Positions 1 through 32,000 of a stretch of 32,000 nucleotides of DNA are shown here, one piece after another. The notes under the pieces were generated by a model. That model saw nothing but the letters and a program-made list of their open reading frames with translations, ran no database searches and had not been told where the DNA came from. This DNA is from Geobacter metallireducens GS-15. GTDB taxonomy: Bacteria; Desulfobacterota; Desulfuromonadia; Geobacterales; Geobacteraceae. The first letter of the stretch is position 1, and every line of letters begins with the position of its first letter. A program made the translations under genes and the position numbers. The stretch lies in assembly GCF_000012925.1 (NCBI RefSeq), contig NC_007517.1, forward strand, positions 600,001 through 632,000. Direction: 5' to 3'.

Positions 1-2
1 TC

Positions 3-1106
3 TCCGCCTGTCAGAAATGCCATACCTACACCGACGATCTGGCGGCTACCCACGTGAACGGGATTGTTGACGTGGGGGCAACCACCTGCACCACCAACTG
101 CCACAAGCAGAGCGCTGCCTGGACCGGCGGCCGCGTAACCTGCGAGAGTTGCCACACCACCCCGCTATCGGTCATCAACGGCTTGACCGCGCCGTCGAAA
201 CCGAATTTTACCTCCTCCGGCCACGGCCAGGCGGGTGCCAATTACGACGCAAGCCGCCAGTGCGTCAACTGCCACGACAACACCAGTGCCCATATCTCCA
301 CGGCACTCGGCACCTACAAGCGGATCGCCGTCAACGACAATACCCTCTGCTCCGGCTGCCACAACGACTCGGTCAAGGTGCCGACCGCAACCAAGCGCAA
401 TGTGCCGACCCACGCCACGGCCAAGGGTACCTACACCATGGACTGCAAGGTCTGCCACGACGTCCACGGCACCGGTAACCGGGGGATGGTCCGCACCTTC
501 ATCACCTTCGGCACCCTCACCTCCACCATAACCTATGCCACCACCGCCGATCTCGTGCAGCTTGTCCCGCCCTACCGCGGTGTCTGTCAGACCTGCCATA
601 CCGCCACGAGCCACTACAAGCGCGGCGTCGACGAGGGGGCGAACCACCCCACAACGAACTGCCTCAACTGCCACTCCCACAAGAACACCTATGCCTTCAA
701 GCCGAGGGCCTGCAACGAGTGCCACGGCTATCCGCCGGCACCCAAGGGCTTCGTGGCGTCCCAGGCCACCTACTCGTCGGCCAAGCTCGAGAACTACTCG
801 GGCGGTGGCGGCGCCCACGTGAAGCTGGGCCACCTCATGGCGAACCTCAGGCCGACCCAGGGCTTCACCCCGTGCCTCGCCTGCCACAATGGCGGACCGG
901 CGGCCCACACGGGCGACGACACCATCTGGACCAGCGGCACCACCCAGTCGAAGAAGGCGCCGGTGACGGTGAAGATCGACCCGACCTACAAGTTCAACGC
1001 CACCAAGGGCCAGTGGTACTCGCAACAGGCGCCCGACGCCACCGGCAGCTGCTGGAACGTCAGCTGCCACTTCCAGCCGACACCACGCTGGTCCAACGAC
1101 AAGTAG
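3..1106 (+). CDS. multihaem c-type cytochrome (5'-truncated by window edge)
   Basis: Frame 3 is open from the window edge. SACQKCHTYTDD precedes the ORF-track start at 54, so the gene starts upstream of the window. By eye there are 9 CXXCH motifs (CQKCH, CESCH, CVNCH, CSGCH, CKVCH, CQTCH, CLNCH, CNECH, CLACH), one CX3CH (CTTNCH) and one CX4CH (CWNVSCHF). Stop is TAG 1104-1106. Confidence 0.85.
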   Translation, partial: SACQKCHTYTDDLAATHVNGIVDVGATTCTTNCHKQSAAWTGGRVTCESCHTTPLSVINGLTAPSKPNFTSSGHGQAGANYDASRQCVNCHDNTSAHISTALGTYKRIAVNDNTLCSGCHNDSVKVPTATKRNVPTHATAKGTYTMDCKVCHDVHGTGNRGMVRTFITFGTLTSTITYATTADLVQLVPPYRGVCQTCHTATSHYKRGVDEGANHPTTNCLNCHSHKNTYAFKPRACNECHGYPPAPKGFVASQATYSSAKLENYSGGGGAHVKLGHLMANLRPTQGFTPCLACHNGGPAAHTGDDTIWTSGTTQSKKAPVTVKIDPTYKFNATKGQWYSQQAPDATGSCWNVSCHFQPTPRWSNDK

Positions 1107-1112
1107 CGATCA

Positions 1113-1144
1113 AGAGGGGAGGGGCTGAAAGGCTTCTCCCCTCT
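1113..1144 (+). terminator. terminator-like hairpin after the cytochrome gene (no U-tract)
   Basis: AGAGGGGAG (1113-1121) pairs with CTCCCCTCT (1136-1144). Inner G-C/G-U pairs extend the stem around a short loop. It starts 7 nt after the stop codon. There is no T-run, so intrinsic termination is uncertain. Confidence 0.4.
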
Positions 1145-1170
1145 GACGTTGCGGCGAATCGATTGAGAAG

Positions 1171-1186
1171 CGGCACAGTGTGTGCT
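1171..1186 (+). promoter_or_regulatory. candidate sigma-54 (RpoN) -24/-12 promoter
   Basis: cGGCAC-AGTGT-gTGCT compared with the consensus TGGCAC-N5-TTGCW. The GG (1172-1173) and GC (1184-1185) are separated by exactly 10 nt. It sits about 35 nt upstream of the sORF ATG at 1221. Confidence 0.45.
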
Positions 1187-1220
1187 ATATGACGGGGAAC
1201 AAGGCGTAATGGAGGAAATC

Positions 1221-1283
1221 ATGAAGAAAAAGAGCTATGTACGTCCGAGAATCGTCGGGAGCGCGGCGGTTCACCCCTGCTGA
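1221..1283 (+). CDS. candidate small ORF, 20 aa (MKKKSYVRPRIVGSAAVHPC)
   Basis: ATG 1221 is preceded by GGAGG (1211-1215) at about 5 nt spacing, one of the clearest SD matches I noted in the window. Stop is TGA 1281-1283. It is absent from the ORF track because it is too short. It could be a regulatory leader peptide or a RiPP-like precursor (see findings). Confidence 0.3.
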   Translation: MKKKSYVRPRIVGSAAVHPC

Positions 1284-1302
1284 CATCCGGAACGACCCGC
1301 CG

Positions 1303-1345
1303 CAAGAGAGGTGCCGATTTACCGTTCGGCACCTCTCTTGCTTTT
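1303..1345 (+). terminator. strong hairpin plus T-tract (intrinsic terminator or attenuator) just upstream of the beta-helix gene
   Basis: CAAGAGAGGTGCCGA (1303-1317) pairs perfectly with TCGGCACCTCTCTTG (1326-1340), giving a 15-bp stem with an 8-nt loop. CTTTTG follows, and the stem ends 13 nt before ATG 1354. Confidence 0.5.
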
Positions 1346-1353
1346 GGGAAACC

Positions 1354-3852
1354 ATGACCATCTCATTGTTCAGGATTGCTTTCGTCTGCACGGTGCCGAT
1401 ACTCGCGCTGCTGGTGCTGCTGGCGCCTCGGAGCGCGTCTGCCGGCGTCATCACGGCCGATACGGTCTGGACGGGGAGCGTCACGGTGACCGAAGACGTG
1501 CTCGTCCCCGAAGGGGTCACCCTGACCGTCCGCCCCGGCACCTCCATAACGGTTGTTGCGGCGGAAAGCACCAAGACCGATCCAGAGTACCTCTCTCCCC
1601 TTAATGAAATAACCGTGCGAGGCACCCTGACAGTGGAGGGGACGGAAAAGGAGCCGGTCCGGTTTTCCGGCGCGGAAAAAAAGAAGGGGAGCTGGGCCGG
1701 GATTCTCGTCGATGGCGGCACGGCCGCGATCCGAGGGTGTCGTATTTCTGACGCGGACACCGGCGTTTCGGTGACGGATGGAACGCTCCGGCTGACCGGA
1801 TCGGCGCTGTTGGAGAACCGGTACGGTCTCGTGGTGCAGGGGACAAAGGCCCGGGTTGCCGTGGCCGACTCGCGGATCACTGGCAACGATTACGGTATCT
1901 TCACCCTCCAGGGGGCCCGGGTGGCAACCAGCGCCACGGAGGTGGCTCGCAACGGGAAGAAGGACACCTACGCGGCAACCTCTCGTGGGCAAATCCCCCC
2001 GAAGGCGCAGCCAGTCAACGATGGCGCGCCCGTGGGCCGTCGCTACCGCGACATGGTCCTCCTGGGGGAAACCGTCTGGCAGGGAAGGATCGAGATCGAC
2101 GGAACGGTGCGGGTCCCCGAGGGGAGCAGGCTGGTCATCCTGCCGGGAACCATCGTCGAGTTCACCCGGCGGGACACCAACGGCGACGGCATCGGCGAGA
2201 ACGGCATCATGATCCAGGGGCGTCTTGTGGCCAAGGGGACGGCCGAGCGCCCCATCACCTTCCGCTCGGCCGCGAAGGTGCGACGGATGGGGGATTGGGA
2301 CGCTGTCAATATTATGAACAGCTCAACGGGCCAGAACCTCATCGAGTACTGCCGGATCGAGGATGCCTATCGGGGGCTCCATTTCCACTTCTCCACCGTG
2401 GCGATCCACAACACCACCCTCACCGGCAATTACCGGGGCATCCAGTTCCAGGAATCGATGGTGGTGATGCGGGGCAACACCCTCTGCGGCAATCGGAGCG
2501 GCGTCCAGGGGCGGGATTCCGAGGTGGAGCTGACGGACAACCTCATCTGCACCAACCAGGTGGGGGGGAATTTTTTCCGGACCACCCTCACGGCCCAGGG
2601 GAACAGGATCGTCGCCAACGGGAGAGAAGGGCTCCGCGTGCGGGAGGGAGCCGCCACCCTTCGGGAAAACCTCCTCGACGGCAACCGCTTCGGCCTCCTG
2701 GTGGCCGACCTCTACCACGGCGAAGTGAGCCGCAACAGCATCACCAACAACACCGAAACCGGTATTTCCCTCAAGAACGTCGACACCATCGACATCGCAG
2801 GCAACGTGGTGGCGGACAACGGATTGAACGGCTTCAATATCCAGGACTGCGGCGCGCTCATCACCGGGAACCTGGTCACCGGCAACGGCGAGCGGGGGAT
2901 GGGAATCCAGTCCTTTGCCGGGCGCATCAGCGGGAACGACTTCGGCGGGAACGGCCTCTACGCCATTGACCTGGACGGGAAGGACGACGTGGCCGCCCCG
3001 GGCAACTGGTGGGGAGGGGACGATCCGGCGCGGGTCGTTTTCGACCGGCACGATGATTCGGCGCTGGGGCTTGTCCACTATGATACGGCCAGTGCCGCAC
3101 CCATCCCCTTTGTCTGGCCGCTGCCATTTGTGGCCTCAGATGCGGTCTGGCGCGGCGTCATCACCGTTGCCGCGCCCACAACGGTCCTCCCCGGCGCGGT
3201 CCTGACCGTGGCCCCGGGGACGACGGTGCAGTTTGCCGGCGGCGCGGGGCTCGAAGTCAAGGGCAAGCTAATTGCAGCGGGAAAGCGGGACAGCAGGATC
3301 GTCTTCACCTCCGTGGAACGCAAGGGTGCCTCGGACTGGAACGAGATTCTGCTGGAATATGCCACCGGCAGCGTCATTGCCCACTGTCTCGTCGAGTACG
3401 CCACCTGGGGCATTCACAGCCACTTTACCGATCTCTCCGTGTCTGATAGCGTCATTGCGCACAACTATGGCGGCATGCGCTTCAGGAGCGGCCCGGTACA
3501 GATCCGCCGCTCCCTCTTCCGGGACAACACCATCGGCATCAGGTCGTACATCGGCAACGCCCTCATCGCGGACAACCTGATCACGGGGAACGAGACAGGA
3601 ATCTTCGTCCGGGAAAAGGGGGGCGGGCTGACGGTGACGGGAAACAGCATCTCCGGCAACAGCGGCTATAACATGCGGATCGGCGATTTCAACGACGAGG
3701 ACGTGAATGCCCGGGGGAACTGGTGGGGCGAGGGAGACCCCGGCGAGACGATCTTCGACGGCCGGCAGGAGCCGGGGATCGGGATGGTTCTCTTTGAGCC
3801 GCACCTGACGAAACCTCCCACCGTTGGTCCCGGAAGCGGAGAAACGCCATGA
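1354..3852 (+). CDS. secreted right-handed parallel beta-helix repeat protein (NosD/CASH/pectate-lyase-like), ~832 aa
   Basis: ORF 1237..3852. I place the start at in-frame ATG 1354 because MTISLFRIAFVCTVPILALLVLLAPRSASA is a classic signal peptide. The 1237 extension would read through the hairpin. Many short G-N/I-x-x-N repeats are typical of beta-helix coils (ITGNDYGI, LTGNYRGI, CGNRSGV, ITNNTETGI, VADNGLNGF, VTGNGERGM). Two NWWG(G/E)xDP motifs are present. Confidence 0.8.
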   Translation: MTISLFRIAFVCTVPILALLVLLAPRSASAGVITADTVWTGSVTVTEDVLVPEGVTLTVRPGTSITVVAAESTKTDPEYLSPLNEITVRGTLTVEGTEKEPVRFSGAEKKKGSWAGILVDGGTAAIRGCRISDADTGVSVTDGTLRLTGSALLENRYGLVVQGTKARVAVADSRITGNDYGIFTLQGARVATSATEVARNGKKDTYAATSRGQIPPKAQPVNDGAPVGRRYRDMVLLGETVWQGRIEIDGTVRVPEGSRLVILPGTIVEFTRRDTNGDGIGENGIMIQGRLVAKGTAERPITFRSAAKVRRMGDWDAVNIMNSSTGQNLIEYCRIEDAYRGLHFHFSTVAIHNTTLTGNYRGIQFQESMVVMRGNTLCGNRSGVQGRDSEVELTDNLICTNQVGGNFFRTTLTAQGNRIVANGREGLRVREGAATLRENLLDGNRFGLLVADLYHGEVSRNSITNNTETGISLKNVDTIDIAGNVVADNGLNGFNIQDCGALITGNLVTGNGERGMGIQSFAGRISGNDFGGNGLYAIDLDGKDDVAAPGNWWGGDDPARVVFDRHDDSALGLVHYDTASAAPIPFVWPLPFVASDAVWRGVITVAAPTTVLPGAVLTVAPGTTVQFAGGAGLEVKGKLIAAGKRDSRIVFTSVERKGASDWNEILLEYATGSVIAHCLVEYATWGIHSHFTDLSVSDSVIAHNYGGMRFRSGPVQIRRSLFRDNTIGIRSYIGNALIADNLITGNETGIFVREKGGGLTVTGNSISGNSGYNMRIGDFNDEDVNARGNWWGEGDPGETIFDGRQEPGIGMVLFEPHLTKPPTVGPGSGETP

Positions 3853-4538
3853 GGGGACTATTCTGGCTGGCGGCGGCATGGCTGCTGCTCTTCTGTGCCG
3901 TGCCCGATGGCGCCCGGGCGGCGCTCCTCCGGGGGCGGGTGGCGGATATCGACGGCAAGCCCTTGGCGGGGGCAAAGCTCTTTGTCTACGACTCGGCCAA
4001 CGTCCGGCGGCCGGCAACCTTCATTTCTCCCCCCTCGGCGGCGGACGGAACCGTCGTCGTCACGGTGCCGCCCGGAACTTACTGGGTGGTGGCGCGGCTC
4101 AAAAAGGACGATTCCTACGGTCCGCTCATGCCGGGCGAAAAGCACTCGGGTGAGCCTGTTGTCGTGGACCTGACCGCGGAAGCCGAGGCCGCGCAGGAGT
4201 TCACCGTGGCTGATATCCGTGACTTGGGGCGCAAGCACCGGGCCATCGCTACGGAGTCAGTGAGGCTTTCGGGTCGGGTGCTGGATGGTGAGGGGAAGCC
4301 GGTGGCCAATGCCTATGTGTTTGCCTCGGCCACCAGAGACGGCGGCCGGATTCCCGACTATCTATCGGCATGGACCGGTGCCGACGGCGGCTACACCCTC
4401 ATGATCCCCGCCGGACGGACGTACTATGTTGGCAGCGCCACGCGTTTCCCGATGTCCGCATGGCACCCTTCGACGGAGGTTGTTCCCGCTGCCGGGAAAA
4501 CGGAGGTTGCGCTGGATGTGGGGTTGGCGCTAGACTGA
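3849..4538 (+). CDS. secreted protein with two carboxypeptidase-regulatory-like (CarboxypepD_reg) beta-sandwich repeats
   Basis: ATGA start/stop overlap with the upstream gene. Signal peptide is MRGLFWLAAAWLLLFCAVPDGARA. It has two copies of the motif (L)xGRVxDxxGKPxAxAxxF...DG.Y...PG.Y.V. Confidence 0.75.
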   Translation: MRGLFWLAAAWLLLFCAVPDGARAALLRGRVADIDGKPLAGAKLFVYDSANVRRPATFISPPSAADGTVVVTVPPGTYWVVARLKKDDSYGPLMPGEKHSGEPVVVDLTAEAEAAQEFTVADIRDLGRKHRAIATESVRLSGRVLDGEGKPVANAYVFASATRDGGRIPDYLSAWTGADGGYTLMIPAGRTYYVGSATRFPMSAWHPSTEVVPAAGKTEVALDVGLALD

Positions 4539-4544
4539 ATGCAC

Positions 4545-4572
4545 TGCAACCAGTTGAAACGACTGGGTTGCA
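4545..4572 (+). terminator. intergenic hairpin (terminator-like, no U-tract)
   Basis: TGCAACCAGT (4545-4554) pairs with ACTGGGTTGCA (4562-4572) with one bulged G and a 7-nt loop. It begins 7 nt after stop 4536-4538. Confidence 0.3.
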
Positions 4573-4597
4573 CTCAACACGGTAGACAGGGTGACGA

Positions 4598-5158
4598 ATG
4601 AAAAAGCTTTTCTGCTGCATCGTGGCGGTTTCGATTCTCGCTGTTGCTCAACTCTCCGGGGCCTGTGTCGGGCGAACGCTCCACATCGGCGTTTCCAATA
4701 CCGCCAACGAGCGGCTGCTGGGGGAGATGATCTCCATCCTCATAACCGAGCGGACCGGGACGTCGGTGAAGGTTCAGGTCTACCGGGACAGCAGGGAGCT
4801 GTACGGCGCCGTGAGGAAAGGGGAGGTGAACCTCCTGGTGGAAACCCCGGACCGTGCCCTGGAGGTGCTGGGAAAACAGAAGGAGGCAAACGGCGGGAAT
4901 TCCCGTGACCTGATCAAGAGCGGCTACCGTTCCACGTTCAATCTTGCCTGGCTCGAACCCTTCGGCGGTTCGCCCCAGTATGCTCCCGTCCTCACGGTCG
5001 AGACCCTGAGCAACTACCCGGCCCTCCCGAAACTGTTGGCAAAGCTTTCGGGCGCCCTGAACAACGACGCCTATGCCCGGTTGCTCAAGTCGTCGGATGC
5101 CGGCGGCAAGTCCCGCAAGGCGGTCAGGGATTTCCTCAAGGCGAAGAAGCTGATCTGA
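4598..5158 (+). CDS. short OpuAC-like (glycine-betaine-binding fold) periplasmic protein, probable lipoprotein
   Basis: The N-terminus MKKLFCCIVAVSILAVAQLSGAC is signal/lipobox-like. LHIGVSNTANERLLGEMISILITERTGTSVKVQ...AVRKGEVNLLVE resembles the N-lobe of OpuAC-family binding proteins. At 186 aa it is shorter than a full binding protein. Confidence 0.6.
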   Translation: MKKLFCCIVAVSILAVAQLSGACVGRTLHIGVSNTANERLLGEMISILITERTGTSVKVQVYRDSRELYGAVRKGEVNLLVETPDRALEVLGKQKEANGGNSRDLIKSGYRSTFNLAWLEPFGGSPQYAPVLTVETLSNYPALPKLLAKLSGALNNDAYARLLKSSDAGGKSRKAVRDFLKAKKLI

Positions 5159-5165
5159 TTCATCC

Positions 5166-6110
5166 GTGCCCGTGACACAGCCCGATCTCCTTAAACGGAC
5201 GGTCCGCTTCCTCGCCTCGACGGAACTGGCCGTTATCCTGTTCCTGGCAACAGCCCTCCTGGCCATCCCCGGCACCTTCACCGACAGCAGGGCACTCTAC
5301 GTCCATCCGGTTTTCCTCTGCCTACTGGGGGGGCTGGCCCTGAACCTCGTCCTCTGCACGGTGCGCCGGTTCCGGTCCATTTCGGTGCCGGTGCTGATCC
5401 TGCACCTGGGAGTGCTGGTGGTCTGCGGCGGCGTCATGGCCCGGGCTTTCGGCTACGTGGCCACCGTCAACATCTATGAGGGAACCACGGTGGACACGGT
5501 CTACCGGTGGGACCTGAAACGGGATGTTCCCCTGGGCGCCGCGCTGACCATCAAGCGGATCAACCGGGAGTATTACCCGATCCCGGTCAAGGTGGGAGTA
5601 CTCAGGGGGACGGTGAAGGATTCCCTCCACACCCTGAAGACCGGCGACAGCTTCGCGGCGGGACCCTACCGCGTAACGGCGGATTCGCTCCAGTTCCCCG
5701 CGGAAGTCCTCAAACTCTCCGTCTTTCAGGACGGACGGCTGATAGGCACCTGCGACACCGGGGGGCTGAGGGCGCTCCCGGCGAACTTCCCCTACGATTT
5801 CAAGCTGGTGGCGTTCCAGAATCCGGTCATGAAGCGCCTCTGGGTCGATCTGGCCCTCACGCGCGATTCCGCTCCCGCGGTGTCGGGAACGGCCGCGGTC
5901 AATGACCCCTTTATCTGGAACGGGCTCTATTTCTACAATACCCAAGTGGATGTGGATAAGGTGGGCACGCCTTTTGCTGGGATCCAGGTGGTGAGGGATC
6001 CCGGAAGACCCTGTGTTTTCGCCGGGTTCGCCATCATGGGGTTCGGGTCGATTCTGTCATGCGCCCGGCGGTTGAGGAAGGAACAACGGAAAAAGACGGT
6101 TTCGGAATAG
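5166..6110 (+). CDS. short ResB-like cytochrome c biogenesis protein (314 aa)
   Basis: The N-terminus LLKRTVRFLASTELAVILFLATALLAIPGTF is the typical ResB/Ccs1 opening helix. It has further TM helices and a C-terminal TM (GFAIMGFGSILS). It uses a GTG start 8 nt after the upstream stop. Confidence 0.7.
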   Translation: MPVTQPDLLKRTVRFLASTELAVILFLATALLAIPGTFTDSRALYVHPVFLCLLGGLALNLVLCTVRRFRSISVPVLILHLGVLVVCGGVMARAFGYVATVNIYEGTTVDTVYRWDLKRDVPLGAALTIKRINREYYPIPVKVGVLRGTVKDSLHTLKTGDSFAAGPYRVTADSLQFPAEVLKLSVFQDGRLIGTCDTGGLRALPANFPYDFKLVAFQNPVMKRLWVDLALTRDSAPAVSGTAAVNDPFIWNGLYFYNTQVDVDKVGTPFAGIQVVRDPGRPCVFAGFAIMGFGSILSCARRLRKEQRKKTVSE

Positions 6111-6129
6111 TCGGCATGGATGGGACTGC

Positions 6130-8031
6130 ATGGCTGTAAACATCTTCGGATCAAAACCAAAGGAGGCGTGCGAGGTCCACGGACACCATTCGGGGTCCGG
6201 GAACCGGATGCTCGTCGCCATGATTCTCATCTCCCTCTCCCTGGTGGTGTGGCACGTCGGGTCCACCGGCACGGGGGGGCACCCGGCAGCCTCCGGGGCC
6301 GCGCCGGTCCCGTTTCCCGTGCGGCTCGGCAGCGAGCTCCGGGATCTGTTCTTCAGCGATCACGGCGTCCTGGCCGAACTCCGGGACGTGTTCCCCTACT
6401 TCCTCGTCGGCATCCTCATCGCCGGATATCTCCGCACCTTCAAGATCGCCGTCAAGCTCCAGGCCAAGCTCCGGAAGTACGGCGTGCTCAGCGTCTTTAT
6501 CGCCTCCTTCGTGGGGATCATCACCCCCCTGTGCGCCTGCGGCACCGTGACCACCGCCATCAGCCTCCTGGTGGCGGGGATTCCCCTGGCGCCGGTCATG
6601 GCCCTCATGGTGACCTCGCCGCTGCTGAGCCCCTCCACCTATCTCCTCACCCTGAACGATCTCGGCCCCGAATGGACCGCCATCAGGACCATCTCCGCTC
6701 TCTCCATGGGGATCTTCGCCGGTCTCGTCACCCACTTCCTCAGCAATCGGCCCGGGTTCCGGAAAAACGAAATCTTCATCGAGGGGGCCCTGGTGAGGGG
6801 GGACTTCCACGACGAGGACTATCCCGACGAGCGGCTCCGGTGCAACTGCCGGCGCCAGTTCGGCAACCGGATCGCCGTCAGGACCGGGAACAAGTTTCTC
6901 ATCTTCCTGGCCAAGTCCGTGGAAATGCTCTGGGTGGTGGGGAAGTACGTCATCGTCGGCGTCGTCATCGGGGCCGTGGTGGAGCGGTACATGCCCCAGG
7001 AGTGGGTCTACCGCTTCTTCGGCCAGGGGGACCCCCTCGGCATCCTCTGGGTGACCCTGGCATCGGTGCCCATGTTCCTGCACCAGATCAGCGCCTCCAG
7101 CATCATCCACCACATCAAGGGCTCCCTTGGCGGAACCCTCGACGCCGGCGCGGCCCTGGCGTTCATGATCGGTGGGCCGGTCACCGCCGTGCCCACCATG
7201 GTGCTCTTCTGGAGCTTCTTCCGGAAGCGGGTCTTTTTCCTCTACATGTTCGTCTGTCTCTCGGGAACGCTCCTCATTGCCTACGCGTTCCAGGCTCTCG
7301 TCTTCACGCCCGGCGTCGATATCGGGAATCCCCTGCTGAAGGGGGTCGCTTCGCTGTCGGGGGGGGAGGCCTCCGTCATTGCGAAGCAGGATGCCAACGT
7401 GCGGATGGTTCTGGACCCGGGAGGCAAGGGGGTTGTCGCCACCTACAGCAACGCGGTTGACGGCCGGGGACCCGTGGTGTTCGACGGGGTACGGGGGCGT
7501 TTCACCGCTTCCCTGGCCAACCGGTATGACAATCGGGCCTACATCGGCAACATCGCCGACTGGCTCGGGGAGAACTCCCTCACCGCCGCCTCCGCCAAGA
7601 TTCTCGTCTACAGCCTCGGCAATGGTGCCGGCGATGCCGCATCGCTCCTGGGAGAGAAGACCCTGGCCGAGCTGGGTGCCAGGGGATTTACCGTCAAGGC
7701 GGTCGAAAGGCATGATGTGCCGCGAATTACCGAGGGGGTGCTGGCAGGCTGCGGCCAGGTGTGGCTCTTCTTCGGCGACGACCACGCCGACGGGTTGAAC
7801 GATGCCGAAGTGAAGCTCCTTGCGGACTTTAATGCCAACGGGGGGGGCGCCCTGATTGTGCCCGGCGTGGCGAACACCCGCGGGGCCAACCTCCTTGTGT
7901 CCCGCTATGGCGTGACCTTCTCCGGCGTTGCCGACAACGGTCCGGAGGTGCGGGTTTCCGCCGCGTCAACGGTTCTCAACCGGACCGCCGAGTGGCTCGG
8001 CTCCGTTCTGAAACTGGTAAAAAAGGCCTGA
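6130..8031 (+). CDS. ArsP/DUF318-type permease fused to a ~200-aa C-terminal soluble domain
   Basis: Multiple TM segments contain the family-typical GIITPLCACGTV and SPLLSPST stretches. The N-terminus is His/Cys-rich (ACEVHGHHSGSG). From about aa 430 onward the sequence is hydrophilic (ILVYSLGNGAGD...VWLFFGDDHADGL...GGALIVPG), which looks like a Rossmann-like alpha/beta domain. The start is uncertain: 6130, or in-frame ATG 6208. Confidence 0.75.
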   Translation: MAVNIFGSKPKEACEVHGHHSGSGNRMLVAMILISLSLVVWHVGSTGTGGHPAASGAAPVPFPVRLGSELRDLFFSDHGVLAELRDVFPYFLVGILIAGYLRTFKIAVKLQAKLRKYGVLSVFIASFVGIITPLCACGTVTTAISLLVAGIPLAPVMALMVTSPLLSPSTYLLTLNDLGPEWTAIRTISALSMGIFAGLVTHFLSNRPGFRKNEIFIEGALVRGDFHDEDYPDERLRCNCRRQFGNRIAVRTGNKFLIFLAKSVEMLWVVGKYVIVGVVIGAVVERYMPQEWVYRFFGQGDPLGILWVTLASVPMFLHQISASSIIHHIKGSLGGTLDAGAALAFMIGGPVTAVPTMVLFWSFFRKRVFFLYMFVCLSGTLLIAYAFQALVFTPGVDIGNPLLKGVASLSGGEASVIAKQDANVRMVLDPGGKGVVATYSNAVDGRGPVVFDGVRGRFTASLANRYDNRAYIGNIADWLGENSLTAASAKILVYSLGNGAGDAASLLGEKTLAELGARGFTVKAVERHDVPRITEGVLAGCGQVWLFFGDDHADGLNDAEVKLLADFNANGGGALIVPGVANTRGANLLVSRYGVTFSGVADNGPEVRVSAASTVLNRTAEWLGSVLKLVKKA

Positions 8032-8094
8032 CACGGGTGCCGCCGGCGCCCTTCACGTATCCGGGATGAGATCACCATATTCAGGAGGAATGGC

Positions 8095-8415
8095 ATGAAA
8101 TCACAGGTTTTTGATGTCCAGAAACTCAAGAAGTTCACCGACGAAAAACGCCACCAGGAGACCATCTGGTCCGATGACCACGCCCGGGTGAGCCTCATCT
8201 GCATGAAGCCGGGCCAGGAGATTATCACCCACACCCACCACGGCAGCCACATCTGGATGGTCATGGAGGGGACCGGCGAGTTCCTTTCCGGCAAGCAGGT
8301 CCAGACCATCACCACGGGGCAGATCGTCATCGTTCCCGCCTTCGAGGACCACGGCATCCGGAACGGGTCCCAGGAGAACCTCGTCATCGCCTCCATAACG
8401 GGGCAGGGGGATTAA
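8095..8415 (+). CDS. cupin domain protein (106 aa)
   Basis: AGGAGG (8083-8088) precedes ATG 8095. The cupin motifs GQEIITHTHHGSHIWMVMEGTGEF and IVIVPAFEDHGIRN are present. Confidence 0.85.
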   Translation: MKSQVFDVQKLKKFTDEKRHQETIWSDDHARVSLICMKPGQEIITHTHHGSHIWMVMEGTGEFLSGKQVQTITTGQIVIVPAFEDHGIRNGSQENLVIASITGQGD

Positions 8416-8422
8416 AGCCTTC

Positions 8423-8565
8423 AATAACACGGAGAGACGGAGAACACGGAGTACTACAAATTCATTATTGCTAGATTGTTGTCAGACTGACATCTCTTGT
8501 GCAGAATTTGAGCAAATCAAAGCAATGTATTGATTTCTCCGTGCCCTCCGTCTCTCCGTGTTATT
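8423..8565. repeat. palindromic intergenic repeat element, copy 1 (29-bp terminal inverted repeats)
   Basis: The left arm AATAACACGGAGAGACGGAGAACACGGAG (8423-8451) is complementary to the right arm CTCCGTGCCCTCCGTCTCTCCGTGTTATT (8537-8565) at 27 of 29 positions. Each arm is built from three ACGGAG units. A related copy lies at 11761-11902. Confidence 0.85.
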
Positions 8566-8601
8566 CAGCAGTGGTTTGTGAGAGCGAGGAAGGTGAACAA
8601 C

Positions 8602-8916
8602 GTGAAGACGATACATCGCAACCCCAACGTCATGTGGCGCGAGGAGGCCGATGCCCTGGCCCGGGTCCAGGAGGCCATGGACCGGGGAGAGGAAGTGGAG
8701 GAGACCGGGACCTCGGTCCTCTTCTCCGGCGGGACCATGCTCTCCCTCAATTTTCTGGGGACCGAGATCTGGAAGCTCTGCGACGGCCGGGCCCTGGACG
8801 GCATCGTAGCGGAGCTCCTGCCACAGTTCGAGGTGGACGAGGCGGTGCTCCGGGAGGACGTCCGGGCTTTCCTGGACGAGCTGGCCGCCAAGGGGTTCGT
8901 CAGCCATGCCGAATGA
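8602..8916 (+). CDS. PqqD-family protein (RRE-type peptide chaperone), ~104 aa
   Basis: In ORF 8530..8916 the first 24 codons lie inside the repeat arm. I prefer GTG 8602, preceded by GGAAGG (8588-8593). The body (VLFSGGTMLSLNFLGTEIWKLCDGRALDGIVAELLPQFEVDEAVLREDVRAFLDELAAKGFV) is a typical PqqD fold signature. Its stop overlaps the next gene by 11 nt. Confidence 0.8.
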   Translation: MKTIHRNPNVMWREEADALARVQEAMDRGEEVEETGTSVLFSGGTMLSLNFLGTEIWKLCDGRALDGIVAELLPQFEVDEAVLREDVRAFLDELAAKGFVSHAE

Positions 8917-9904
8917 GGTTGTCCTCGAAGCGCCGTTGACTATCAACTGGGCCATCAACAACAGCTGCAACTTCGCCTGCCGCCACTGCTACAGCCGTGG
9001 GGACACCCACGAGGAGCTCCCCCGGGAGGTCCTTCTCGCCTGTCTGGAAAAGGTGGCGCAGGCCGGGGTCTTCTCCGTCAATTTCGGCGGCGGGGAGCCG
9101 CTTCTCCATCCCGGTATCCTGGAGATCGCCTGCCACGCCAGGAGCCTGGGGCTGCGGATCTCCATGAACAGCAACGGCTGGCTCCTGGACCGGGAGATGG
9201 CCGGGGCGCTGCGGGACGCTGGCTTCACCAAGGTGGGGATCAGCATCGATAGCCACATCCCCAAGGTCCACGACCGGTTCCGAGGCGTTGCGGGGAGCCA
9301 CGGCCGGGCCGTGGCGGCCCTGGGGGACCTGGCGGAGGCCGGCATCGACACCTCCATCTCCACGGTCATCTGCCGGATCAACAATACCGCCATCGACGAC
9401 CTGGTGGCCTTTGCCCGGGAGCAGGGGGCGCGGCAGCTCAACTTCCACAACTTCAAATGCTCGGGGCTCGGCCTTTCCCACAAGGATGAACTGGACCTGA
9501 CGCCGGAGGAGTGGCAGGAGTTCTACCGGCGCGCCCTGGCCGCCAGGGACGGGGAGAAGGGGCTCGACATCTCCCTGGATGATCCGATCATCGCCCTTCT
9601 GGGGGCCCGTGACACCGGAAGCCTCGTCAAGGGGAGCGTCTGCGGCAAGCTCTCCCTCAACATCAAGGCCAACGGCGACATGACCCCCTGCGGCTTCATC
9701 CCCATCGTCATCGGCAACATCGTCCGGGACGACCTGAAGCAGGTCTGGCGCGATTCGGCGGTGCTGGAGAAGATGCGCAACAAGAAGCCCACGGGCAAAT
9801 GCGCCGGCTGCGGCAAGTACGAAGACTGCCTCGGCGGCTGCTCCGCCCGGGCCCTGGCCCTCACCGGCGACCTGAACAGCCCCGACCCCCACTGCTGGGC
9901 GTAA
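8906..9904 (+). CDS. radical SAM / SPASM domain protein (peptide-maturase type)
   Basis: CNFACRHC is the CX3CX2C SAM-cluster motif and GGGEPLL is a SAM-binding motif. The C-terminal Cys-rich SPASM region is CGKLSLNIKANGDMTPCGF...GKCAGCGKYEDCLGGCSARA...DPHCW. Confidence 0.9.
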   Translation: MPNEVVLEAPLTINWAINNSCNFACRHCYSRGDTHEELPREVLLACLEKVAQAGVFSVNFGGGEPLLHPGILEIACHARSLGLRISMNSNGWLLDREMAGALRDAGFTKVGISIDSHIPKVHDRFRGVAGSHGRAVAALGDLAEAGIDTSISTVICRINNTAIDDLVAFAREQGARQLNFHNFKCSGLGLSHKDELDLTPEEWQEFYRRALAARDGEKGLDISLDDPIIALLGARDTGSLVKGSVCGKLSLNIKANGDMTPCGFIPIVIGNIVRDDLKQVWRDSAVLEKMRNKKPTGKCAGCGKYEDCLGGCSARALALTGDLNSPDPHCWA

Positions 9905-9940
9905 TCCCCGCTCCGCTCCCTGCCGGATCAAGGATGATTC

Positions 9941-10810
9941 ATGGAACTGGCATCCCCCATAACCATCTACTGGGACCTCCCCCCCGACGCCCATGAGCCG
10001 TCCCGGCTCATGGGAATCGCCGCCGACATCGTCCCCTGCCGGCCCCTCATGGTATGGATCACCTGCACCGCGCCGACCCTGCCCGACGGGCTCGGAGCGG
10101 TGCTGGAGCGGTTCCGGGAGAGCTCCATTTCCGTTATCATCACGATTGCCCTTTCAACCCGGGACGAGTCTGTCCGGGCCCTTGCAGGACAGGGGCTGGT
10201 CCGGGAGTTCCTGCTTGCCGTTGACCATGCCGGTCAGCTCGATACCGGGGAATGGAAGGGAATCGCGCCCGTGGGGATATCCTTCGCGGTGACCTCCCGG
10301 AACTGGCGCGAGCTCCCCGACCTGATGCACCAGTGCCCGGGCTACGGCATCACCCGCCTCGTGCTCCCCATGCAGCGTCTCTATGGCGACGAGCCTCCCT
10401 TCTTCCTCACCTCCCGGGAGCAACAGGAACTGGCGGATGCCCTGGCCTCGGCGGGGGGGACGTCGGGGCTCACGCTCACCATTCACGACCCCTTCCTCTG
10501 GCGGGCCTTCAATCCCGGCGTCCCCTTTCCCCAGGGGGGGTGCCAGGCGGCAAACACCATGATCGCCATCGCCCCCGACGGCGGGGTCTATCCGTGCCCT
10601 TCCTTGCCGGTGCGCCTCGGCACCGTGGGGGAGGCGTCCCTGAAGGAGATCATCGCATCCATGGCAAAGAAGGATGTGCGGCAAAGGCTCCTGGAGCATC
10701 CCGGCGCCTGCATGGCGTGCGGGGATGTGGCGGAGTGCCGGGGGGGATGCCGCGGAAGGGCATACGTCGTGCATCAATCGCTGGAGGGGGAAGACCCCGC
10801 ATGCTGGTAA
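9941..10810 (+). CDS. SPASM-domain protein lacking the radical SAM CX3CX2C motif
   Basis: No CX3CX2C occurs anywhere; the N-terminus reads ITIYWDLPPD. The C-terminal SPASM-type Cys pattern is retained (GGCQAANTMIAIAPDGGVYPCPS...GACMACGDVAECRGGCRGRAY...DPACW). This tail is paralogous to the C-terminus of the upstream gene. Confidence 0.85.
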   Translation: MELASPITIYWDLPPDAHEPSRLMGIAADIVPCRPLMVWITCTAPTLPDGLGAVLERFRESSISVIITIALSTRDESVRALAGQGLVREFLLAVDHAGQLDTGEWKGIAPVGISFAVTSRNWRELPDLMHQCPGYGITRLVLPMQRLYGDEPPFFLTSREQQELADALASAGGTSGLTLTIHDPFLWRAFNPGVPFPQGGCQAANTMIAIAPDGGVYPCPSLPVRLGTVGEASLKEIIASMAKKDVRQRLLEHPGACMACGDVAECRGGCRGRAYVVHQSLEGEDPACW

Positions 10811-10847
10811 GGTATTGCCGGCCACTCACCGTCACAGGAAACCATAG

Positions 10848-11753
10848 ATGATACGTTCAACCTTCAGGCGTTTTCTGCTGTTGTTCCTCCCCCTGCTCCT
10901 CCTTGCCGGCTGCAAGGGCGAAGGGAGCCGCCCCGTGGTGAAGATCGGCTACATGCTCTGCAACAACGAGCAGGAAACCATGTCCCGCTTCCTCCCCCTG
11001 ACCCGCTACCTTTCCGATAAGTGCGGCGTCGACTTCGTGGCGGTGCCGGTGGATACCCACGATTTCGAGAAACGGTTCAAGGCCGGGGAGTTCACCTTCA
11101 CCCATTCCAACTCCCTCATCTACGTCATCCTCCACGAGAACGAGGGGGTTCAACTGCTGGCCTCGGAGAAACGGGGGAAATTCGGCGCCCGCAGTGCCGG
11201 CGCCCTCATCGCCCGCAAGGGGAGCGGCATCGAAAAGCTCGCCGACATCCGGGGGAAGCGCCTCGCCTTCGGCCCCATGCTGGCCCCCACCGGGTATCTG
11301 GCCGAGTACGACCTGATGCTTTCCGCCGGCATCAACCCGGAGCACGACCTGGGGACCTACTCCATTCCTCCCGGCTCCTACAAGCATGAAAAGCTCATCT
11401 ACGGCGTCCTCTACGGCCAGTACGACGTGGCCGCCGCCCCCATCCTCGACCTTGAAACCATGACCCGGGAGGGGAAAATCGCTGCCGACGATTTCGTCAT
11501 CCTCGCCCAGAGCAAACCGGTTCCCTACTGCACCTTCGGCGTGGCCAAGGGGGCCGACCCGGCCCTGGTGAAGAAGGTAAAGGAGGCGCTCCTGGCCCTG
11601 AAACCCGCCGACACCGCCGAGGTGGACGGCGAACGGATCAAGGTGCTGAAGGCTGCCTGGATCGACGGCTACGAGGAACTCCTCGACAGCGACTACGACT
11701 CCATCCGCGAAATGGCGAAACGGGTGAATATGCCGCCGTATCAGAAGTACTAA
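10848..11753 (+). CDS. PhnD-like (phosphonate-binding family) periplasmic substrate-binding lipoprotein
   Basis: Signal/lipobox is LLLFLPLLLLAGC. VKIGYMLCNNEQETMSRFLPLTRYLSDKCGVDFVAVPVDTHDFEKRFKAGEFTFTHSN and GKRLAFGPMLAPTGYL resemble the PhnD/Phosphonate-bd family. Confidence 0.8.
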   Translation: MIRSTFRRFLLLFLPLLLLAGCKGEGSRPVVKIGYMLCNNEQETMSRFLPLTRYLSDKCGVDFVAVPVDTHDFEKRFKAGEFTFTHSNSLIYVILHENEGVQLLASEKRGKFGARSAGALIARKGSGIEKLADIRGKRLAFGPMLAPTGYLAEYDLMLSAGINPEHDLGTYSIPPGSYKHEKLIYGVLYGQYDVAAAPILDLETMTREGKIAADDFVILAQSKPVPYCTFGVAKGADPALVKKVKEALLALKPADTAEVDGERIKVLKAAWIDGYEELLDSDYDSIREMAKRVNMPPYQKY

Positions 11754-11760
11754 GAAATTT

Positions 11761-11902
11761 AATAACACGGAGAAACTGAGGGCACGGAGAAAAAACCAAG
11801 CCTGACAGATAAGTTGTGAATCGATGCTGCTATGCTCAGTCATGGATTTTCTCTGGGAGATAGGTTTTGATTCCTCCGTGTTCTCCGTCTCTCCGTGTTA
11901 TT
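11761..11902. repeat. palindromic intergenic repeat element, copy 2
   Basis: The left arm is AATAACACGGAGAAACTGAGGGCACGGAG (11761-11789). The right arm is CTCCGTGTTCTCCGTCTCTCCGTGTTATT (11874-11902). The right arm is the exact reverse complement of copy 1's left arm. The interiors share stretches (CTGACA...TTGTG..AAT, TTGATTyCTCCGTG) in the same orientation. Confidence 0.85.
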
Positions 11903-11903
11903 C

Positions 11904-12458
11904 ATGCTTATGGTGACTATGTTCAACGACACCTTCGACAAAATAACCTGGGCGCTTCTGGCGTTCGTGATCGTAGCCCTCGCAGCCCTTCTGGCCATGA
12001 ACCACGGCGCGGGGGATGGCAAGGCCGCGGGCCTCGGCAAGGCGGTGGAGCGGGAGATGGCCTACCGCGCCCGCATCGAGCTGATCGGCAAGCTCTACGG
12101 TCCGGTGGAGGATCTGCGCAAGGCGGGGAAAAACCAGGAGGCGCTCCTGAAGCTGGATGAGCTGATCAGGAGCTATCCCGGCGAGGCCCACGGCTACATC
12201 CTTCAGGGGGAGATCCTCCGGGAGATGGGTGCCCTGGACGAGGCGGTGGCCTCCTTCGAGGCGGGGGTGAAGCTCAACGGCGACTACGTGGACGCCAGGA
12301 GCCCCCTGTCGCGGCGCGGCGCGATTCAGGGGCTCGTGGACGAGGGGCTCAGGAGCATCGGTGGCCGGGCCGCGGCCAATCCCGGCAACCGGAGCCTGGC
12401 GGCCTCGCTCGCCAAGGTCAACTACCTCAAGAGCAGGCTGGCCGGGGGGTGCGAGTGA
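11904..12458 (+). CDS. membrane-anchored TPR-repeat protein
   Basis: ORF 11895..12458. The GTG at 11895 lies in the repeat arm, so an ATG at 11904, 11910 or 11919 is more likely; the start is uncertain. It has one N-terminal TM (ITWALLAFVIVALAALLAM). The TPR-like helices are GKNQEALLKLDELIRSYPGEAHGYILQGEILREMGALDEAVASFEAGVKLNGDY. Confidence 0.7.
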   Translation: MLMVTMFNDTFDKITWALLAFVIVALAALLAMNHGAGDGKAAGLGKAVEREMAYRARIELIGKLYGPVEDLRKAGKNQEALLKLDELIRSYPGEAHGYILQGEILREMGALDEAVASFEAGVKLNGDYVDARSPLSRRGAIQGLVDEGLRSIGGRAAANPGNRSLAASLAKVNYLKSRLAGGCE

Positions 12459-13519
12459 TGCTGCGGGACCGGCATTTCTGGATGGTGGTGGCGGCAGGGC
12501 TTCTCCTCGGGGGGCTCGGGGCGCTCCTGGCGGTCTGGGGGAACCCGGAGAACTCGGGAATCTGCGTCTCCTGCTTCATCGAAAACAGCGCCGGCGCCCT
12601 GGGGATGCACGATAACCCCCGCATGCAGTACCTGCGCCCCGAACTGATCGGCTTCGTCCTCGGCGCCATGGCCAGTGCCCTCCTCTTTCGCGAGTTCCGT
12701 TCCCGGGGCGGGAGCGCCCCACTGCCGCGGCTCTTCGCGGGGATCTTCCTCATGGTGGGGTGCGGTGTCTTCATCGGCTGCCCCATCAAACTGTTCCTCC
12801 GGCTGACCGCCGGGGACCTCACCGCCGTTGCCGGGGTCGCGGGGCTCGTGGCCGGGGTCTGGGCAGGGCTCCGGGGGCTTGCCAACGGGGTTGAACCGGG
12901 CCAGACGAGCCGGGGCCAGGGGCACGGTGGTCCGCTGATACCGGCCTTTTTCATCCTTCTCCTCGTCTTCCTCCTCATCCGTCCCGGTTTCATCCTCTTC
13001 TCCACCCAGGGGAGCGCCGCCCAGCATGCACCCGTACCCCTTGCCCTGGGGGCCGGCGTCGTGCTCGGCGCTTTGGCCCAGCGGAGCCGCTTCTGCATCA
13101 CCGGCAGCATCCGGGACGTCTTCCTCATGGGGAAGCGGACCCCCGCCCTCTGGGGGATGCTCGCCTTTCTGGCCGCGGCGGTCGCCGCCAACCTTGCCAC
13201 GGGAAGGTTCAATCCCGGTCTCCACGGCCAGCCCGGCGCCCATCTGGAGCACCTCTGGAGCTTCCTCGGCATGGGGCTCACGGGGTGGATCTCCGTCCTC
13301 ATCGGCGGCTGCCCGTTCCGCCAGCTCATCAAGGCCGGCGAAGGGGATGCCGATGCCGGTCTCGTGGTGGTGGGGATGTTCATCGGCGGCGCCCTGGTGC
13401 AGTCGTGGGGGATCGCCGCCACGGCGGCCGGGGTCTCCCTGACCGGGAAGGTGGCGATTCTTGCCGGCTTCGCCTCGGTACTTGCTGCCTCCCTCCTCTT
13501 CCGTAGTCGGAGTATCTGA
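12458..13519 (+). CDS. YedE/YeeE-family transporter (putative selenium/thiosulfate uptake)
   Basis: ATG 12458 overlaps the TPR stop (TGATG). The protein is polytopic and carries the family-typical Cys motifs GICVSCF, GCGVFIGCPIK and GGCPFRQLIKAGEGD. Confidence 0.8.
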   Translation: MLRDRHFWMVVAAGLLLGGLGALLAVWGNPENSGICVSCFIENSAGALGMHDNPRMQYLRPELIGFVLGAMASALLFREFRSRGGSAPLPRLFAGIFLMVGCGVFIGCPIKLFLRLTAGDLTAVAGVAGLVAGVWAGLRGLANGVEPGQTSRGQGHGGPLIPAFFILLLVFLLIRPGFILFSTQGSAAQHAPVPLALGAGVVLGALAQRSRFCITGSIRDVFLMGKRTPALWGMLAFLAAAVAANLATGRFNPGLHGQPGAHLEHLWSFLGMGLTGWISVLIGGCPFRQLIKAGEGDADAGLVVVGMFIGGALVQSWGIAATAAGVSLTGKVAILAGFASVLAASLLFRSRSI

Positions 13520-13664
13520 GCGGAAGTCAAAGTCCCGTCAAAAGGCGACAACCGTCGCGCATGTTCCCTTTTTTGACACCCGAACTCAGCGTCTTCTTTT
13601 CCCGTGACGATACGCTAACCGACTCCTGCATTGAGGGAAGGTATTGACGCCCATTCGGGATTTA

Positions 13665-13680
13665 TGGAATAGAAATTGCT
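13665..13680 (+). promoter_or_regulatory. candidate sigma-54 -24/-12 promoter for the 1848-aa cytochrome
   Basis: TGGAAT-AGAAA-TTGCT compared with TGGCAC-N5-TTGCW. GG and GC are separated by 10 nt. It lies about 100 nt upstream of ATG 13780. Confidence 0.45.
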
Positions 13681-13779
13681 AATTTTATAGTTACCAAGAA
13701 ATTCCCGCATGTCGTGGCGACGTTCAGAGGCAGGGAGGCCGAAGGCAGGCAAATTCGTATGGGGTGCTGGAGGCATGAT

Positions 13780-16700
13780 ATGAAGCCGATACTAGTGGCA
13801 ACGGCCGCCATGATTTCCGTGATGCTTCTGACGGTAACCGGTGCCGGTGCCGCCATGCAGTGTTATGACTGCCACGGGACAAGCGCAACCACGGATTACC
13901 GCCCCGTCGACGCCACCTACCGCAATATCTCCACCGGCGGCTTCAAGGGGAATCACCAGACCCACATGGGAAGCGGAGCCTCTTCCGCTGACTGTGCCGT
14001 CTGTCACGGCGGTGGGGCAACATCCTATCTGAACAGTCACCGCAGTGGCAATGTCGATATCGCCGCCAACATCAACAATTCTCCCGCTACCGGAACTTAC
14101 AGCCGCGGCACCTCCTTCGCCCAGAGCACCACGCCGACCCTCGGCACCTGCGCCACCGTCAACTGCCATTTTGAAGCCGCCACCCCCACCTGGGGAGCCG
14201 ACCCCTCCCTGACCACCTGCAGCACGTGCCACGGCGCGGCGCCGGCCGACGGGAGCCATCCCGCCACCTCGGGAAGCGGCAAGAAGCACGGCGACTACTA
14301 CGGCCTCACCACCAGCTCCTGCGTCAAGTGCCATCCCGACCACACCGCTGAAGCCAAGCCCTTCGCCCATGCCACGAGCGCCGGCAACCGCGCCCTTGTC
14401 GTCGCCTTCAATGCGGCACCCAACAGCGGCTTCGGCCGCTACACCGGCAATACCAATTACCCGAACTATCTTCCGAGCCAGGCTCCCCCCCGCAACGGCA
14501 CCTGCAAGAACCTCTACTGCCACAGTAACGGCAGTCGCGGTTTCGCCCCCTACACGAGCAACGTCACCGCAACGTGGGGCGGGTCACTCACCTGCAAGGG
14601 GTGCCACAAGGCGGATATCGCATCGGGAAGCGTCATAACGAACGGCAGCCACCAGGGCCACGTAAACGGCATGACCATCGGCTACACCCAGATCAAGTGC
14701 GTCAAGTGCCATGCCGCCACCACAAACAGCAGCATGACGATCGTCAACACCGCCAACCATGTGGACAAGCAGGTAACGGTTGCTTTTAACAATACTTCCT
14801 CTGCCGCCAATGGCTCCTATAATGGCCAGCTTGCCAAGCCGGCGACCCCGTCCACCAAGGCCCCCGGTTCGGCGGTGGGCCAGTGCGCCACGGTCTACTG
14901 CCATTCGAGCGGCCAGGGGGATGGCGGCACCTGGCCCCCCACCTACCAGACCCCCACCTGGGGAACCTACGCAACGGGCCAGTGCGGCACCTGCCATGGC
15001 ATCCAGACCAAGCACGACGCCTCGGGCTTCGGCTACGGAACGCCGACCCCCATGACCACTGGCAGCCACACGAGGCACCTCCTCTTCCAACTGGGCACCG
15101 GCAACGTCAGCGCCGAGCGCAAGTGCGCCGCCTGCCATTCTTACATCCTCACCGGTTATGCGCCGAATGCATGCAGTTCCACGGTCTGCCACAACGGCAT
15201 GGTCCAGAAGCACGCCAACTACGAAATCAATGTGGGCATCCCCGACTATTACGGCGCCACGGCCACCTACAATGCCGCAAGCCTGACCCCCGGCACCGGC
15301 TACAGTTCCTGCTCCAACGTCTATTGCCACAGCAACGGACTTACGACCTCTCCCACCTATTACACCCCCACCTGGGGGACCGTAGCTGATGGCGCCTGCG
15401 GCACCTGTCACGGCGTCACCGCCGCCGCGCCTCCGGCCTCTGTCCCCCACGTGAAGCACATGGGGATCGCCAACCAGTACCGCTTCGCCTGCGCCGAGTG
15501 CCACAGCGGCAAGGTTCAGGTGACCGCCAACTCAACGGCCGCCCCGACGTTCACCAACCTGACGAGCCACGTGAACAAGTCGCGGGATGTGAAATTCGAT
15601 CCGACCAACCCCTTCGGCACTTACTCCACGGCGAGCCTGAGCTGCCGCAACCTGTACTGCCATTCCACCGGCAACACCAGCGTTGCATCGGGCAATTTGC
15701 CCGGCGTCTACGGCGGCAAGGTCTATGCGCGTGTCACATGGTCCGGAAGCGTCACCTGCACCTCATGTCACGGCCGCTCCACCGCCAACGGCATGCCTGA
15801 CTATACCAACGCCGGCACGCCCGGTTCCGATACGGCCAACAGTCACCCGAAACACGTCACGAGCAGCACCATCCAGTGCGTCGAGTGCCATGAAAAGACC
15901 ACGAAGAACAACACCTCCATCCGGCCGACTACGCCCAGCTACCATGTCAACGCCACGAGCCACGATGTCTTCTTCAACCTGAGCGGTCTGAGTCCGAGCG
16001 GCACCTATGACAGTGCCCTGAAGAAATGCTCCAATACGTATTGCCACGGGGCCGGAGCTTCAGTTGCCTGGGGCGGGACCACCTACTGCAACTCCTGCCA
16101 CAGCGCCAATGACGGCACGTCCGGCGGTGGCGGCATCAACAACTGGGGCGCCGGCGTAAGTGCCCACACCCTGCATGTGGAAGAGACAGCCACGCTTCCG
16201 TCAAAATACGCCAACTACTCCACCGGCAACCTGGGGAGTGCCGCCGCCTACCGTTTTGCCTGCGCCTCGTGCCACAATCCGGCCACAACCATCCACCTGA
16301 GCGGCTACGCCAGCGGCAGCTACCGGGCCCAGGTCTTCTTCGGGTACACCGCGCCGGGCAAGAAGCCAGCGTACACCTACACCGGCACGGCAGGGACGGC
16401 CGACAACGGTTTTGGCTGGTCCAACGGCAACACCGTCTGCAACCAGACGTACTGCCACTCAAACGGCGTAGGCGGCACCGGCGCCGCCGTTTCATGGGCC
16501 ACCACCGCCAACACCGCCGGCGTGGGGAGATGCCAGAAATGCCACGGCAATGCCACCTATACCGCCGATTATCGTGGCGCCGCACCCTTGTACGCTTCAG
16601 GCTCCATCAGCTACAAAGGCTCGTCCAAGGGGAACGCCCACCAGCTCCATATCGATGCCGGGTCGGGCGCCGCTGCGGCGAGCGATCCCCAGTGCCTGCA

Positions 16701-19326
16701 CTGCCATGCCGGCACGACAACCACCAATACGAGCATAACCAACAAGGTCAACCACATAGACAAAGGGTATGACGTGACCGCCGGCAGCACCTTTGCCGAT
16801 GGCGACAACATCGGCGGCGCGGCAATCCCGGTGACGACCAGCTACACCTACAACACATCGGGGAGCAGCTGCTCCAACGTCTCCTGCCACCCGACCGGCC
16901 TCTCCGGCGCCAAGTCCACCGATGTCGTATCCTGGAACGACAAGCAGACCTGCGACGACTGCCACAAGGTCAACCTCAGCAACAACACCGGCTACCACCA
17001 TGCCATGCGCAACTACTCCGGTTCGAGCGCCTCCTATCCCAAGGCAATACCGGGCGACACTGCCGGCTCCAACGACGTGAACCGCCGCTGCACCATGTGC
17101 CACGTGGACCATGGCACCTTCAGCCCGAACCTCAACGCCTCGAACACCACCTACGGCAGTGCCGGCAACCTGCGGATGTCGATCTACTCCTCAGTCACCG
17201 CCACCAAGGGGTACAGCAACAGGGACTTCTTTAAGACCGGCTCCGGCGGCATCTGCGTCAGCTGCCACAACAGCGAGCTCTTCAAGGACACCGGCAACGT
17301 CCGGGTGAAGAACGAGGCCAATTCCACGAAAACAGCCGCCATTGTGCTCAACAACTACACCGGCTCGGCCCACGAGTATGCCATAAGTTCGGTGATGAAA
17401 CGCGACAGCAAGGTCTTCTACTCCGACTGCACCAAGTGCCATAACGGCCGCCGGAACGAGGTCGCCGTCTTCTCCGGCATGACCACCGCAGTGCACGACC
17501 GGGAGGTGAGAAGGATCTACGCCAGCCTCGGCACGAACCAGACAGACGGCATCGATGCGCTCTTCTGCTACCGCTGCCACAGCAACGCAACGGATGCCAT
17601 AGGCGGGACCAAAAAGCCGACAGCAAACAAGGACTATTACGCTACTGCCGCCATGACCGCAGCTTCCCAGGACATCTGGACGGTCTTCAGCGGAGTCGGT
17701 TCCACTACCTACACGACCACGGCATCATCCACCCTGTACCTGCGGGACACGGGGGCAATAAACGCCGTTCCACCGGCAACCGAGCCAACAGCCTACCAAT
17801 ACAGTTCCGGGACCTATACCACCAATACCTTCACCCAGGAGGATATGGCGCCCACATCCGGTACAATCAATGCGACGACGGTCATTTCCACAGGCTCTAC
17901 GGCAGCCCGCTATGATCGGGGCATCCAGTTCATATCGCCACAGATTGACAATACGGTAACGATTGCATCCGGTTCCACCTTTACCCTGACGATCAGGGAA
18001 TACCGTTCGTTCGGCACCACCACGGACTACACCCGGTTTACCGTTTACAAATGGGATGGGGCAACGGCGACGCCGTTGAACACGAACGCAGCGCCGAATA
18101 ACTTTGCCCAGGACACGGTTGCCATTCCTACCACGGCAACCAACAACGCACTTGCATTCACCACCAATTCAGCGGTGACGCTCAATCCGGGGGATGCCCT
18201 GATCTGTGAAGTTGAGTTCTACCATAGCTCGGGAACAACTGCCTTGAACGTGACCTATGCCTACGGTAACTATGGGACGGATGCCGCGGCTCTCGCGCTC
18301 CCCGCCGGCACCTACAACTGGCGAACCACTGCAACCACATCAAGATTTGGGCACGGTGTCGAAAATATCGCCTACGCCGGCAAGCACAAGCCATCGCCCA
18401 CGGACGAGACGTTCACCTACCTGAGCGCCAACAAGCATATTTCCTGCAACGACTGCCACGACCCCCACGAGGCGCGAGCCGGAAATCATACGGCCGGCGG
18501 TACGACGCTGCCCAAGGTGTTGAAGGGGGCGACCGGCGTAACCACACCCACCTGGCCGGCGCTATGGACGGCACCTGCGCAATCGGCCTATGGCACAGCC
18601 CCTGCCGCAGCGACGGCGGAATGGCAGATCTGCTTCAAGTGCCATTCCGGCGCCAACAGTAATGTGACGACCTGGGGCGGGGCGGGGTCGAAAGCATTCA
18701 CCGACCTCGGGCTGGAGTTCAACCCCAATAACGAGTCGTATCACCCGGTGATCCAGGCGCTGCCCGCAACCGGCAACAGACGTCTCGCTTCGACTGCACT
18801 GACGGGCGGCTGGACCCCCGGCAGCGTCATGACCTGTTCCGACTGCCACGCTGCCGATTCCGCTTCTTCCAAGGGGCCGCACGGTTCCACGGTGAAATGG
18901 ATGCTGAATCCGAACACGACCGGCACGAAGTACTACAACTGGCCCTATACTTCTGCTGCCAATAACGGAACAAACGGCACCACCGGTTTTGTGATGGGCA
19001 CCGGAACAACAACCGTGCCCACGGGTAACTTCTGTTTCAGTTGCCACGTGTGGGCGGGCGGCGGTGACGCTCATACTAATAAAGATACCAAGCATGCTTA
19101 TGCGTGCGTCCAGTGCCATATCCGGGTACCCCATGGCGGCAAGGTGCTGCGGCTGCTTACGGGACCGAATGCGCCCCTTCGTTACTGGCCGAACGGCCAG
19201 AGCACTGGTCTGAATATTGCCATCAATGGCGGTGTCAGGCCGACCTCCGGAACCATTACCGAGAACGGCTGCACCACCGCCGGGGTATGCGGCAACCAGC
19301 ATTCAGGGGCCGGTCAGAAATGGTGA
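13780..19326 (+). CDS. giant multihaem c-type cytochrome (~1848 aa)
   Basis: ORF 13714..19326. I prefer ATG 13780 because GGAGG sits 5 nt upstream and the start context is identical to the paralogue at 22606. Signal peptide is MKPILVATAAMISVMLLTVTGAGAA. By eye there are 26 CXXCH and 9 CX4CH motifs (CATVNCH, CKNLYCH, CATVYCH, CSSTVCH, CSNVYCH, CRNLYCH, CSNTYCH, CNQTYCH, CSNVSCH). A haem-free stretch lies at about nt 17640-18340. Confidence 0.9.
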   Translation: MKPILVATAAMISVMLLTVTGAGAAMQCYDCHGTSATTDYRPVDATYRNISTGGFKGNHQTHMGSGASSADCAVCHGGGATSYLNSHRSGNVDIAANINNSPATGTYSRGTSFAQSTTPTLGTCATVNCHFEAATPTWGADPSLTTCSTCHGAAPADGSHPATSGSGKKHGDYYGLTTSSCVKCHPDHTAEAKPFAHATSAGNRALVVAFNAAPNSGFGRYTGNTNYPNYLPSQAPPRNGTCKNLYCHSNGSRGFAPYTSNVTATWGGSLTCKGCHKADIASGSVITNGSHQGHVNGMTIGYTQIKCVKCHAATTNSSMTIVNTANHVDKQVTVAFNNTSSAANGSYNGQLAKPATPSTKAPGSAVGQCATVYCHSSGQGDGGTWPPTYQTPTWGTYATGQCGTCHGIQTKHDASGFGYGTPTPMTTGSHTRHLLFQLGTGNVSAERKCAACHSYILTGYAPNACSSTVCHNGMVQKHANYEINVGIPDYYGATATYNAASLTPGTGYSSCSNVYCHSNGLTTSPTYYTPTWGTVADGACGTCHGVTAAAPPASVPHVKHMGIANQYRFACAECHSGKVQVTANSTAAPTFTNLTSHVNKSRDVKFDPTNPFGTYSTASLSCRNLYCHSTGNTSVASGNLPGVYGGKVYARVTWSGSVTCTSCHGRSTANGMPDYTNAGTPGSDTANSHPKHVTSSTIQCVECHEKTTKNNTSIRPTTPSYHVNATSHDVFFNLSGLSPSGTYDSALKKCSNTYCHGAGASVAWGGTTYCNSCHSANDGTSGGGGINNWGAGVSAHTLHVEETATLPSKYANYSTGNLGSAAAYRFACASCHNPATTIHLSGYASGSYRAQVFFGYTAPGKKPAYTYTGTAGTADNGFGWSNGNTVCNQTYCHSNGVGGTGAAVSWATTANTAGVGRCQKCHGNATYTADYRGAAPLYASGSISYKGSSKGNAHQLHIDAGSGAAAASDPQCLHCHAGTTTTNTSITNKVNHIDKGYDVTAGSTFADGDNIGGAAIPVTTSYTYNTSGSSCSNVSCHPTGLSGAKSTDVVSWNDKQTCDDCHKVNLSNNTGYHHAMRNYSGSSASYPKAIPGDTAGSNDVNRRCTMCHVDHGTFSPNLNASNTTYGSAGNLRMSIYSSVTATKGYSNRDFFKTGSGGICVSCHNSELFKDTGNVRVKNEANSTKTAAIVLNNYTGSAHEYAISSVMKRDSKVFYSDCTKCHNGRRNEVAVFSGMTTAVHDREVRRIYASLGTNQTDGIDALFCYRCHSNATDAIGGTKKPTANKDYYATAAMTAASQDIWTVFSGVGSTTYTTTASSTLYLRDTGAINAVPPATEPTAYQYSSGTYTTNTFTQEDMAPTSGTINATTVISTGSTAARYDRGIQFISPQIDNTVTIASGSTFTLTIREYRSFGTTTDYTRFTVYKWDGATATPLNTNAAPNNFAQDTVAIPTTATNNALAFTTNSAVTLNPGDALICEVEFYHSSGTTALNVTYAYGNYGTDAAALALPAGTYNWRTTATTSRFGHGVENIAYAGKHKPSPTDETFTYLSANKHISCNDCHDPHEARAGNHTAGGTTLPKVLKGATGVTTPTWPALWTAPAQSAYGTAPAAATAEWQICFKCHSGANSNVTTWGGAGSKAFTDLGLEFNPNNESYHPVIQALPATGNRRLASTALTGGWTPGSVMTCSDCHAADSASSKGPHGSTVKWMLNPNTTGTKYYNWPYTSAANNGTNGTTGFVMGTGTTTVPTGNFCFSCHVWAGGGDAHTNKDTKHAYACVQCHIRVPHGGKVLRLLTGPNAPLRYWPNGQSTGLNIAINGGVRPTSGTITENGCTTAGVCGNQHSGAGQKW

Positions 19327-19356
19327 TAGTCTAGGTTTGCGACGTACCTCAAGGCG

Positions 19357-20679
19357 ATGAAACGGTTTCTGCTCTCACGTACTACCATCCTCGCTCTCTT
19401 TGCGCTGATCCTTGGCGCGATAGTGCTGTCCTATTTTGTTCCGCAACACATGGGAGTGCCTTCCCGCGCTCTCGATAAGTGGCGGGAGTCCCATGGGCCG
19501 CTGCTTGCGGCGGTCGATTTCCTGGGACTGCACCATATGTTCACGACCCCGTGGTTTGCCACCCTACTTGCGTTTTTTCTGGCTTCCCTTTCCCTGTCAA
19601 CGTATCAGCAGTACCGTTTGGCAAAAGAGCGGACTTTTCGGGTAGGGCTTCCTGGCGAAGGCTGGATCTCCCTGCCGGAAACAGCGATGGAATCGGCGGT
19701 GATTCTGCGGAAATTCGGATATGTGCGGATTGGCAACCAGGGAGAAGTGTCCCGGCATGTCAAACACCCCTGGGGGTATTGGGGCAACTTTCTGCTGCAC
19801 GTCGGCATTGTGCTCGTGGTGGCCTCGTCGCTGGTTATCCTGGTAACCCAGCATCGTGGGCTTCTCAATCTTGAGAGGGGCGAAACCGTTTATCCCGGTA
19901 CGCCATGGGCCGTTGAGGAAAATGGTCTGTTTGTCGGAAAGTTTGTGCTTCCGGCAGCCGTCCGGCTTGAGTCCCACGATCCGGTATTCTGGGATAACGG
20001 CGAGATCAAGTTGATTGAATCTACCGTTGCGTTCCTGTATCCGGACCGGCCCGTGGAACGCGCTACACTCGGAATCAATCAGCCTGCCTGGCTCGGCGGC
20101 GTCAAGATCTACCAGAGTCACAGGTTCGGCAGCGACTTCTATGCTGAGTTTGCCGATAGAGACGGCAAGAAAGTTGTGCTCATACTTCCCCTGCAAATCC
20201 CACCGCGGCTCGACGAGGCAGGCTATGGAGATTTTCAGTTCAACGTGATGCCCTTTCAGATCAAGGCAAAATATTATGCCGATGCTGCCCGGAAGGATAT
20301 GCTGAGCGGCAATCCGCTGCTCGTCCTCCGGTTGTACGATGGTGCCGCGCTCTTGGGAGAACTTCCGCTCCGGATTGGCGAAAGCGGCGTTCTCGGGAAC
20401 TACCATGTCCGGTTACTCAAAGCCGTGCCATGGAACGGGTTGATACTTGTCTCGATGAGCGGTATGCCAGGCATATTTTTCGGTTTTTTCATTATTGTAT
20501 GTGGCTGTTCCCTCAATTACTTCGTCGTGCCGCGGGAGGTGTGGGTGAGGGAGGGATCACAAACAGCGGTTTCCTGGCGGGCTGCACGCTTTGCCGAATT
20601 CTACCGTGACGAATATGACGAGCTTGTGGCGGCCTTGGGCGCTATGCACGAGCAAGCCGAAGCCGGGCCGGTTCAGTGA
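19357..20679 (+). CDS. resB: ResB/CcsB (Ccs1) cytochrome c biogenesis protein, System II
   Basis: 440 aa. It has the ResB-type N-terminal helix (TILALFALILGAIVLSYFVPQ), further TMs, a large periplasmic loop and a C-terminal TM. ccsA follows immediately. Confidence 0.85.
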   Translation: MKRFLLSRTTILALFALILGAIVLSYFVPQHMGVPSRALDKWRESHGPLLAAVDFLGLHHMFTTPWFATLLAFFLASLSLSTYQQYRLAKERTFRVGLPGEGWISLPETAMESAVILRKFGYVRIGNQGEVSRHVKHPWGYWGNFLLHVGIVLVVASSLVILVTQHRGLLNLERGETVYPGTPWAVEENGLFVGKFVLPAAVRLESHDPVFWDNGEIKLIESTVAFLYPDRPVERATLGINQPAWLGGVKIYQSHRFGSDFYAEFADRDGKKVVLILPLQIPPRLDEAGYGDFQFNVMPFQIKAKYYADAARKDMLSGNPLLVLRLYDGAALLGELPLRIGESGVLGNYHVRLLKAVPWNGLILVSMSGMPGIFFGFFIIVCGCSLNYFVVPREVWVREGSQTAVSWRAARFAEFYRDEYDELVAALGAMHEQAEAGPVQ

Positions 20680-20727
20680 ATTGGATTACGTCTTCACAAG
20701 AGGGCTTGAACGAAGGGAACGGTTGCC

Positions 20728-21564
20728 ATGTTCAATGGGAATGATCCGGTTATCATAGATGTTTCAGTCCACTGGATTGCGGTTATTGTGTACGTGCTGG
20801 CCACAATCAGCAATGTTTGGGGTGTGGTGTTCACGAAGAAAAAGGCTGTGCAATGGAGCTACTTCCTGGCATACCTGGGTCTCGCTATCCACGGGCTTGT
20901 CCTGCTTTACCGGTGGGTGATAACCGGCCATGGCCCGTATATGGCCCGGTACGAAATCCTTTCTTCAAATGCGTGGGTGCTCCTGGTGCTGTTTCTTGTG
21001 TTCGGCAAGGTTTATCCAAAGATCAAGCCGGCAAGCATCGTCGTTTTCCCGGCAACATTTCTTCTCATTGCCCTGGGCCTTTTCTTCAACCCCGAGATGA
21101 CCAGGATGCCCCCCAGCATGCGGAGCATCTGGCTTGTTCTGCATGTCTTATTTTACAAGATTTCAGTGGCAACCATTCTTGTCGCACTGGCATTTTCCCT
21201 GGTCCTGATCCTGAAAACCAGAACCTCGTACACATGGCTGGAACGGCTTCCATCCATCGAAGTCGTTGACGTCTACGCCTACCGTTTTGCCGGATTCAGC
21301 TTTGTGTTCTGGGCCATTGCCATGCTTGCCGGTTCCATATGGGCCTATCAGCTATGGGGGAGATTCTGGGGGTGGGATCCCGTGGAAACCTGGTCACTCA
21401 TCACGTGGGGGGCATTTGGCATGTATCTTCACCTGCGCAGGTTTTTCGGCTGGAAAGGGGAGCGGGCAGCCTACTTTTACCTGCTCTGCACGTTCGTATC
21501 GATTGTGGCGCTCTATTTTACGCCCTTGCTGGAGACATCCATCCATTCGGAGTATTTCAGGTGA
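20728..21564 (+). CDS. ccsA: CcsA/ResC cytochrome c-type biogenesis protein (haem handling, WWD domain)
   Basis: Polytopic membrane protein with the Trp-rich WWD signature WGRFWGWDPVETWSLITW and flanking conserved His residues. Confidence 0.9.
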   Translation: MFNGNDPVIIDVSVHWIAVIVYVLATISNVWGVVFTKKKAVQWSYFLAYLGLAIHGLVLLYRWVITGHGPYMARYEILSSNAWVLLVLFLVFGKVYPKIKPASIVVFPATFLLIALGLFFNPEMTRMPPSMRSIWLVLHVLFYKISVATILVALAFSLVLILKTRTSYTWLERLPSIEVVDVYAYRFAGFSFVFWAIAMLAGSIWAYQLWGRFWGWDPVETWSLITWGAFGMYLHLRRFFGWKGERAAYFYLLCTFVSIVALYFTPLLETSIHSEYFR

Positions 21565-22076
21565 TACGGAAAATTCTCGTATTCGCGCTATTGTGTCTCT
21601 TGTCTGCCGGTTGTGGCCGTGACAGTGCCGATGTGGCGCAGATCAAGAGGGGTATTGCCCGTTACAACCAGCTTCTTGTCGAAGGATACAAGGGGTTGAA
21701 CATGAACTACCTTCAGGAGGTCGCAACCCCTGAACTGGCTACCAAGGCCTATTATCACATGTCTGCCATTGGTGAGGGGAAACTTCGGATGGAATCAGCC
21801 CTGAAAGAGCTCACATTCAACAGGATTGAATTGCGCCGAAAGGATGAGGCCATTGTGGAAACCCGCGAAGTGTGGGACTTCAGATATGTGGAGATGAAAA
21901 CCGGCAAAACGTATTACGAGGAAAAGGATTTTGTCTACGAGATGGGGTATACCCTGAAGAAACACGCAGAAAAATGGACCATAACCCACATAACAACCAT
22001 TTCAGGGAAAACCGGTACAACGACCGTGCCCTGGCCGGAAATCAAGAGAAACAAAGACATGACTCCCCTGAAGTGA
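21561..22076 (+). CDS. small lipoprotein of unknown function (~171 aa)
   Basis: ORF 21339..22076 overlaps ccsA for 74 codons. The in-frame GTG 21561 (GTGA overlap with the ccsA stop) gives VIRKILVFALLCLLSAGC, a textbook lipoprotein signal. The remainder is a soluble alpha+beta-looking domain with no motif I recognise. Confidence 0.65.
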   Translation: MIRKILVFALLCLLSAGCGRDSADVAQIKRGIARYNQLLVEGYKGLNMNYLQEVATPELATKAYYHMSAIGEGKLRMESALKELTFNRIELRRKDEAIVETREVWDFRYVEMKTGKTYYEEKDFVYEMGYTLKKHAEKWTITHITTISGKTGTTTVPWPEIKRNKDMTPLK

Positions 22077-22205
22077 GTGAGCCGCTCCCTGAGCTGAACA
22101 CCTAGTTCGGTAGTTTCATGCCGTATCCCCTTCGTTCTCCCCAGCTTCCCCAGCAGTTTCAGCTGTTAATTCCCTTCATGCTCTGACGGTACCCTGGACA
22201 AGAGG

Positions 22206-22222
22206 GCCGGGGTCTCCCCGGC
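22206..22222 (+). terminator. GC-rich hairpin in the long spacer (possible terminator)
   Basis: GCCGGGG-TCT-CCCCGGC, a 7-bp stem about 130 nt after stop 22076. There is no clear U-tract. Confidence 0.3.
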
Positions 22223-22476
22223 GCATGTCCCTGTTTCATGGATTCAAACAGTAATCGGCAGTCGGGCTCGGTCAAATGACGTAGTTTTTGTTCCCTTGTC
22301 CGTTATTTTGACATGATTGAGCGGGTTCTGTGTCGAAAGGCCGACGCGCTGCCGGTTCCCTTACGGCAGGCTTGGGCGGACAAGTTTCCCGCGAATGTGC
22401 GATCCGGGGGAGGAAGAGCGTCGATATGATTCTACGGCGATTCGGTGTGGTTAATGTGTTCTGTTAAAGTTTATTA

Positions 22477-22492
22477 GGGAGCAGTTTTTGCA
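22477..22492 (+). promoter_or_regulatory. candidate sigma-54 -24/-12 promoter for the 1127-aa cytochrome
   Basis: GGGAGC-AGTTT-TTGCA. GG (22478-22479) and GC (22490-22491) are 10 nt apart. It lies about 115 nt upstream of ATG 22606. Confidence 0.4.
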
Positions 22493-22605
22493 TTCATTAA
22501 AAACCGGTCGATGCATCATCTCGTGCCGCTTGCTGAGAGGAATCGCCATCTCGTGGCAGGAAAGACGAAGCAACGACATGCATCTGGAGTCGGTGGAGGC
22601 ATGAT

Positions 22606-25600
22606 ATGAAGTCGATGATAGCGGCAACAGCCGCTGTGCTTTCTGTGGTGTTTCTGGCGGTAACGGGTGCCAGTGCCTCCATTCAGTGCTATGACTGCCA
22701 TGGCACAACTGCAACTGCGGACATCCGCCCCAACGATACCGCATACCGCAATATCACTACCGGTGCCTTCAAGGGGAGCCACCAGACCCACATGGCACCG
22801 GGCGCGACGGTCACAAGCTGCACCCCCTGCCACGGGGGGAGGGTCACGAGCTACACCACGAGCCACCGCGAGGGCTTCATCAACCTCACGAGCAACGTCA
22901 ACGGTTCACCGGCCACAGGGGTTTACAGCCGCGGCACCCTCTTTGCGCAGAGCTCGGATCCAACCCTCGGGACCTGCTCCAATGTCAACTGCCACTTCGA
23001 GACGGTTACCCCCACTTGGGCCTTAACCCCGCTCTCAGCCCCGGCCGACTGCAACAAATGCCACGGCGCAGCCCCTGCCGACGGGAGCCATCCCGCCACA
23101 TCGGGCAGTGGCAAGAAGCATGGCGACTACTACGGCCTCACCACCAGTTCCTGCGCCAGGTGCCACCCCGACCATACCCTTGAGGCGCGGCCCTTCGACC
23201 ATGCCACCAGCGCCGGCAACCGCGGACTCATCGTGCAATTCACGACGGCGCCCAACAACGGTTTCGGCCGTTATACCGGCAACGTGAGGTACCCCAACTA
23301 TCTGCCGAGCCAGAACCCGTCCCGCAACGGCACCTGCAGAAACCTTTACTGCCACAGCCCCGGCAACAAGGCGAGCAGCTTCGATCTTCCCAACAACAGC
23401 GCCACCTGGGGCGGTTCTCTCAGCTGCAAGGGGTGCCACAAAGCGGATATCGCTTCAGGCGATGCCATTACGAGCGGCAGCCACCAGGGCCACGTCAACG
23501 GCCAAGGCATCGGCTATACCCAGATCAAGTGCGTCAAGTGCCATGGGGCCACCGTCAACTCCAGCATGACGATCGTCAATACCGGCAACCATGTGAACGG
23601 ACAGGTAACGATCGCCTTCGACAACACCTCTTCTGCCGCCGGCGGCACCTATAACGGCCAGCCTGCCAAGCCGGCAACCCCGTCCACCAAGGCCCCCGGC
23701 TCCACCTACGGCAGCTGCCAGAACGTCTACTGCCACTCCACCGGCCAGACCGATGGCGGCACCTGGCCTCCCCTCTACACCACTCCCACCTGGGGGAGCG
23801 GCGCCACCGGCAAATGCGGCACCTGCCACGGCACCACCGGCAGCGACACCCACGGCGGCTTTCCCGGCACCATGATCCAGCGGAGGATCTCCTCCGGCAG
23901 TCACAAGAAGCACCTGAGCCGGGTCTACGGCCTGACCGATCTGGACATGAGGTGCGCCATCTGCCACGCCTACGACAAGACCGCCTTCACCAGCAACCTC
24001 ACCACCTGCGGCCCGGTCTGCCATGTCGCCAGCATGCCGCAGAAGCACGCCAACTACGAGATCAACGTCAACATCGCCAACTACTTCGGCGCCACCGCCA
24101 CCTACAACGGCTCCACCACGCCGGGGGCGGGCTACAGCAGCTGCTCCAGCGTCTACTGCCACTCCGACGGCAAGGCAACCCCCACGACCTATGCCACCCC
24201 CACCTGGGGCAACGCCGCCAGCGGCGCCTGCGGCACCTGCCACGGCGTCACCGCCGCTGCGCCGCCGGCCTCAACCCCCCACACGAAACACGTGGGGAGC
24301 GCCTATCCCTACCGCTTTGCCTGCGCCGAATGCCACAGCGGCAAAGTTCAGGTGACCGCCAACGCCACCATCGCCCCGGCCTTCGCCAACTCAACCAGCC
24401 ACGTGAACAAGACGCGGGACGTGAAGTTCGACCCCACCAACCCCTTCGGGACCTACTCCTCGGCCGCCACCACGTGCCGCAACCTCTACTGCCATTCCAC
24501 CGGCAACACCAGTGTTGCTGCGGCCAACCTCCCCGGAGTCTACGGCGGGAGCGTCTACGCGCGGCAGGGGTGGACAGGAAGCGTCACCTGCACCTCGTGC
24601 CACGGCCGCTCCACCACCAACGGCATGCCCGACTACACCAACGCCGGCGCGCCGGGATCGGCCACGGCCAACAGCCATCCGAAGCATGTCACGAGCAGCA
24701 CCATCGCCTGTAACGAGTGCCACGAGAAGACCACCAAGAACAACACGAGCATCCGCCCGACTACGCCGAGCTACCACGTTGCGGGCACTCCCAGCGTCTT
24801 CTTCAACCTCTCCGGCGCCAACAAGAACGGGACGTACAACGGCACCGTGGGGCAGAAGACCTGCACCAACATCTACTGTCACAGCAACGGGTCCGGGACC
24901 TACCAGTCTCCCGCCCCGCAGTGGGGTAACAGTTACAACTGCGGCTCCTGCCATCCCATCGCCAGTCTCAGTGCCACCCACGCCAAGCATATCGATGTAA
25001 CGGTGACGCCGACCTTCTACACCTTTACGGCCAACCGCTCATCGGGCGACGATACGACCGGCAAGTACTACTTCGGCTGCTCCAACTGCCATCCCCTGGA
25101 CGCCGTCAATCACGCCAACGGCAGCATCACCCTGGATTTGCGTCCTGCCGTCGGCGGTGTGAGCACGCTCCGTTCGAAAAACAGTGCCGCCATAACCGCT
25201 TTCGGCACCGCCGGAACAGCCAACAGCGGCACGATCGGCACCAGCAAATCCTCGGTCAAGTGCCTGAATATCTACTGCCACAGTAACGGCTATGCAGCGA
25301 ACCCTGTCTACGCCACAACACCGGACTGGTACGGCGGGAGCTTTACCGACCGGTGCGCCAGCTGCCACGGCAACTCCCCCAACAGCACCATCAACGGCTC
25401 GCCGGCCCACTACAACACCAATTTTGTCGGCACGGGGGTCAGCAACGGCCATGTGGTGGGGATCCATTCCGACGACATCTTTACCGGAACAAGCGGTCTC
25501 GCCACCGCCGGAACCGGCGCCACCAACAGCCACGGCAACAGCGCATACTCGACCACCATCAACTGCAACGTCTGCCACAACCTGACGGTCACCAGCGCCC

Positions 25601-25989
25601 GGAACGATTCGAACGTAGTCTGCAAGACCTGCCACTACAGCGGCAATACCGTCGGCGCCCTTGTCGGCAACAGCGCCGCCATCGCCAACAAGGCTCTCCA
25701 TGTGAGCGGGCAGGTGAATGTCTCCTTCGCGGCAGTCGCCGTAAAATCGAAGGCCGAGGTGAGGACCGCCAGCGCGGTCGTGCAGCCCTACAAGACCACC
25801 TGGAACCGGGTCGGAACCTACAAGAGCTCCGGCTCGTACGATCAGGCCGCCAATGCGCTCAACACGGCCTCCATGTGGAACGGGGCCACCAAGACCTGTT
25901 CGAACATCGCCTGTCACAACGGGCAGCCTGTCACCTGGACTTCCACCGGTGGCGCCACCGGTTGCCAGAGTTGCCACCCGGCTTTGTAG
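22606..25989 (+). CDS. multihaem c-type cytochrome (1127 aa), paralogue of the N-terminal two-fifths of the 13780 gene
   Basis: GGAGGCATGATATGAAG start context is identical to that at 13780. Signal peptide is MKSMIAATAAVLSVVFLAVTGASAS. By eye there are 18 CXXCH, 8 CX4CH and one CX3CH (CGPVCH). The first ~760 aa align residue for residue with the 13780 protein, and most positions are identical. Confidence 0.9.
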   Translation: MKSMIAATAAVLSVVFLAVTGASASIQCYDCHGTTATADIRPNDTAYRNITTGAFKGSHQTHMAPGATVTSCTPCHGGRVTSYTTSHREGFINLTSNVNGSPATGVYSRGTLFAQSSDPTLGTCSNVNCHFETVTPTWALTPLSAPADCNKCHGAAPADGSHPATSGSGKKHGDYYGLTTSSCARCHPDHTLEARPFDHATSAGNRGLIVQFTTAPNNGFGRYTGNVRYPNYLPSQNPSRNGTCRNLYCHSPGNKASSFDLPNNSATWGGSLSCKGCHKADIASGDAITSGSHQGHVNGQGIGYTQIKCVKCHGATVNSSMTIVNTGNHVNGQVTIAFDNTSSAAGGTYNGQPAKPATPSTKAPGSTYGSCQNVYCHSTGQTDGGTWPPLYTTPTWGSGATGKCGTCHGTTGSDTHGGFPGTMIQRRISSGSHKKHLSRVYGLTDLDMRCAICHAYDKTAFTSNLTTCGPVCHVASMPQKHANYEINVNIANYFGATATYNGSTTPGAGYSSCSSVYCHSDGKATPTTYATPTWGNAASGACGTCHGVTAAAPPASTPHTKHVGSAYPYRFACAECHSGKVQVTANATIAPAFANSTSHVNKTRDVKFDPTNPFGTYSSAATTCRNLYCHSTGNTSVAAANLPGVYGGSVYARQGWTGSVTCTSCHGRSTTNGMPDYTNAGAPGSATANSHPKHVTSSTIACNECHEKTTKNNTSIRPTTPSYHVAGTPSVFFNLSGANKNGTYNGTVGQKTCTNIYCHSNGSGTYQSPAPQWGNSYNCGSCHPIASLSATHAKHIDVTVTPTFYTFTANRSSGDDTTGKYYFGCSNCHPLDAVNHANGSITLDLRPAVGGVSTLRSKNSAAITAFGTAGTANSGTIGTSKSSVKCLNIYCHSNGYAANPVYATTPDWYGGSFTDRCASCHGNSPNSTINGSPAHYNTNFVGTGVSNGHVVGIHSDDIFTGTSGLATAGTGATNSHGNSAYSTTINCNVCHNLTVTSARNDSNVVCKTCHYSGNTVGALVGNSAAIANKALHVSGQVNVSFAAVAVKSKAEVRTASAVVQPYKTTWNRVGTYKSSGSYDQAANALNTASMWNGATKTCSNIACHNGQPVTWTSTGGATGCQSCHPAL

Positions 25990-26017
25990 TTGACGCATAA
26001 AACGAATGAATGATAAT
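25990..26017 (+). promoter_or_regulatory. candidate sigma-70-type promoter in the AT-rich spacer
   Basis: TTGACG (25990-25995), a 16-nt spacer, then GATAAT (26012-26017). It lies about 40 nt upstream of ATG 26056, which has an AAGGAG RBS at 26043-26048. Confidence 0.35.
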
Positions 26018-26055
26018 TATTTTCGACTGTTGAAGCAGATACAAGGAGTCGACAG

Positions 26056-29000
26056 ATGCATGCACTCAAGCCAAGGGGCAGTACCCGCAATGGGTGGTGG
26101 GGAAAAGTAATTCTCGTTGTCGCACTCCTGTTGGGCGCGGGTTTTGTTCTGTTCCATCATGGGGGGAGGCTGTCTCTTGCCGCTACATCGGGTCCGAATG
26201 CTGTTGCGACCGGAACGACATCCGGCTGGACGGGTGCGACGAACATTTACACACAGAACAGCACCTATGCGACCTACGCCGGATCCTCCAGCACGGCATA
26301 CCTGCTTGGTACCAATTACGGTTTTGCCATCCCGACCGGATCGACGATCAATGGCATTACTGTCGATATCTGGGGGTTCAACAGCAACACGACTACCGCT
26401 AACCGCATGATCAAGATTTCGCTCACCAAGACCGGCAACTCCACGGTGGCGGGTACCACGAAGACAGGCGTCACGCTTCCGACCGCCAACGGCCAGGTGA
26501 CCCAGGGGGGCGCCGCCGACCTCTGGGGAACCACTTGGACGGCCGCTGATGTCAACAGTGCGAACTTTGGCGTCATCATCGCAGACAATGATACGACTAT
26601 CGGCGGCACGCTCAGTATTGACTACGTGCGGGTCACCGTCACCTACACCCCGCCGACGACGCTCGGCAACGGTGCCACCGGCACGAACGCCACCGTCTGC
26701 CCCGGTGATGCCTTGCAGAAACTCGACGGTTTCTCTTTCACGACCGCCACCGGGACCGACAGTATTACCGCCCTCACCGTCACGACCACCAACGGCACTG
26801 CCATCGCCGGCATGTCGATCTGGGACGAGGCGGGGACTACCCAGTATTTCACCACCGTGAACAACCCGGGAACCAACACCTGGAGTTTCAGCGGCGGTAC
26901 GCCGATCCCCGTTGACACGACCGTCAAGAACTACAAGGTTCTGGTAACGTACAAGGATCACCCCACCGCTCCGGCGGGTTCAACCGCCACCACGGCCGCC
27001 GTCACCGCCTTCACCCCTTCGACCGGGGTGGCGGCCGGCACGGATACGGCGGACACGACACTCACCCTCGACAATGTCCCCGGCACTGCAGCCGTGTGGG
27101 GGACAAACACCGGCGGCGTCGCATCGGTGACCCTCAACTGGACCCTCGGCGCTGCAGGAGAGAACGTGGTAATAGTCCGGTATGGGGCGAACACCGACAC
27201 CACCATGCCCGTTGATGGCACTTCCTATACCGTGGGCTCTTCGTTCGGGACCGGCGGGACGGTAGCCTACGCCGGATCGGGTGTTACCGCCACCGACACT
27301 GTCCAGGCCGGGACGTATTACTACCGCATCTTCGAATACGATGGCTGCTTCAACTATGCGGCCACCGCCCCATGGTCCACCGCCGTCACGGCCACACCGC
27401 AGAACAAGACGGTCGCCGGCTCCGCCTCCGCCATGTGGGCATCCCCCACCAGCATTTCGGTCATGGTCGGCTATACGAATGACGACAACAGCAACAACAA
27501 CATCACCATCGAGTACAGCAGCGTTTCCGCGTCCACCGGTTTCGTCACGGCGGTGACCACGCCGACCCACCCGGCCGTCCCCTACCAGTACACCATAGCC
27601 GGCCTAACCACCGGCAGCACCTATTGGGTCAGGGTCACCTGGAACGACGTGGATGGTGTGCTCGGCACGAGCCCCACGGTGCTTCCCTCCATCGTCCTCA
27701 CCCAGTACAGTCCGCTCCTGCACAACAGTGCCATCCTCGGATCGAACAAATGGCCGAGCGGCTGGGGGGTGACCGGCGGCAAGTACGGCGCCTTTTCCTG
27801 CACCACCTGCCACACCATGAAGTCGGCCAACATCAAGCGGGTCCGAACCTCCATAACCGCTCCCTTCGGCAACTGGAGTTCCTCCGGTACCCCGAGCGTC
27901 TCCGTCAGCTTCACGAACCTCACGAGCATGGGGCATGACGACGACAATCACACCACTTCCAACCGGGTATGCGAGGTCTGCCACAACAGGAACAAGTACC
28001 ACAACTACAACACCACCAAGAACACCGGCGGAAAGAGCCACAACAACGGCATTGACTGCGTCGGCTGCCATTCTCATAATATTGCCTTCAAAGGGGAGGA
28101 ATCCAAGGGGGGCAAAGCCTGCACCAACTGCCACAACAGCGGCAAGTTCGCCTCTGCCCTCAAGGGATCGAACGGGTACCACCACTATCTGCAGAACACC
28201 GACAGCATCACGTACGGCACCATCGCGCAGCCCGCCCTGACGGGAGGGGCCACCGACACCAACCGCAGCTGTCTCATGTGCCACGTGGACCACGACATCT
28301 TCCGCCCCGACATCAACCTGAACGCCGGCAGCGGTCGGGCCAAGAACCTCCGCGCCGACATATCGACGACCCCGACCGCCGCCGATACGACCAGTTACGC
28401 CAACACCGACTTCATTCCCGATGCCACGAAGAACGGCGGTATCTGCATCTCCTGCCACCGGACTGCGCAGACGAACCTCGGCTACACCCAGCCGGACGGC
28501 TCCCAGAGAAAGCCGGCGATCCCCTATCCTGATACCGTTCAGAATCAGATCTTCGTCTACATGAGCTCGGCCCACAACTACACGGTAAGCTCCACCTTCT
28601 CCGGAACCGGCACCAACTCATTTGTCGCCAACTGCTCGAAGTGCCACAACGACACTCTGAACCCGAAATCCGGCTACAATGCCCAGGGGACCTCACGGAT
28701 CAAGTTCGGCAACCATACCAGCTCTATCCCCCAGATGCTGACCACCTTCGGCGCCCCGGTCACCTCGTCCCAGAAGGCCGATTACTGCTTCAAGTGCCAC
28801 GGCAACGTGGCCCCCTTCAGCACGACGACCCCGAACATCAACGTGTATCTGTCAACGCCGCGGTACGATTGGTACAGCACTTCGCTCATGACCGCCCGGA
28901 CCAAGAACATCGCCGCCGACTTCAACGACGCGGCCCTGACCCACAAACACCAGGTCCAGCTTGCCGCCTATGTTGACAAACACCATGCCGGCGAGACCAG

Positions 29001-29910
29001 GGCCGAGCTCTCCGCCAACAAGCACGTCACCTGCGACGACTGCCACAACCACCATGGTTCCAAGAAGGGGCTTCATATCCAGGCCGGTCCCCGCAATCTC
29101 TCGCCCGCCCTGAAAGGGGCCATGGGGGTCACCCCCCCCACCTGGAACGCGTGGTCCACGGCCCGGGCCGCCGGCACCACGGTAGTCTGGCCGGATGCCC
29201 TGGTCCCGGCCTCGGAGGAGTGGCAGATCTGCTTCAAGTGCCACAGCAGCTACAACACCAACCAGGCCGGGTGGGTCGGCACCAATTACGGCGGCGCCGA
29301 CCTGGCGATCCAGCTGAACCCCACCTACAAGTCGGGCCATGCCATCATCGGCAACTCCCGGGTGCCGGCGGATTCGCCGTCCAACTTCGCCGCCGGGACC
29401 CCCTGGAACAAGAACAGCATCATGACCTGCACCGATTGCCACGTGAACAGCAACACCGGTGCGAACGACCCGAAGGGAGGGCATGCCTCCGCGAACCCCT
29501 ACATGCTCCGGGGGAACTACCAGCCGACCCTGGCCTCGACGGTCGACATGGCCAACCATGGCCCGGCCGAGATGTGCGGCCTCTGCCACAATCCGTTGTC
29601 GTACGGCATTTCTTCCGCGGACCCCACTGGCACCCAGGGTTCCAGCGGTTACAGTTCCGGCACCAATAACCTGCACCTGGAGCACGCTTTCCGGCAGGGG
29701 ATCAGCGGGTACAAGTGCTCCATGTGCCATGCGGCCAATATCCACGGTTCTCCCCGACAGTCGATGTTCGTCCTTAAAACGGACCCGGCGCCGTACATGG
29801 TCGGCTCGGACCATGTGGGCAGCTTTACCCGCAAGGCGAACAAGACCTACAACGGCTCCGAATGCAAGGGTGGGATCGGAGCCTGCAGTGCTGGCATTCA
29901 CACCCCCTGA
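26056..29910 (+). CDS. membrane-anchored beta-sandwich/FN3-like stalk protein with C-terminal 13-haem cytochrome c domain (1284 aa)
   Basis: N-terminal TM/signal anchor (WWGKVILVVALLLGAGFVLF). About 560 aa are Thr/Gly/Ser-rich and Cys-poor, including FN3-like segments (VTLNWTLG...YYYRIFEYD; ITIEYSS...YQYTIAGLTTGSTYWVRVTW). Then 13 CXXCH motifs by eye. The C-terminal haem region aligns with the C-terminal part of the 13780 protein. Confidence 0.9.
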   Translation: MHALKPRGSTRNGWWGKVILVVALLLGAGFVLFHHGGRLSLAATSGPNAVATGTTSGWTGATNIYTQNSTYATYAGSSSTAYLLGTNYGFAIPTGSTINGITVDIWGFNSNTTTANRMIKISLTKTGNSTVAGTTKTGVTLPTANGQVTQGGAADLWGTTWTAADVNSANFGVIIADNDTTIGGTLSIDYVRVTVTYTPPTTLGNGATGTNATVCPGDALQKLDGFSFTTATGTDSITALTVTTTNGTAIAGMSIWDEAGTTQYFTTVNNPGTNTWSFSGGTPIPVDTTVKNYKVLVTYKDHPTAPAGSTATTAAVTAFTPSTGVAAGTDTADTTLTLDNVPGTAAVWGTNTGGVASVTLNWTLGAAGENVVIVRYGANTDTTMPVDGTSYTVGSSFGTGGTVAYAGSGVTATDTVQAGTYYYRIFEYDGCFNYAATAPWSTAVTATPQNKTVAGSASAMWASPTSISVMVGYTNDDNSNNNITIEYSSVSASTGFVTAVTTPTHPAVPYQYTIAGLTTGSTYWVRVTWNDVDGVLGTSPTVLPSIVLTQYSPLLHNSAILGSNKWPSGWGVTGGKYGAFSCTTCHTMKSANIKRVRTSITAPFGNWSSSGTPSVSVSFTNLTSMGHDDDNHTTSNRVCEVCHNRNKYHNYNTTKNTGGKSHNNGIDCVGCHSHNIAFKGEESKGGKACTNCHNSGKFASALKGSNGYHHYLQNTDSITYGTIAQPALTGGATDTNRSCLMCHVDHDIFRPDINLNAGSGRAKNLRADISTTPTAADTTSYANTDFIPDATKNGGICISCHRTAQTNLGYTQPDGSQRKPAIPYPDTVQNQIFVYMSSAHNYTVSSTFSGTGTNSFVANCSKCHNDTLNPKSGYNAQGTSRIKFGNHTSSIPQMLTTFGAPVTSSQKADYCFKCHGNVAPFSTTTPNINVYLSTPRYDWYSTSLMTARTKNIAADFNDAALTHKHQVQLAAYVDKHHAGETRAELSANKHVTCDDCHNHHGSKKGLHIQAGPRNLSPALKGAMGVTPPTWNAWSTARAAGTTVVWPDALVPASEEWQICFKCHSSYNTNQAGWVGTNYGGADLAIQLNPTYKSGHAIIGNSRVPADSPSNFAAGTPWNKNSIMTCTDCHVNSNTGANDPKGGHASANPYMLRGNYQPTLASTVDMANHGPAEMCGLCHNPLSYGISSADPTGTQGSSGYSSGTNNLHLEHAFRQGISGYKCSMCHAANIHGSPRQSMFVLKTDPAPYMVGSDHVGSFTRKANKTYNGSECKGGIGACSAGIHTP

Positions 29911-29944
29911 TGCATCCGATGCCATATCGAAGAGGTAGGACTTG

Positions 29945-30733
29945 ATGAAGAAGACACTCTGCGCTATCGCCATGTTGTCATACTGTCTTGTCATGATGCC
30001 TGCGGCGGCATCAGCGGCCTGTACCGCCATCGACAAGGTTCCCTTTACGGTTCGGAAGCAGGGGGACTACTGTCTCACAAGAGACGTTTCACTGCACGAC
30101 GGGGCGGTCGGGATTCTCGTGGAAGCCGATCAGACCGTCATCGACCTGGGGGGGCACCGGCTTCAGGGGACGGGCGGCGAGGGGAGCTACGGCATCCGCT
30201 CTGAAAAGGGAGTAACACTCCGCAATGGGACCATCAGCGGCTTCAATATCGGCATCGCCGGCGGGTCCGGTTCGCTCATTGAGAACCTGTGGATCGAGAA
30301 GAGCACCCGGACGGGAATCTTGGTGAACGGCGCCGGGAGCGTTGTCCGCAACAACATCGTAACCGATGCACGCGCCGCTTTCGAGGCCTATGGCATCGTG
30401 GCGATGGGGGGTAAGAACCGTATCCTCGACAACAGGATCACGGAGATGAAGGGGGCTTCCGGCGGGCGGGGATTCGGGATTCGGGTCTATGCCGCCGGCG
30501 GGAACGTCATCGAAGGGAACCAGATCGGCAACGCTTCCTTCATCCCCAACACCTTCGGAATCGTCGTCTCCGGGGCGGAATCCCGTAACAACGCCCTGAA
30601 TGCCAACAGCATAACCAACGTGGAAAACGGCATCGTCTATGACCGCGGCGGAAGCGGCACCAACCGCGGCAACCGCACCACCGGTGTCCGCAACCGGTAC
30701 GTCGGCGGCACCGACGGGGGCGGGAACGATTAG
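29945..30733 (+). CDS. secreted right-handed beta-helix repeat protein (~262 aa)
   Basis: ATG 29945; the ORF track starts one codon earlier at TTG 29942. Signal peptide is MKKTLCAIAMLSYCLVMMPAAASA. Beta-helix coil repeats are present (LRNGTISGFNIGI, IENLWIEKSTRTGI, VRNNIVTDA, ILDNRITEM, IEGNQIGNA, LNANSITNVENGI). Confidence 0.8.
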   Translation: MKKTLCAIAMLSYCLVMMPAAASAACTAIDKVPFTVRKQGDYCLTRDVSLHDGAVGILVEADQTVIDLGGHRLQGTGGEGSYGIRSEKGVTLRNGTISGFNIGIAGGSGSLIENLWIEKSTRTGILVNGAGSVVRNNIVTDARAAFEAYGIVAMGGKNRILDNRITEMKGASGGRGFGIRVYAAGGNVIEGNQIGNASFIPNTFGIVVSGAESRNNALNANSITNVENGIVYDRGGSGTNRGNRTTGVRNRYVGGTDGGGND

Positions 30734-30759
30734 GCACATTGGCATATCGGCAGGACCGC

Positions 30760-30789
30760 AACCCGGTGAGGGTAACCTCTCCGGGTTTT
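30760..30789 (+). terminator. intrinsic terminator-like hairpin with T-tract
   Basis: AACCCGG-t-GAGG / GTAA loop / CCTC-t-CCGGGTT gives 11 bp with one T:T mismatch. It runs into TTTT (30786-30789) and starts 27 nt after stop 30731-30733. Confidence 0.55.
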
Positions 30790-30814
30790 CCCGTCGAAAG
30801 GAAACCCTGGTTCA

Positions 30815-32000
30815 ATGACGGGTAACGATCTCATGCAACGCCTGGCTTCGCGGCGTGTTTCCCTGACGCTTATCCTGATGCTCCTCTGCATATGCGTCAT
30901 CGGCGCATTGGTCCCCCAGAAGTCGACCCTGGAGCCGGAGAGCTATGCCGCATGGGTCGCAGCCGGAGGGGTCCACGATCTCTGGCTGAAGCTCGGATTT
31001 ACCCGCATTTTTTCAACCTGGTATTTTCTCGCGGTCATGATCCTCTTCTTCGCCAGCACCCTCGCTGCGACGATAATACGCGCCCGGGGCCTGCTGAGAC
31101 GGGAGAAGCCGGAGCCGAGCGCCGCAGCCATGGTGGGGGAGCCCTTTTCGACAACGGTTTCCGGCGTACCGCTGGAAAAGTTGAAATTGCGGGTTTCGGG
31201 CTTTTCCTGGCACGAAGGGCTCTGTGCTGACGGCAGATACCTTGCCGGCACACGCTTCGGGATCGCACGGTGGTCCGTCGTGTCGCTCCACCTGTCGTTG
31301 CTGTTGCTCATCCTCGGCGTTCTCGCGAGCCACGCCACCTATTTTCGCGGCTATATGAAGCTGGGAGTGGGGCAGAGTGAACAACTCGACGAATCGGGCT
31401 TTTTCCAGCAGGACAGGGGGATGTTTGCCCCGGCTCTCCCGCAAGGGCTCAAGATCACGCTTCTTTCCTTCGATAACCGGTATCGGGAAGCGGGTTATCT
31501 CCCCGACATTGCGGCGGATTTTCTGCTGGAAGGCGCAGCCGGAGGCCCCCTCAGGACGAGGCTCCTCCGCTCCGGGATGGTATCCTATGGTGGGCTCGAC
31601 CTCTATCTCTCCGTCCGTCGTGGCTTCGGGGTCATCCTCCACACGGTGCGCCGGGACGGTGGGCGGGCATCGGGCTACGTTAATTTCAACTTTCCCGAGG
31701 GGGGGAAAACTCCCCGGGTCCAAGCCGAAATACCCGGTTCCAATGCGCAGGTTGACGTTGAGTTCCTCTCCCGCAACCGCAGGTACGACGACTTGGCCGG
31801 GATTGCAGCACCGGCAATCCGGATGAGATTCATGCGAAACGGAGGCGTCGTTGCCGAGCGCCTCCTTCGTCCCGGTGAGGGAACGGTAGTGGAAGGGATC
31901 AGCTATACGTTCGGGAAGATAGACTACTGGTGCGACATCGCCGCCACGCGTGATCCCGGCATTTATCTCATTTACGCCGGCTTTGCCGCCGCCGCCCTGA
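30815..32000 (+). CDS. ResB-like cytochrome c biogenesis protein (3'-truncated by window edge)
   Basis: It is not in the ORF track because no stop is reached. I translated the frame by hand from ATG 30815 (alternative ATG 30833), and it stays open to position 32000 (about 395 codons). The N-terminus LMQRLASRRVSLTLILMLLCICVIGALVPQK is ResB-type. Further TMs are present (FSTWYFLAVMILFFAST; WSVVSLHLSLLLLILGVLA). Confidence 0.75.
   Translation, partial: MTGNDLMQRLASRRVSLTLILMLLCICVIGALVPQKSTLEPESYAAWVAAGGVHDLWLKLGFTRIFSTWYFLAVMILFFASTLAATIIRARGLLRREKPEPSAAAMVGEPFSTTVSGVPLEKLKLRVSGFSWHEGLCADGRYLAGTRFGIARWSVVSLHLSLLLLILGVLASHATYFRGYMKLGVGQSEQLDESGFFQQDRGMFAPALPQGLKITLLSFDNRYREAGYLPDIAADFLLEGAAGGPLRTRLLRSGMVSYGGLDLYLSVRRGFGVILHTVRRDGGRASGYVNFNFPEGGKTPRVQAEIPGSNAQVDVEFLSRNRRYDDLAGIAAPAIRMRFMRNGGVVAERLLRPGEGTVVEGISYTFGKIDYWCDIAATRDPGIYLIYAGFAAAAL

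Follow-up and report, generated by a model that had tools for sequence, protein, structure and literature searches.

The window (the whole 32,000-nt stretch of Geobacter metallireducens GS-15 DNA analyzed here) contains three adjacent forward-strand genes whose profile matches identify them as a member of the GeoRSP system, which has been named before and is uncharacterized. The first (Gmet_0565; 8602..8916) encodes a PqqD-family chaperone matching TIGR04302 at 186.8 bits (cut-off 100) and PF05402 at 67.5 bits; it is the GTG-start version within an ORF at 8530-8916, and its residues 1-102 align to model positions 1-102 of 102. The second (Gmet_0566; 8906..9904) encodes a radical SAM/SPASM enzyme that scores 640.5 bits against TIGR04303 (cut-off 400; model positions 1-325 of 325 covered) and contains the CX3CX2C motif as CNFACRHC, with matches to PF04055 (85.6 bits) and PF13186 (37.0 bits). 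The third (Gmet_0567; 9941..10810) encodes the GeoRSP SPASM protein (TIGR04304, 398.4 bits, cut-off 300; model positions 1-293 of 293 covered), which retains the pattern C-x2-C-x5-C-x3-C and has CX3CX2C nowhere in its sequence. The PqqD and radical SAM genes overlap by 11 nt, a 36-nt gap precedes the SPASM-only gene, and 37 nt separate the latter from the next gene. The initial annotation, which described a tightly packed trio of PqqD-like, complete radical SAM/SPASM, and SPASM-only genes and suggested the name GeoRSP, is borne out on each of these points: all three scores exceed the curated cut-offs, the defining gene order is kept with no difference from the family, and NCBI annotation in GS-15 and its relatives already uses the GeoRSP names.

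The order PqqD, radical SAM, SPASM-only is kept in 28 of 30 full-length loci, and a PqqD-family gene accompanies the enzyme in 44 of 45 GeoRSP loci. The system was named by gene order alone; its family definition (TIGR04302, TIGR04303, TIGR04304) gives no substrate, and we found no mention of it in the literature searched. The GeoRSP genes are expressed, since the PMC10989804 supplement lists Gmet_0565, Gmet_0566, and Gmet_0567 as differentially expressed. The restriction to Geobacter that had been supposed does not hold, as GeoRSP is also found in Nitrospirota/Thermodesulfovibrionia, Geopsychrobacter, Pelobacteraceae, and Desulfuromonadaceae MAGs.

The conserved block around the trio

The trio belongs to a block of about 13 genes, reported here for the first time, that is kept in 27–28 of 30 species-level loci; in the window all of the following block genes lie on the forward strand. 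Upstream of the trio is a gene for a NosD-like parallel beta-helix protein with a signal peptide (1355..3852; PF05048, 104.9 bits; PF13229, 108.8 bits; 28/30 full-length loci), numbered Gmet_0559 in the PMC10989804 supplement. Its likely start is 1355 because the longest ORF (start 1237) overlaps the peptide gene discussed below. It is followed by genes for a secreted CarboxypepD_reg-domain protein (3849..4538; PF13620, 53.4 bits; 28/30 loci; its number, Gmet_0560, is inferred), paralogues of which adjoin peptide copies at other loci, a 186-aa substrate-binding-protein-like product (4598..5158; weak PF04069 match; 28/30), a 314-aa ResB-like membrane protein (5166..6110; 27/30) whose match to ResB is weak and partial (PF05140, 36.4 bits), an ArsP_1-type permease (6130..8031; PF03773, 133.2 bits; 22/30) fused to a 233-aa C-terminal domain without a Pfam match, and a 106-aa cupin (8095..8415; PF07883, 50 bits; 22/30). 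The permease, a possible exporter, scores 111 bits against the SO_0444 Cu/Zn efflux family, below the cut-off, and is swapped for a NicO-type permease at some other loci.

Downstream of the trio are a PhnD-like substrate-binding lipoprotein (10848..11753; PF12974, 177.6 bits; LLAGC lipobox; 27/30), a membrane-anchored TPR protein (11895..12458; weak TPR matches; 25/30), the gene for which always lies between the PhnD-like gene and YedE, and a YedE-family putative selenium/sulfur transporter (12449..13519; TIGR04112, 422.5 bits against a cut-off of 200; 27/30), as initially described. In compact clusters YedE is directly 5' of PqqD, and a TIGR01977 cysteine desulfurase/selenocysteine-lyase-like enzyme is encoded. 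No leader peptidase is evident among the block genes. The conserved partners of the trio are a NosD-like/CarboxypepD_reg/ResB-like module and a PhnD-like/TPR/YedE module, and the neighborhood comparison proposed in the initial annotation recovered, in addition to these modules, a conserved sORF family.

An inverted-repeat element (8423..8565), built of 29-nt arms around an 85-nt spacer, occupies the 186-bp gap upstream of PqqD. It corresponds to the "class 2 predicted global regulator binding sites" of PMC2700814, in which three TCTCCGTS[Y] repeats form opposite-strand pairs. A second copy lies at 11761..11902, and the window holds four copies of the arms against 0 expected by chance. In the window ORF check, no precursor-size ORF fits the gaps adjoining the trio; the statement that the trio has no adjacent precursor is therefore true of this genome.

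A cytochrome gene (54-1106) lies on one side of the block, and Gmet_0571 (13714-19326), which encodes a 34-heme cytochrome of 1870 aa, and a ResB/CcsB feature (19357-21564) lie on the other. The "cytochrome island" of the initial annotation is thus accurate for this genome but is not a conserved context, as no more than 9 of 30 loci have a multiheme cytochrome within 10 kb of the trio.

The third protein matches only PF13186 in Pfam (35.1 bits), along with TIGR04085 (44.5 bits). Nevertheless, hhalign aligns it to the radical SAM family with 99.7% probability over residues 2-289, placing a 16-residue deletion at the CX3CX2C loop, and CX3CX2C is missing while CX2CX5CX3C is kept in 33 of 33 homologues. 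The AF2 model (pLDDT 87.6) has SuiB, PqqE, and CteB as its best structural matches, with SkfB also at the top; for the active enzyme, sequence comparison with solved structures ranks PqqE first (75 bits) and SkfB second. As judged from these alignments, the third protein is paralogous to the radical SAM enzyme along its whole length and has lost the SAM-cluster loop, an assignment that is new here. A seven-Cys SPASM pattern, predicted to hold two auxiliary clusters, is present in both proteins.

A candidate precursor peptide

At the head of the block, 7.3 kb upstream of PqqD, is a forward-strand gene (1221..1283; Gmet_3586, annotated as "hypothetical") for the 20-aa peptide MKKKSYVRPRIVGSAAVHPC, our candidate GeoRSP precursor. 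GGAGG lies 5 nt 5' of its ATG, and the exact GS-15 sequence is deposited as hypothetical protein AFR42800.1. An HMM of the peptide family matches the window peptide at E=8e-14, with the next-best unrelated match at E=1.8; the window carries a single copy, where 0 are expected by chance. The gene is followed on the same strand by a 16-bp GC-rich hairpin and CUUUUGGG (1302..1349; dG -38.3 kcal/mol, z = -6.7; equally good folds in 0/200 shuffles), which together are probably a terminator or attenuator. Similar strong hairpins occur 3' of 92 of 142 family members among the matches listed.

Family members are 18–20 aa long with the consensus MKK..Y..P(K/R)(I/V)VG...VHPC, and no Pfam or NCBIfam model, nor any paper in the literature searched, covers them. 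A metagenome search with a degenerate DNA pattern that also permitted Gln and Tyr at the His position returned at least 120 loci, and every one of those listed contains a genuine MKK...VHPC-stop sORF. Among the matches listed, all four codons occur at four-fold sites across the 135 distinct DNA versions, which draw Ser codons from both boxes and retain His in 133 of 135 cases despite the alternatives permitted, while an SD-like motif is upstream of 124 of 126 copies. Because of this codon variety, the use of both Ser boxes, and the retention of His, the coding pattern indicates that the peptide is translated and its sequence under selection. Of 10 sequences looked up in a collection of 15 billion proteins, eight were family members of 20 aa and two were longer reading-frame variants of the window peptide; only the 20-aa GS-15 sequence was present. 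Sediment and groundwater metagenomes contain the family in abundance, and gene callers overlook it.

Of 46 species-level GeoRSP loci, the window included, 18 carry a member of the peptide family: the HMM detects 19 copies in 17 of 45 loci, plus the window, at E<=7e-10 against 1.8 for the next-best match. Most of these copies are just 5' of the NosD-like gene at the start of the block, an arrangement also found in G. pickeringii; a peptide within the block occurs in the window, in 16 further species loci (among L001-L045), and in G. pickeringii. Moreover, among the matches listed, the peptide gene directly adjoins GeoRSP genes in at least 11 loci, 10 of them metagenomic and one from Geopsychrobacter (L044), and it sits between the radical SAM and SPASM-only genes wherever both flanks are visible. 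The order YedE-PqqD-rSAM-peptide-SPASM-only is complete in two of these (L115 and L132), a third (L072) has PqqD-rSAM-peptide-SPASM-only with a cut-off YedE-like ORF 5', and a fourth (L093) has PqqD-rSAM-peptide-SPASM-only; the remaining loci end at contig edges, showing the radical SAM gene then the peptide or the peptide then the SPASM-only gene. The radical SAM proteins of L044, L072, and L115 score 441-448 bits against TIGR04303 (cut-off 400). The peptide is absent within 10 kb in 28 of the 46 loci, and it was not found in a G. uraniireducens-type locus (L166).

The GeoRSP-adjacent peptide genes supply, at the level of sequence, the genetically linked short precursor gene that is a feature of RiPP pathways, and the conserved gene 7 kb upstream in the window is probably the missing GeoRSP substrate. 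Of the possibilities raised in the initial annotation, the first, modification of a distantly encoded small peptide such as the sORF at 1221, is therefore favored by the 18 of 46 loci and the direct adjacency in at least 11. The other two, a protein or cytochrome as substrate and a cofactor bound by the PhnD-like protein, are possible but draw no support from these results.

The VHPC peptide could instead be independent, either a small protein or a cis-regulatory ORF of giant secreted proteins, with a coincidental or indirect link to GeoRSP. In that case GeoRSP would have another substrate or produce a small cofactor for the PhnD-like protein to bind. Among the matches listed, the peptide follows a multiheme cytochrome in 36 of the 100 copies with a visible upstream gene, further copies trail FN3, Big-like, or FG-GAP giants, only about 8% of copies adjoin GeoRSP genes, and the short stored flank of most metagenome copies is without a GeoRSP gene; the peptide could therefore act independently of GeoRSP. 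The peptide gene, rather than the trio, tracks giant cytochromes, and the GeoRSP loci of one Geobacteraceae clade are mostly without a peptide nearby. We nevertheless consider independence unlikely. GeoRSP is rare, yet the peptide directly adjoins it in at least 11 independent loci and heads the block in 17 more, and in size, basic N-terminus, and invariant C-terminal residues the peptide resembles precursors of the PqqA/MftA type. A regulatory leader is unlikely, since the peptide gene has its own SD and terminator and its flanking genes differ in family and strand; in particular, the downstream gene is on the opposite strand for 31 of 112 copies among the matches listed, which argues against a leader ORF.

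Some peptide copies adjoin cytochromes to which roles in Fe(III) oxide reduction and interspecies electron transfer have been ascribed in G. metallireducens.

Proposed maturation and comparison with known systems

Based on these observations, we propose that the GeoRSP trio forms the catalytic core of a pathway that matures a ribosomal peptide, with PqqD guiding modification of the 20-residue peptide, a reading to which we assign a probability of roughly 0.6. The PqqD protein would bind the N-terminal part of MKKKSYVRPRIVGSAAVHPC (gene at 1221-1283) and hand the peptide to the radical SAM/SPASM enzyme, whose 5'-deoxyadenosyl radical would modify the invariant C-terminal V-H-P-C. Having lost the SAM cluster while keeping the barrel and both auxiliary-cluster sites, the third protein may assist the enzyme without catalysis of its own, relaying electrons or providing a second peptide-binding subunit. 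By analogy to MftC and AhbD, and to the sacti- and ranthipeptide synthases, the most likely chemistry would be oxidative decarboxylation of the C-terminal Cys, or formation of a Cys thioether or C-C cross-link. The product may then be exported, possibly through the ArsP-type permease; its extracytoplasmic partners would be the NosD-like, CarboxypepD_reg, PhnD-like, and YedE proteins together with giant surface proteins, multiheme cytochromes among them.

The substrate could also be a larger protein of the block, such as the cupin or the NosD-like protein, modified before export as by anSME and QhpD, with the sORF unrelated. The cupin, the best-conserved block protein (72–98% identity), directly precedes PqqD in relatives with a gap of 3-42 bp, but 8 of 30 loci, as well as the compact clusters, have no cupin gene. 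The NosD-like genes are the most persistent neighbors, and in Nitrospirae loci (L039-L043) PqqD and the radical SAM gene are preceded by NosD-like paralogues alone; however, the NosD-like proteins are not Cys-rich and have no leader-like extension beyond the signal peptide. As a modified block protein would leave unexplained a GeoRSP-adjacent 20-aa gene under coding selection, we regard it as improbable.

It is more doubtful still that the enzyme acts on a tetrapyrrole or heme derivative, tailoring heme for the giant cytochromes in the manner of AhbD, AhbC, and NirJ: although its nearest characterized HMM relatives include AhbD and NirJ2 (AhbD reaching 221.7 bits in L072), a ResB-like gene is within the block, and on either side of the block this genome has cytochromes and ResB/CcsB pairs, the peptide enzyme MftC scores alike (164-206 bits), the chaperone present in nearly all loci is of a peptide-binding family, the peptide gene adjoins the enzyme genes in compact clusters, cytochromes are nearby in a minority of loci, and the ResB resemblance is slight. 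Placement with AhbC/AhbD/NirJ-type enzymes, an outcome weighed in the initial annotation, is not what the profiles give, with scores of 172.9 (NirJ2), 171.1 (AhbD), 143 (NirJ), 128 (NirJ1), and 122.6 bits (AhbC) against cut-offs of 500-650, those of NirJ2 and AhbD being 500.

Extending PqqD-guided maturation further, GeoRSP might make a very small modified peptide of a class not described before, its His-Pro-Cys end decarboxylated, cross-linked, or loaded with sulfur or selenium, that is exported as a redox- or metal-active partner or cofactor of giant extracellular proteins, chiefly the multiheme cytochromes of extracellular electron transfer. We offer this extension tentatively and think it rather unlikely to hold in full. 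The persistent YedE transporter and the TIGR01977 enzyme of the compact clusters suggest the sulfur or selenium direction, and an exported cytochrome partner would explain the extra peptide copies trailing cytochrome genes in many sediment bacteria.

GeoRSP has been an orphan system until now, and with a conserved candidate precursor in hand it becomes directly testable with one 20-residue peptide and three enzymes. The GeoRSP names were already known; the conserved block, the pseudo-enzyme nature of the third protein, and the 18–20 aa peptide family are new. If the link is functional, the peptide would be an unrecognized small-molecule or peptide component of extracellular electron transfer, with a possible tie to sulfur or selenium handling; if not, there would still be a new RiPP-like precursor family and a clear case in which an active enzyme has a pseudo-radical-SAM paralogue as its partner.

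Among characterized pathways, PQQ biosynthesis likewise combines a precursor of about 20 aa (PqqA), a PqqD chaperone, and a radical SAM/SPASM enzyme, PqqE, which recurs here as the closest solved sequence of the enzyme and a top fold match of the third protein. However, the window proteins score 111.1 bits against PqqE (TIGR02109, cut-off 381) and 37.5 bits against PqqD (TIGR03859, cut-off 46), pqqB/C/F genes are absent, and the VHPC peptide is without the Glu...Tyr pair of PqqA. Mycofactocin also has a separate PqqD-like protein (MftB), a radical SAM/SPASM enzyme (MftC, among the best non-self matches of the GeoRSP enzyme), and a very short precursor (MftA) conserved at its extreme C-terminus. 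In contrast to that system, the window enzyme scores 164.3 bits against the MftC model (TIGR03962, cut-off 265), HMM searches found no mft genes within the window, including those of the MftD/E/F type, the candidate GeoRSP precursor ends in VHPC whereas the MftA precursor ends in Val-Tyr, and GeoRSP has an additional pseudo-radical-SAM partner and accessory genes for secreted and membrane proteins.

CteB, SkfB, AlbA, PapB, and SuiB are peptide-modifying radical SAM/SPASM enzymes acting on Cys-containing cores, and three of them (SuiB, CteB, and SkfB) are top matches to the predicted structure of the third protein. The sacti- and ranthipeptide synthases differ in having a fused N-terminal RRE and longer, multi-Cys precursors, whereas GeoRSP has a separate PqqD and a single C-terminal Cys, and the GeoRSP enzyme scores far under the cut-offs of their HMMs. 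Methanobactin operons, which serve to make a RiPP metallophore and include an exporter, resemble GeoRSP in gene content only: in both, the precursor is short and contains Cys, and it is accompanied by a binding protein of the periplasm, a membrane permease, and periplasmic proteins linked to copper or metals, for which the GeoRSP counterparts are the NosD-like protein and the ArsP/NicO permeases. MbnB/MbnC homologues are absent, though, and GeoRSP chemistry would be radical SAM based. Metal binding by the GeoRSP product would be purely speculative. Finally, the pseudo-SAM/SPASM family TIGR04347, which matches the GeoRSP enzyme at 142 bits, is a precedent for loss of the SAM-cluster motif; it is a separate family, its cut-off being 525, and in GeoRSP the predicted pseudo-enzyme is paired with an active paralogue.

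Identity of the GeoRSP trio and its SPASM-only member

The three genes occur as described in the initial annotation: a PqqD-family protein (Gmet_0565; 8602–8916, with a GTG start within the ORF 8530–8916), a radical SAM/SPASM enzyme (Gmet_0566; 8906–9904) whose gene overlaps the first by 11 nt, and, 36 nt after it, a 289-amino acid SPASM-only protein (Gmet_0567; 9941–10810) in which a SPASM domain is present but C-x3-C-x2-C is absent throughout. In the model alignment, position 1 of TIGR04302 corresponds to residue 1 of the GTG-start version of PqqD. All three proteins exceed their NCBIfam cut-offs (PqqD versus TIGR04302, 186.8 bits, cut-off 100; radical SAM/SPASM enzyme versus TIGR04303, 640.5 bits, cut-off 400; SPASM-only protein versus TIGR04304, 398.4 bits, cut-off 300), and the NCBI annotation agrees; the trio is therefore a known, named family, the GeoRSP system, an identity already proposed in the initial annotation. 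The enzyme does not fall within a haem-pathway or other characterized family, as its scores against NirJ2 (172.9 bits, cut-off 500), AhbD (171.1 bits, cut-off 500), MftC (164.3 bits, cut-off 265), and PqqE (111.1 bits, cut-off 381) are all below cut-off. Exact protein matches for the window are ABB30807, ABB30809, ABB30810, and ABB30811, all from G. metallireducens GS-15, and the 1870-amino acid cytochrome with 34 haems is Gmet_0571.

Our literature search found no paper on the GeoRSP system and nothing relevant for Geobacter radical SAM enzymes with a precursor peptide or RRE, for PqqD-SPASM, or for SPASM together with YedE. In the PMC10989804 supplement, Gmet_0559 is listed as a beta-helix protein, Gmet_0565 as PqqD, Gmet_0566 as radical SAM, and Gmet_0567 as SPASM, and the trio genes are transcribed with a modest change between co-culture partners (2.1- to 3.9-fold). 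Entries of its Table S2A also include a second cluster of G. metallireducens, Gmet_2654–2664, outside the window, where a methyltransferase and ankyrin, TPR, and secreted proteins are encoded together with a “4Fe4S-binding SPASM domain” protein; this cluster is up 7–27-fold with M. acetivorans versus M. barkeri. By itself, the trio is an already known and named but uncharacterized system.

The SPASM-only protein is 29% identical to the enzyme (BLASTP, E=5e-15) over a region that extends past the SPASM domain, and profile-profile comparison with the enzyme family, using a profile built from 33 homologues, aligns its residues 2–289 to enzyme residues 6–331 (probability 99.7%, E=1.6e-26). A 16-residue deletion in this profile falls exactly on the CX3CX2C loop. 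The 33 homologues span Geobacteraceae, Nitrospirota, and uncultured compact clusters; in every one of them CX3CX2C is missing and CX2CX5CX3C is retained. The AlphaFold2 model (pLDDT 87.6, pTM 0.88) has strands alternating with helices ahead of the SPASM region, and its top PDB matches, SuiB, PqqE, CteB, TigE, anSME, and SkfB (TM 0.57–0.68 over the query), are peptide-modifying radical SAM/SPASM enzymes. Based on the end-to-end alignment, the loop deletion, the invariant motif pattern, and the fold matches, this protein is an ancient, stably kept pseudo-radical-SAM partner of the active enzyme.

Conserved neighborhood and distribution of GeoRSP loci

A genome scan with the enzyme identified 45 species-level loci, with hosts including Geobacter, Geomobilimonas, Pelotalea, and Geopsychrobacter as well as MAGs of Pelobacteraceae, Desulfuromonadaceae, Nitrospirota, and Thermodesulfovibrionia; the system therefore extends beyond Geobacter, and its earlier description as Geobacter-restricted does not hold. 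Block genes were counted in the 30 loci of at least 17 kb as tblastn matches, because the greedy ORF caller often chose antisense ORFs in GC-rich DNA. The NosD-like beta-helix protein (1355–3852), the CarboxypepD_reg protein (3849–4538), a 186-amino acid binding-protein-like protein (4598–5158), and the SPASM-only protein are each present in 28/30 loci, followed by the ResB-like protein (5166–6110), the PhnD-like lipoprotein (10848–11753), and YedE (12449–13519) in 27/30, the TPR protein (11895–12458) in 25/30, and the ArsP-type permease (6130–8031) and cupin (8095–8415) in 22/30.

Several loci depart from this arrangement. The ArsP_1 permease of the window carries a C-terminal soluble domain of 233 amino acids (7330–8031) with no Pfam match, for which a role in processing or docking is conceivable. 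In eight loci (L006–L009, L011, L015, L036, and L168; about 6.2–8.7 kb in locus coordinates), the permease and cupin are swapped for a His-rich NicO-type nickel/cobalt permease, a TPR lipoprotein, and a 330-amino acid NosD-like protein, which points to a metal-handling theme for that slot of the block. One Geobacteraceae clade (L004, L005, L012, L016, L019, L020, L025, L027, and L028) has an FmdE-family plus DksA/TraR zinc-ribbon protein (175–217 amino acids) inserted between the SPASM-only and PhnD-like genes; these loci, L027 excepted, contain no peptide gene (described below) within 10 kb. A NikR-like regulator is encoded just past YedE in L004, L005, L016, L018, L027, and L034, but a nickel link on this basis was rejected: in L027 the NikR gene is next to CbiM/CbiO transporter genes, and the regulator therefore probably controls those rather than GeoRSP. 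Five Nitrospirae MAG loci (L039–L043) encode PqqD and the enzyme (461 bits in L040, above the TIGR04303 cut-off), with several NosD-like paralogues 5' of the pair and DinB 3', and lack the SPASM-only gene, YedE, and, within 10 kb, the peptide.

No precursor-sized ORF beside the trio fits, and the 186-bp gap 5' of PqqD is occupied by an inverted-repeat element (8423–8565; 29-nt arms); on both points the initial annotation was correct for the window. A second copy is found at 11761–11902, such that the two exactly bracket Gmet_0565–0568. Their arms (29–32 nt, with spacers of 78–85 nt) are made up of TCTCCGT repeats, and the window contains four copies of the arm versus none expected by chance. 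This element agrees with the “class 2 predicted global regulator binding sites” reported for the G. metallireducens genome, which are opposite-strand pairs with three TCTCCGTS[Y] repeats per site (PMC2700814). The same gaps in relatives are without the element, and the cupin–PqqD gap there is 3–42 bp. The elements in the gaps of the window do not represent known RNAs, as Rfam, applied at gathering thresholds to the entire window, matched nothing.

A candidate precursor peptide linked to GeoRSP

Clustering of intergenic sORFs over the loci resulted in one credible family, with the pattern MKK(xx)Y(x)(K/R)P(K/R)(I/V)VG(S/N)(A/S)xVHPC followed by a stop; the other conserved clusters are antisense or out-of-frame shadows of CrcB, DUF190, NikR, and FmdE genes. 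The window contains a single copy, Gmet_3586 (1221–1283; product MKKKSYVRPRIVGSAAVHPC), with GGAGG 5 nt 5' of its ATG and, on its 3' side, a 16-bp hairpin plus CUUUU (folding dG -38.3 kcal/mol, z = -6.7). A consensus promoter/terminator scan around the sORF gave no match; the hairpin is seen by folding only, because its loop and U-run are outside the scanner rules. The NosD-like gene, if read as its longest ORF (from 1237), overlaps both the 20-amino acid peptide gene and the hairpin; its true start is probably the ATG at 1355, immediately 5' of the signal peptide.

A peptide HMM, run on all six-frame fragments of the 45 enzyme loci, found 19 copies in 17 of them, in addition to the window (E<=7e-10, versus E=1.8 for the next match). 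Most are just 5' of the NosD-like gene, and second copies precede CarboxypepD_reg paralogues; the G. pickeringii copy is at the head of the block, while in a Geopsychrobacter locus (L044) the peptide gene is directly 3' of the enzyme gene. The distance to PqqD in the window is 7.3 kb. No copy occurs within 10 kb in 28/46 GeoRSP loci, and a G. uraniireducens-type locus (L166) likewise has none, variant forms included, within that distance. In L027 (18636–20365, minus strand), a copy is found just 3' of a gene for a 504-amino acid B12-binding radical SAM protein, possibly a second tailoring enzyme, at a distance of 8.6 kb from the trio.

The search from the peptide side, in which a degenerate DNA pattern, built by hand to represent the peptide core, was scanned over metagenome contigs, recovered at least 120 loci, and all matches listed are genuine sORFs starting Met-Lys-Lys. 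The peptide is directly beside GeoRSP genes in at least ten (L057, L072, L077, L082, L093, L098, L108, L115, L132, and L140), so that its linkage to GeoRSP is observed from two independent search directions. In L115 and L132 the series is complete, YedE-PqqD-rSAM-peptide-SPASM-only, with a class V aminotransferase gene next to it; L072 has this order from PqqD on, with a cut-off YedE-like ORF 5', and L093 contains PqqD-rSAM-peptide-SPASM-only. The other six, where contig ends intervene, show the radical SAM gene then the peptide, or the peptide then the SPASM-only gene. The enzymes of L072, L115, and L044 score 441–448 bits against the TIGR04303 cut-off of 400, and for the PqqD and SPASM-only proteins of L072 and L115 the best models are those of GeoRSP, with scores below the cut-offs. 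The L115 aminotransferase matches TIGR01977 (444 bits versus a cut-off of 377), with the selenocysteine lyase SclA second best.

The majority of the metagenomic copies listed have short flanks without GeoRSP genes. In L049 and L050, two genes (700 and 405 amino acids) come after the peptide, and beyond them is the gene of another radical SAM protein, which has CX3CX2C and is only 26–27% identical to the GeoRSP enzyme. A recurrent setting free of cytochromes, found in seven other loci (L085, L095, L106, L129, L133, L151, and L152), has the order DnaJ/TerB-like, HD-domain, peptide, Bax-inhibitor-like membrane protein, which suggests lineages with the peptide gene amid unrelated genes.

Among the matches listed there are 135 distinct DNA versions of the peptide gene. 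Across these, all four codons are used at each four-fold site, both codon boxes of Ser (AGY and TCN) occur at core position 9, and 133 versions retain His ahead of Pro-Cys, though the pattern permitted Gln and Tyr. Stops are TGA in 90, TAA in 35, and TAG in 10; as 45/135 end in TAA or TAG, reading of TGA as selenocysteine was rejected. An SD-like motif is 5' of 124/126 copies and a strong hairpin 3' of 92/142 among the matches listed, with a mean downstream dG of -28.4 versus -18.0 kcal/mol for shuffles; the hairpin sequences vary by locus. The sORF and hairpin could be a repeated DNA element or the sORF a leader ORF. The former is incompatible with the free synonymous variation and the differing hairpins, which, together with the His and stop patterns, place selection on the amino-acid sequence of the peptide rather than on a nucleic-acid element at the DNA or RNA level. 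The latter is rejected because 31/112 downstream genes, among the matches listed, are on the opposite strand and flanking families vary. There is no model for the peptide in Pfam or NCBIfam. Of ten sequences tried against a 15-billion-protein collection, namely eight 20-amino acid peptides of the family and two variants of the window peptide with longer reading frames, only the 20-amino acid GS-15 sequence is present (“hypothetical protein Gmet_3586”), and a literature search found neither a peptide sequence in print nor a citation of this locus tag.

The cytochrome context highlighted in the initial annotation is real, but it is tied to the peptide gene and not to the enzymes. Of the 30 full-length GeoRSP loci, only 9 encode a multihaem cytochrome (at least four CXXCH) within 10 kb, so the cytochrome island is a feature of G. 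metallireducens and some relatives and not of the GeoRSP system. The peptide is present in 8/9 cytochrome-bearing versus 7/21 cytochrome-free loci of these 30. Among the matches listed, an upstream gene is visible for 100 metagenomic copies, and this same-strand neighbor is a giant multihaem cytochrome or a member of its family in 36, a CarboxypepD_reg or NosD-like gene in 14, an FN3-repeat giant in 8, and a Big-like protein or an FG-GAP protein in 6 each; the window peptide gene is likewise 3' of a cytochrome gene (54–1106).

Proposed maturation of the peptide

Linkage and coding selection provide comparative support for the first of the earlier hypotheses, that the trio modifies a distantly encoded small peptide such as the sORF at 1221. 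The peptide would bind to PqqD through its basic N-terminal half, and its invariant V-H-P-C end would be modified by the enzyme. The nearest characterized relatives of the enzyme are MftC, AhbD, and NirJ, which catalyze oxidative decarboxylation or removal of carboxylate side chains. By analogy to this chemistry, and because the candidate substrate has a free C-terminal Cys carboxylate, we tentatively rank oxidative decarboxylation of the MftC type (-46 Da) first, ahead of formation of a Cys thioether or C-C cross-link (-2 Da) like those of sacti- and ranthipeptides. The pseudo-enzyme, with its two auxiliary-cluster sites, may take up the electron from the oxidative reaction or hold the peptide. 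A sulfur or selenium transfer step is conceivable, since YedE and the PhnD-like protein are constant neighbors and compact clusters encode a cysteine-desulfurase/selenocysteine-lyase-like enzyme. The product may be exported, as suggested by the ArsP- or NicO-type permease together with the NosD-like and CarboxypepD_reg proteins of the periplasm. Taken together, the trio, the peptide family, the pairing of enzyme and pseudo-enzyme, and the cytochrome-trailing peptide copies are a new form of the PqqD plus radical SAM/SPASM theme of peptide maturation.

Follow-up and report, generated by a model that had tools for sequence, protein, structure and literature searches.

Divergent ResB/CcsA pairs in a Geobacter metallireducens cytochrome island as candidate auxiliary System II haem synthases

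The 32,000-nucleotide stretch of DNA analysed here (the window) is part of the Gmet_0571–0601 cytochrome island of Geobacter metallireducens GS-15 and holds two of the three island-type System II modules of the genome, one composed of the ResB/CcsA pair Gmet_0572/0573 with the lipoprotein Gmet_0574, the other of the pair Gmet_0578/0579, whose CcsA gene sits just past the window end. Sequence comparison shows the window pairs to be divergent extra paralogues, the housekeeping ResB/CcsA pair being Gmet_2901/2900. The best explanation, which we regard as somewhat probable, is that the island pairs are auxiliary synthases, expressed with and serving the neighbouring giant cytochromes of the PF09698 type (the Pfam family of CX4CH...CXXCH cytochromes), which carry 27–35 haems each. 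Gene names follow Table S5 of Aklujkar et al. 2009 (PMC2700814), with which the gene order of the window agrees.

The first module opens with Gmet_0572 (19357–20679, forward strand), an island-type ResB/CcsB-like subunit of 440 aa that begins 30 nt past the stop codon of the cytochrome gene Gmet_0571 and matches PF05140 (ResB) with 87.1 bits against a gathering cut-off of 24.6 bits. Across a 48-nt gap lies Gmet_0573 (20728–21564, forward strand), an island-type CcsA/ResC-like subunit of 278 aa bearing the WWD motif WGRFWGWDPVETWSL and scoring 114.6 bits on PF01578 (cut-off 29.9 bits). The first-pass annotation had described a complete System II pair at these positions, behind the 1848-aa cytochrome; both Pfam models are passed, and its coordinates and family assignments for the ResB/CcsA genes stand in the profile search. 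ResB-like proteins show a hydropathy order of a His-bearing TM segment, a periplasmic stretch of ~190–210 aa and a last TM segment; in Gmet_0572, peaks mark the N-terminal TM, the His-bearing TM with its conserved H148 and the C-terminal TM, and TM2 stays under threshold. Histidines H139, H235 and H273 of Gmet_0573 are invariant in alignments, and the protein aligns with the CcsBA structures 25vk and 7s9y over the WWD motif and the histidines. Gmet_0572 has zero sequence matches in the PDB, its ResB part being too diverged from solved structures.

Because a genome-wide search finds six ResB-like and six CcsA-like genes, the 19357/20728 pair is not the sole System II pair of the genome. Nor is it the housekeeping pair, an assignment rejected on its place in the island clade, its low TIGR03144 score and the presence of the housekeeping copy Gmet_2901/2900 at genome positions 3282926–3285175 (PF05140, 293 bits; PF01578, 186 bits). 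The CcsA tree resolves into a short, a HemX-type, a housekeeping and an island clade. Short branches characterize the housekeeping clade, which is present in all 11 genomes of the tree, with two copies in each of two genomes (G026 and G057), and the window pairs fall outside it as extra paralogues. Every cytochrome-island CcsA copy, Gmet_0573 included, falls in the one divergent island clade (100% SH-aLRT support, long branches), with the WWD motif and haem-ligand histidines retained. All CcsA copies clear the broader PF01578 cut-off. On the NCBIfam CcsB equivalog TIGR03144 (cut-off 187.6 bits), the housekeeping and HemX-type copies reach 307.9 and 292.4 bits; Gmet_0573 (141.1 bits), Gmet_0594 (141.6), Gmet_0579 (161.2) and the short-type CcsA (123.7) remain below it. 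Sequence identity of Gmet_0572 is 42% with the Gmet_0592-pair ResB and 17% with the housekeeping ResB, whose DPG motif ahead of the last TM segment has been lost in Gmet_0572. A preprint citing Tn-seq data gives GSU0613-0614, the Geobacter sulfurreducens orthologue of the housekeeping pair, as essential. A further short ResB/CcsA pair lies at genome positions 169144–170854.

The haem-ligating positions are kept throughout this set: the TM histidine is invariant in 6/6 ResB-like proteins of the genome, and the WWD motif with three histidines in 6/6 CcsA-like proteins. The island pairs are most likely working synthases, because every residue known to handle haem is retained. In the proposed mechanism, the ResB-like and CcsA-like subunits would together form a membrane channel whose TM histidines pass reduced haem b outward; the periplasmic WWD site would hold the haem between two periplasmic histidines, and the haem vinyl groups would be bonded to the pair of cysteines that a haem-binding motif presents in the still unfolded apocytochrome. 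We infer that the island pairs are functional, with their neighbours as substrates, and that they recognise some feature of these, be it CX4CH spacing, repeat fold or polypeptide length. The same conservation bears on whether the pairs are hitch-hiking or decaying duplicates, which would move with the island by duplication and transfer and no longer aid maturation. Such decay would suit the long tree branches, the patchy distribution across genomes and the missing DPG motif of Gmet_0572, but the reading frames are intact, the catalytic residues are invariant, the Gmet_0594 CcsA is 96% identical to its sister-species counterpart, and start/stop overlaps between the genes persist even in distant metagenome contigs, so that we consider this reading very improbable.

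Geobacter species send electrons outside the cell via multihaem cytochromes, which number in the dozens and include proteins that hold more than 30 haems. The first cytochrome of the island, Gmet_0571 (13780–19326, forward strand), is a giant multihaem cytochrome c of 1848 aa if its start lies at 13780, within an ORF spanning 13714–19326. Motif counting, Pfam and Table S5 of PMC2700814 identify it as such: its 26 CXXCH and nine CX4CH motifs are arranged as repeating CX4CH...CXXCH...CXXCH units, and it matches PF09698 (six stretches), PF14522 and PF14537. Its deletion is reported to have a phenotype in DIET with Methanosarcina (PMC10989804). Downstream on the forward strand, Gmet_0575 (22606–25989; motif count, Table S5 of PMC2700814) is a multihaem cytochrome c of 1127 aa with 18 CXXCH, one CX3CH and eight CX4CH motifs, and Gmet_0576 (26056–29910; motif count) is a cytochrome c of 1284 aa with 13 CXXCH and zero CX4CH motifs, its N-terminal half being devoid of haem motifs. 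Nearly all cysteines of the window cytochromes sit inside haem motifs, with just 0–4 free cysteines per protein. Gmet_0577 (29942–30733, forward strand), which follows, encodes a small secreted parallel beta-helix protein with a weak TIGR04247 NosD-family match, its translation displaying a signal peptide and repeats.

The second module begins with Gmet_0578 (forward strand), an island-type ResB-like subunit that runs from 30815 through the window end at 32000 to window-equivalent position 32149 and scores 78.5 bits on PF05140 over 30815–31999. A genome search with ORF extension places its CcsA partner Gmet_0579 at genome positions 632149–632958, overlapping the Gmet_0578 stop codon by 1 nt. 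The first-pass annotation had held that the extra ResB-like genes lack an adjacent CcsA within the window; this is true of the short gene at 5166–6110 discussed below, but the apparent absence at 30815 is a window-edge artefact, because the partner begins at window-equivalent position 32149. The third module lies further along the island, and its pair Gmet_0592/0594 contains the closest paralogue of Gmet_0573, a CcsA 61% identical to it. The cytochromes that flank Gmet_0592/0594 carry 23, 7, 19 and 7 CXXCH motifs and zero CX4CH.

This distribution of motifs bears directly on what the pairs may recognise. The first-pass annotation had proposed the paralogues as substrate-specific maturation factors, and co-localisation with CX4CH-rich cytochromes, far more frequent for these pairs than for other CcsA types, favours this idea in its general form, against which stands one CX4CH-rich cytochrome (genome positions 2805938–2810542) that is distant from every synthase gene. 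Its CX4CH-specific form, by which the island pairs would load CX4CH (and CX3CH) sites that the housekeeping synthase cannot, draws on the location of the other five CX4CH-rich cytochromes of the genome within the 598–645 kb island that contains the pairs, on the positional and phyletic association with PF09698, absent for the control motif family PF09699, and on a precedent in Wolinella succinogenes, where the System II isoenzymes CcsA2, NrfI and CcsA1 act on CXXCH, CXXCK and the CX15CH of MccA, respectively (PMC12285233). Counter-examples to this form exist. Gmet_0592/0594, the closest paralogue pair, is flanked by cytochromes devoid of CX4CH, and Gmet_0576, two genes upstream of Gmet_0578, lacks the motif as well; a cytochrome with non-canonical motifs adjoins Gmet_0572/0573 and Gmet_0578/0579, but neither Gmet_0592/0594 nor the pairs of a related genome, G011. 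Related pairs in other phyla likewise stand beside giant cytochromes without CX4CH (loci L016, L017 and L021); among the matches listed for an alignment of the three island CcsA proteins, about ten loci are informative, and the bulk are distant CcsA of the housekeeping type, from Actinobacteria and Firmicutes. Kern et al. 2010, by its title as listed in PMC12285233, indicates that unconventional motifs are insufficient alone for NrfI or CcsA1, and a sequence search of the PDB finds no match to the PF09698 repeat region, hence no solved structure for haem at CX4CH in this family. CX4CH-specific haem attachment by the island pairs is plausible but unproven, and we rate motif specificity a tentative proposition, on balance doubtful.

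Service to PF09698-type cytochromes, the broader reading that we favour, gains from the comparison across genomes. In six genomes, 14 of the 17 CcsA genes of island type have a PF09698 match within 15 kb, as against 0 of 18 from the other clades. In a comparison of 81 genomes from the order, the number of ResB matches rises with that of PF09698 matches (Spearman 0.75), and among the 56 cytochrome-rich genomes the coefficient is 0.69 with PF09698 versus 0.12 with PF09699. None of 16 single-ResB genomes holds at least two PF09698 matches, cytochrome-rich genomes without PF09698 get by on one pair, and three cytochrome-rich, PF09698-free genomes of one genus (g4) lack island-type CcsA. Metagenome contigs repeat the order PF09698 cytochrome, ResB, CcsA, lipoprotein. 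The correlations overstate the case because related genomes are not independent, and genes that share an island are gained and lost jointly without need of a functional link. There are also exceptions: G026 encodes a PF09698 cytochrome of 1937 aa yet only housekeeping-type CcsA, which tells against motif-specific loading as well, and in G011 no CcsA lies within 40 kb of a PF09698 cytochrome, the two island-type pairs being more than 400 kb from all such cytochromes.

These data also weigh on the possibility that the paralogues merely raise haem-export and ligation throughput for cytochromes of ~30 haems, any synthase being able to serve any site. Extra capacity of this kind would be in keeping with the full conservation of catalytic residues, with the common transcription direction of pairs and cytochromes (PMC2700814) and with some relatives (genus g12) that carry two or three housekeeping-type copies instead. 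However, the island CcsA proteins form an old, monophyletic clade of strong divergence, being 26–32% identical to housekeeping CcsA and below the equivalog cut-off, so specialisation fits better than dosage; in addition, the PF09698-free genomes rich in cytochromes need only one pair. We therefore regard unspecific extra capacity as rather unlikely.

A candidate third component of the first module is Gmet_0574 (21561–22076, forward strand), a small lipoprotein of 171 aa recognised from its sequence, lipobox and predicted structure. Its GTG start overlaps the ccsA stop codon (GTGA), and it is translationally coupled to ccsA. The protein contains the lipobox LSAGC, the invariant motifs YxHM and TxExWDF and an invariant His66/Met67 pair, and it matches no family in Pfam or NCBIfam. 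The AlphaFold2 model (pLDDT 86.4) predicts an NTF2-like fold, with Foldseek matches to ARC6/PARC6, Tim44, VirB8 and SnoaL-type folds. A lipoprotein directly after ResB-CcsA also occurs in metagenome contigs and in a Nitrospiraceae MAG. No intergenic terminator is seen between Gmet_0571, Gmet_0572 and Gmet_0573; over 13000–32000, terminator-like sites number 22 against 16.4 in shuffled sequence (sd 4.4), which is not clearly above expectation, and a promoter scan gives nothing clearly above shuffled expectation. Gene spacing, taken by itself, suggests co-transcription of the pairs with the cytochromes.

Both this gene layout and the idea of dedicated pairs are already known. Aklujkar et al. 2009 (PMC2700814, section 12, Table S5) listed four ResB/ResC pairs and a HemX-like gene in the same genome, noted that the pairs are co-transcribed with multihaem cytochromes, and suggested that every pair is dedicated to the cytochromes whose genes lie close by. 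That paper draws no connection between the pairs and CX4CH sites, leaves unlisted the short ResB-like gene 5166–6110 and the short pair 169144–170854, and gives Gmet_0574 and Gmet_0593 as conserved hypotheticals without fold or role. In our search, the literature on these genes consists of annotation and proteome lists, with no published experiment found on any island-type pair and nothing usable on System II specificity for CX3CH or CX4CH spacing; the GSU2891 protein is reported in G. sulfurreducens proteomes (PMC8691401). What appears new is the divergent island CcsA clade, its tracking of PF09698, the coupled NTF2-fold lipoprotein and the placement of 5166–6110 in a GeoRSP block.

In architecture, the island pairs resemble Bacillus subtilis ResBC and the CcsBA proteins 7S9Y (Helicobacter hepaticus) and 25VK (Bacteroides thetaiotaomicron), sharing PF05140 and PF01578 domains and the WWD motif, and retain the P-His1, P-His2 and TM-His2 of canonical CcsA and the TM-His1 of ResB. 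They depart from canonical System II in the TIGR03144 score of their CcsA, 141–161 bits versus 308 for the housekeeping copy. As in Wolinella, several System II synthases occur per genome, the special ones beside a proven or putative substrate cytochrome and with WWD and histidines retained; the Wolinella enzymes, however, are CcsBA fusions whose substrates have been proven by genetics, whereas the island subunits are separate, their substrates putative, and their clade is a distinct one within Desulfuromonadia and relatives, in which some pairs add the NTF2-like lipoprotein. A further-reaching proposal, which we advance with considerable reserve as possible rather than likely, is that island ResB/CcsA, in some lineages with the His-Met NTF2-fold lipoprotein, constitutes a distinct System II synthase for PF09698 CX4CH...CXXCH repeat units that spread with its substrates by gene transfer into Nitrospirota, Acidobacteriota and Methanoperedens. 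If true, it would be a third kind of bacterial haem lyase specific for a motif or fold, following NrfI and CcsA1. If the giant CX4CH cytochromes need the island synthases, these would be required parts for their expression in other hosts and would join the few haem lyases that are substrate-specific. The analysis adds testable predictions on the clade, the substrates, the candidate third subunit and the exclusion of 5166–6110.

The gene at 5166–6110 (forward strand) encodes a short ResB-like membrane protein of 314 aa with four TM segments, whose PF05140 match (36.4 bits) is partial, covering profile positions 154–220 of 486. It contains an AGIQxVxDPG motif and an invariant His80, which is also present in 13 orthologues. 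A truncated pseudogene is rejected here, as full-length, single-copy orthologues occur in 32 of 81 genomes (41–81% identity) with His80 invariant, and the gene represents a conserved full-length family in its own right. It had been grouped with a cytochrome/beta-helix cluster, but in 12 of 12 relatives it instead occupies a GeoRSP block with the order NosD, CarboxypepD_reg, OpuAC-like, ResB-like, PqqD, rSAM, SPASM, and a cytochrome is not its conserved neighbour. No CcsA is found near it, either in the window block, where the next gene encodes an ArsP_1/SO_0444-type permease, or in the block of the 12 relatives. It is a CcsA-less member of a conserved GeoRSP radical-SAM block rather than part of a cytochrome maturation pair. 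GeoRSP itself is defined by PqqD, rSAM and SPASM only, and the NosD-like, CarboxypepD_reg, OpuAC-like and ResB-like genes lie outside that definition; the trio is present in the window at 8602–10810, where the genes pass the equivalog cut-offs of TIGR04302, TIGR04303 and TIGR04304, and the short ResB-like gene sits in the adjoining block in all 12 genomes.

Gene order in the window agrees with Table S5 of PMC2700814. The cytochrome Gmet_0571 (13780–19326; 26 CXXCH and 9 CX4CH) is followed by the ResB-like Gmet_0572 (19357–20679; Pfam ResB, 87.1 bits) and the ResC/HemX-like CcsA gene Gmet_0573 (20728–21564; Pfam Cytochrom_C_asm, 114.6 bits), scores that bear out the System II pair proposed in the first-pass annotation. 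Behind them lie Gmet_0574 (21561–22076), the cytochromes Gmet_0575 (18 CXXCH, 1 CX3CH and 8 CX4CH) and Gmet_0576 (13 CXXCH only), and Gmet_0577 (29942–30733), with Gmet_0574 and Gmet_0577 entered as conserved hypothetical in that table. These motif counts agree with the first-pass annotation. Two further ResB-like genes are likewise recognised by Pfam: Gmet_0578 (from 30815, ending at window-equivalent 32149) at 78.5 bits, and a short gene (5166–6110, 314 aa) at 36.4 bits as a partial match. Both had been described as lacking a CcsA, which is true of the short gene; the last base of the Gmet_0578 stop codon, however, is the first base of its own CcsA gene, the ResC-like Gmet_0579 just beyond the window, so that this absence is a window-edge artefact. 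Each of these two ResB-like genes comes after a gene for a secreted parallel β-helix protein, the 263-aa Gmet_0577 in one case and an 832-aa NosD-like protein (1354–3852), three genes upstream of the short gene, in the other.

The haem sites of the giant cytochromes follow a regular CX4CH/CXXCH/CXXCH rhythm in which nearly all cysteines are used, an arrangement that fits haem at the CX4CH sites. The repeat unit has its own Pfam family, PF09698 ('Geobacter CxxxxCH...CXXCH motif'), and later literature counts 34 and 27 haems for Gmet_0571 and Gmet_0575 (PMC10989804). No sequence-related solved structure was found for the repeat, so we infer CX4CH occupancy from sequence.

The window pair is one of several in the genome, which encodes six ResB-like and six CcsA-like proteins. 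These comprise a high-scoring pair adjoining ppcA (Gmet_2901/2900, 3282926–3285175), three cytochrome-island pairs (Gmet_0592/0594 at 659264–662030 besides the two already described), a short pair (169144–170854), the short ResB-like gene of the window, and a lone HemX-type CcsA beside hemA. The transmembrane histidine is kept in all six ResB-like proteins, and the WWD motif with three histidines in all six CcsA-like proteins; these residues align with their counterparts in solved CcsBA. The NCBIfam CcsB equivalog, whose cut-off is 187.6 bits, gives 307.9 for the ppcA-linked pair, 292.4 for the HemX-type, 141–161 for the island copies and 124 for the short type.

A tree of 51 CcsA proteins from eleven genomes resolves four clades: short, HemX-type, housekeeping and island. 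The housekeeping clade, with very short branches, is present in 11/11 genomes (two copies each in G026 and G057, genomes of the same order), and the Geobacter sulfurreducens orthologue of its GS-15 pair, GSU0613–0614, is essential according to a preprint citing Tn-seq data. The island clade (17 rows, SH-aLRT 100%) has long branches, two to four members per genome, and all three island copies of GS-15. The housekeeping pair is thereby placed elsewhere in the chromosome, at the ppcA locus, and the window pair among the island paralogues. The short-type CcsA proteins branch off very deeply as a separate clade, represented by a single copy in 10/11 tree genomes, including those without giant cytochromes. 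Its GS-15 locus (G000:C1:169144–172267; L173 6145–9268) holds a miniature fifth System II-like pair, absent from the Aklujkar 2009 list (PMC2700814), in which a 239-aa CcsA-like and a 236-aa ResB-like protein keep their key histidines and are adjoined, in divergent orientation, by an 8-haem NapC/NirT-like membrane cytochrome.

Judged by homology, gene context and distribution, on which all functional statements about the synthases rest, the island pairs are best read as probable auxiliary synthases linked to the island's giant cytochromes, a reading we hold with moderate confidence. The evidence for and against a strict specificity of these pairs for CX4CH sites leaves that proposal live but in the minority, and on balance unlikely. 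In position, five of the six ORFs in the genome with at least three CX4CH lie at 598–645 kb, around the window pairs, and across six genomes a PF09698 match occurs within 15 kb of 14/17 island-type CcsA genes versus 0/18 of the other three clades. ResB match number also tracks PF09698 number, with a Spearman coefficient of 0.75 over 81 genomes of the order and 0.69 among 56 cytochrome-rich genomes, versus 0.12 for the control motif family PF09699, relatives not being independent in either set. Moreover, none of 16 single-ResB genomes has two or more PF09698 matches, and three PF09698-free genomes of one genus (g4), rich in ordinary multihaem cytochromes, carry only housekeeping, HemX-type and short CcsA. 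Strict specificity is nevertheless countered within GS-15 itself, where the pair with the nearest CcsA paralogue to Gmet_0573 (61% identity), Gmet_0592/0594, has CX4CH-free cytochromes on either side, and one CX4CH-rich cytochrome lies 2 Mb from the island. Elsewhere, the G011 island pairs are more than 400 kb from PF09698 cytochromes, G026 encodes a 1937-aa PF09698 cytochrome with housekeeping-type CcsA only, and, among the matches listed, pairs from Acidobacteriota, Lentisphaerota and Bacillota MAGs adjoin giant cytochromes without CX4CH. Genes of the same island are also gained and lost together, in genomes that are not independent. A further genome of the order, G003 (91% complete), carries 16 PF09698 matches, spread over five or more large cytochromes; the only CcsA proteins found in it are HemX-type and short-type, with no strong ResB match, so that either its housekeeping pair is missing from the assembly or maturation relies on a different system.

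The general dedicated-synthase interpretation is reasonable but had already appeared in 2009, for the same genes: Aklujkar et al. (PMC2700814, section 12) reported four ResB-related genes in each of both Geobacter species, predicted that each shares a transcript with a ResC/HemX-like gene and several genes for multihaem cytochromes, and proposed that every pair serves the cytochromes encoded close to it. In later literature, our search turned up the island pairs in proteome lists only and no experiment on any of them. The additions here are modest: the CX4CH aspect, the island clade, a lipoprotein with an NTF2-like fold and a new assignment for the short gene. They make the 2009 hypothesis easier to test.

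The lipoprotein, Gmet_0574, carries a lipoprotein signal, and its GTG start overlaps the ccsA stop (GTGA), a translational coupling to island-type ccsA. Its paralogue Gmet_0593 (660621–661136) separates ResB from CcsA in the third island pair, and the family also includes GSU0703. No Pfam or NCBIfam model covers the family, whose relatives, where named by their source, are 'hypothetical protein' and share invariant YxHM and TxExWDF motifs. On metagenome contigs they directly follow cytochrome–ResB–CcsA with 4-nt overlaps, a position they also hold in a MAG of the Nitrospiraceae, where CcsA and Gmet_0573 share 64% identity. The AlphaFold2 model adopts a confident NTF2-like fold (pLDDT 86.4), best matched by the peptide-binding or translocon-associated NTF2 modules of ARC6/PARC6, Tim44 and VirB8. 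Gmet_0574 is thus a candidate third component of the synthase module; that it holds apocytochrome or haem is our guess. The family occurs in 28/81 genomes, 28/28 of them PF09698-positive, but many further genomes rich in PF09698 lack it, which makes it an optional accessory.

Among the matches listed, distant phyla and an archaeon have island-type pairs (36–64% identical to Gmet_0573) with giant multihaem cytochromes next to them. These include a Nitrospiraceae MAG (L014), Acidobacteriota (L016), Lentisphaeraceae (L017), Candidatus Methanoperedens (L019), with a 33-haem ORF beside the pair, and locus L022, with a 2534-aa ORF of 49 CXXCH and 8 CX4CH. This distribution suggests that synthase and cytochrome were transferred together.

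The short ResB-like gene belongs to a different setting. Full-length single-copy orthologues (41–81% identity) occur in 32/81 genomes and have four transmembrane segments, an invariant His80 and a ResB-type 'DPG' motif before the last segment. The order NosD-like β-helix, CarboxypepD_reg, OpuAC-like, ResB-like is found at 12/12 loci from ten genera, followed by permease and cupin genes in 7/12, with PqqD, radical SAM and SPASM genes within the same retrieved block in 11/12; in the window these last three pass the GeoRSP equivalogs TIGR04302/3/4. The upstream cytochrome is not conserved among the 12 loci. This cytochrome's inconstancy and the conserved GeoRSP context together remove the gene from the dedicated-lyase account, and it is better described as a putative haem-channel-like protein within a peptide cluster of the radical-SAM kind. 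Once its own family is set aside, the NCBIfam models that the GeoRSP radical-SAM enzyme matches best are those of haem-modifying enzymes, NirJ2 and the haem b synthase AhbD (~172 bits), a likeness that is notable beside a ResB-like protein, though it may reflect only general SPASM similarity. The whole block (window 1221–13519) is conserved across ten genera with minor rearrangements, in the order sORF, NosD-like, CarboxypepD_reg, OpuAC-like, short ResB-like, permease, cupin, PqqD, rSAM, SPASM, PhnD-like, TPR and Sulf_transp.

Follow-up and report, generated by a model that had tools for sequence, protein, structure and literature searches.

Does a giant multihaem cytochrome that resembles two neighbouring ones laid end to end record a fusion or fission of genes, or did these proteins come to share modules in another way? 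The question is raised by a 32,000-nucleotide stretch of the Geobacter metallireducens GS-15 genome (hereafter, the window), which is part of a cytochrome island and includes three previously annotated genes, Gmet_0571, Gmet_0575 and Gmet_0576, with locus tags assigned here from the number of haems and the succession of genes given in PMC10989804 and PMC2700814; the best match in the database is a G. grbiciae protein (97%). The open reading frames lie where the original prediction put them, at 13780-19326, 22606-25989 and 26056-29910, and its domain-level statement stands: one chain, Gmet_0571, holds a CX4CH-repeat N-module and a haem C-module of about 600 aa, and the next locus, 3 kb away on the same strand, has them in two adjoining genes.

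Organization of the locus

Gmet_0571 (13780..19326, + strand, as are all features below) encodes a fused ('A-type') cytochrome of 1848 aa, which has a Sec signal peptide and carries 35 haem sites (26 CXXCH and 9 CX4CH). Its N-module (aa 1-745; 13780..16014) consists of CX4CH/CXXCH repeat units common to Gmet_0575 and is 78-79% identical to L067_5701, a protein from another Geobacter genome. Further CX4CH/CXXCH repeats (aa 746-1047; 16015..16920) are kept in A-type proteins but not in Gmet_0575: per 50-aa window, they are 58-84% identical to L067_5701 (80-84% until aa 900), 52-84% to another fused protein, L065_5682, and about 30-40% to Gmet_0575 until aa 925 of the latter, with 10-28% past that point. 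The C-module, recognized by similarity to Gmet_0576, comprises two blocks with five CXXCH each, block 1 (aa 1048-1302; 16921..17685) and block 2 (aa 1521-1848; 18340..19323), which differ in lineage. The two halves are separated by a haem-free, Thr/Ser-rich insert of 219 aa that the original prediction had not stated (aa 1303-1520; 17686..18339); it contains no CXXCH, has no Pfam match and is 73% identical to an insert in the family member P0044. This is a recurrent insertion site, with family inserts of 3-6, ~220, ~320, 413, 464 or 611-653 aa.

Gmet_0575 (22606..25989) is a 1127-aa 'B-type' cytochrome with a Sec signal peptide and 27 haem sites (18 CXXCH, 8 CX4CH and 1 CX3CH), entered as '27 hemes' in PMC10989804. 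Its N-module (aa 1-745; 22606..24840) is of the A-type lineage, aa 51-745 being 52-90% identical per 50-aa window (average ~79%) to the fused L065_5682. The remainder (aa 746-1127; 24841..25989) is assigned to the B lineage by its identity to the B-type L080_10829 (54-88% per 50-aa window, mostly 70-88%), compared to ~30% identity to A-type proteins. The terminal module, denoted Btail (aa 925-1127; 25378-25986), combines a c7-like stretch with the last CX4CH unit.

Gmet_0576 (26056..29910), with AAGGAG 7 nt before the ATG, encodes a 1284-aa signal-anchored protein with 13 CXXCH, every one after aa 580, and no CX4CH; the supplement of PMC10989804 gives it as 'Multiheme cytochrome, 12 hemes, 1 TM'. 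The long start is backed by orthologues of 1287-1290 aa, and the 66-nt spacer between Gmet_0575 and Gmet_0576 contains a promoter-like match. The signal anchor and haem-free N-terminal region (aa 1-560; 26056..27735; no CXXCH before aa 582) has no Pfam match and resembles (30% similarity) the stalk at the N-terminus of the OmcN homologue encoded just beyond the window. The first haem module, denoted Cmid (aa 561-690; 27736..28125), is c7-like, with three to four CXXCH and a match to PF14522 (25.8 bits, cut-off 24.8); its three additional haem sites, which precede the shared C-module, were likewise not stated originally, and Cmid is absent from Gmet_0571. The C-module (block 1, aa 678-955, and block 2, aa 961-1283, by HMM envelopes; 28087..29904) has ten CXXCH; its distal histidines are conserved, the corresponding columns being invariant in alignments of 19 and 35 rows, and its AlphaFold2 model is of modest quality (pLDDT 60, pTM 0.66).

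Each locus is accompanied by haem-attachment genes. Gmet_0571 is followed by a ResB-like gene (19357-20679; PF05140, 1.5e-24) and a CcsA/ResC-like gene (20728-21564; PF01578, 6.4e-33), together Gmet_0572-0573 (19357..21564), a pair already named (PMC2700814). Directly after the cytochrome pair comes Gmet_0577 (29942..30733), a small beta-helix (NosD-like) lipoprotein by the name given in the supplement of PMC10989804; its orthologue in the loci L015/L016 matches PF05048 and PF13229, and the Pfam search with the copy of the window itself produced no match. Next are the ResB-like Gmet_0578 (30815..32000, continuing to genome position 632149, 149 nt beyond the window; PF05140, 6.3e-22) and, among the genome ORFs outside the window, the CcsA-like Gmet_0579. 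The CcsA proteins of the two loci are just 36% identical and the ResB genes showed no match to each other in a BLAST comparison, so that both cassettes appear to be old.

Conserved gene order and possible coupling of Gmet_0575 and Gmet_0576

The original prediction took the fused form of Gmet_0571 as a sign that the products of Gmet_0575 and Gmet_0576 work as a physical complex. This Rosetta-stone inference is weakened because the CX4CH module is promiscuous, with C-terminal partner modules of at least three kinds. Independent support for a putative functional coupling comes from conserved gene order, which was counted for 40 Btail genes, sampled without bias from Geobacteraceae loci, with Cmid defined as the module matching Gmet_0576 aa 561-690. 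Btail homologues formed the extreme C-terminus in 40/40 sampled genes, Cmid was the first haem module in 38 of the 39 ORFs carrying it, and a Cmid-bearing giant protein was encoded by the next gene for 23 of the 40 Btail genes and by the second gene for 3 more. Split pairs were seen in several Geobacteraceae genera, the B-type gene upstream is retained in the orthologous loci L015/L016 and L017, and three-gene chains following the same Btail-then-Cmid rule were found in two genomes (L101 and L105/L106). The pairing is frequent but not obligatory, given that 14 of the 40 Btail genes had no Cmid neighbour and that two close orthologues of Gmet_0576, L018 and L125 (G. argillaceus), have no cytochrome upstream.

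A serious alternative, to which we assign somewhat less than an even chance, is that Gmet_0575 and Gmet_0576 are adjacent merely through common regulation and a dedicated haem-attachment pair, and act independently, without forming a complex. The unpaired Btail genes and the stand-alone orthologues are consistent with independent action, as is the presence, in distant phyla, of C-module genes that keep ResB/CcsA neighbours with no adjoining CX4CH cytochrome; moreover, each ResB/ResC pair has been proposed to serve nearby cytochromes (Aklujkar et al., PMC2700814). However, the position rule is specific, in that Btail invariably closes its protein and Cmid leads the haem modules encoded by the gene that follows, it recurs in the three-gene chains, and both modules are absent from most fused A-type proteins. 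The mechanism that we favour, although as a guess with well under an even chance of being right, is that the Btail of Gmet_0575 docks on the Cmid of Gmet_0576, producing a non-covalent chain of ~40 haems that would do the job of the covalent 35-haem Gmet_0571.

All three proteins would be exported via Sec, their haems would be attached by System II, probably aided by the adjoining ResB/CcsA paralogues, and they would then conduct electrons over long distances at the cell surface, a location suggested by published predictions. [quoted passage not shown]

Comparison of the N-modules

The reported likeness of Gmet_0571 and Gmet_0575 over the first ~760 aa was accurate: BLASTP aligned aa 1-925 with aa 1-924 at 63% identity (E = 0), and identity in 50-aa windows was ~72% until aa 745, with an abrupt drop to 30-40% after that position. 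The string quoted as identical, CHGAAPADGSHPATSGSGKKHGDYYGLTTSSC, was found in both proteins, whereas the impression of nearly 90% identical DNA holds locally (best 100-nt window, 90%) but not overall (mean 73%; 75% identity over 2168 nt of the N-module).

In the N-module tree (here and below, unrooted trees from 'quick' IQ-TREE searches, with SH-aLRT as the only support measure), Gmet_0575 belongs to a clade (support 98) in which 6 N-modules come from fused and 2 from B-type proteins, and its sister is not a B-type relative but the fused L065_5682 from another Geobacter species (76% identity, support 99); the sister of Gmet_0571 is L067_5701, from a third species (79%). This topology bears on the possibility that recent gene conversion within the genome homogenized Gmet_0571 and Gmet_0575 over their first 745 codons, which is suggested by the abruptness of the identity drop at aa 745-750, by identity reaching ~20-60 nt upstream of the start codon, and by the greater similarity of Gmet_0575 to Gmet_0571 (62% in the N-module table, 72% in windows) than to its positional orthologue L015_up1494 (55%), when Gmet_0576, by contrast, is 86% identical to its own orthologue. 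Such conversion nevertheless appears improbable because the two genes of the window are not mutual closest relatives and their DNA is just 73-75% identical.

Comparison of the C-modules

The C-modules are far more divergent. Block 1 (Gmet_0571 aa 1056-1299 vs. Gmet_0576 aa 687-952) showed 33% identity (E = 4e-28) and block 2 (aa 1525-1712 vs. aa 965-1154) showed 41% identity (E = 2e-30), with all six of the originally quoted motif pairs aligned. As a control for chance, the non-motif residues were shuffled with each CXXCH held fixed and the local scores were compared, which yielded z = 13.6 for block 1 and z = 16.3 for block 2; identity outside the haem motifs was 34% and 36%, respectively, and in a search of the whole genome, the haem domain of Gmet_0576 had a single match, Gmet_0571. 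Thus, the similarity is not limited to generic CXXCH spacing, the outcome by which the original prediction would have been refuted.

The C-module family includes at least 539 stretches from many phyla, with unfused forms in at least ten phyla and fused forms confined to Geobacteraceae and to MAGs that bear the label Deltaproteobacteria or Anaeromyxobacteraceae. In a 77-row tree, Gmet_0571 falls in an 18-row, all-fused clade and Gmet_0576 in an 8-row unfused clade (SH-aLRT 100 for each); the two are in separate clades in a 61-row tree as well, although these concatenated trees are confounded by recombination between the blocks, and clade membership shifted from one tree to the other. The two C-modules thus appear to be old paralogues.

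The blocks of Gmet_0571 themselves have different affinities: block 1 groups with L067_5701 and P0045 (84% identity, clade support 100), whereas block 2 is 65-66% identical to P0032, L058 and L078 and 18-42% identical to L067_5701, and the AU test rejects the grouping of block 2 with L067_5701 and P0045 (p = 0.0015). Sliding identities place the breakpoints at about aa 1290-1300 in Gmet_0571 and at aa 745-750 in Gmet_0575.

Module shuffling versus fusion and fission

Judged from their sequences, Gmet_0571, Gmet_0575 and Gmet_0576 are all mosaics of several modules, two of them with apparent recombination breakpoints. The modular shuffling proposed originally is strongly borne out by the trees, the AU test and the sliding identities, but the further proposal of a fusion/fission pair by descent is not supported, given the placement of the C-modules in different, well-supported clades and the N-module of Gmet_0575 being nearest to a fused protein. 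Because the C-modules are old paralogues and the genes are mosaic with lineage switches, the data point to module shuffling, with no direct fusion or fission. As a whole, we consider the best explanation (probability of about 0.7) to be that these genes are mosaics of modules reshuffled by recombination, with Gmet_0575/0576 a separate conserved cassette, and that they encode surface electron conduits.

The module set consists of the CX4CH/CXXCH N-terminal array (TIGR01904), the ~600-aa, ten-haem, two-half C-module, the 200-aa Btail, the c7-like Cmid, and haem-free stalks and inserts. Gmet_0571 is a member of an old lineage with the repeat array and the C-module in a single chain, and Gmet_0575/0576 form part of a separate, conserved two-gene cassette in which a Btail-ending repeat cytochrome is followed by an anchored stalk-Cmid-C-module protein and then by ResB and CcsA. 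Recombination would move modules between such genes and so produce the likeness of the two loci, with no gene split or joined: Gmet_0575 has an A-type N-module (aa 1-745) grafted on a B-type tail, and Gmet_0571 switches lineage at ~aa 1300. The same genome contains a second fused/split case, a 1528-aa protein (C1:2805938-2810524) that combines an N-module (40%) with the C-terminal module of the OmcN homologue (41%), a module found elsewhere in the gene adjoining the B-type Gmet_0580. Direct fusion or fission in this lineage, with Gmet_0571 joined from the ancestors of Gmet_0575 and Gmet_0576 or the pair split from a Gmet_0571-like gene, is very unlikely: although the module order is collinear, the similarities are strong and the loci are close together on one strand, the modules have diverged to very different degrees (72% identity for the N-module vs. 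33-41% for the C-module), the separate, supported C-module clades each include sequences of other genera or phyla, the 380-aa B-type tail of Gmet_0575 and the 680-aa stalk and Cmid of Gmet_0576 are both missing in Gmet_0571, and the adjoining CcsA genes have diverged to 36% identity.

Comparison with known systems

Gmet_0571, Gmet_0575 and Gmet_0580 are annotated as CxxxxCH/CxxCH domain c-type cytochromes of Geobacter (TIGR01904, PF09698), and the first two have repeated CX4CH and CXXCH motifs and a Sec signal peptide; TIGR01904 matches eight units each in Gmet_0571 (204.9 bits) and Gmet_0575 (257.9 bits; cut-off 27) and does not match Gmet_0576 at all. The model spans the repeat array only, and is silent on the C-module, the Btail and the partner gene. 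The positions of Gmet_0572-0573 and Gmet_0578-0579 behind the two loci agree fully with the published account of dedicated System II (ResB/CcsA) pairs next to cytochrome genes (Aklujkar et al. 2009, PMC2700814). What differs here is that ResB/CcsA accompanies the C-module gene even where, in distant phyla, CX4CH cytochromes are lacking, so that the association is not tied to CX4CH sites.

With the OmcS, OmcE and OmcZ filaments and with MtrC/OmcA, the three proteins presumably share the task of carrying electrons over a long range on the outside of the cell. Some C-module homologues show weak matches to PF22113 (MtrC/MtrF domain II/IV); a sequence search of the PDB (E <= 1) retrieved only chance hits, and a PDB search with the predicted C-module fold gave no match either. 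OmcS, OmcE and OmcZ form filaments, whereas Gmet_0571, Gmet_0575 and Gmet_0576, known here from sequence, show no sign of polymerization.

Module shuffling is an already known evolutionary route for multihaem cytochromes, described as 'grafting and pruning' (Soares et al. 2022, PMC9250108; also PMC11492766), and the principle stated in the accessible sections of these papers, that haem modules and non-haem domains are gained, lost and recombined between genes, is the one seen here; those sections mention neither these loci and their breakpoints nor the Btail-then-Cmid rule. The Desulfuromonadia cytochrome survey (PMC11492766) also presents a G. metallireducens cytochrome of 130.7 kDa with 27 motifs, modelled as a wire with AlphaFold; judged from these two figures, it is probably the Gmet_0575 orthologue.

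A further parallel is the OmcN locus just past the window (Gmet_0580 and Gmet_0581), which follows the same cassette logic. Its CX4CH cytochrome ends in Btail, with 59% identity to Gmet_0575 aa 766-1126, and the next gene encodes a giant protein that has a signal anchor, a stalk free of haem sites, and Cmid. This downstream protein ends in CX4CH repeats and another C-terminal module in place of the C-module of Gmet_0571 and Gmet_0576; the counterparts of the locus in G. sulfurreducens are presumably GSU2899 and GSU2898.

Gene assignment and haem content

The ORFs of the window were assigned to locus tags through the haem counts and gene order in PMC10989804 and PMC2700814, where the genes, their haem counts and the ResB/ResC pairs have already been published. 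Gmet_0571 (13780-19326, 1848 aa; published as '34/35 hemes') is followed by Gmet_0572-0573 (19357-21564; published as a ResB/ResC pair), Gmet_0575 (22606-25989, 1127 aa; '27 hemes'), Gmet_0576 (26056-29910; '12 hemes', one TM helix), Gmet_0577 (29942-30733; beta-helix lipoprotein) and the ResB-like Gmet_0578 (30815 onward), and Gmet_0580 (873 aa) and the OmcN homologue Gmet_0581 (2912 aa) lie just past the window. The nearest protein in the database belongs to G. grbiciae (97%). The ORF at 19357-20679 matches PF05140 and the adjoining ORF at 20728-21564 matches PF01578, i.e. a System II (ResB/CcsB plus CcsA/ResC) pair; the ORF from 30815 onward matches PF05140 as well. That each ResB/ResC pair serves its neighbours is a published idea (PMC2700814). 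Since it overlaps ccsA and matches no family, the ORF at 21339-22076 is probably not a gene. Pfam scans of the window ORFs detected no porin-like family, Pcc porins being poorly covered by Pfam, and gave no match in the haem-free stalk of Gmet_0576, the insert of Gmet_0571 or the downstream 263-aa ORF.

By motif count, Gmet_0571 carries 9 CX4CH and 26 CXXCH sites, Gmet_0575 carries 8 CX4CH, one CX3CH and 18 CXXCH sites, and the CX4CH count of Gmet_0576 is zero. Gmet_0571 and Gmet_0575 belong, by both score and repeat units, to the TIGR01904/PF09698 CxxxxCH/CxxCH domain cytochromes (TIGR01904, 204.9 and 257.9 bits, respectively, against a cut-off of 27; PF09698, 85.5 and 133.5 bits against 21.7), and Gmet_0576 matches neither model. 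Both also have Sec signal peptides, and Gmet_0576 has a signal anchor. A 1094-aa database version of Gmet_0576, starting 190 codons later (window 26056-26625), would be devoid of this anchor; the 1284-aa form is favoured because the orthologues are 1287-1290 aa long and an AAGGAG ribosome-binding site lies 7 nt ahead of the ATG at 26056.

Several features of the surroundings were recorded. The window opens within Gmet_0558 (window 3-1106, genome C1:597124-601106), an OmcO homologue of 1054 aa with 26-27 haem sites which, with Gmet_0557, is reportedly needed for the reduction of Fe(III) oxide. Next come a NosD-like beta-helix protein of 871 aa and a short ResB-like gene, an arrangement that recalls the layout of the cassettes downstream. 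Two radical SAM/SPASM genes (8906-10810) lie upstream of Gmet_0571. The G+C content is 52-56% over 19000-23000 (resB, ccsA and the spacer of 530 nt ahead of Gmet_0575) compared to 60-65% in the cytochrome genes.

Modules shared by Gmet_0571 with Gmet_0575 and Gmet_0576

The original prediction presented Gmet_0571 as the fused counterpart of the neighbouring Gmet_0575 and Gmet_0576. The underlying similarities were reproduced. Gmet_0571 and Gmet_0575, aligned from residue 1, are 63% identical over 925 residues; the shared N-module, an array of TIGR01904/PF09698 CX4CH/CXXCH units, shows about 72% identity in 50-residue windows up to residue 745, followed by an abrupt fall to 30-40%. DNA identity is 75% over 2168 nt; the level of nearly 90% noted by eye for some stretches is attained in the best 100-nt window (90%).

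The similarity to Gmet_0576 falls in two blocks, residues 1056-1299 of Gmet_0571 against 687-952 of Gmet_0576 (33% identity, E = 4e-28) and 1525-1712 against 965-1154 (41% identity, E = 2e-30), which we call the C-module; all the motif pairs previously listed by eye are in register in the alignment. When the residues of Gmet_0571 were shuffled with every CXXCH held fixed, the real scores exceeded the shuffled ones by 13.6 and 16.3 SD, and identity outside the motifs is 34-36%, so that the likeness goes beyond haem-motif spacing. Within the GS-15 genome, Gmet_0571 is the sole match of the Gmet_0576 haem domain. In Gmet_0576, the C-module is preceded by 560 haem-free residues and three extra haem sites (Cmid, aa 561-690); in Gmet_0571, its two halves are separated by a 219-residue haem-free insert. 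The block junction (window 17686-18339 and homologues) is a recurrent insertion site, with 3-6, ~220, ~320, 413, 464 or 611-653 extra residues among family members, lengths that suggest one to three inserted haem-free domains.

A widespread ten-haem domain family

Two alignments, one of 19 sequences and one of 35 across phyla, revealed ten invariant or nearly invariant CXXCH motifs and a set of invariant histidines, conserved distal histidines among them, in two blocks of ~255 and ~300 aa; both block HMMs are matched at full length by Gmet_0571 and by Gmet_0576. The C-module is thus a true domain family, for which we found no curated name. With each species represented by a single genome, a scan identified at least 539 coding stretches, in Geobacteraceae, Nitrospirota, Zixibacteria, Actinomycetota, Acidobacteriota, Campylobacterota, Bacillota, Chloroflexota and others. 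Beyond the relatives of Geobacter, nearly all of these proteins are devoid of CX4CH repeats and carry 12-14 CXXCH behind a long haem-free region, as in Gmet_0576. On three metagenome or MAG contigs from distant phyla (loci L019, L020 and L022), the C-module gene is found with ResB/CcsA and often with a B12-binding radical SAM gene and NHL-repeat proteins. A PDB sequence search with Gmet_0571 and Gmet_0576 returned chance hits only and no related solved structure, and an AlphaFold2 model of the Gmet_0576 C-module from the 35-row alignment, of modest quality (pLDDT 60, pTM 0.66), retrieved nothing from the PDB with Foldseek at E <= 0.001.

Mosaic histories within single genes

The two C-module blocks of Gmet_0571 have different relatives. 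Block 1 groups with the homologues L067_5701 and P0045 (84% identity, support 100), and block 2 with the homologues P0032, L058 and L078 (66% identity), L067_5701 being there only 18-42% identical. Constraining block 2 to join L067_5701 and P0045 costs 356 log-likelihood units and is rejected by the AU test (p = 0.0015). Along the chain, Gmet_0571 and L067_5701 share 80-96% identity in the majority of windows as far as residue ~1290, with 52-70% in a small number, chiefly within the first 150 residues; beyond about residue 1300, precisely at the insert site, they are of unrelated lineage.

Gmet_0575 is likewise composite. Over residues 51-745, it matches L065_5682, the fused protein (1733 aa) of a different Geobacter species, with 52-90% identity per window and a mean of ~79%, whereas from residue 751 to the end the match is to L080_10829, a B-type protein, i.e. 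a CX4CH cytochrome ending in Btail (aa 925-1127 of Gmet_0575), from a third species (mostly 70-88%, 54-88% across windows), compared to ~30% identity to A-type proteins, i.e. fused N-module plus C-module proteins. In the N-module tree, Gmet_0575 is the sister of L065_5682 (support 99), nested among six fused proteins (support 98), Gmet_0571 is the sister of L067_5701, and the B-type label requires at least five changes. With the N-module sisters in other species, recent gene conversion between Gmet_0571 and Gmet_0575 within the genome is rejected as the source of their likeness. Judged from its sequence, Gmet_0575 is an A-type N-module grafted onto a B-type tail.

A second fused/split case is found elsewhere in GS-15, where a 1528-aa protein (C1:2805938-2810524, minus strand), probably Gmet_2470 ('34 hemes'), consists of an N-module (40%) and the C-terminal module of the OmcN homologue (41%), which otherwise resides in Gmet_0581, the gene adjoining the B-type Gmet_0580. 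No ResB/CcsA gene neighbours the 1528-aa gene. Across GS-15 and its relatives, the CX4CH array is joined, in different genes, to Btail, to the C-module or to an OmcN-type C-terminal module.

Fused and split architectures

Module maps of 32 loci, drawn from the genomes of 87 Geobacteraceae species, show two recurring architectures. In the fused one (~25 loci), CX4CH repeats and the C-module share a chain, with ResB and CcsA usually next; in the split one (L072, L079, L080 and L083), a Btail-ending CX4CH cytochrome precedes a 13-CXXCH protein free of CX4CH, in which Cmid is the first haem module. One locus (L073, G015:C48:40600-60500) is a hybrid of the two, with a 2185-aa protein (ORF 5509-12066), downstream of a Btail cytochrome, whose single chain unites a haem-free stalk and Cmid with three CX4CH units and a C-module of A-type.

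The original prediction of a fusion/fission pair holds insofar as Gmet_0571 has separate regions homologous to Gmet_0575 and Gmet_0576. However, the C-modules of Gmet_0571 and Gmet_0576 fall in separate supported clades, and the Gmet_0575 N-module has its sister in a protein of another species. In unrooted trees from quick searches, as were all trees here, the fused label requires three changes among 61 C-module rows compared to a shuffled mean of 20.6, with Gmet_0571 within an all-fused clade and Gmet_0576 within an unfused one. After the addition of 16 sequences from other phyla, the fused label requires five changes. Gmet_0571 is then placed in an all-fused clade of 18 rows and Gmet_0576 in an unfused clade of 8 rows (support 100 for each), the latter being part of a larger unfused group of 28 rows. 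The CcsA proteins behind Gmet_0571 and Gmet_0576 are 36% identical, and BLAST gives no match between the respective ResB proteins. The separate clades and the diverged CcsA and ResB together indicate that the two cassettes are old paralogues. The unfused state is the widespread one and probably ancestral; neither locus is derived from the other. Thus, the observation is confirmed and its interpretation supported in part: this is module shuffling, a clear and well resolved example among known Geobacter cytochromes, and not a fusion/fission event.

The proposed physical complex of Gmet_0575 and Gmet_0576 drew on a Rosetta-stone argument, which takes the fused and separate parts to be mutual closest relatives and their domains not to be promiscuous. 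Gmet_0571 and Gmet_0575/Gmet_0576 are not mutual closest relatives, and the argument is weak because the CX4CH array is promiscuous.

Conserved order of Btail and Cmid

Gene order provides better evidence of joint action. Gmet_0575 ends in Btail and, after a 66-nt spacer and on the same strand, Gmet_0576 has Cmid as its first haem module; a motif scan found a promoter-like match and no terminator-like site in this spacer. Among the orthologues of Gmet_0576, those at L015 and L016 (86%) are preceded by a CX4CH cytochrome and followed by a beta-helix gene, ResB and CcsA, that at L017 (56%) follows a truncated ORF 47% identical to the tail of Gmet_0575, and those at L018 and L125 (G. argillaceus) stand alone.

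As an unbiased test, we searched by Btail alone. Btail is present in 39 of the 87 genomes and is the very last module in all 40 sampled loci; the gene immediately following, within 180 nt, encodes a giant Cmid protein in 23 of the 40, the second gene does so in three, and neither in 14. Conversely, of the 39 ORFs that bear Cmid, 38 have it as their first haem module. Among the A-type proteins mapped in the 32 loci, none has Btail and few have Cmid. In two genomes (L101, G055:C19:3000-12100; L105/L106, G058:C35:37600-53600), three genes stand in a row, the first ending in Btail, the second (~2280 aa) starting with Cmid and ending in Btail, and the third starting with Cmid, a daisy-chain-like layout.

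A plausible alternative is that B-type genes and their Cmid-bearing neighbours merely share regulation and a nearby pair of haem-attachment genes; the C-module gene of distant phyla indeed keeps its ResB/CcsA neighbours with no CX4CH cytochrome beside it. The gene-order pattern in Geobacteraceae is consistent with, and does not prove, docking of the tail of one cytochrome to the head of the next, whereby separate proteins would form a longer conduit. We consider it possible, with a probability of about 0.3, that Btail and Cmid are a matched tail/head docking pair stringing separately exported giant cytochromes of Geobacteraceae into non-covalent multi-protein wires. Under such docking, the chain of Gmet_0575 and Gmet_0576 would contain ~40 haems, and the fused A-type proteins would represent a covalent solution with no need for Btail or Cmid.

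Discussion

G. metallireducens serves as a model organism in the study of iron reduction and of direct interspecies electron transfer. To our knowledge, its largest cytochromes have no solved structures, only knock-out phenotypes. An outer-surface location of the proteins analyzed here has been predicted, Gmet_0575 and Gmet_0576 are expressed, and direct interspecies electron transfer to Methanosarcina is slowed, and growth on Fe(III) oxide is not, when Gmet_0571 is deleted (PMC10989804).

Exchangeable modules with known joints offer natural construct boundaries for expression and structural work, and modular assembly cautions against orthology calls from whole-gene similarity. The Btail-then-Cmid rule singles out a concrete pair of small domains as docking candidates; such docking, if true, would explain conduits longer than one polypeptide. 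In the literature, so far as its text is searchable, we found no mention of the relation between Gmet_0571 and Gmet_0575/Gmet_0576, of the breakpoints or of this rule.

The OmcS, OmcE and OmcZ filaments gave no PDB sequence match, and no Foldseek match to the modest-quality C-module model. Multihaem cytochromes are described in two reports (PMC9250108; PMC11492766) as evolving by addition, loss and recombination of modules. With this principle published and the genes known, the cassettes are a well documented example rather than a new kind of system, and the sole new lead that they add is the conserved tail-and-head module pair, Btail and Cmid.
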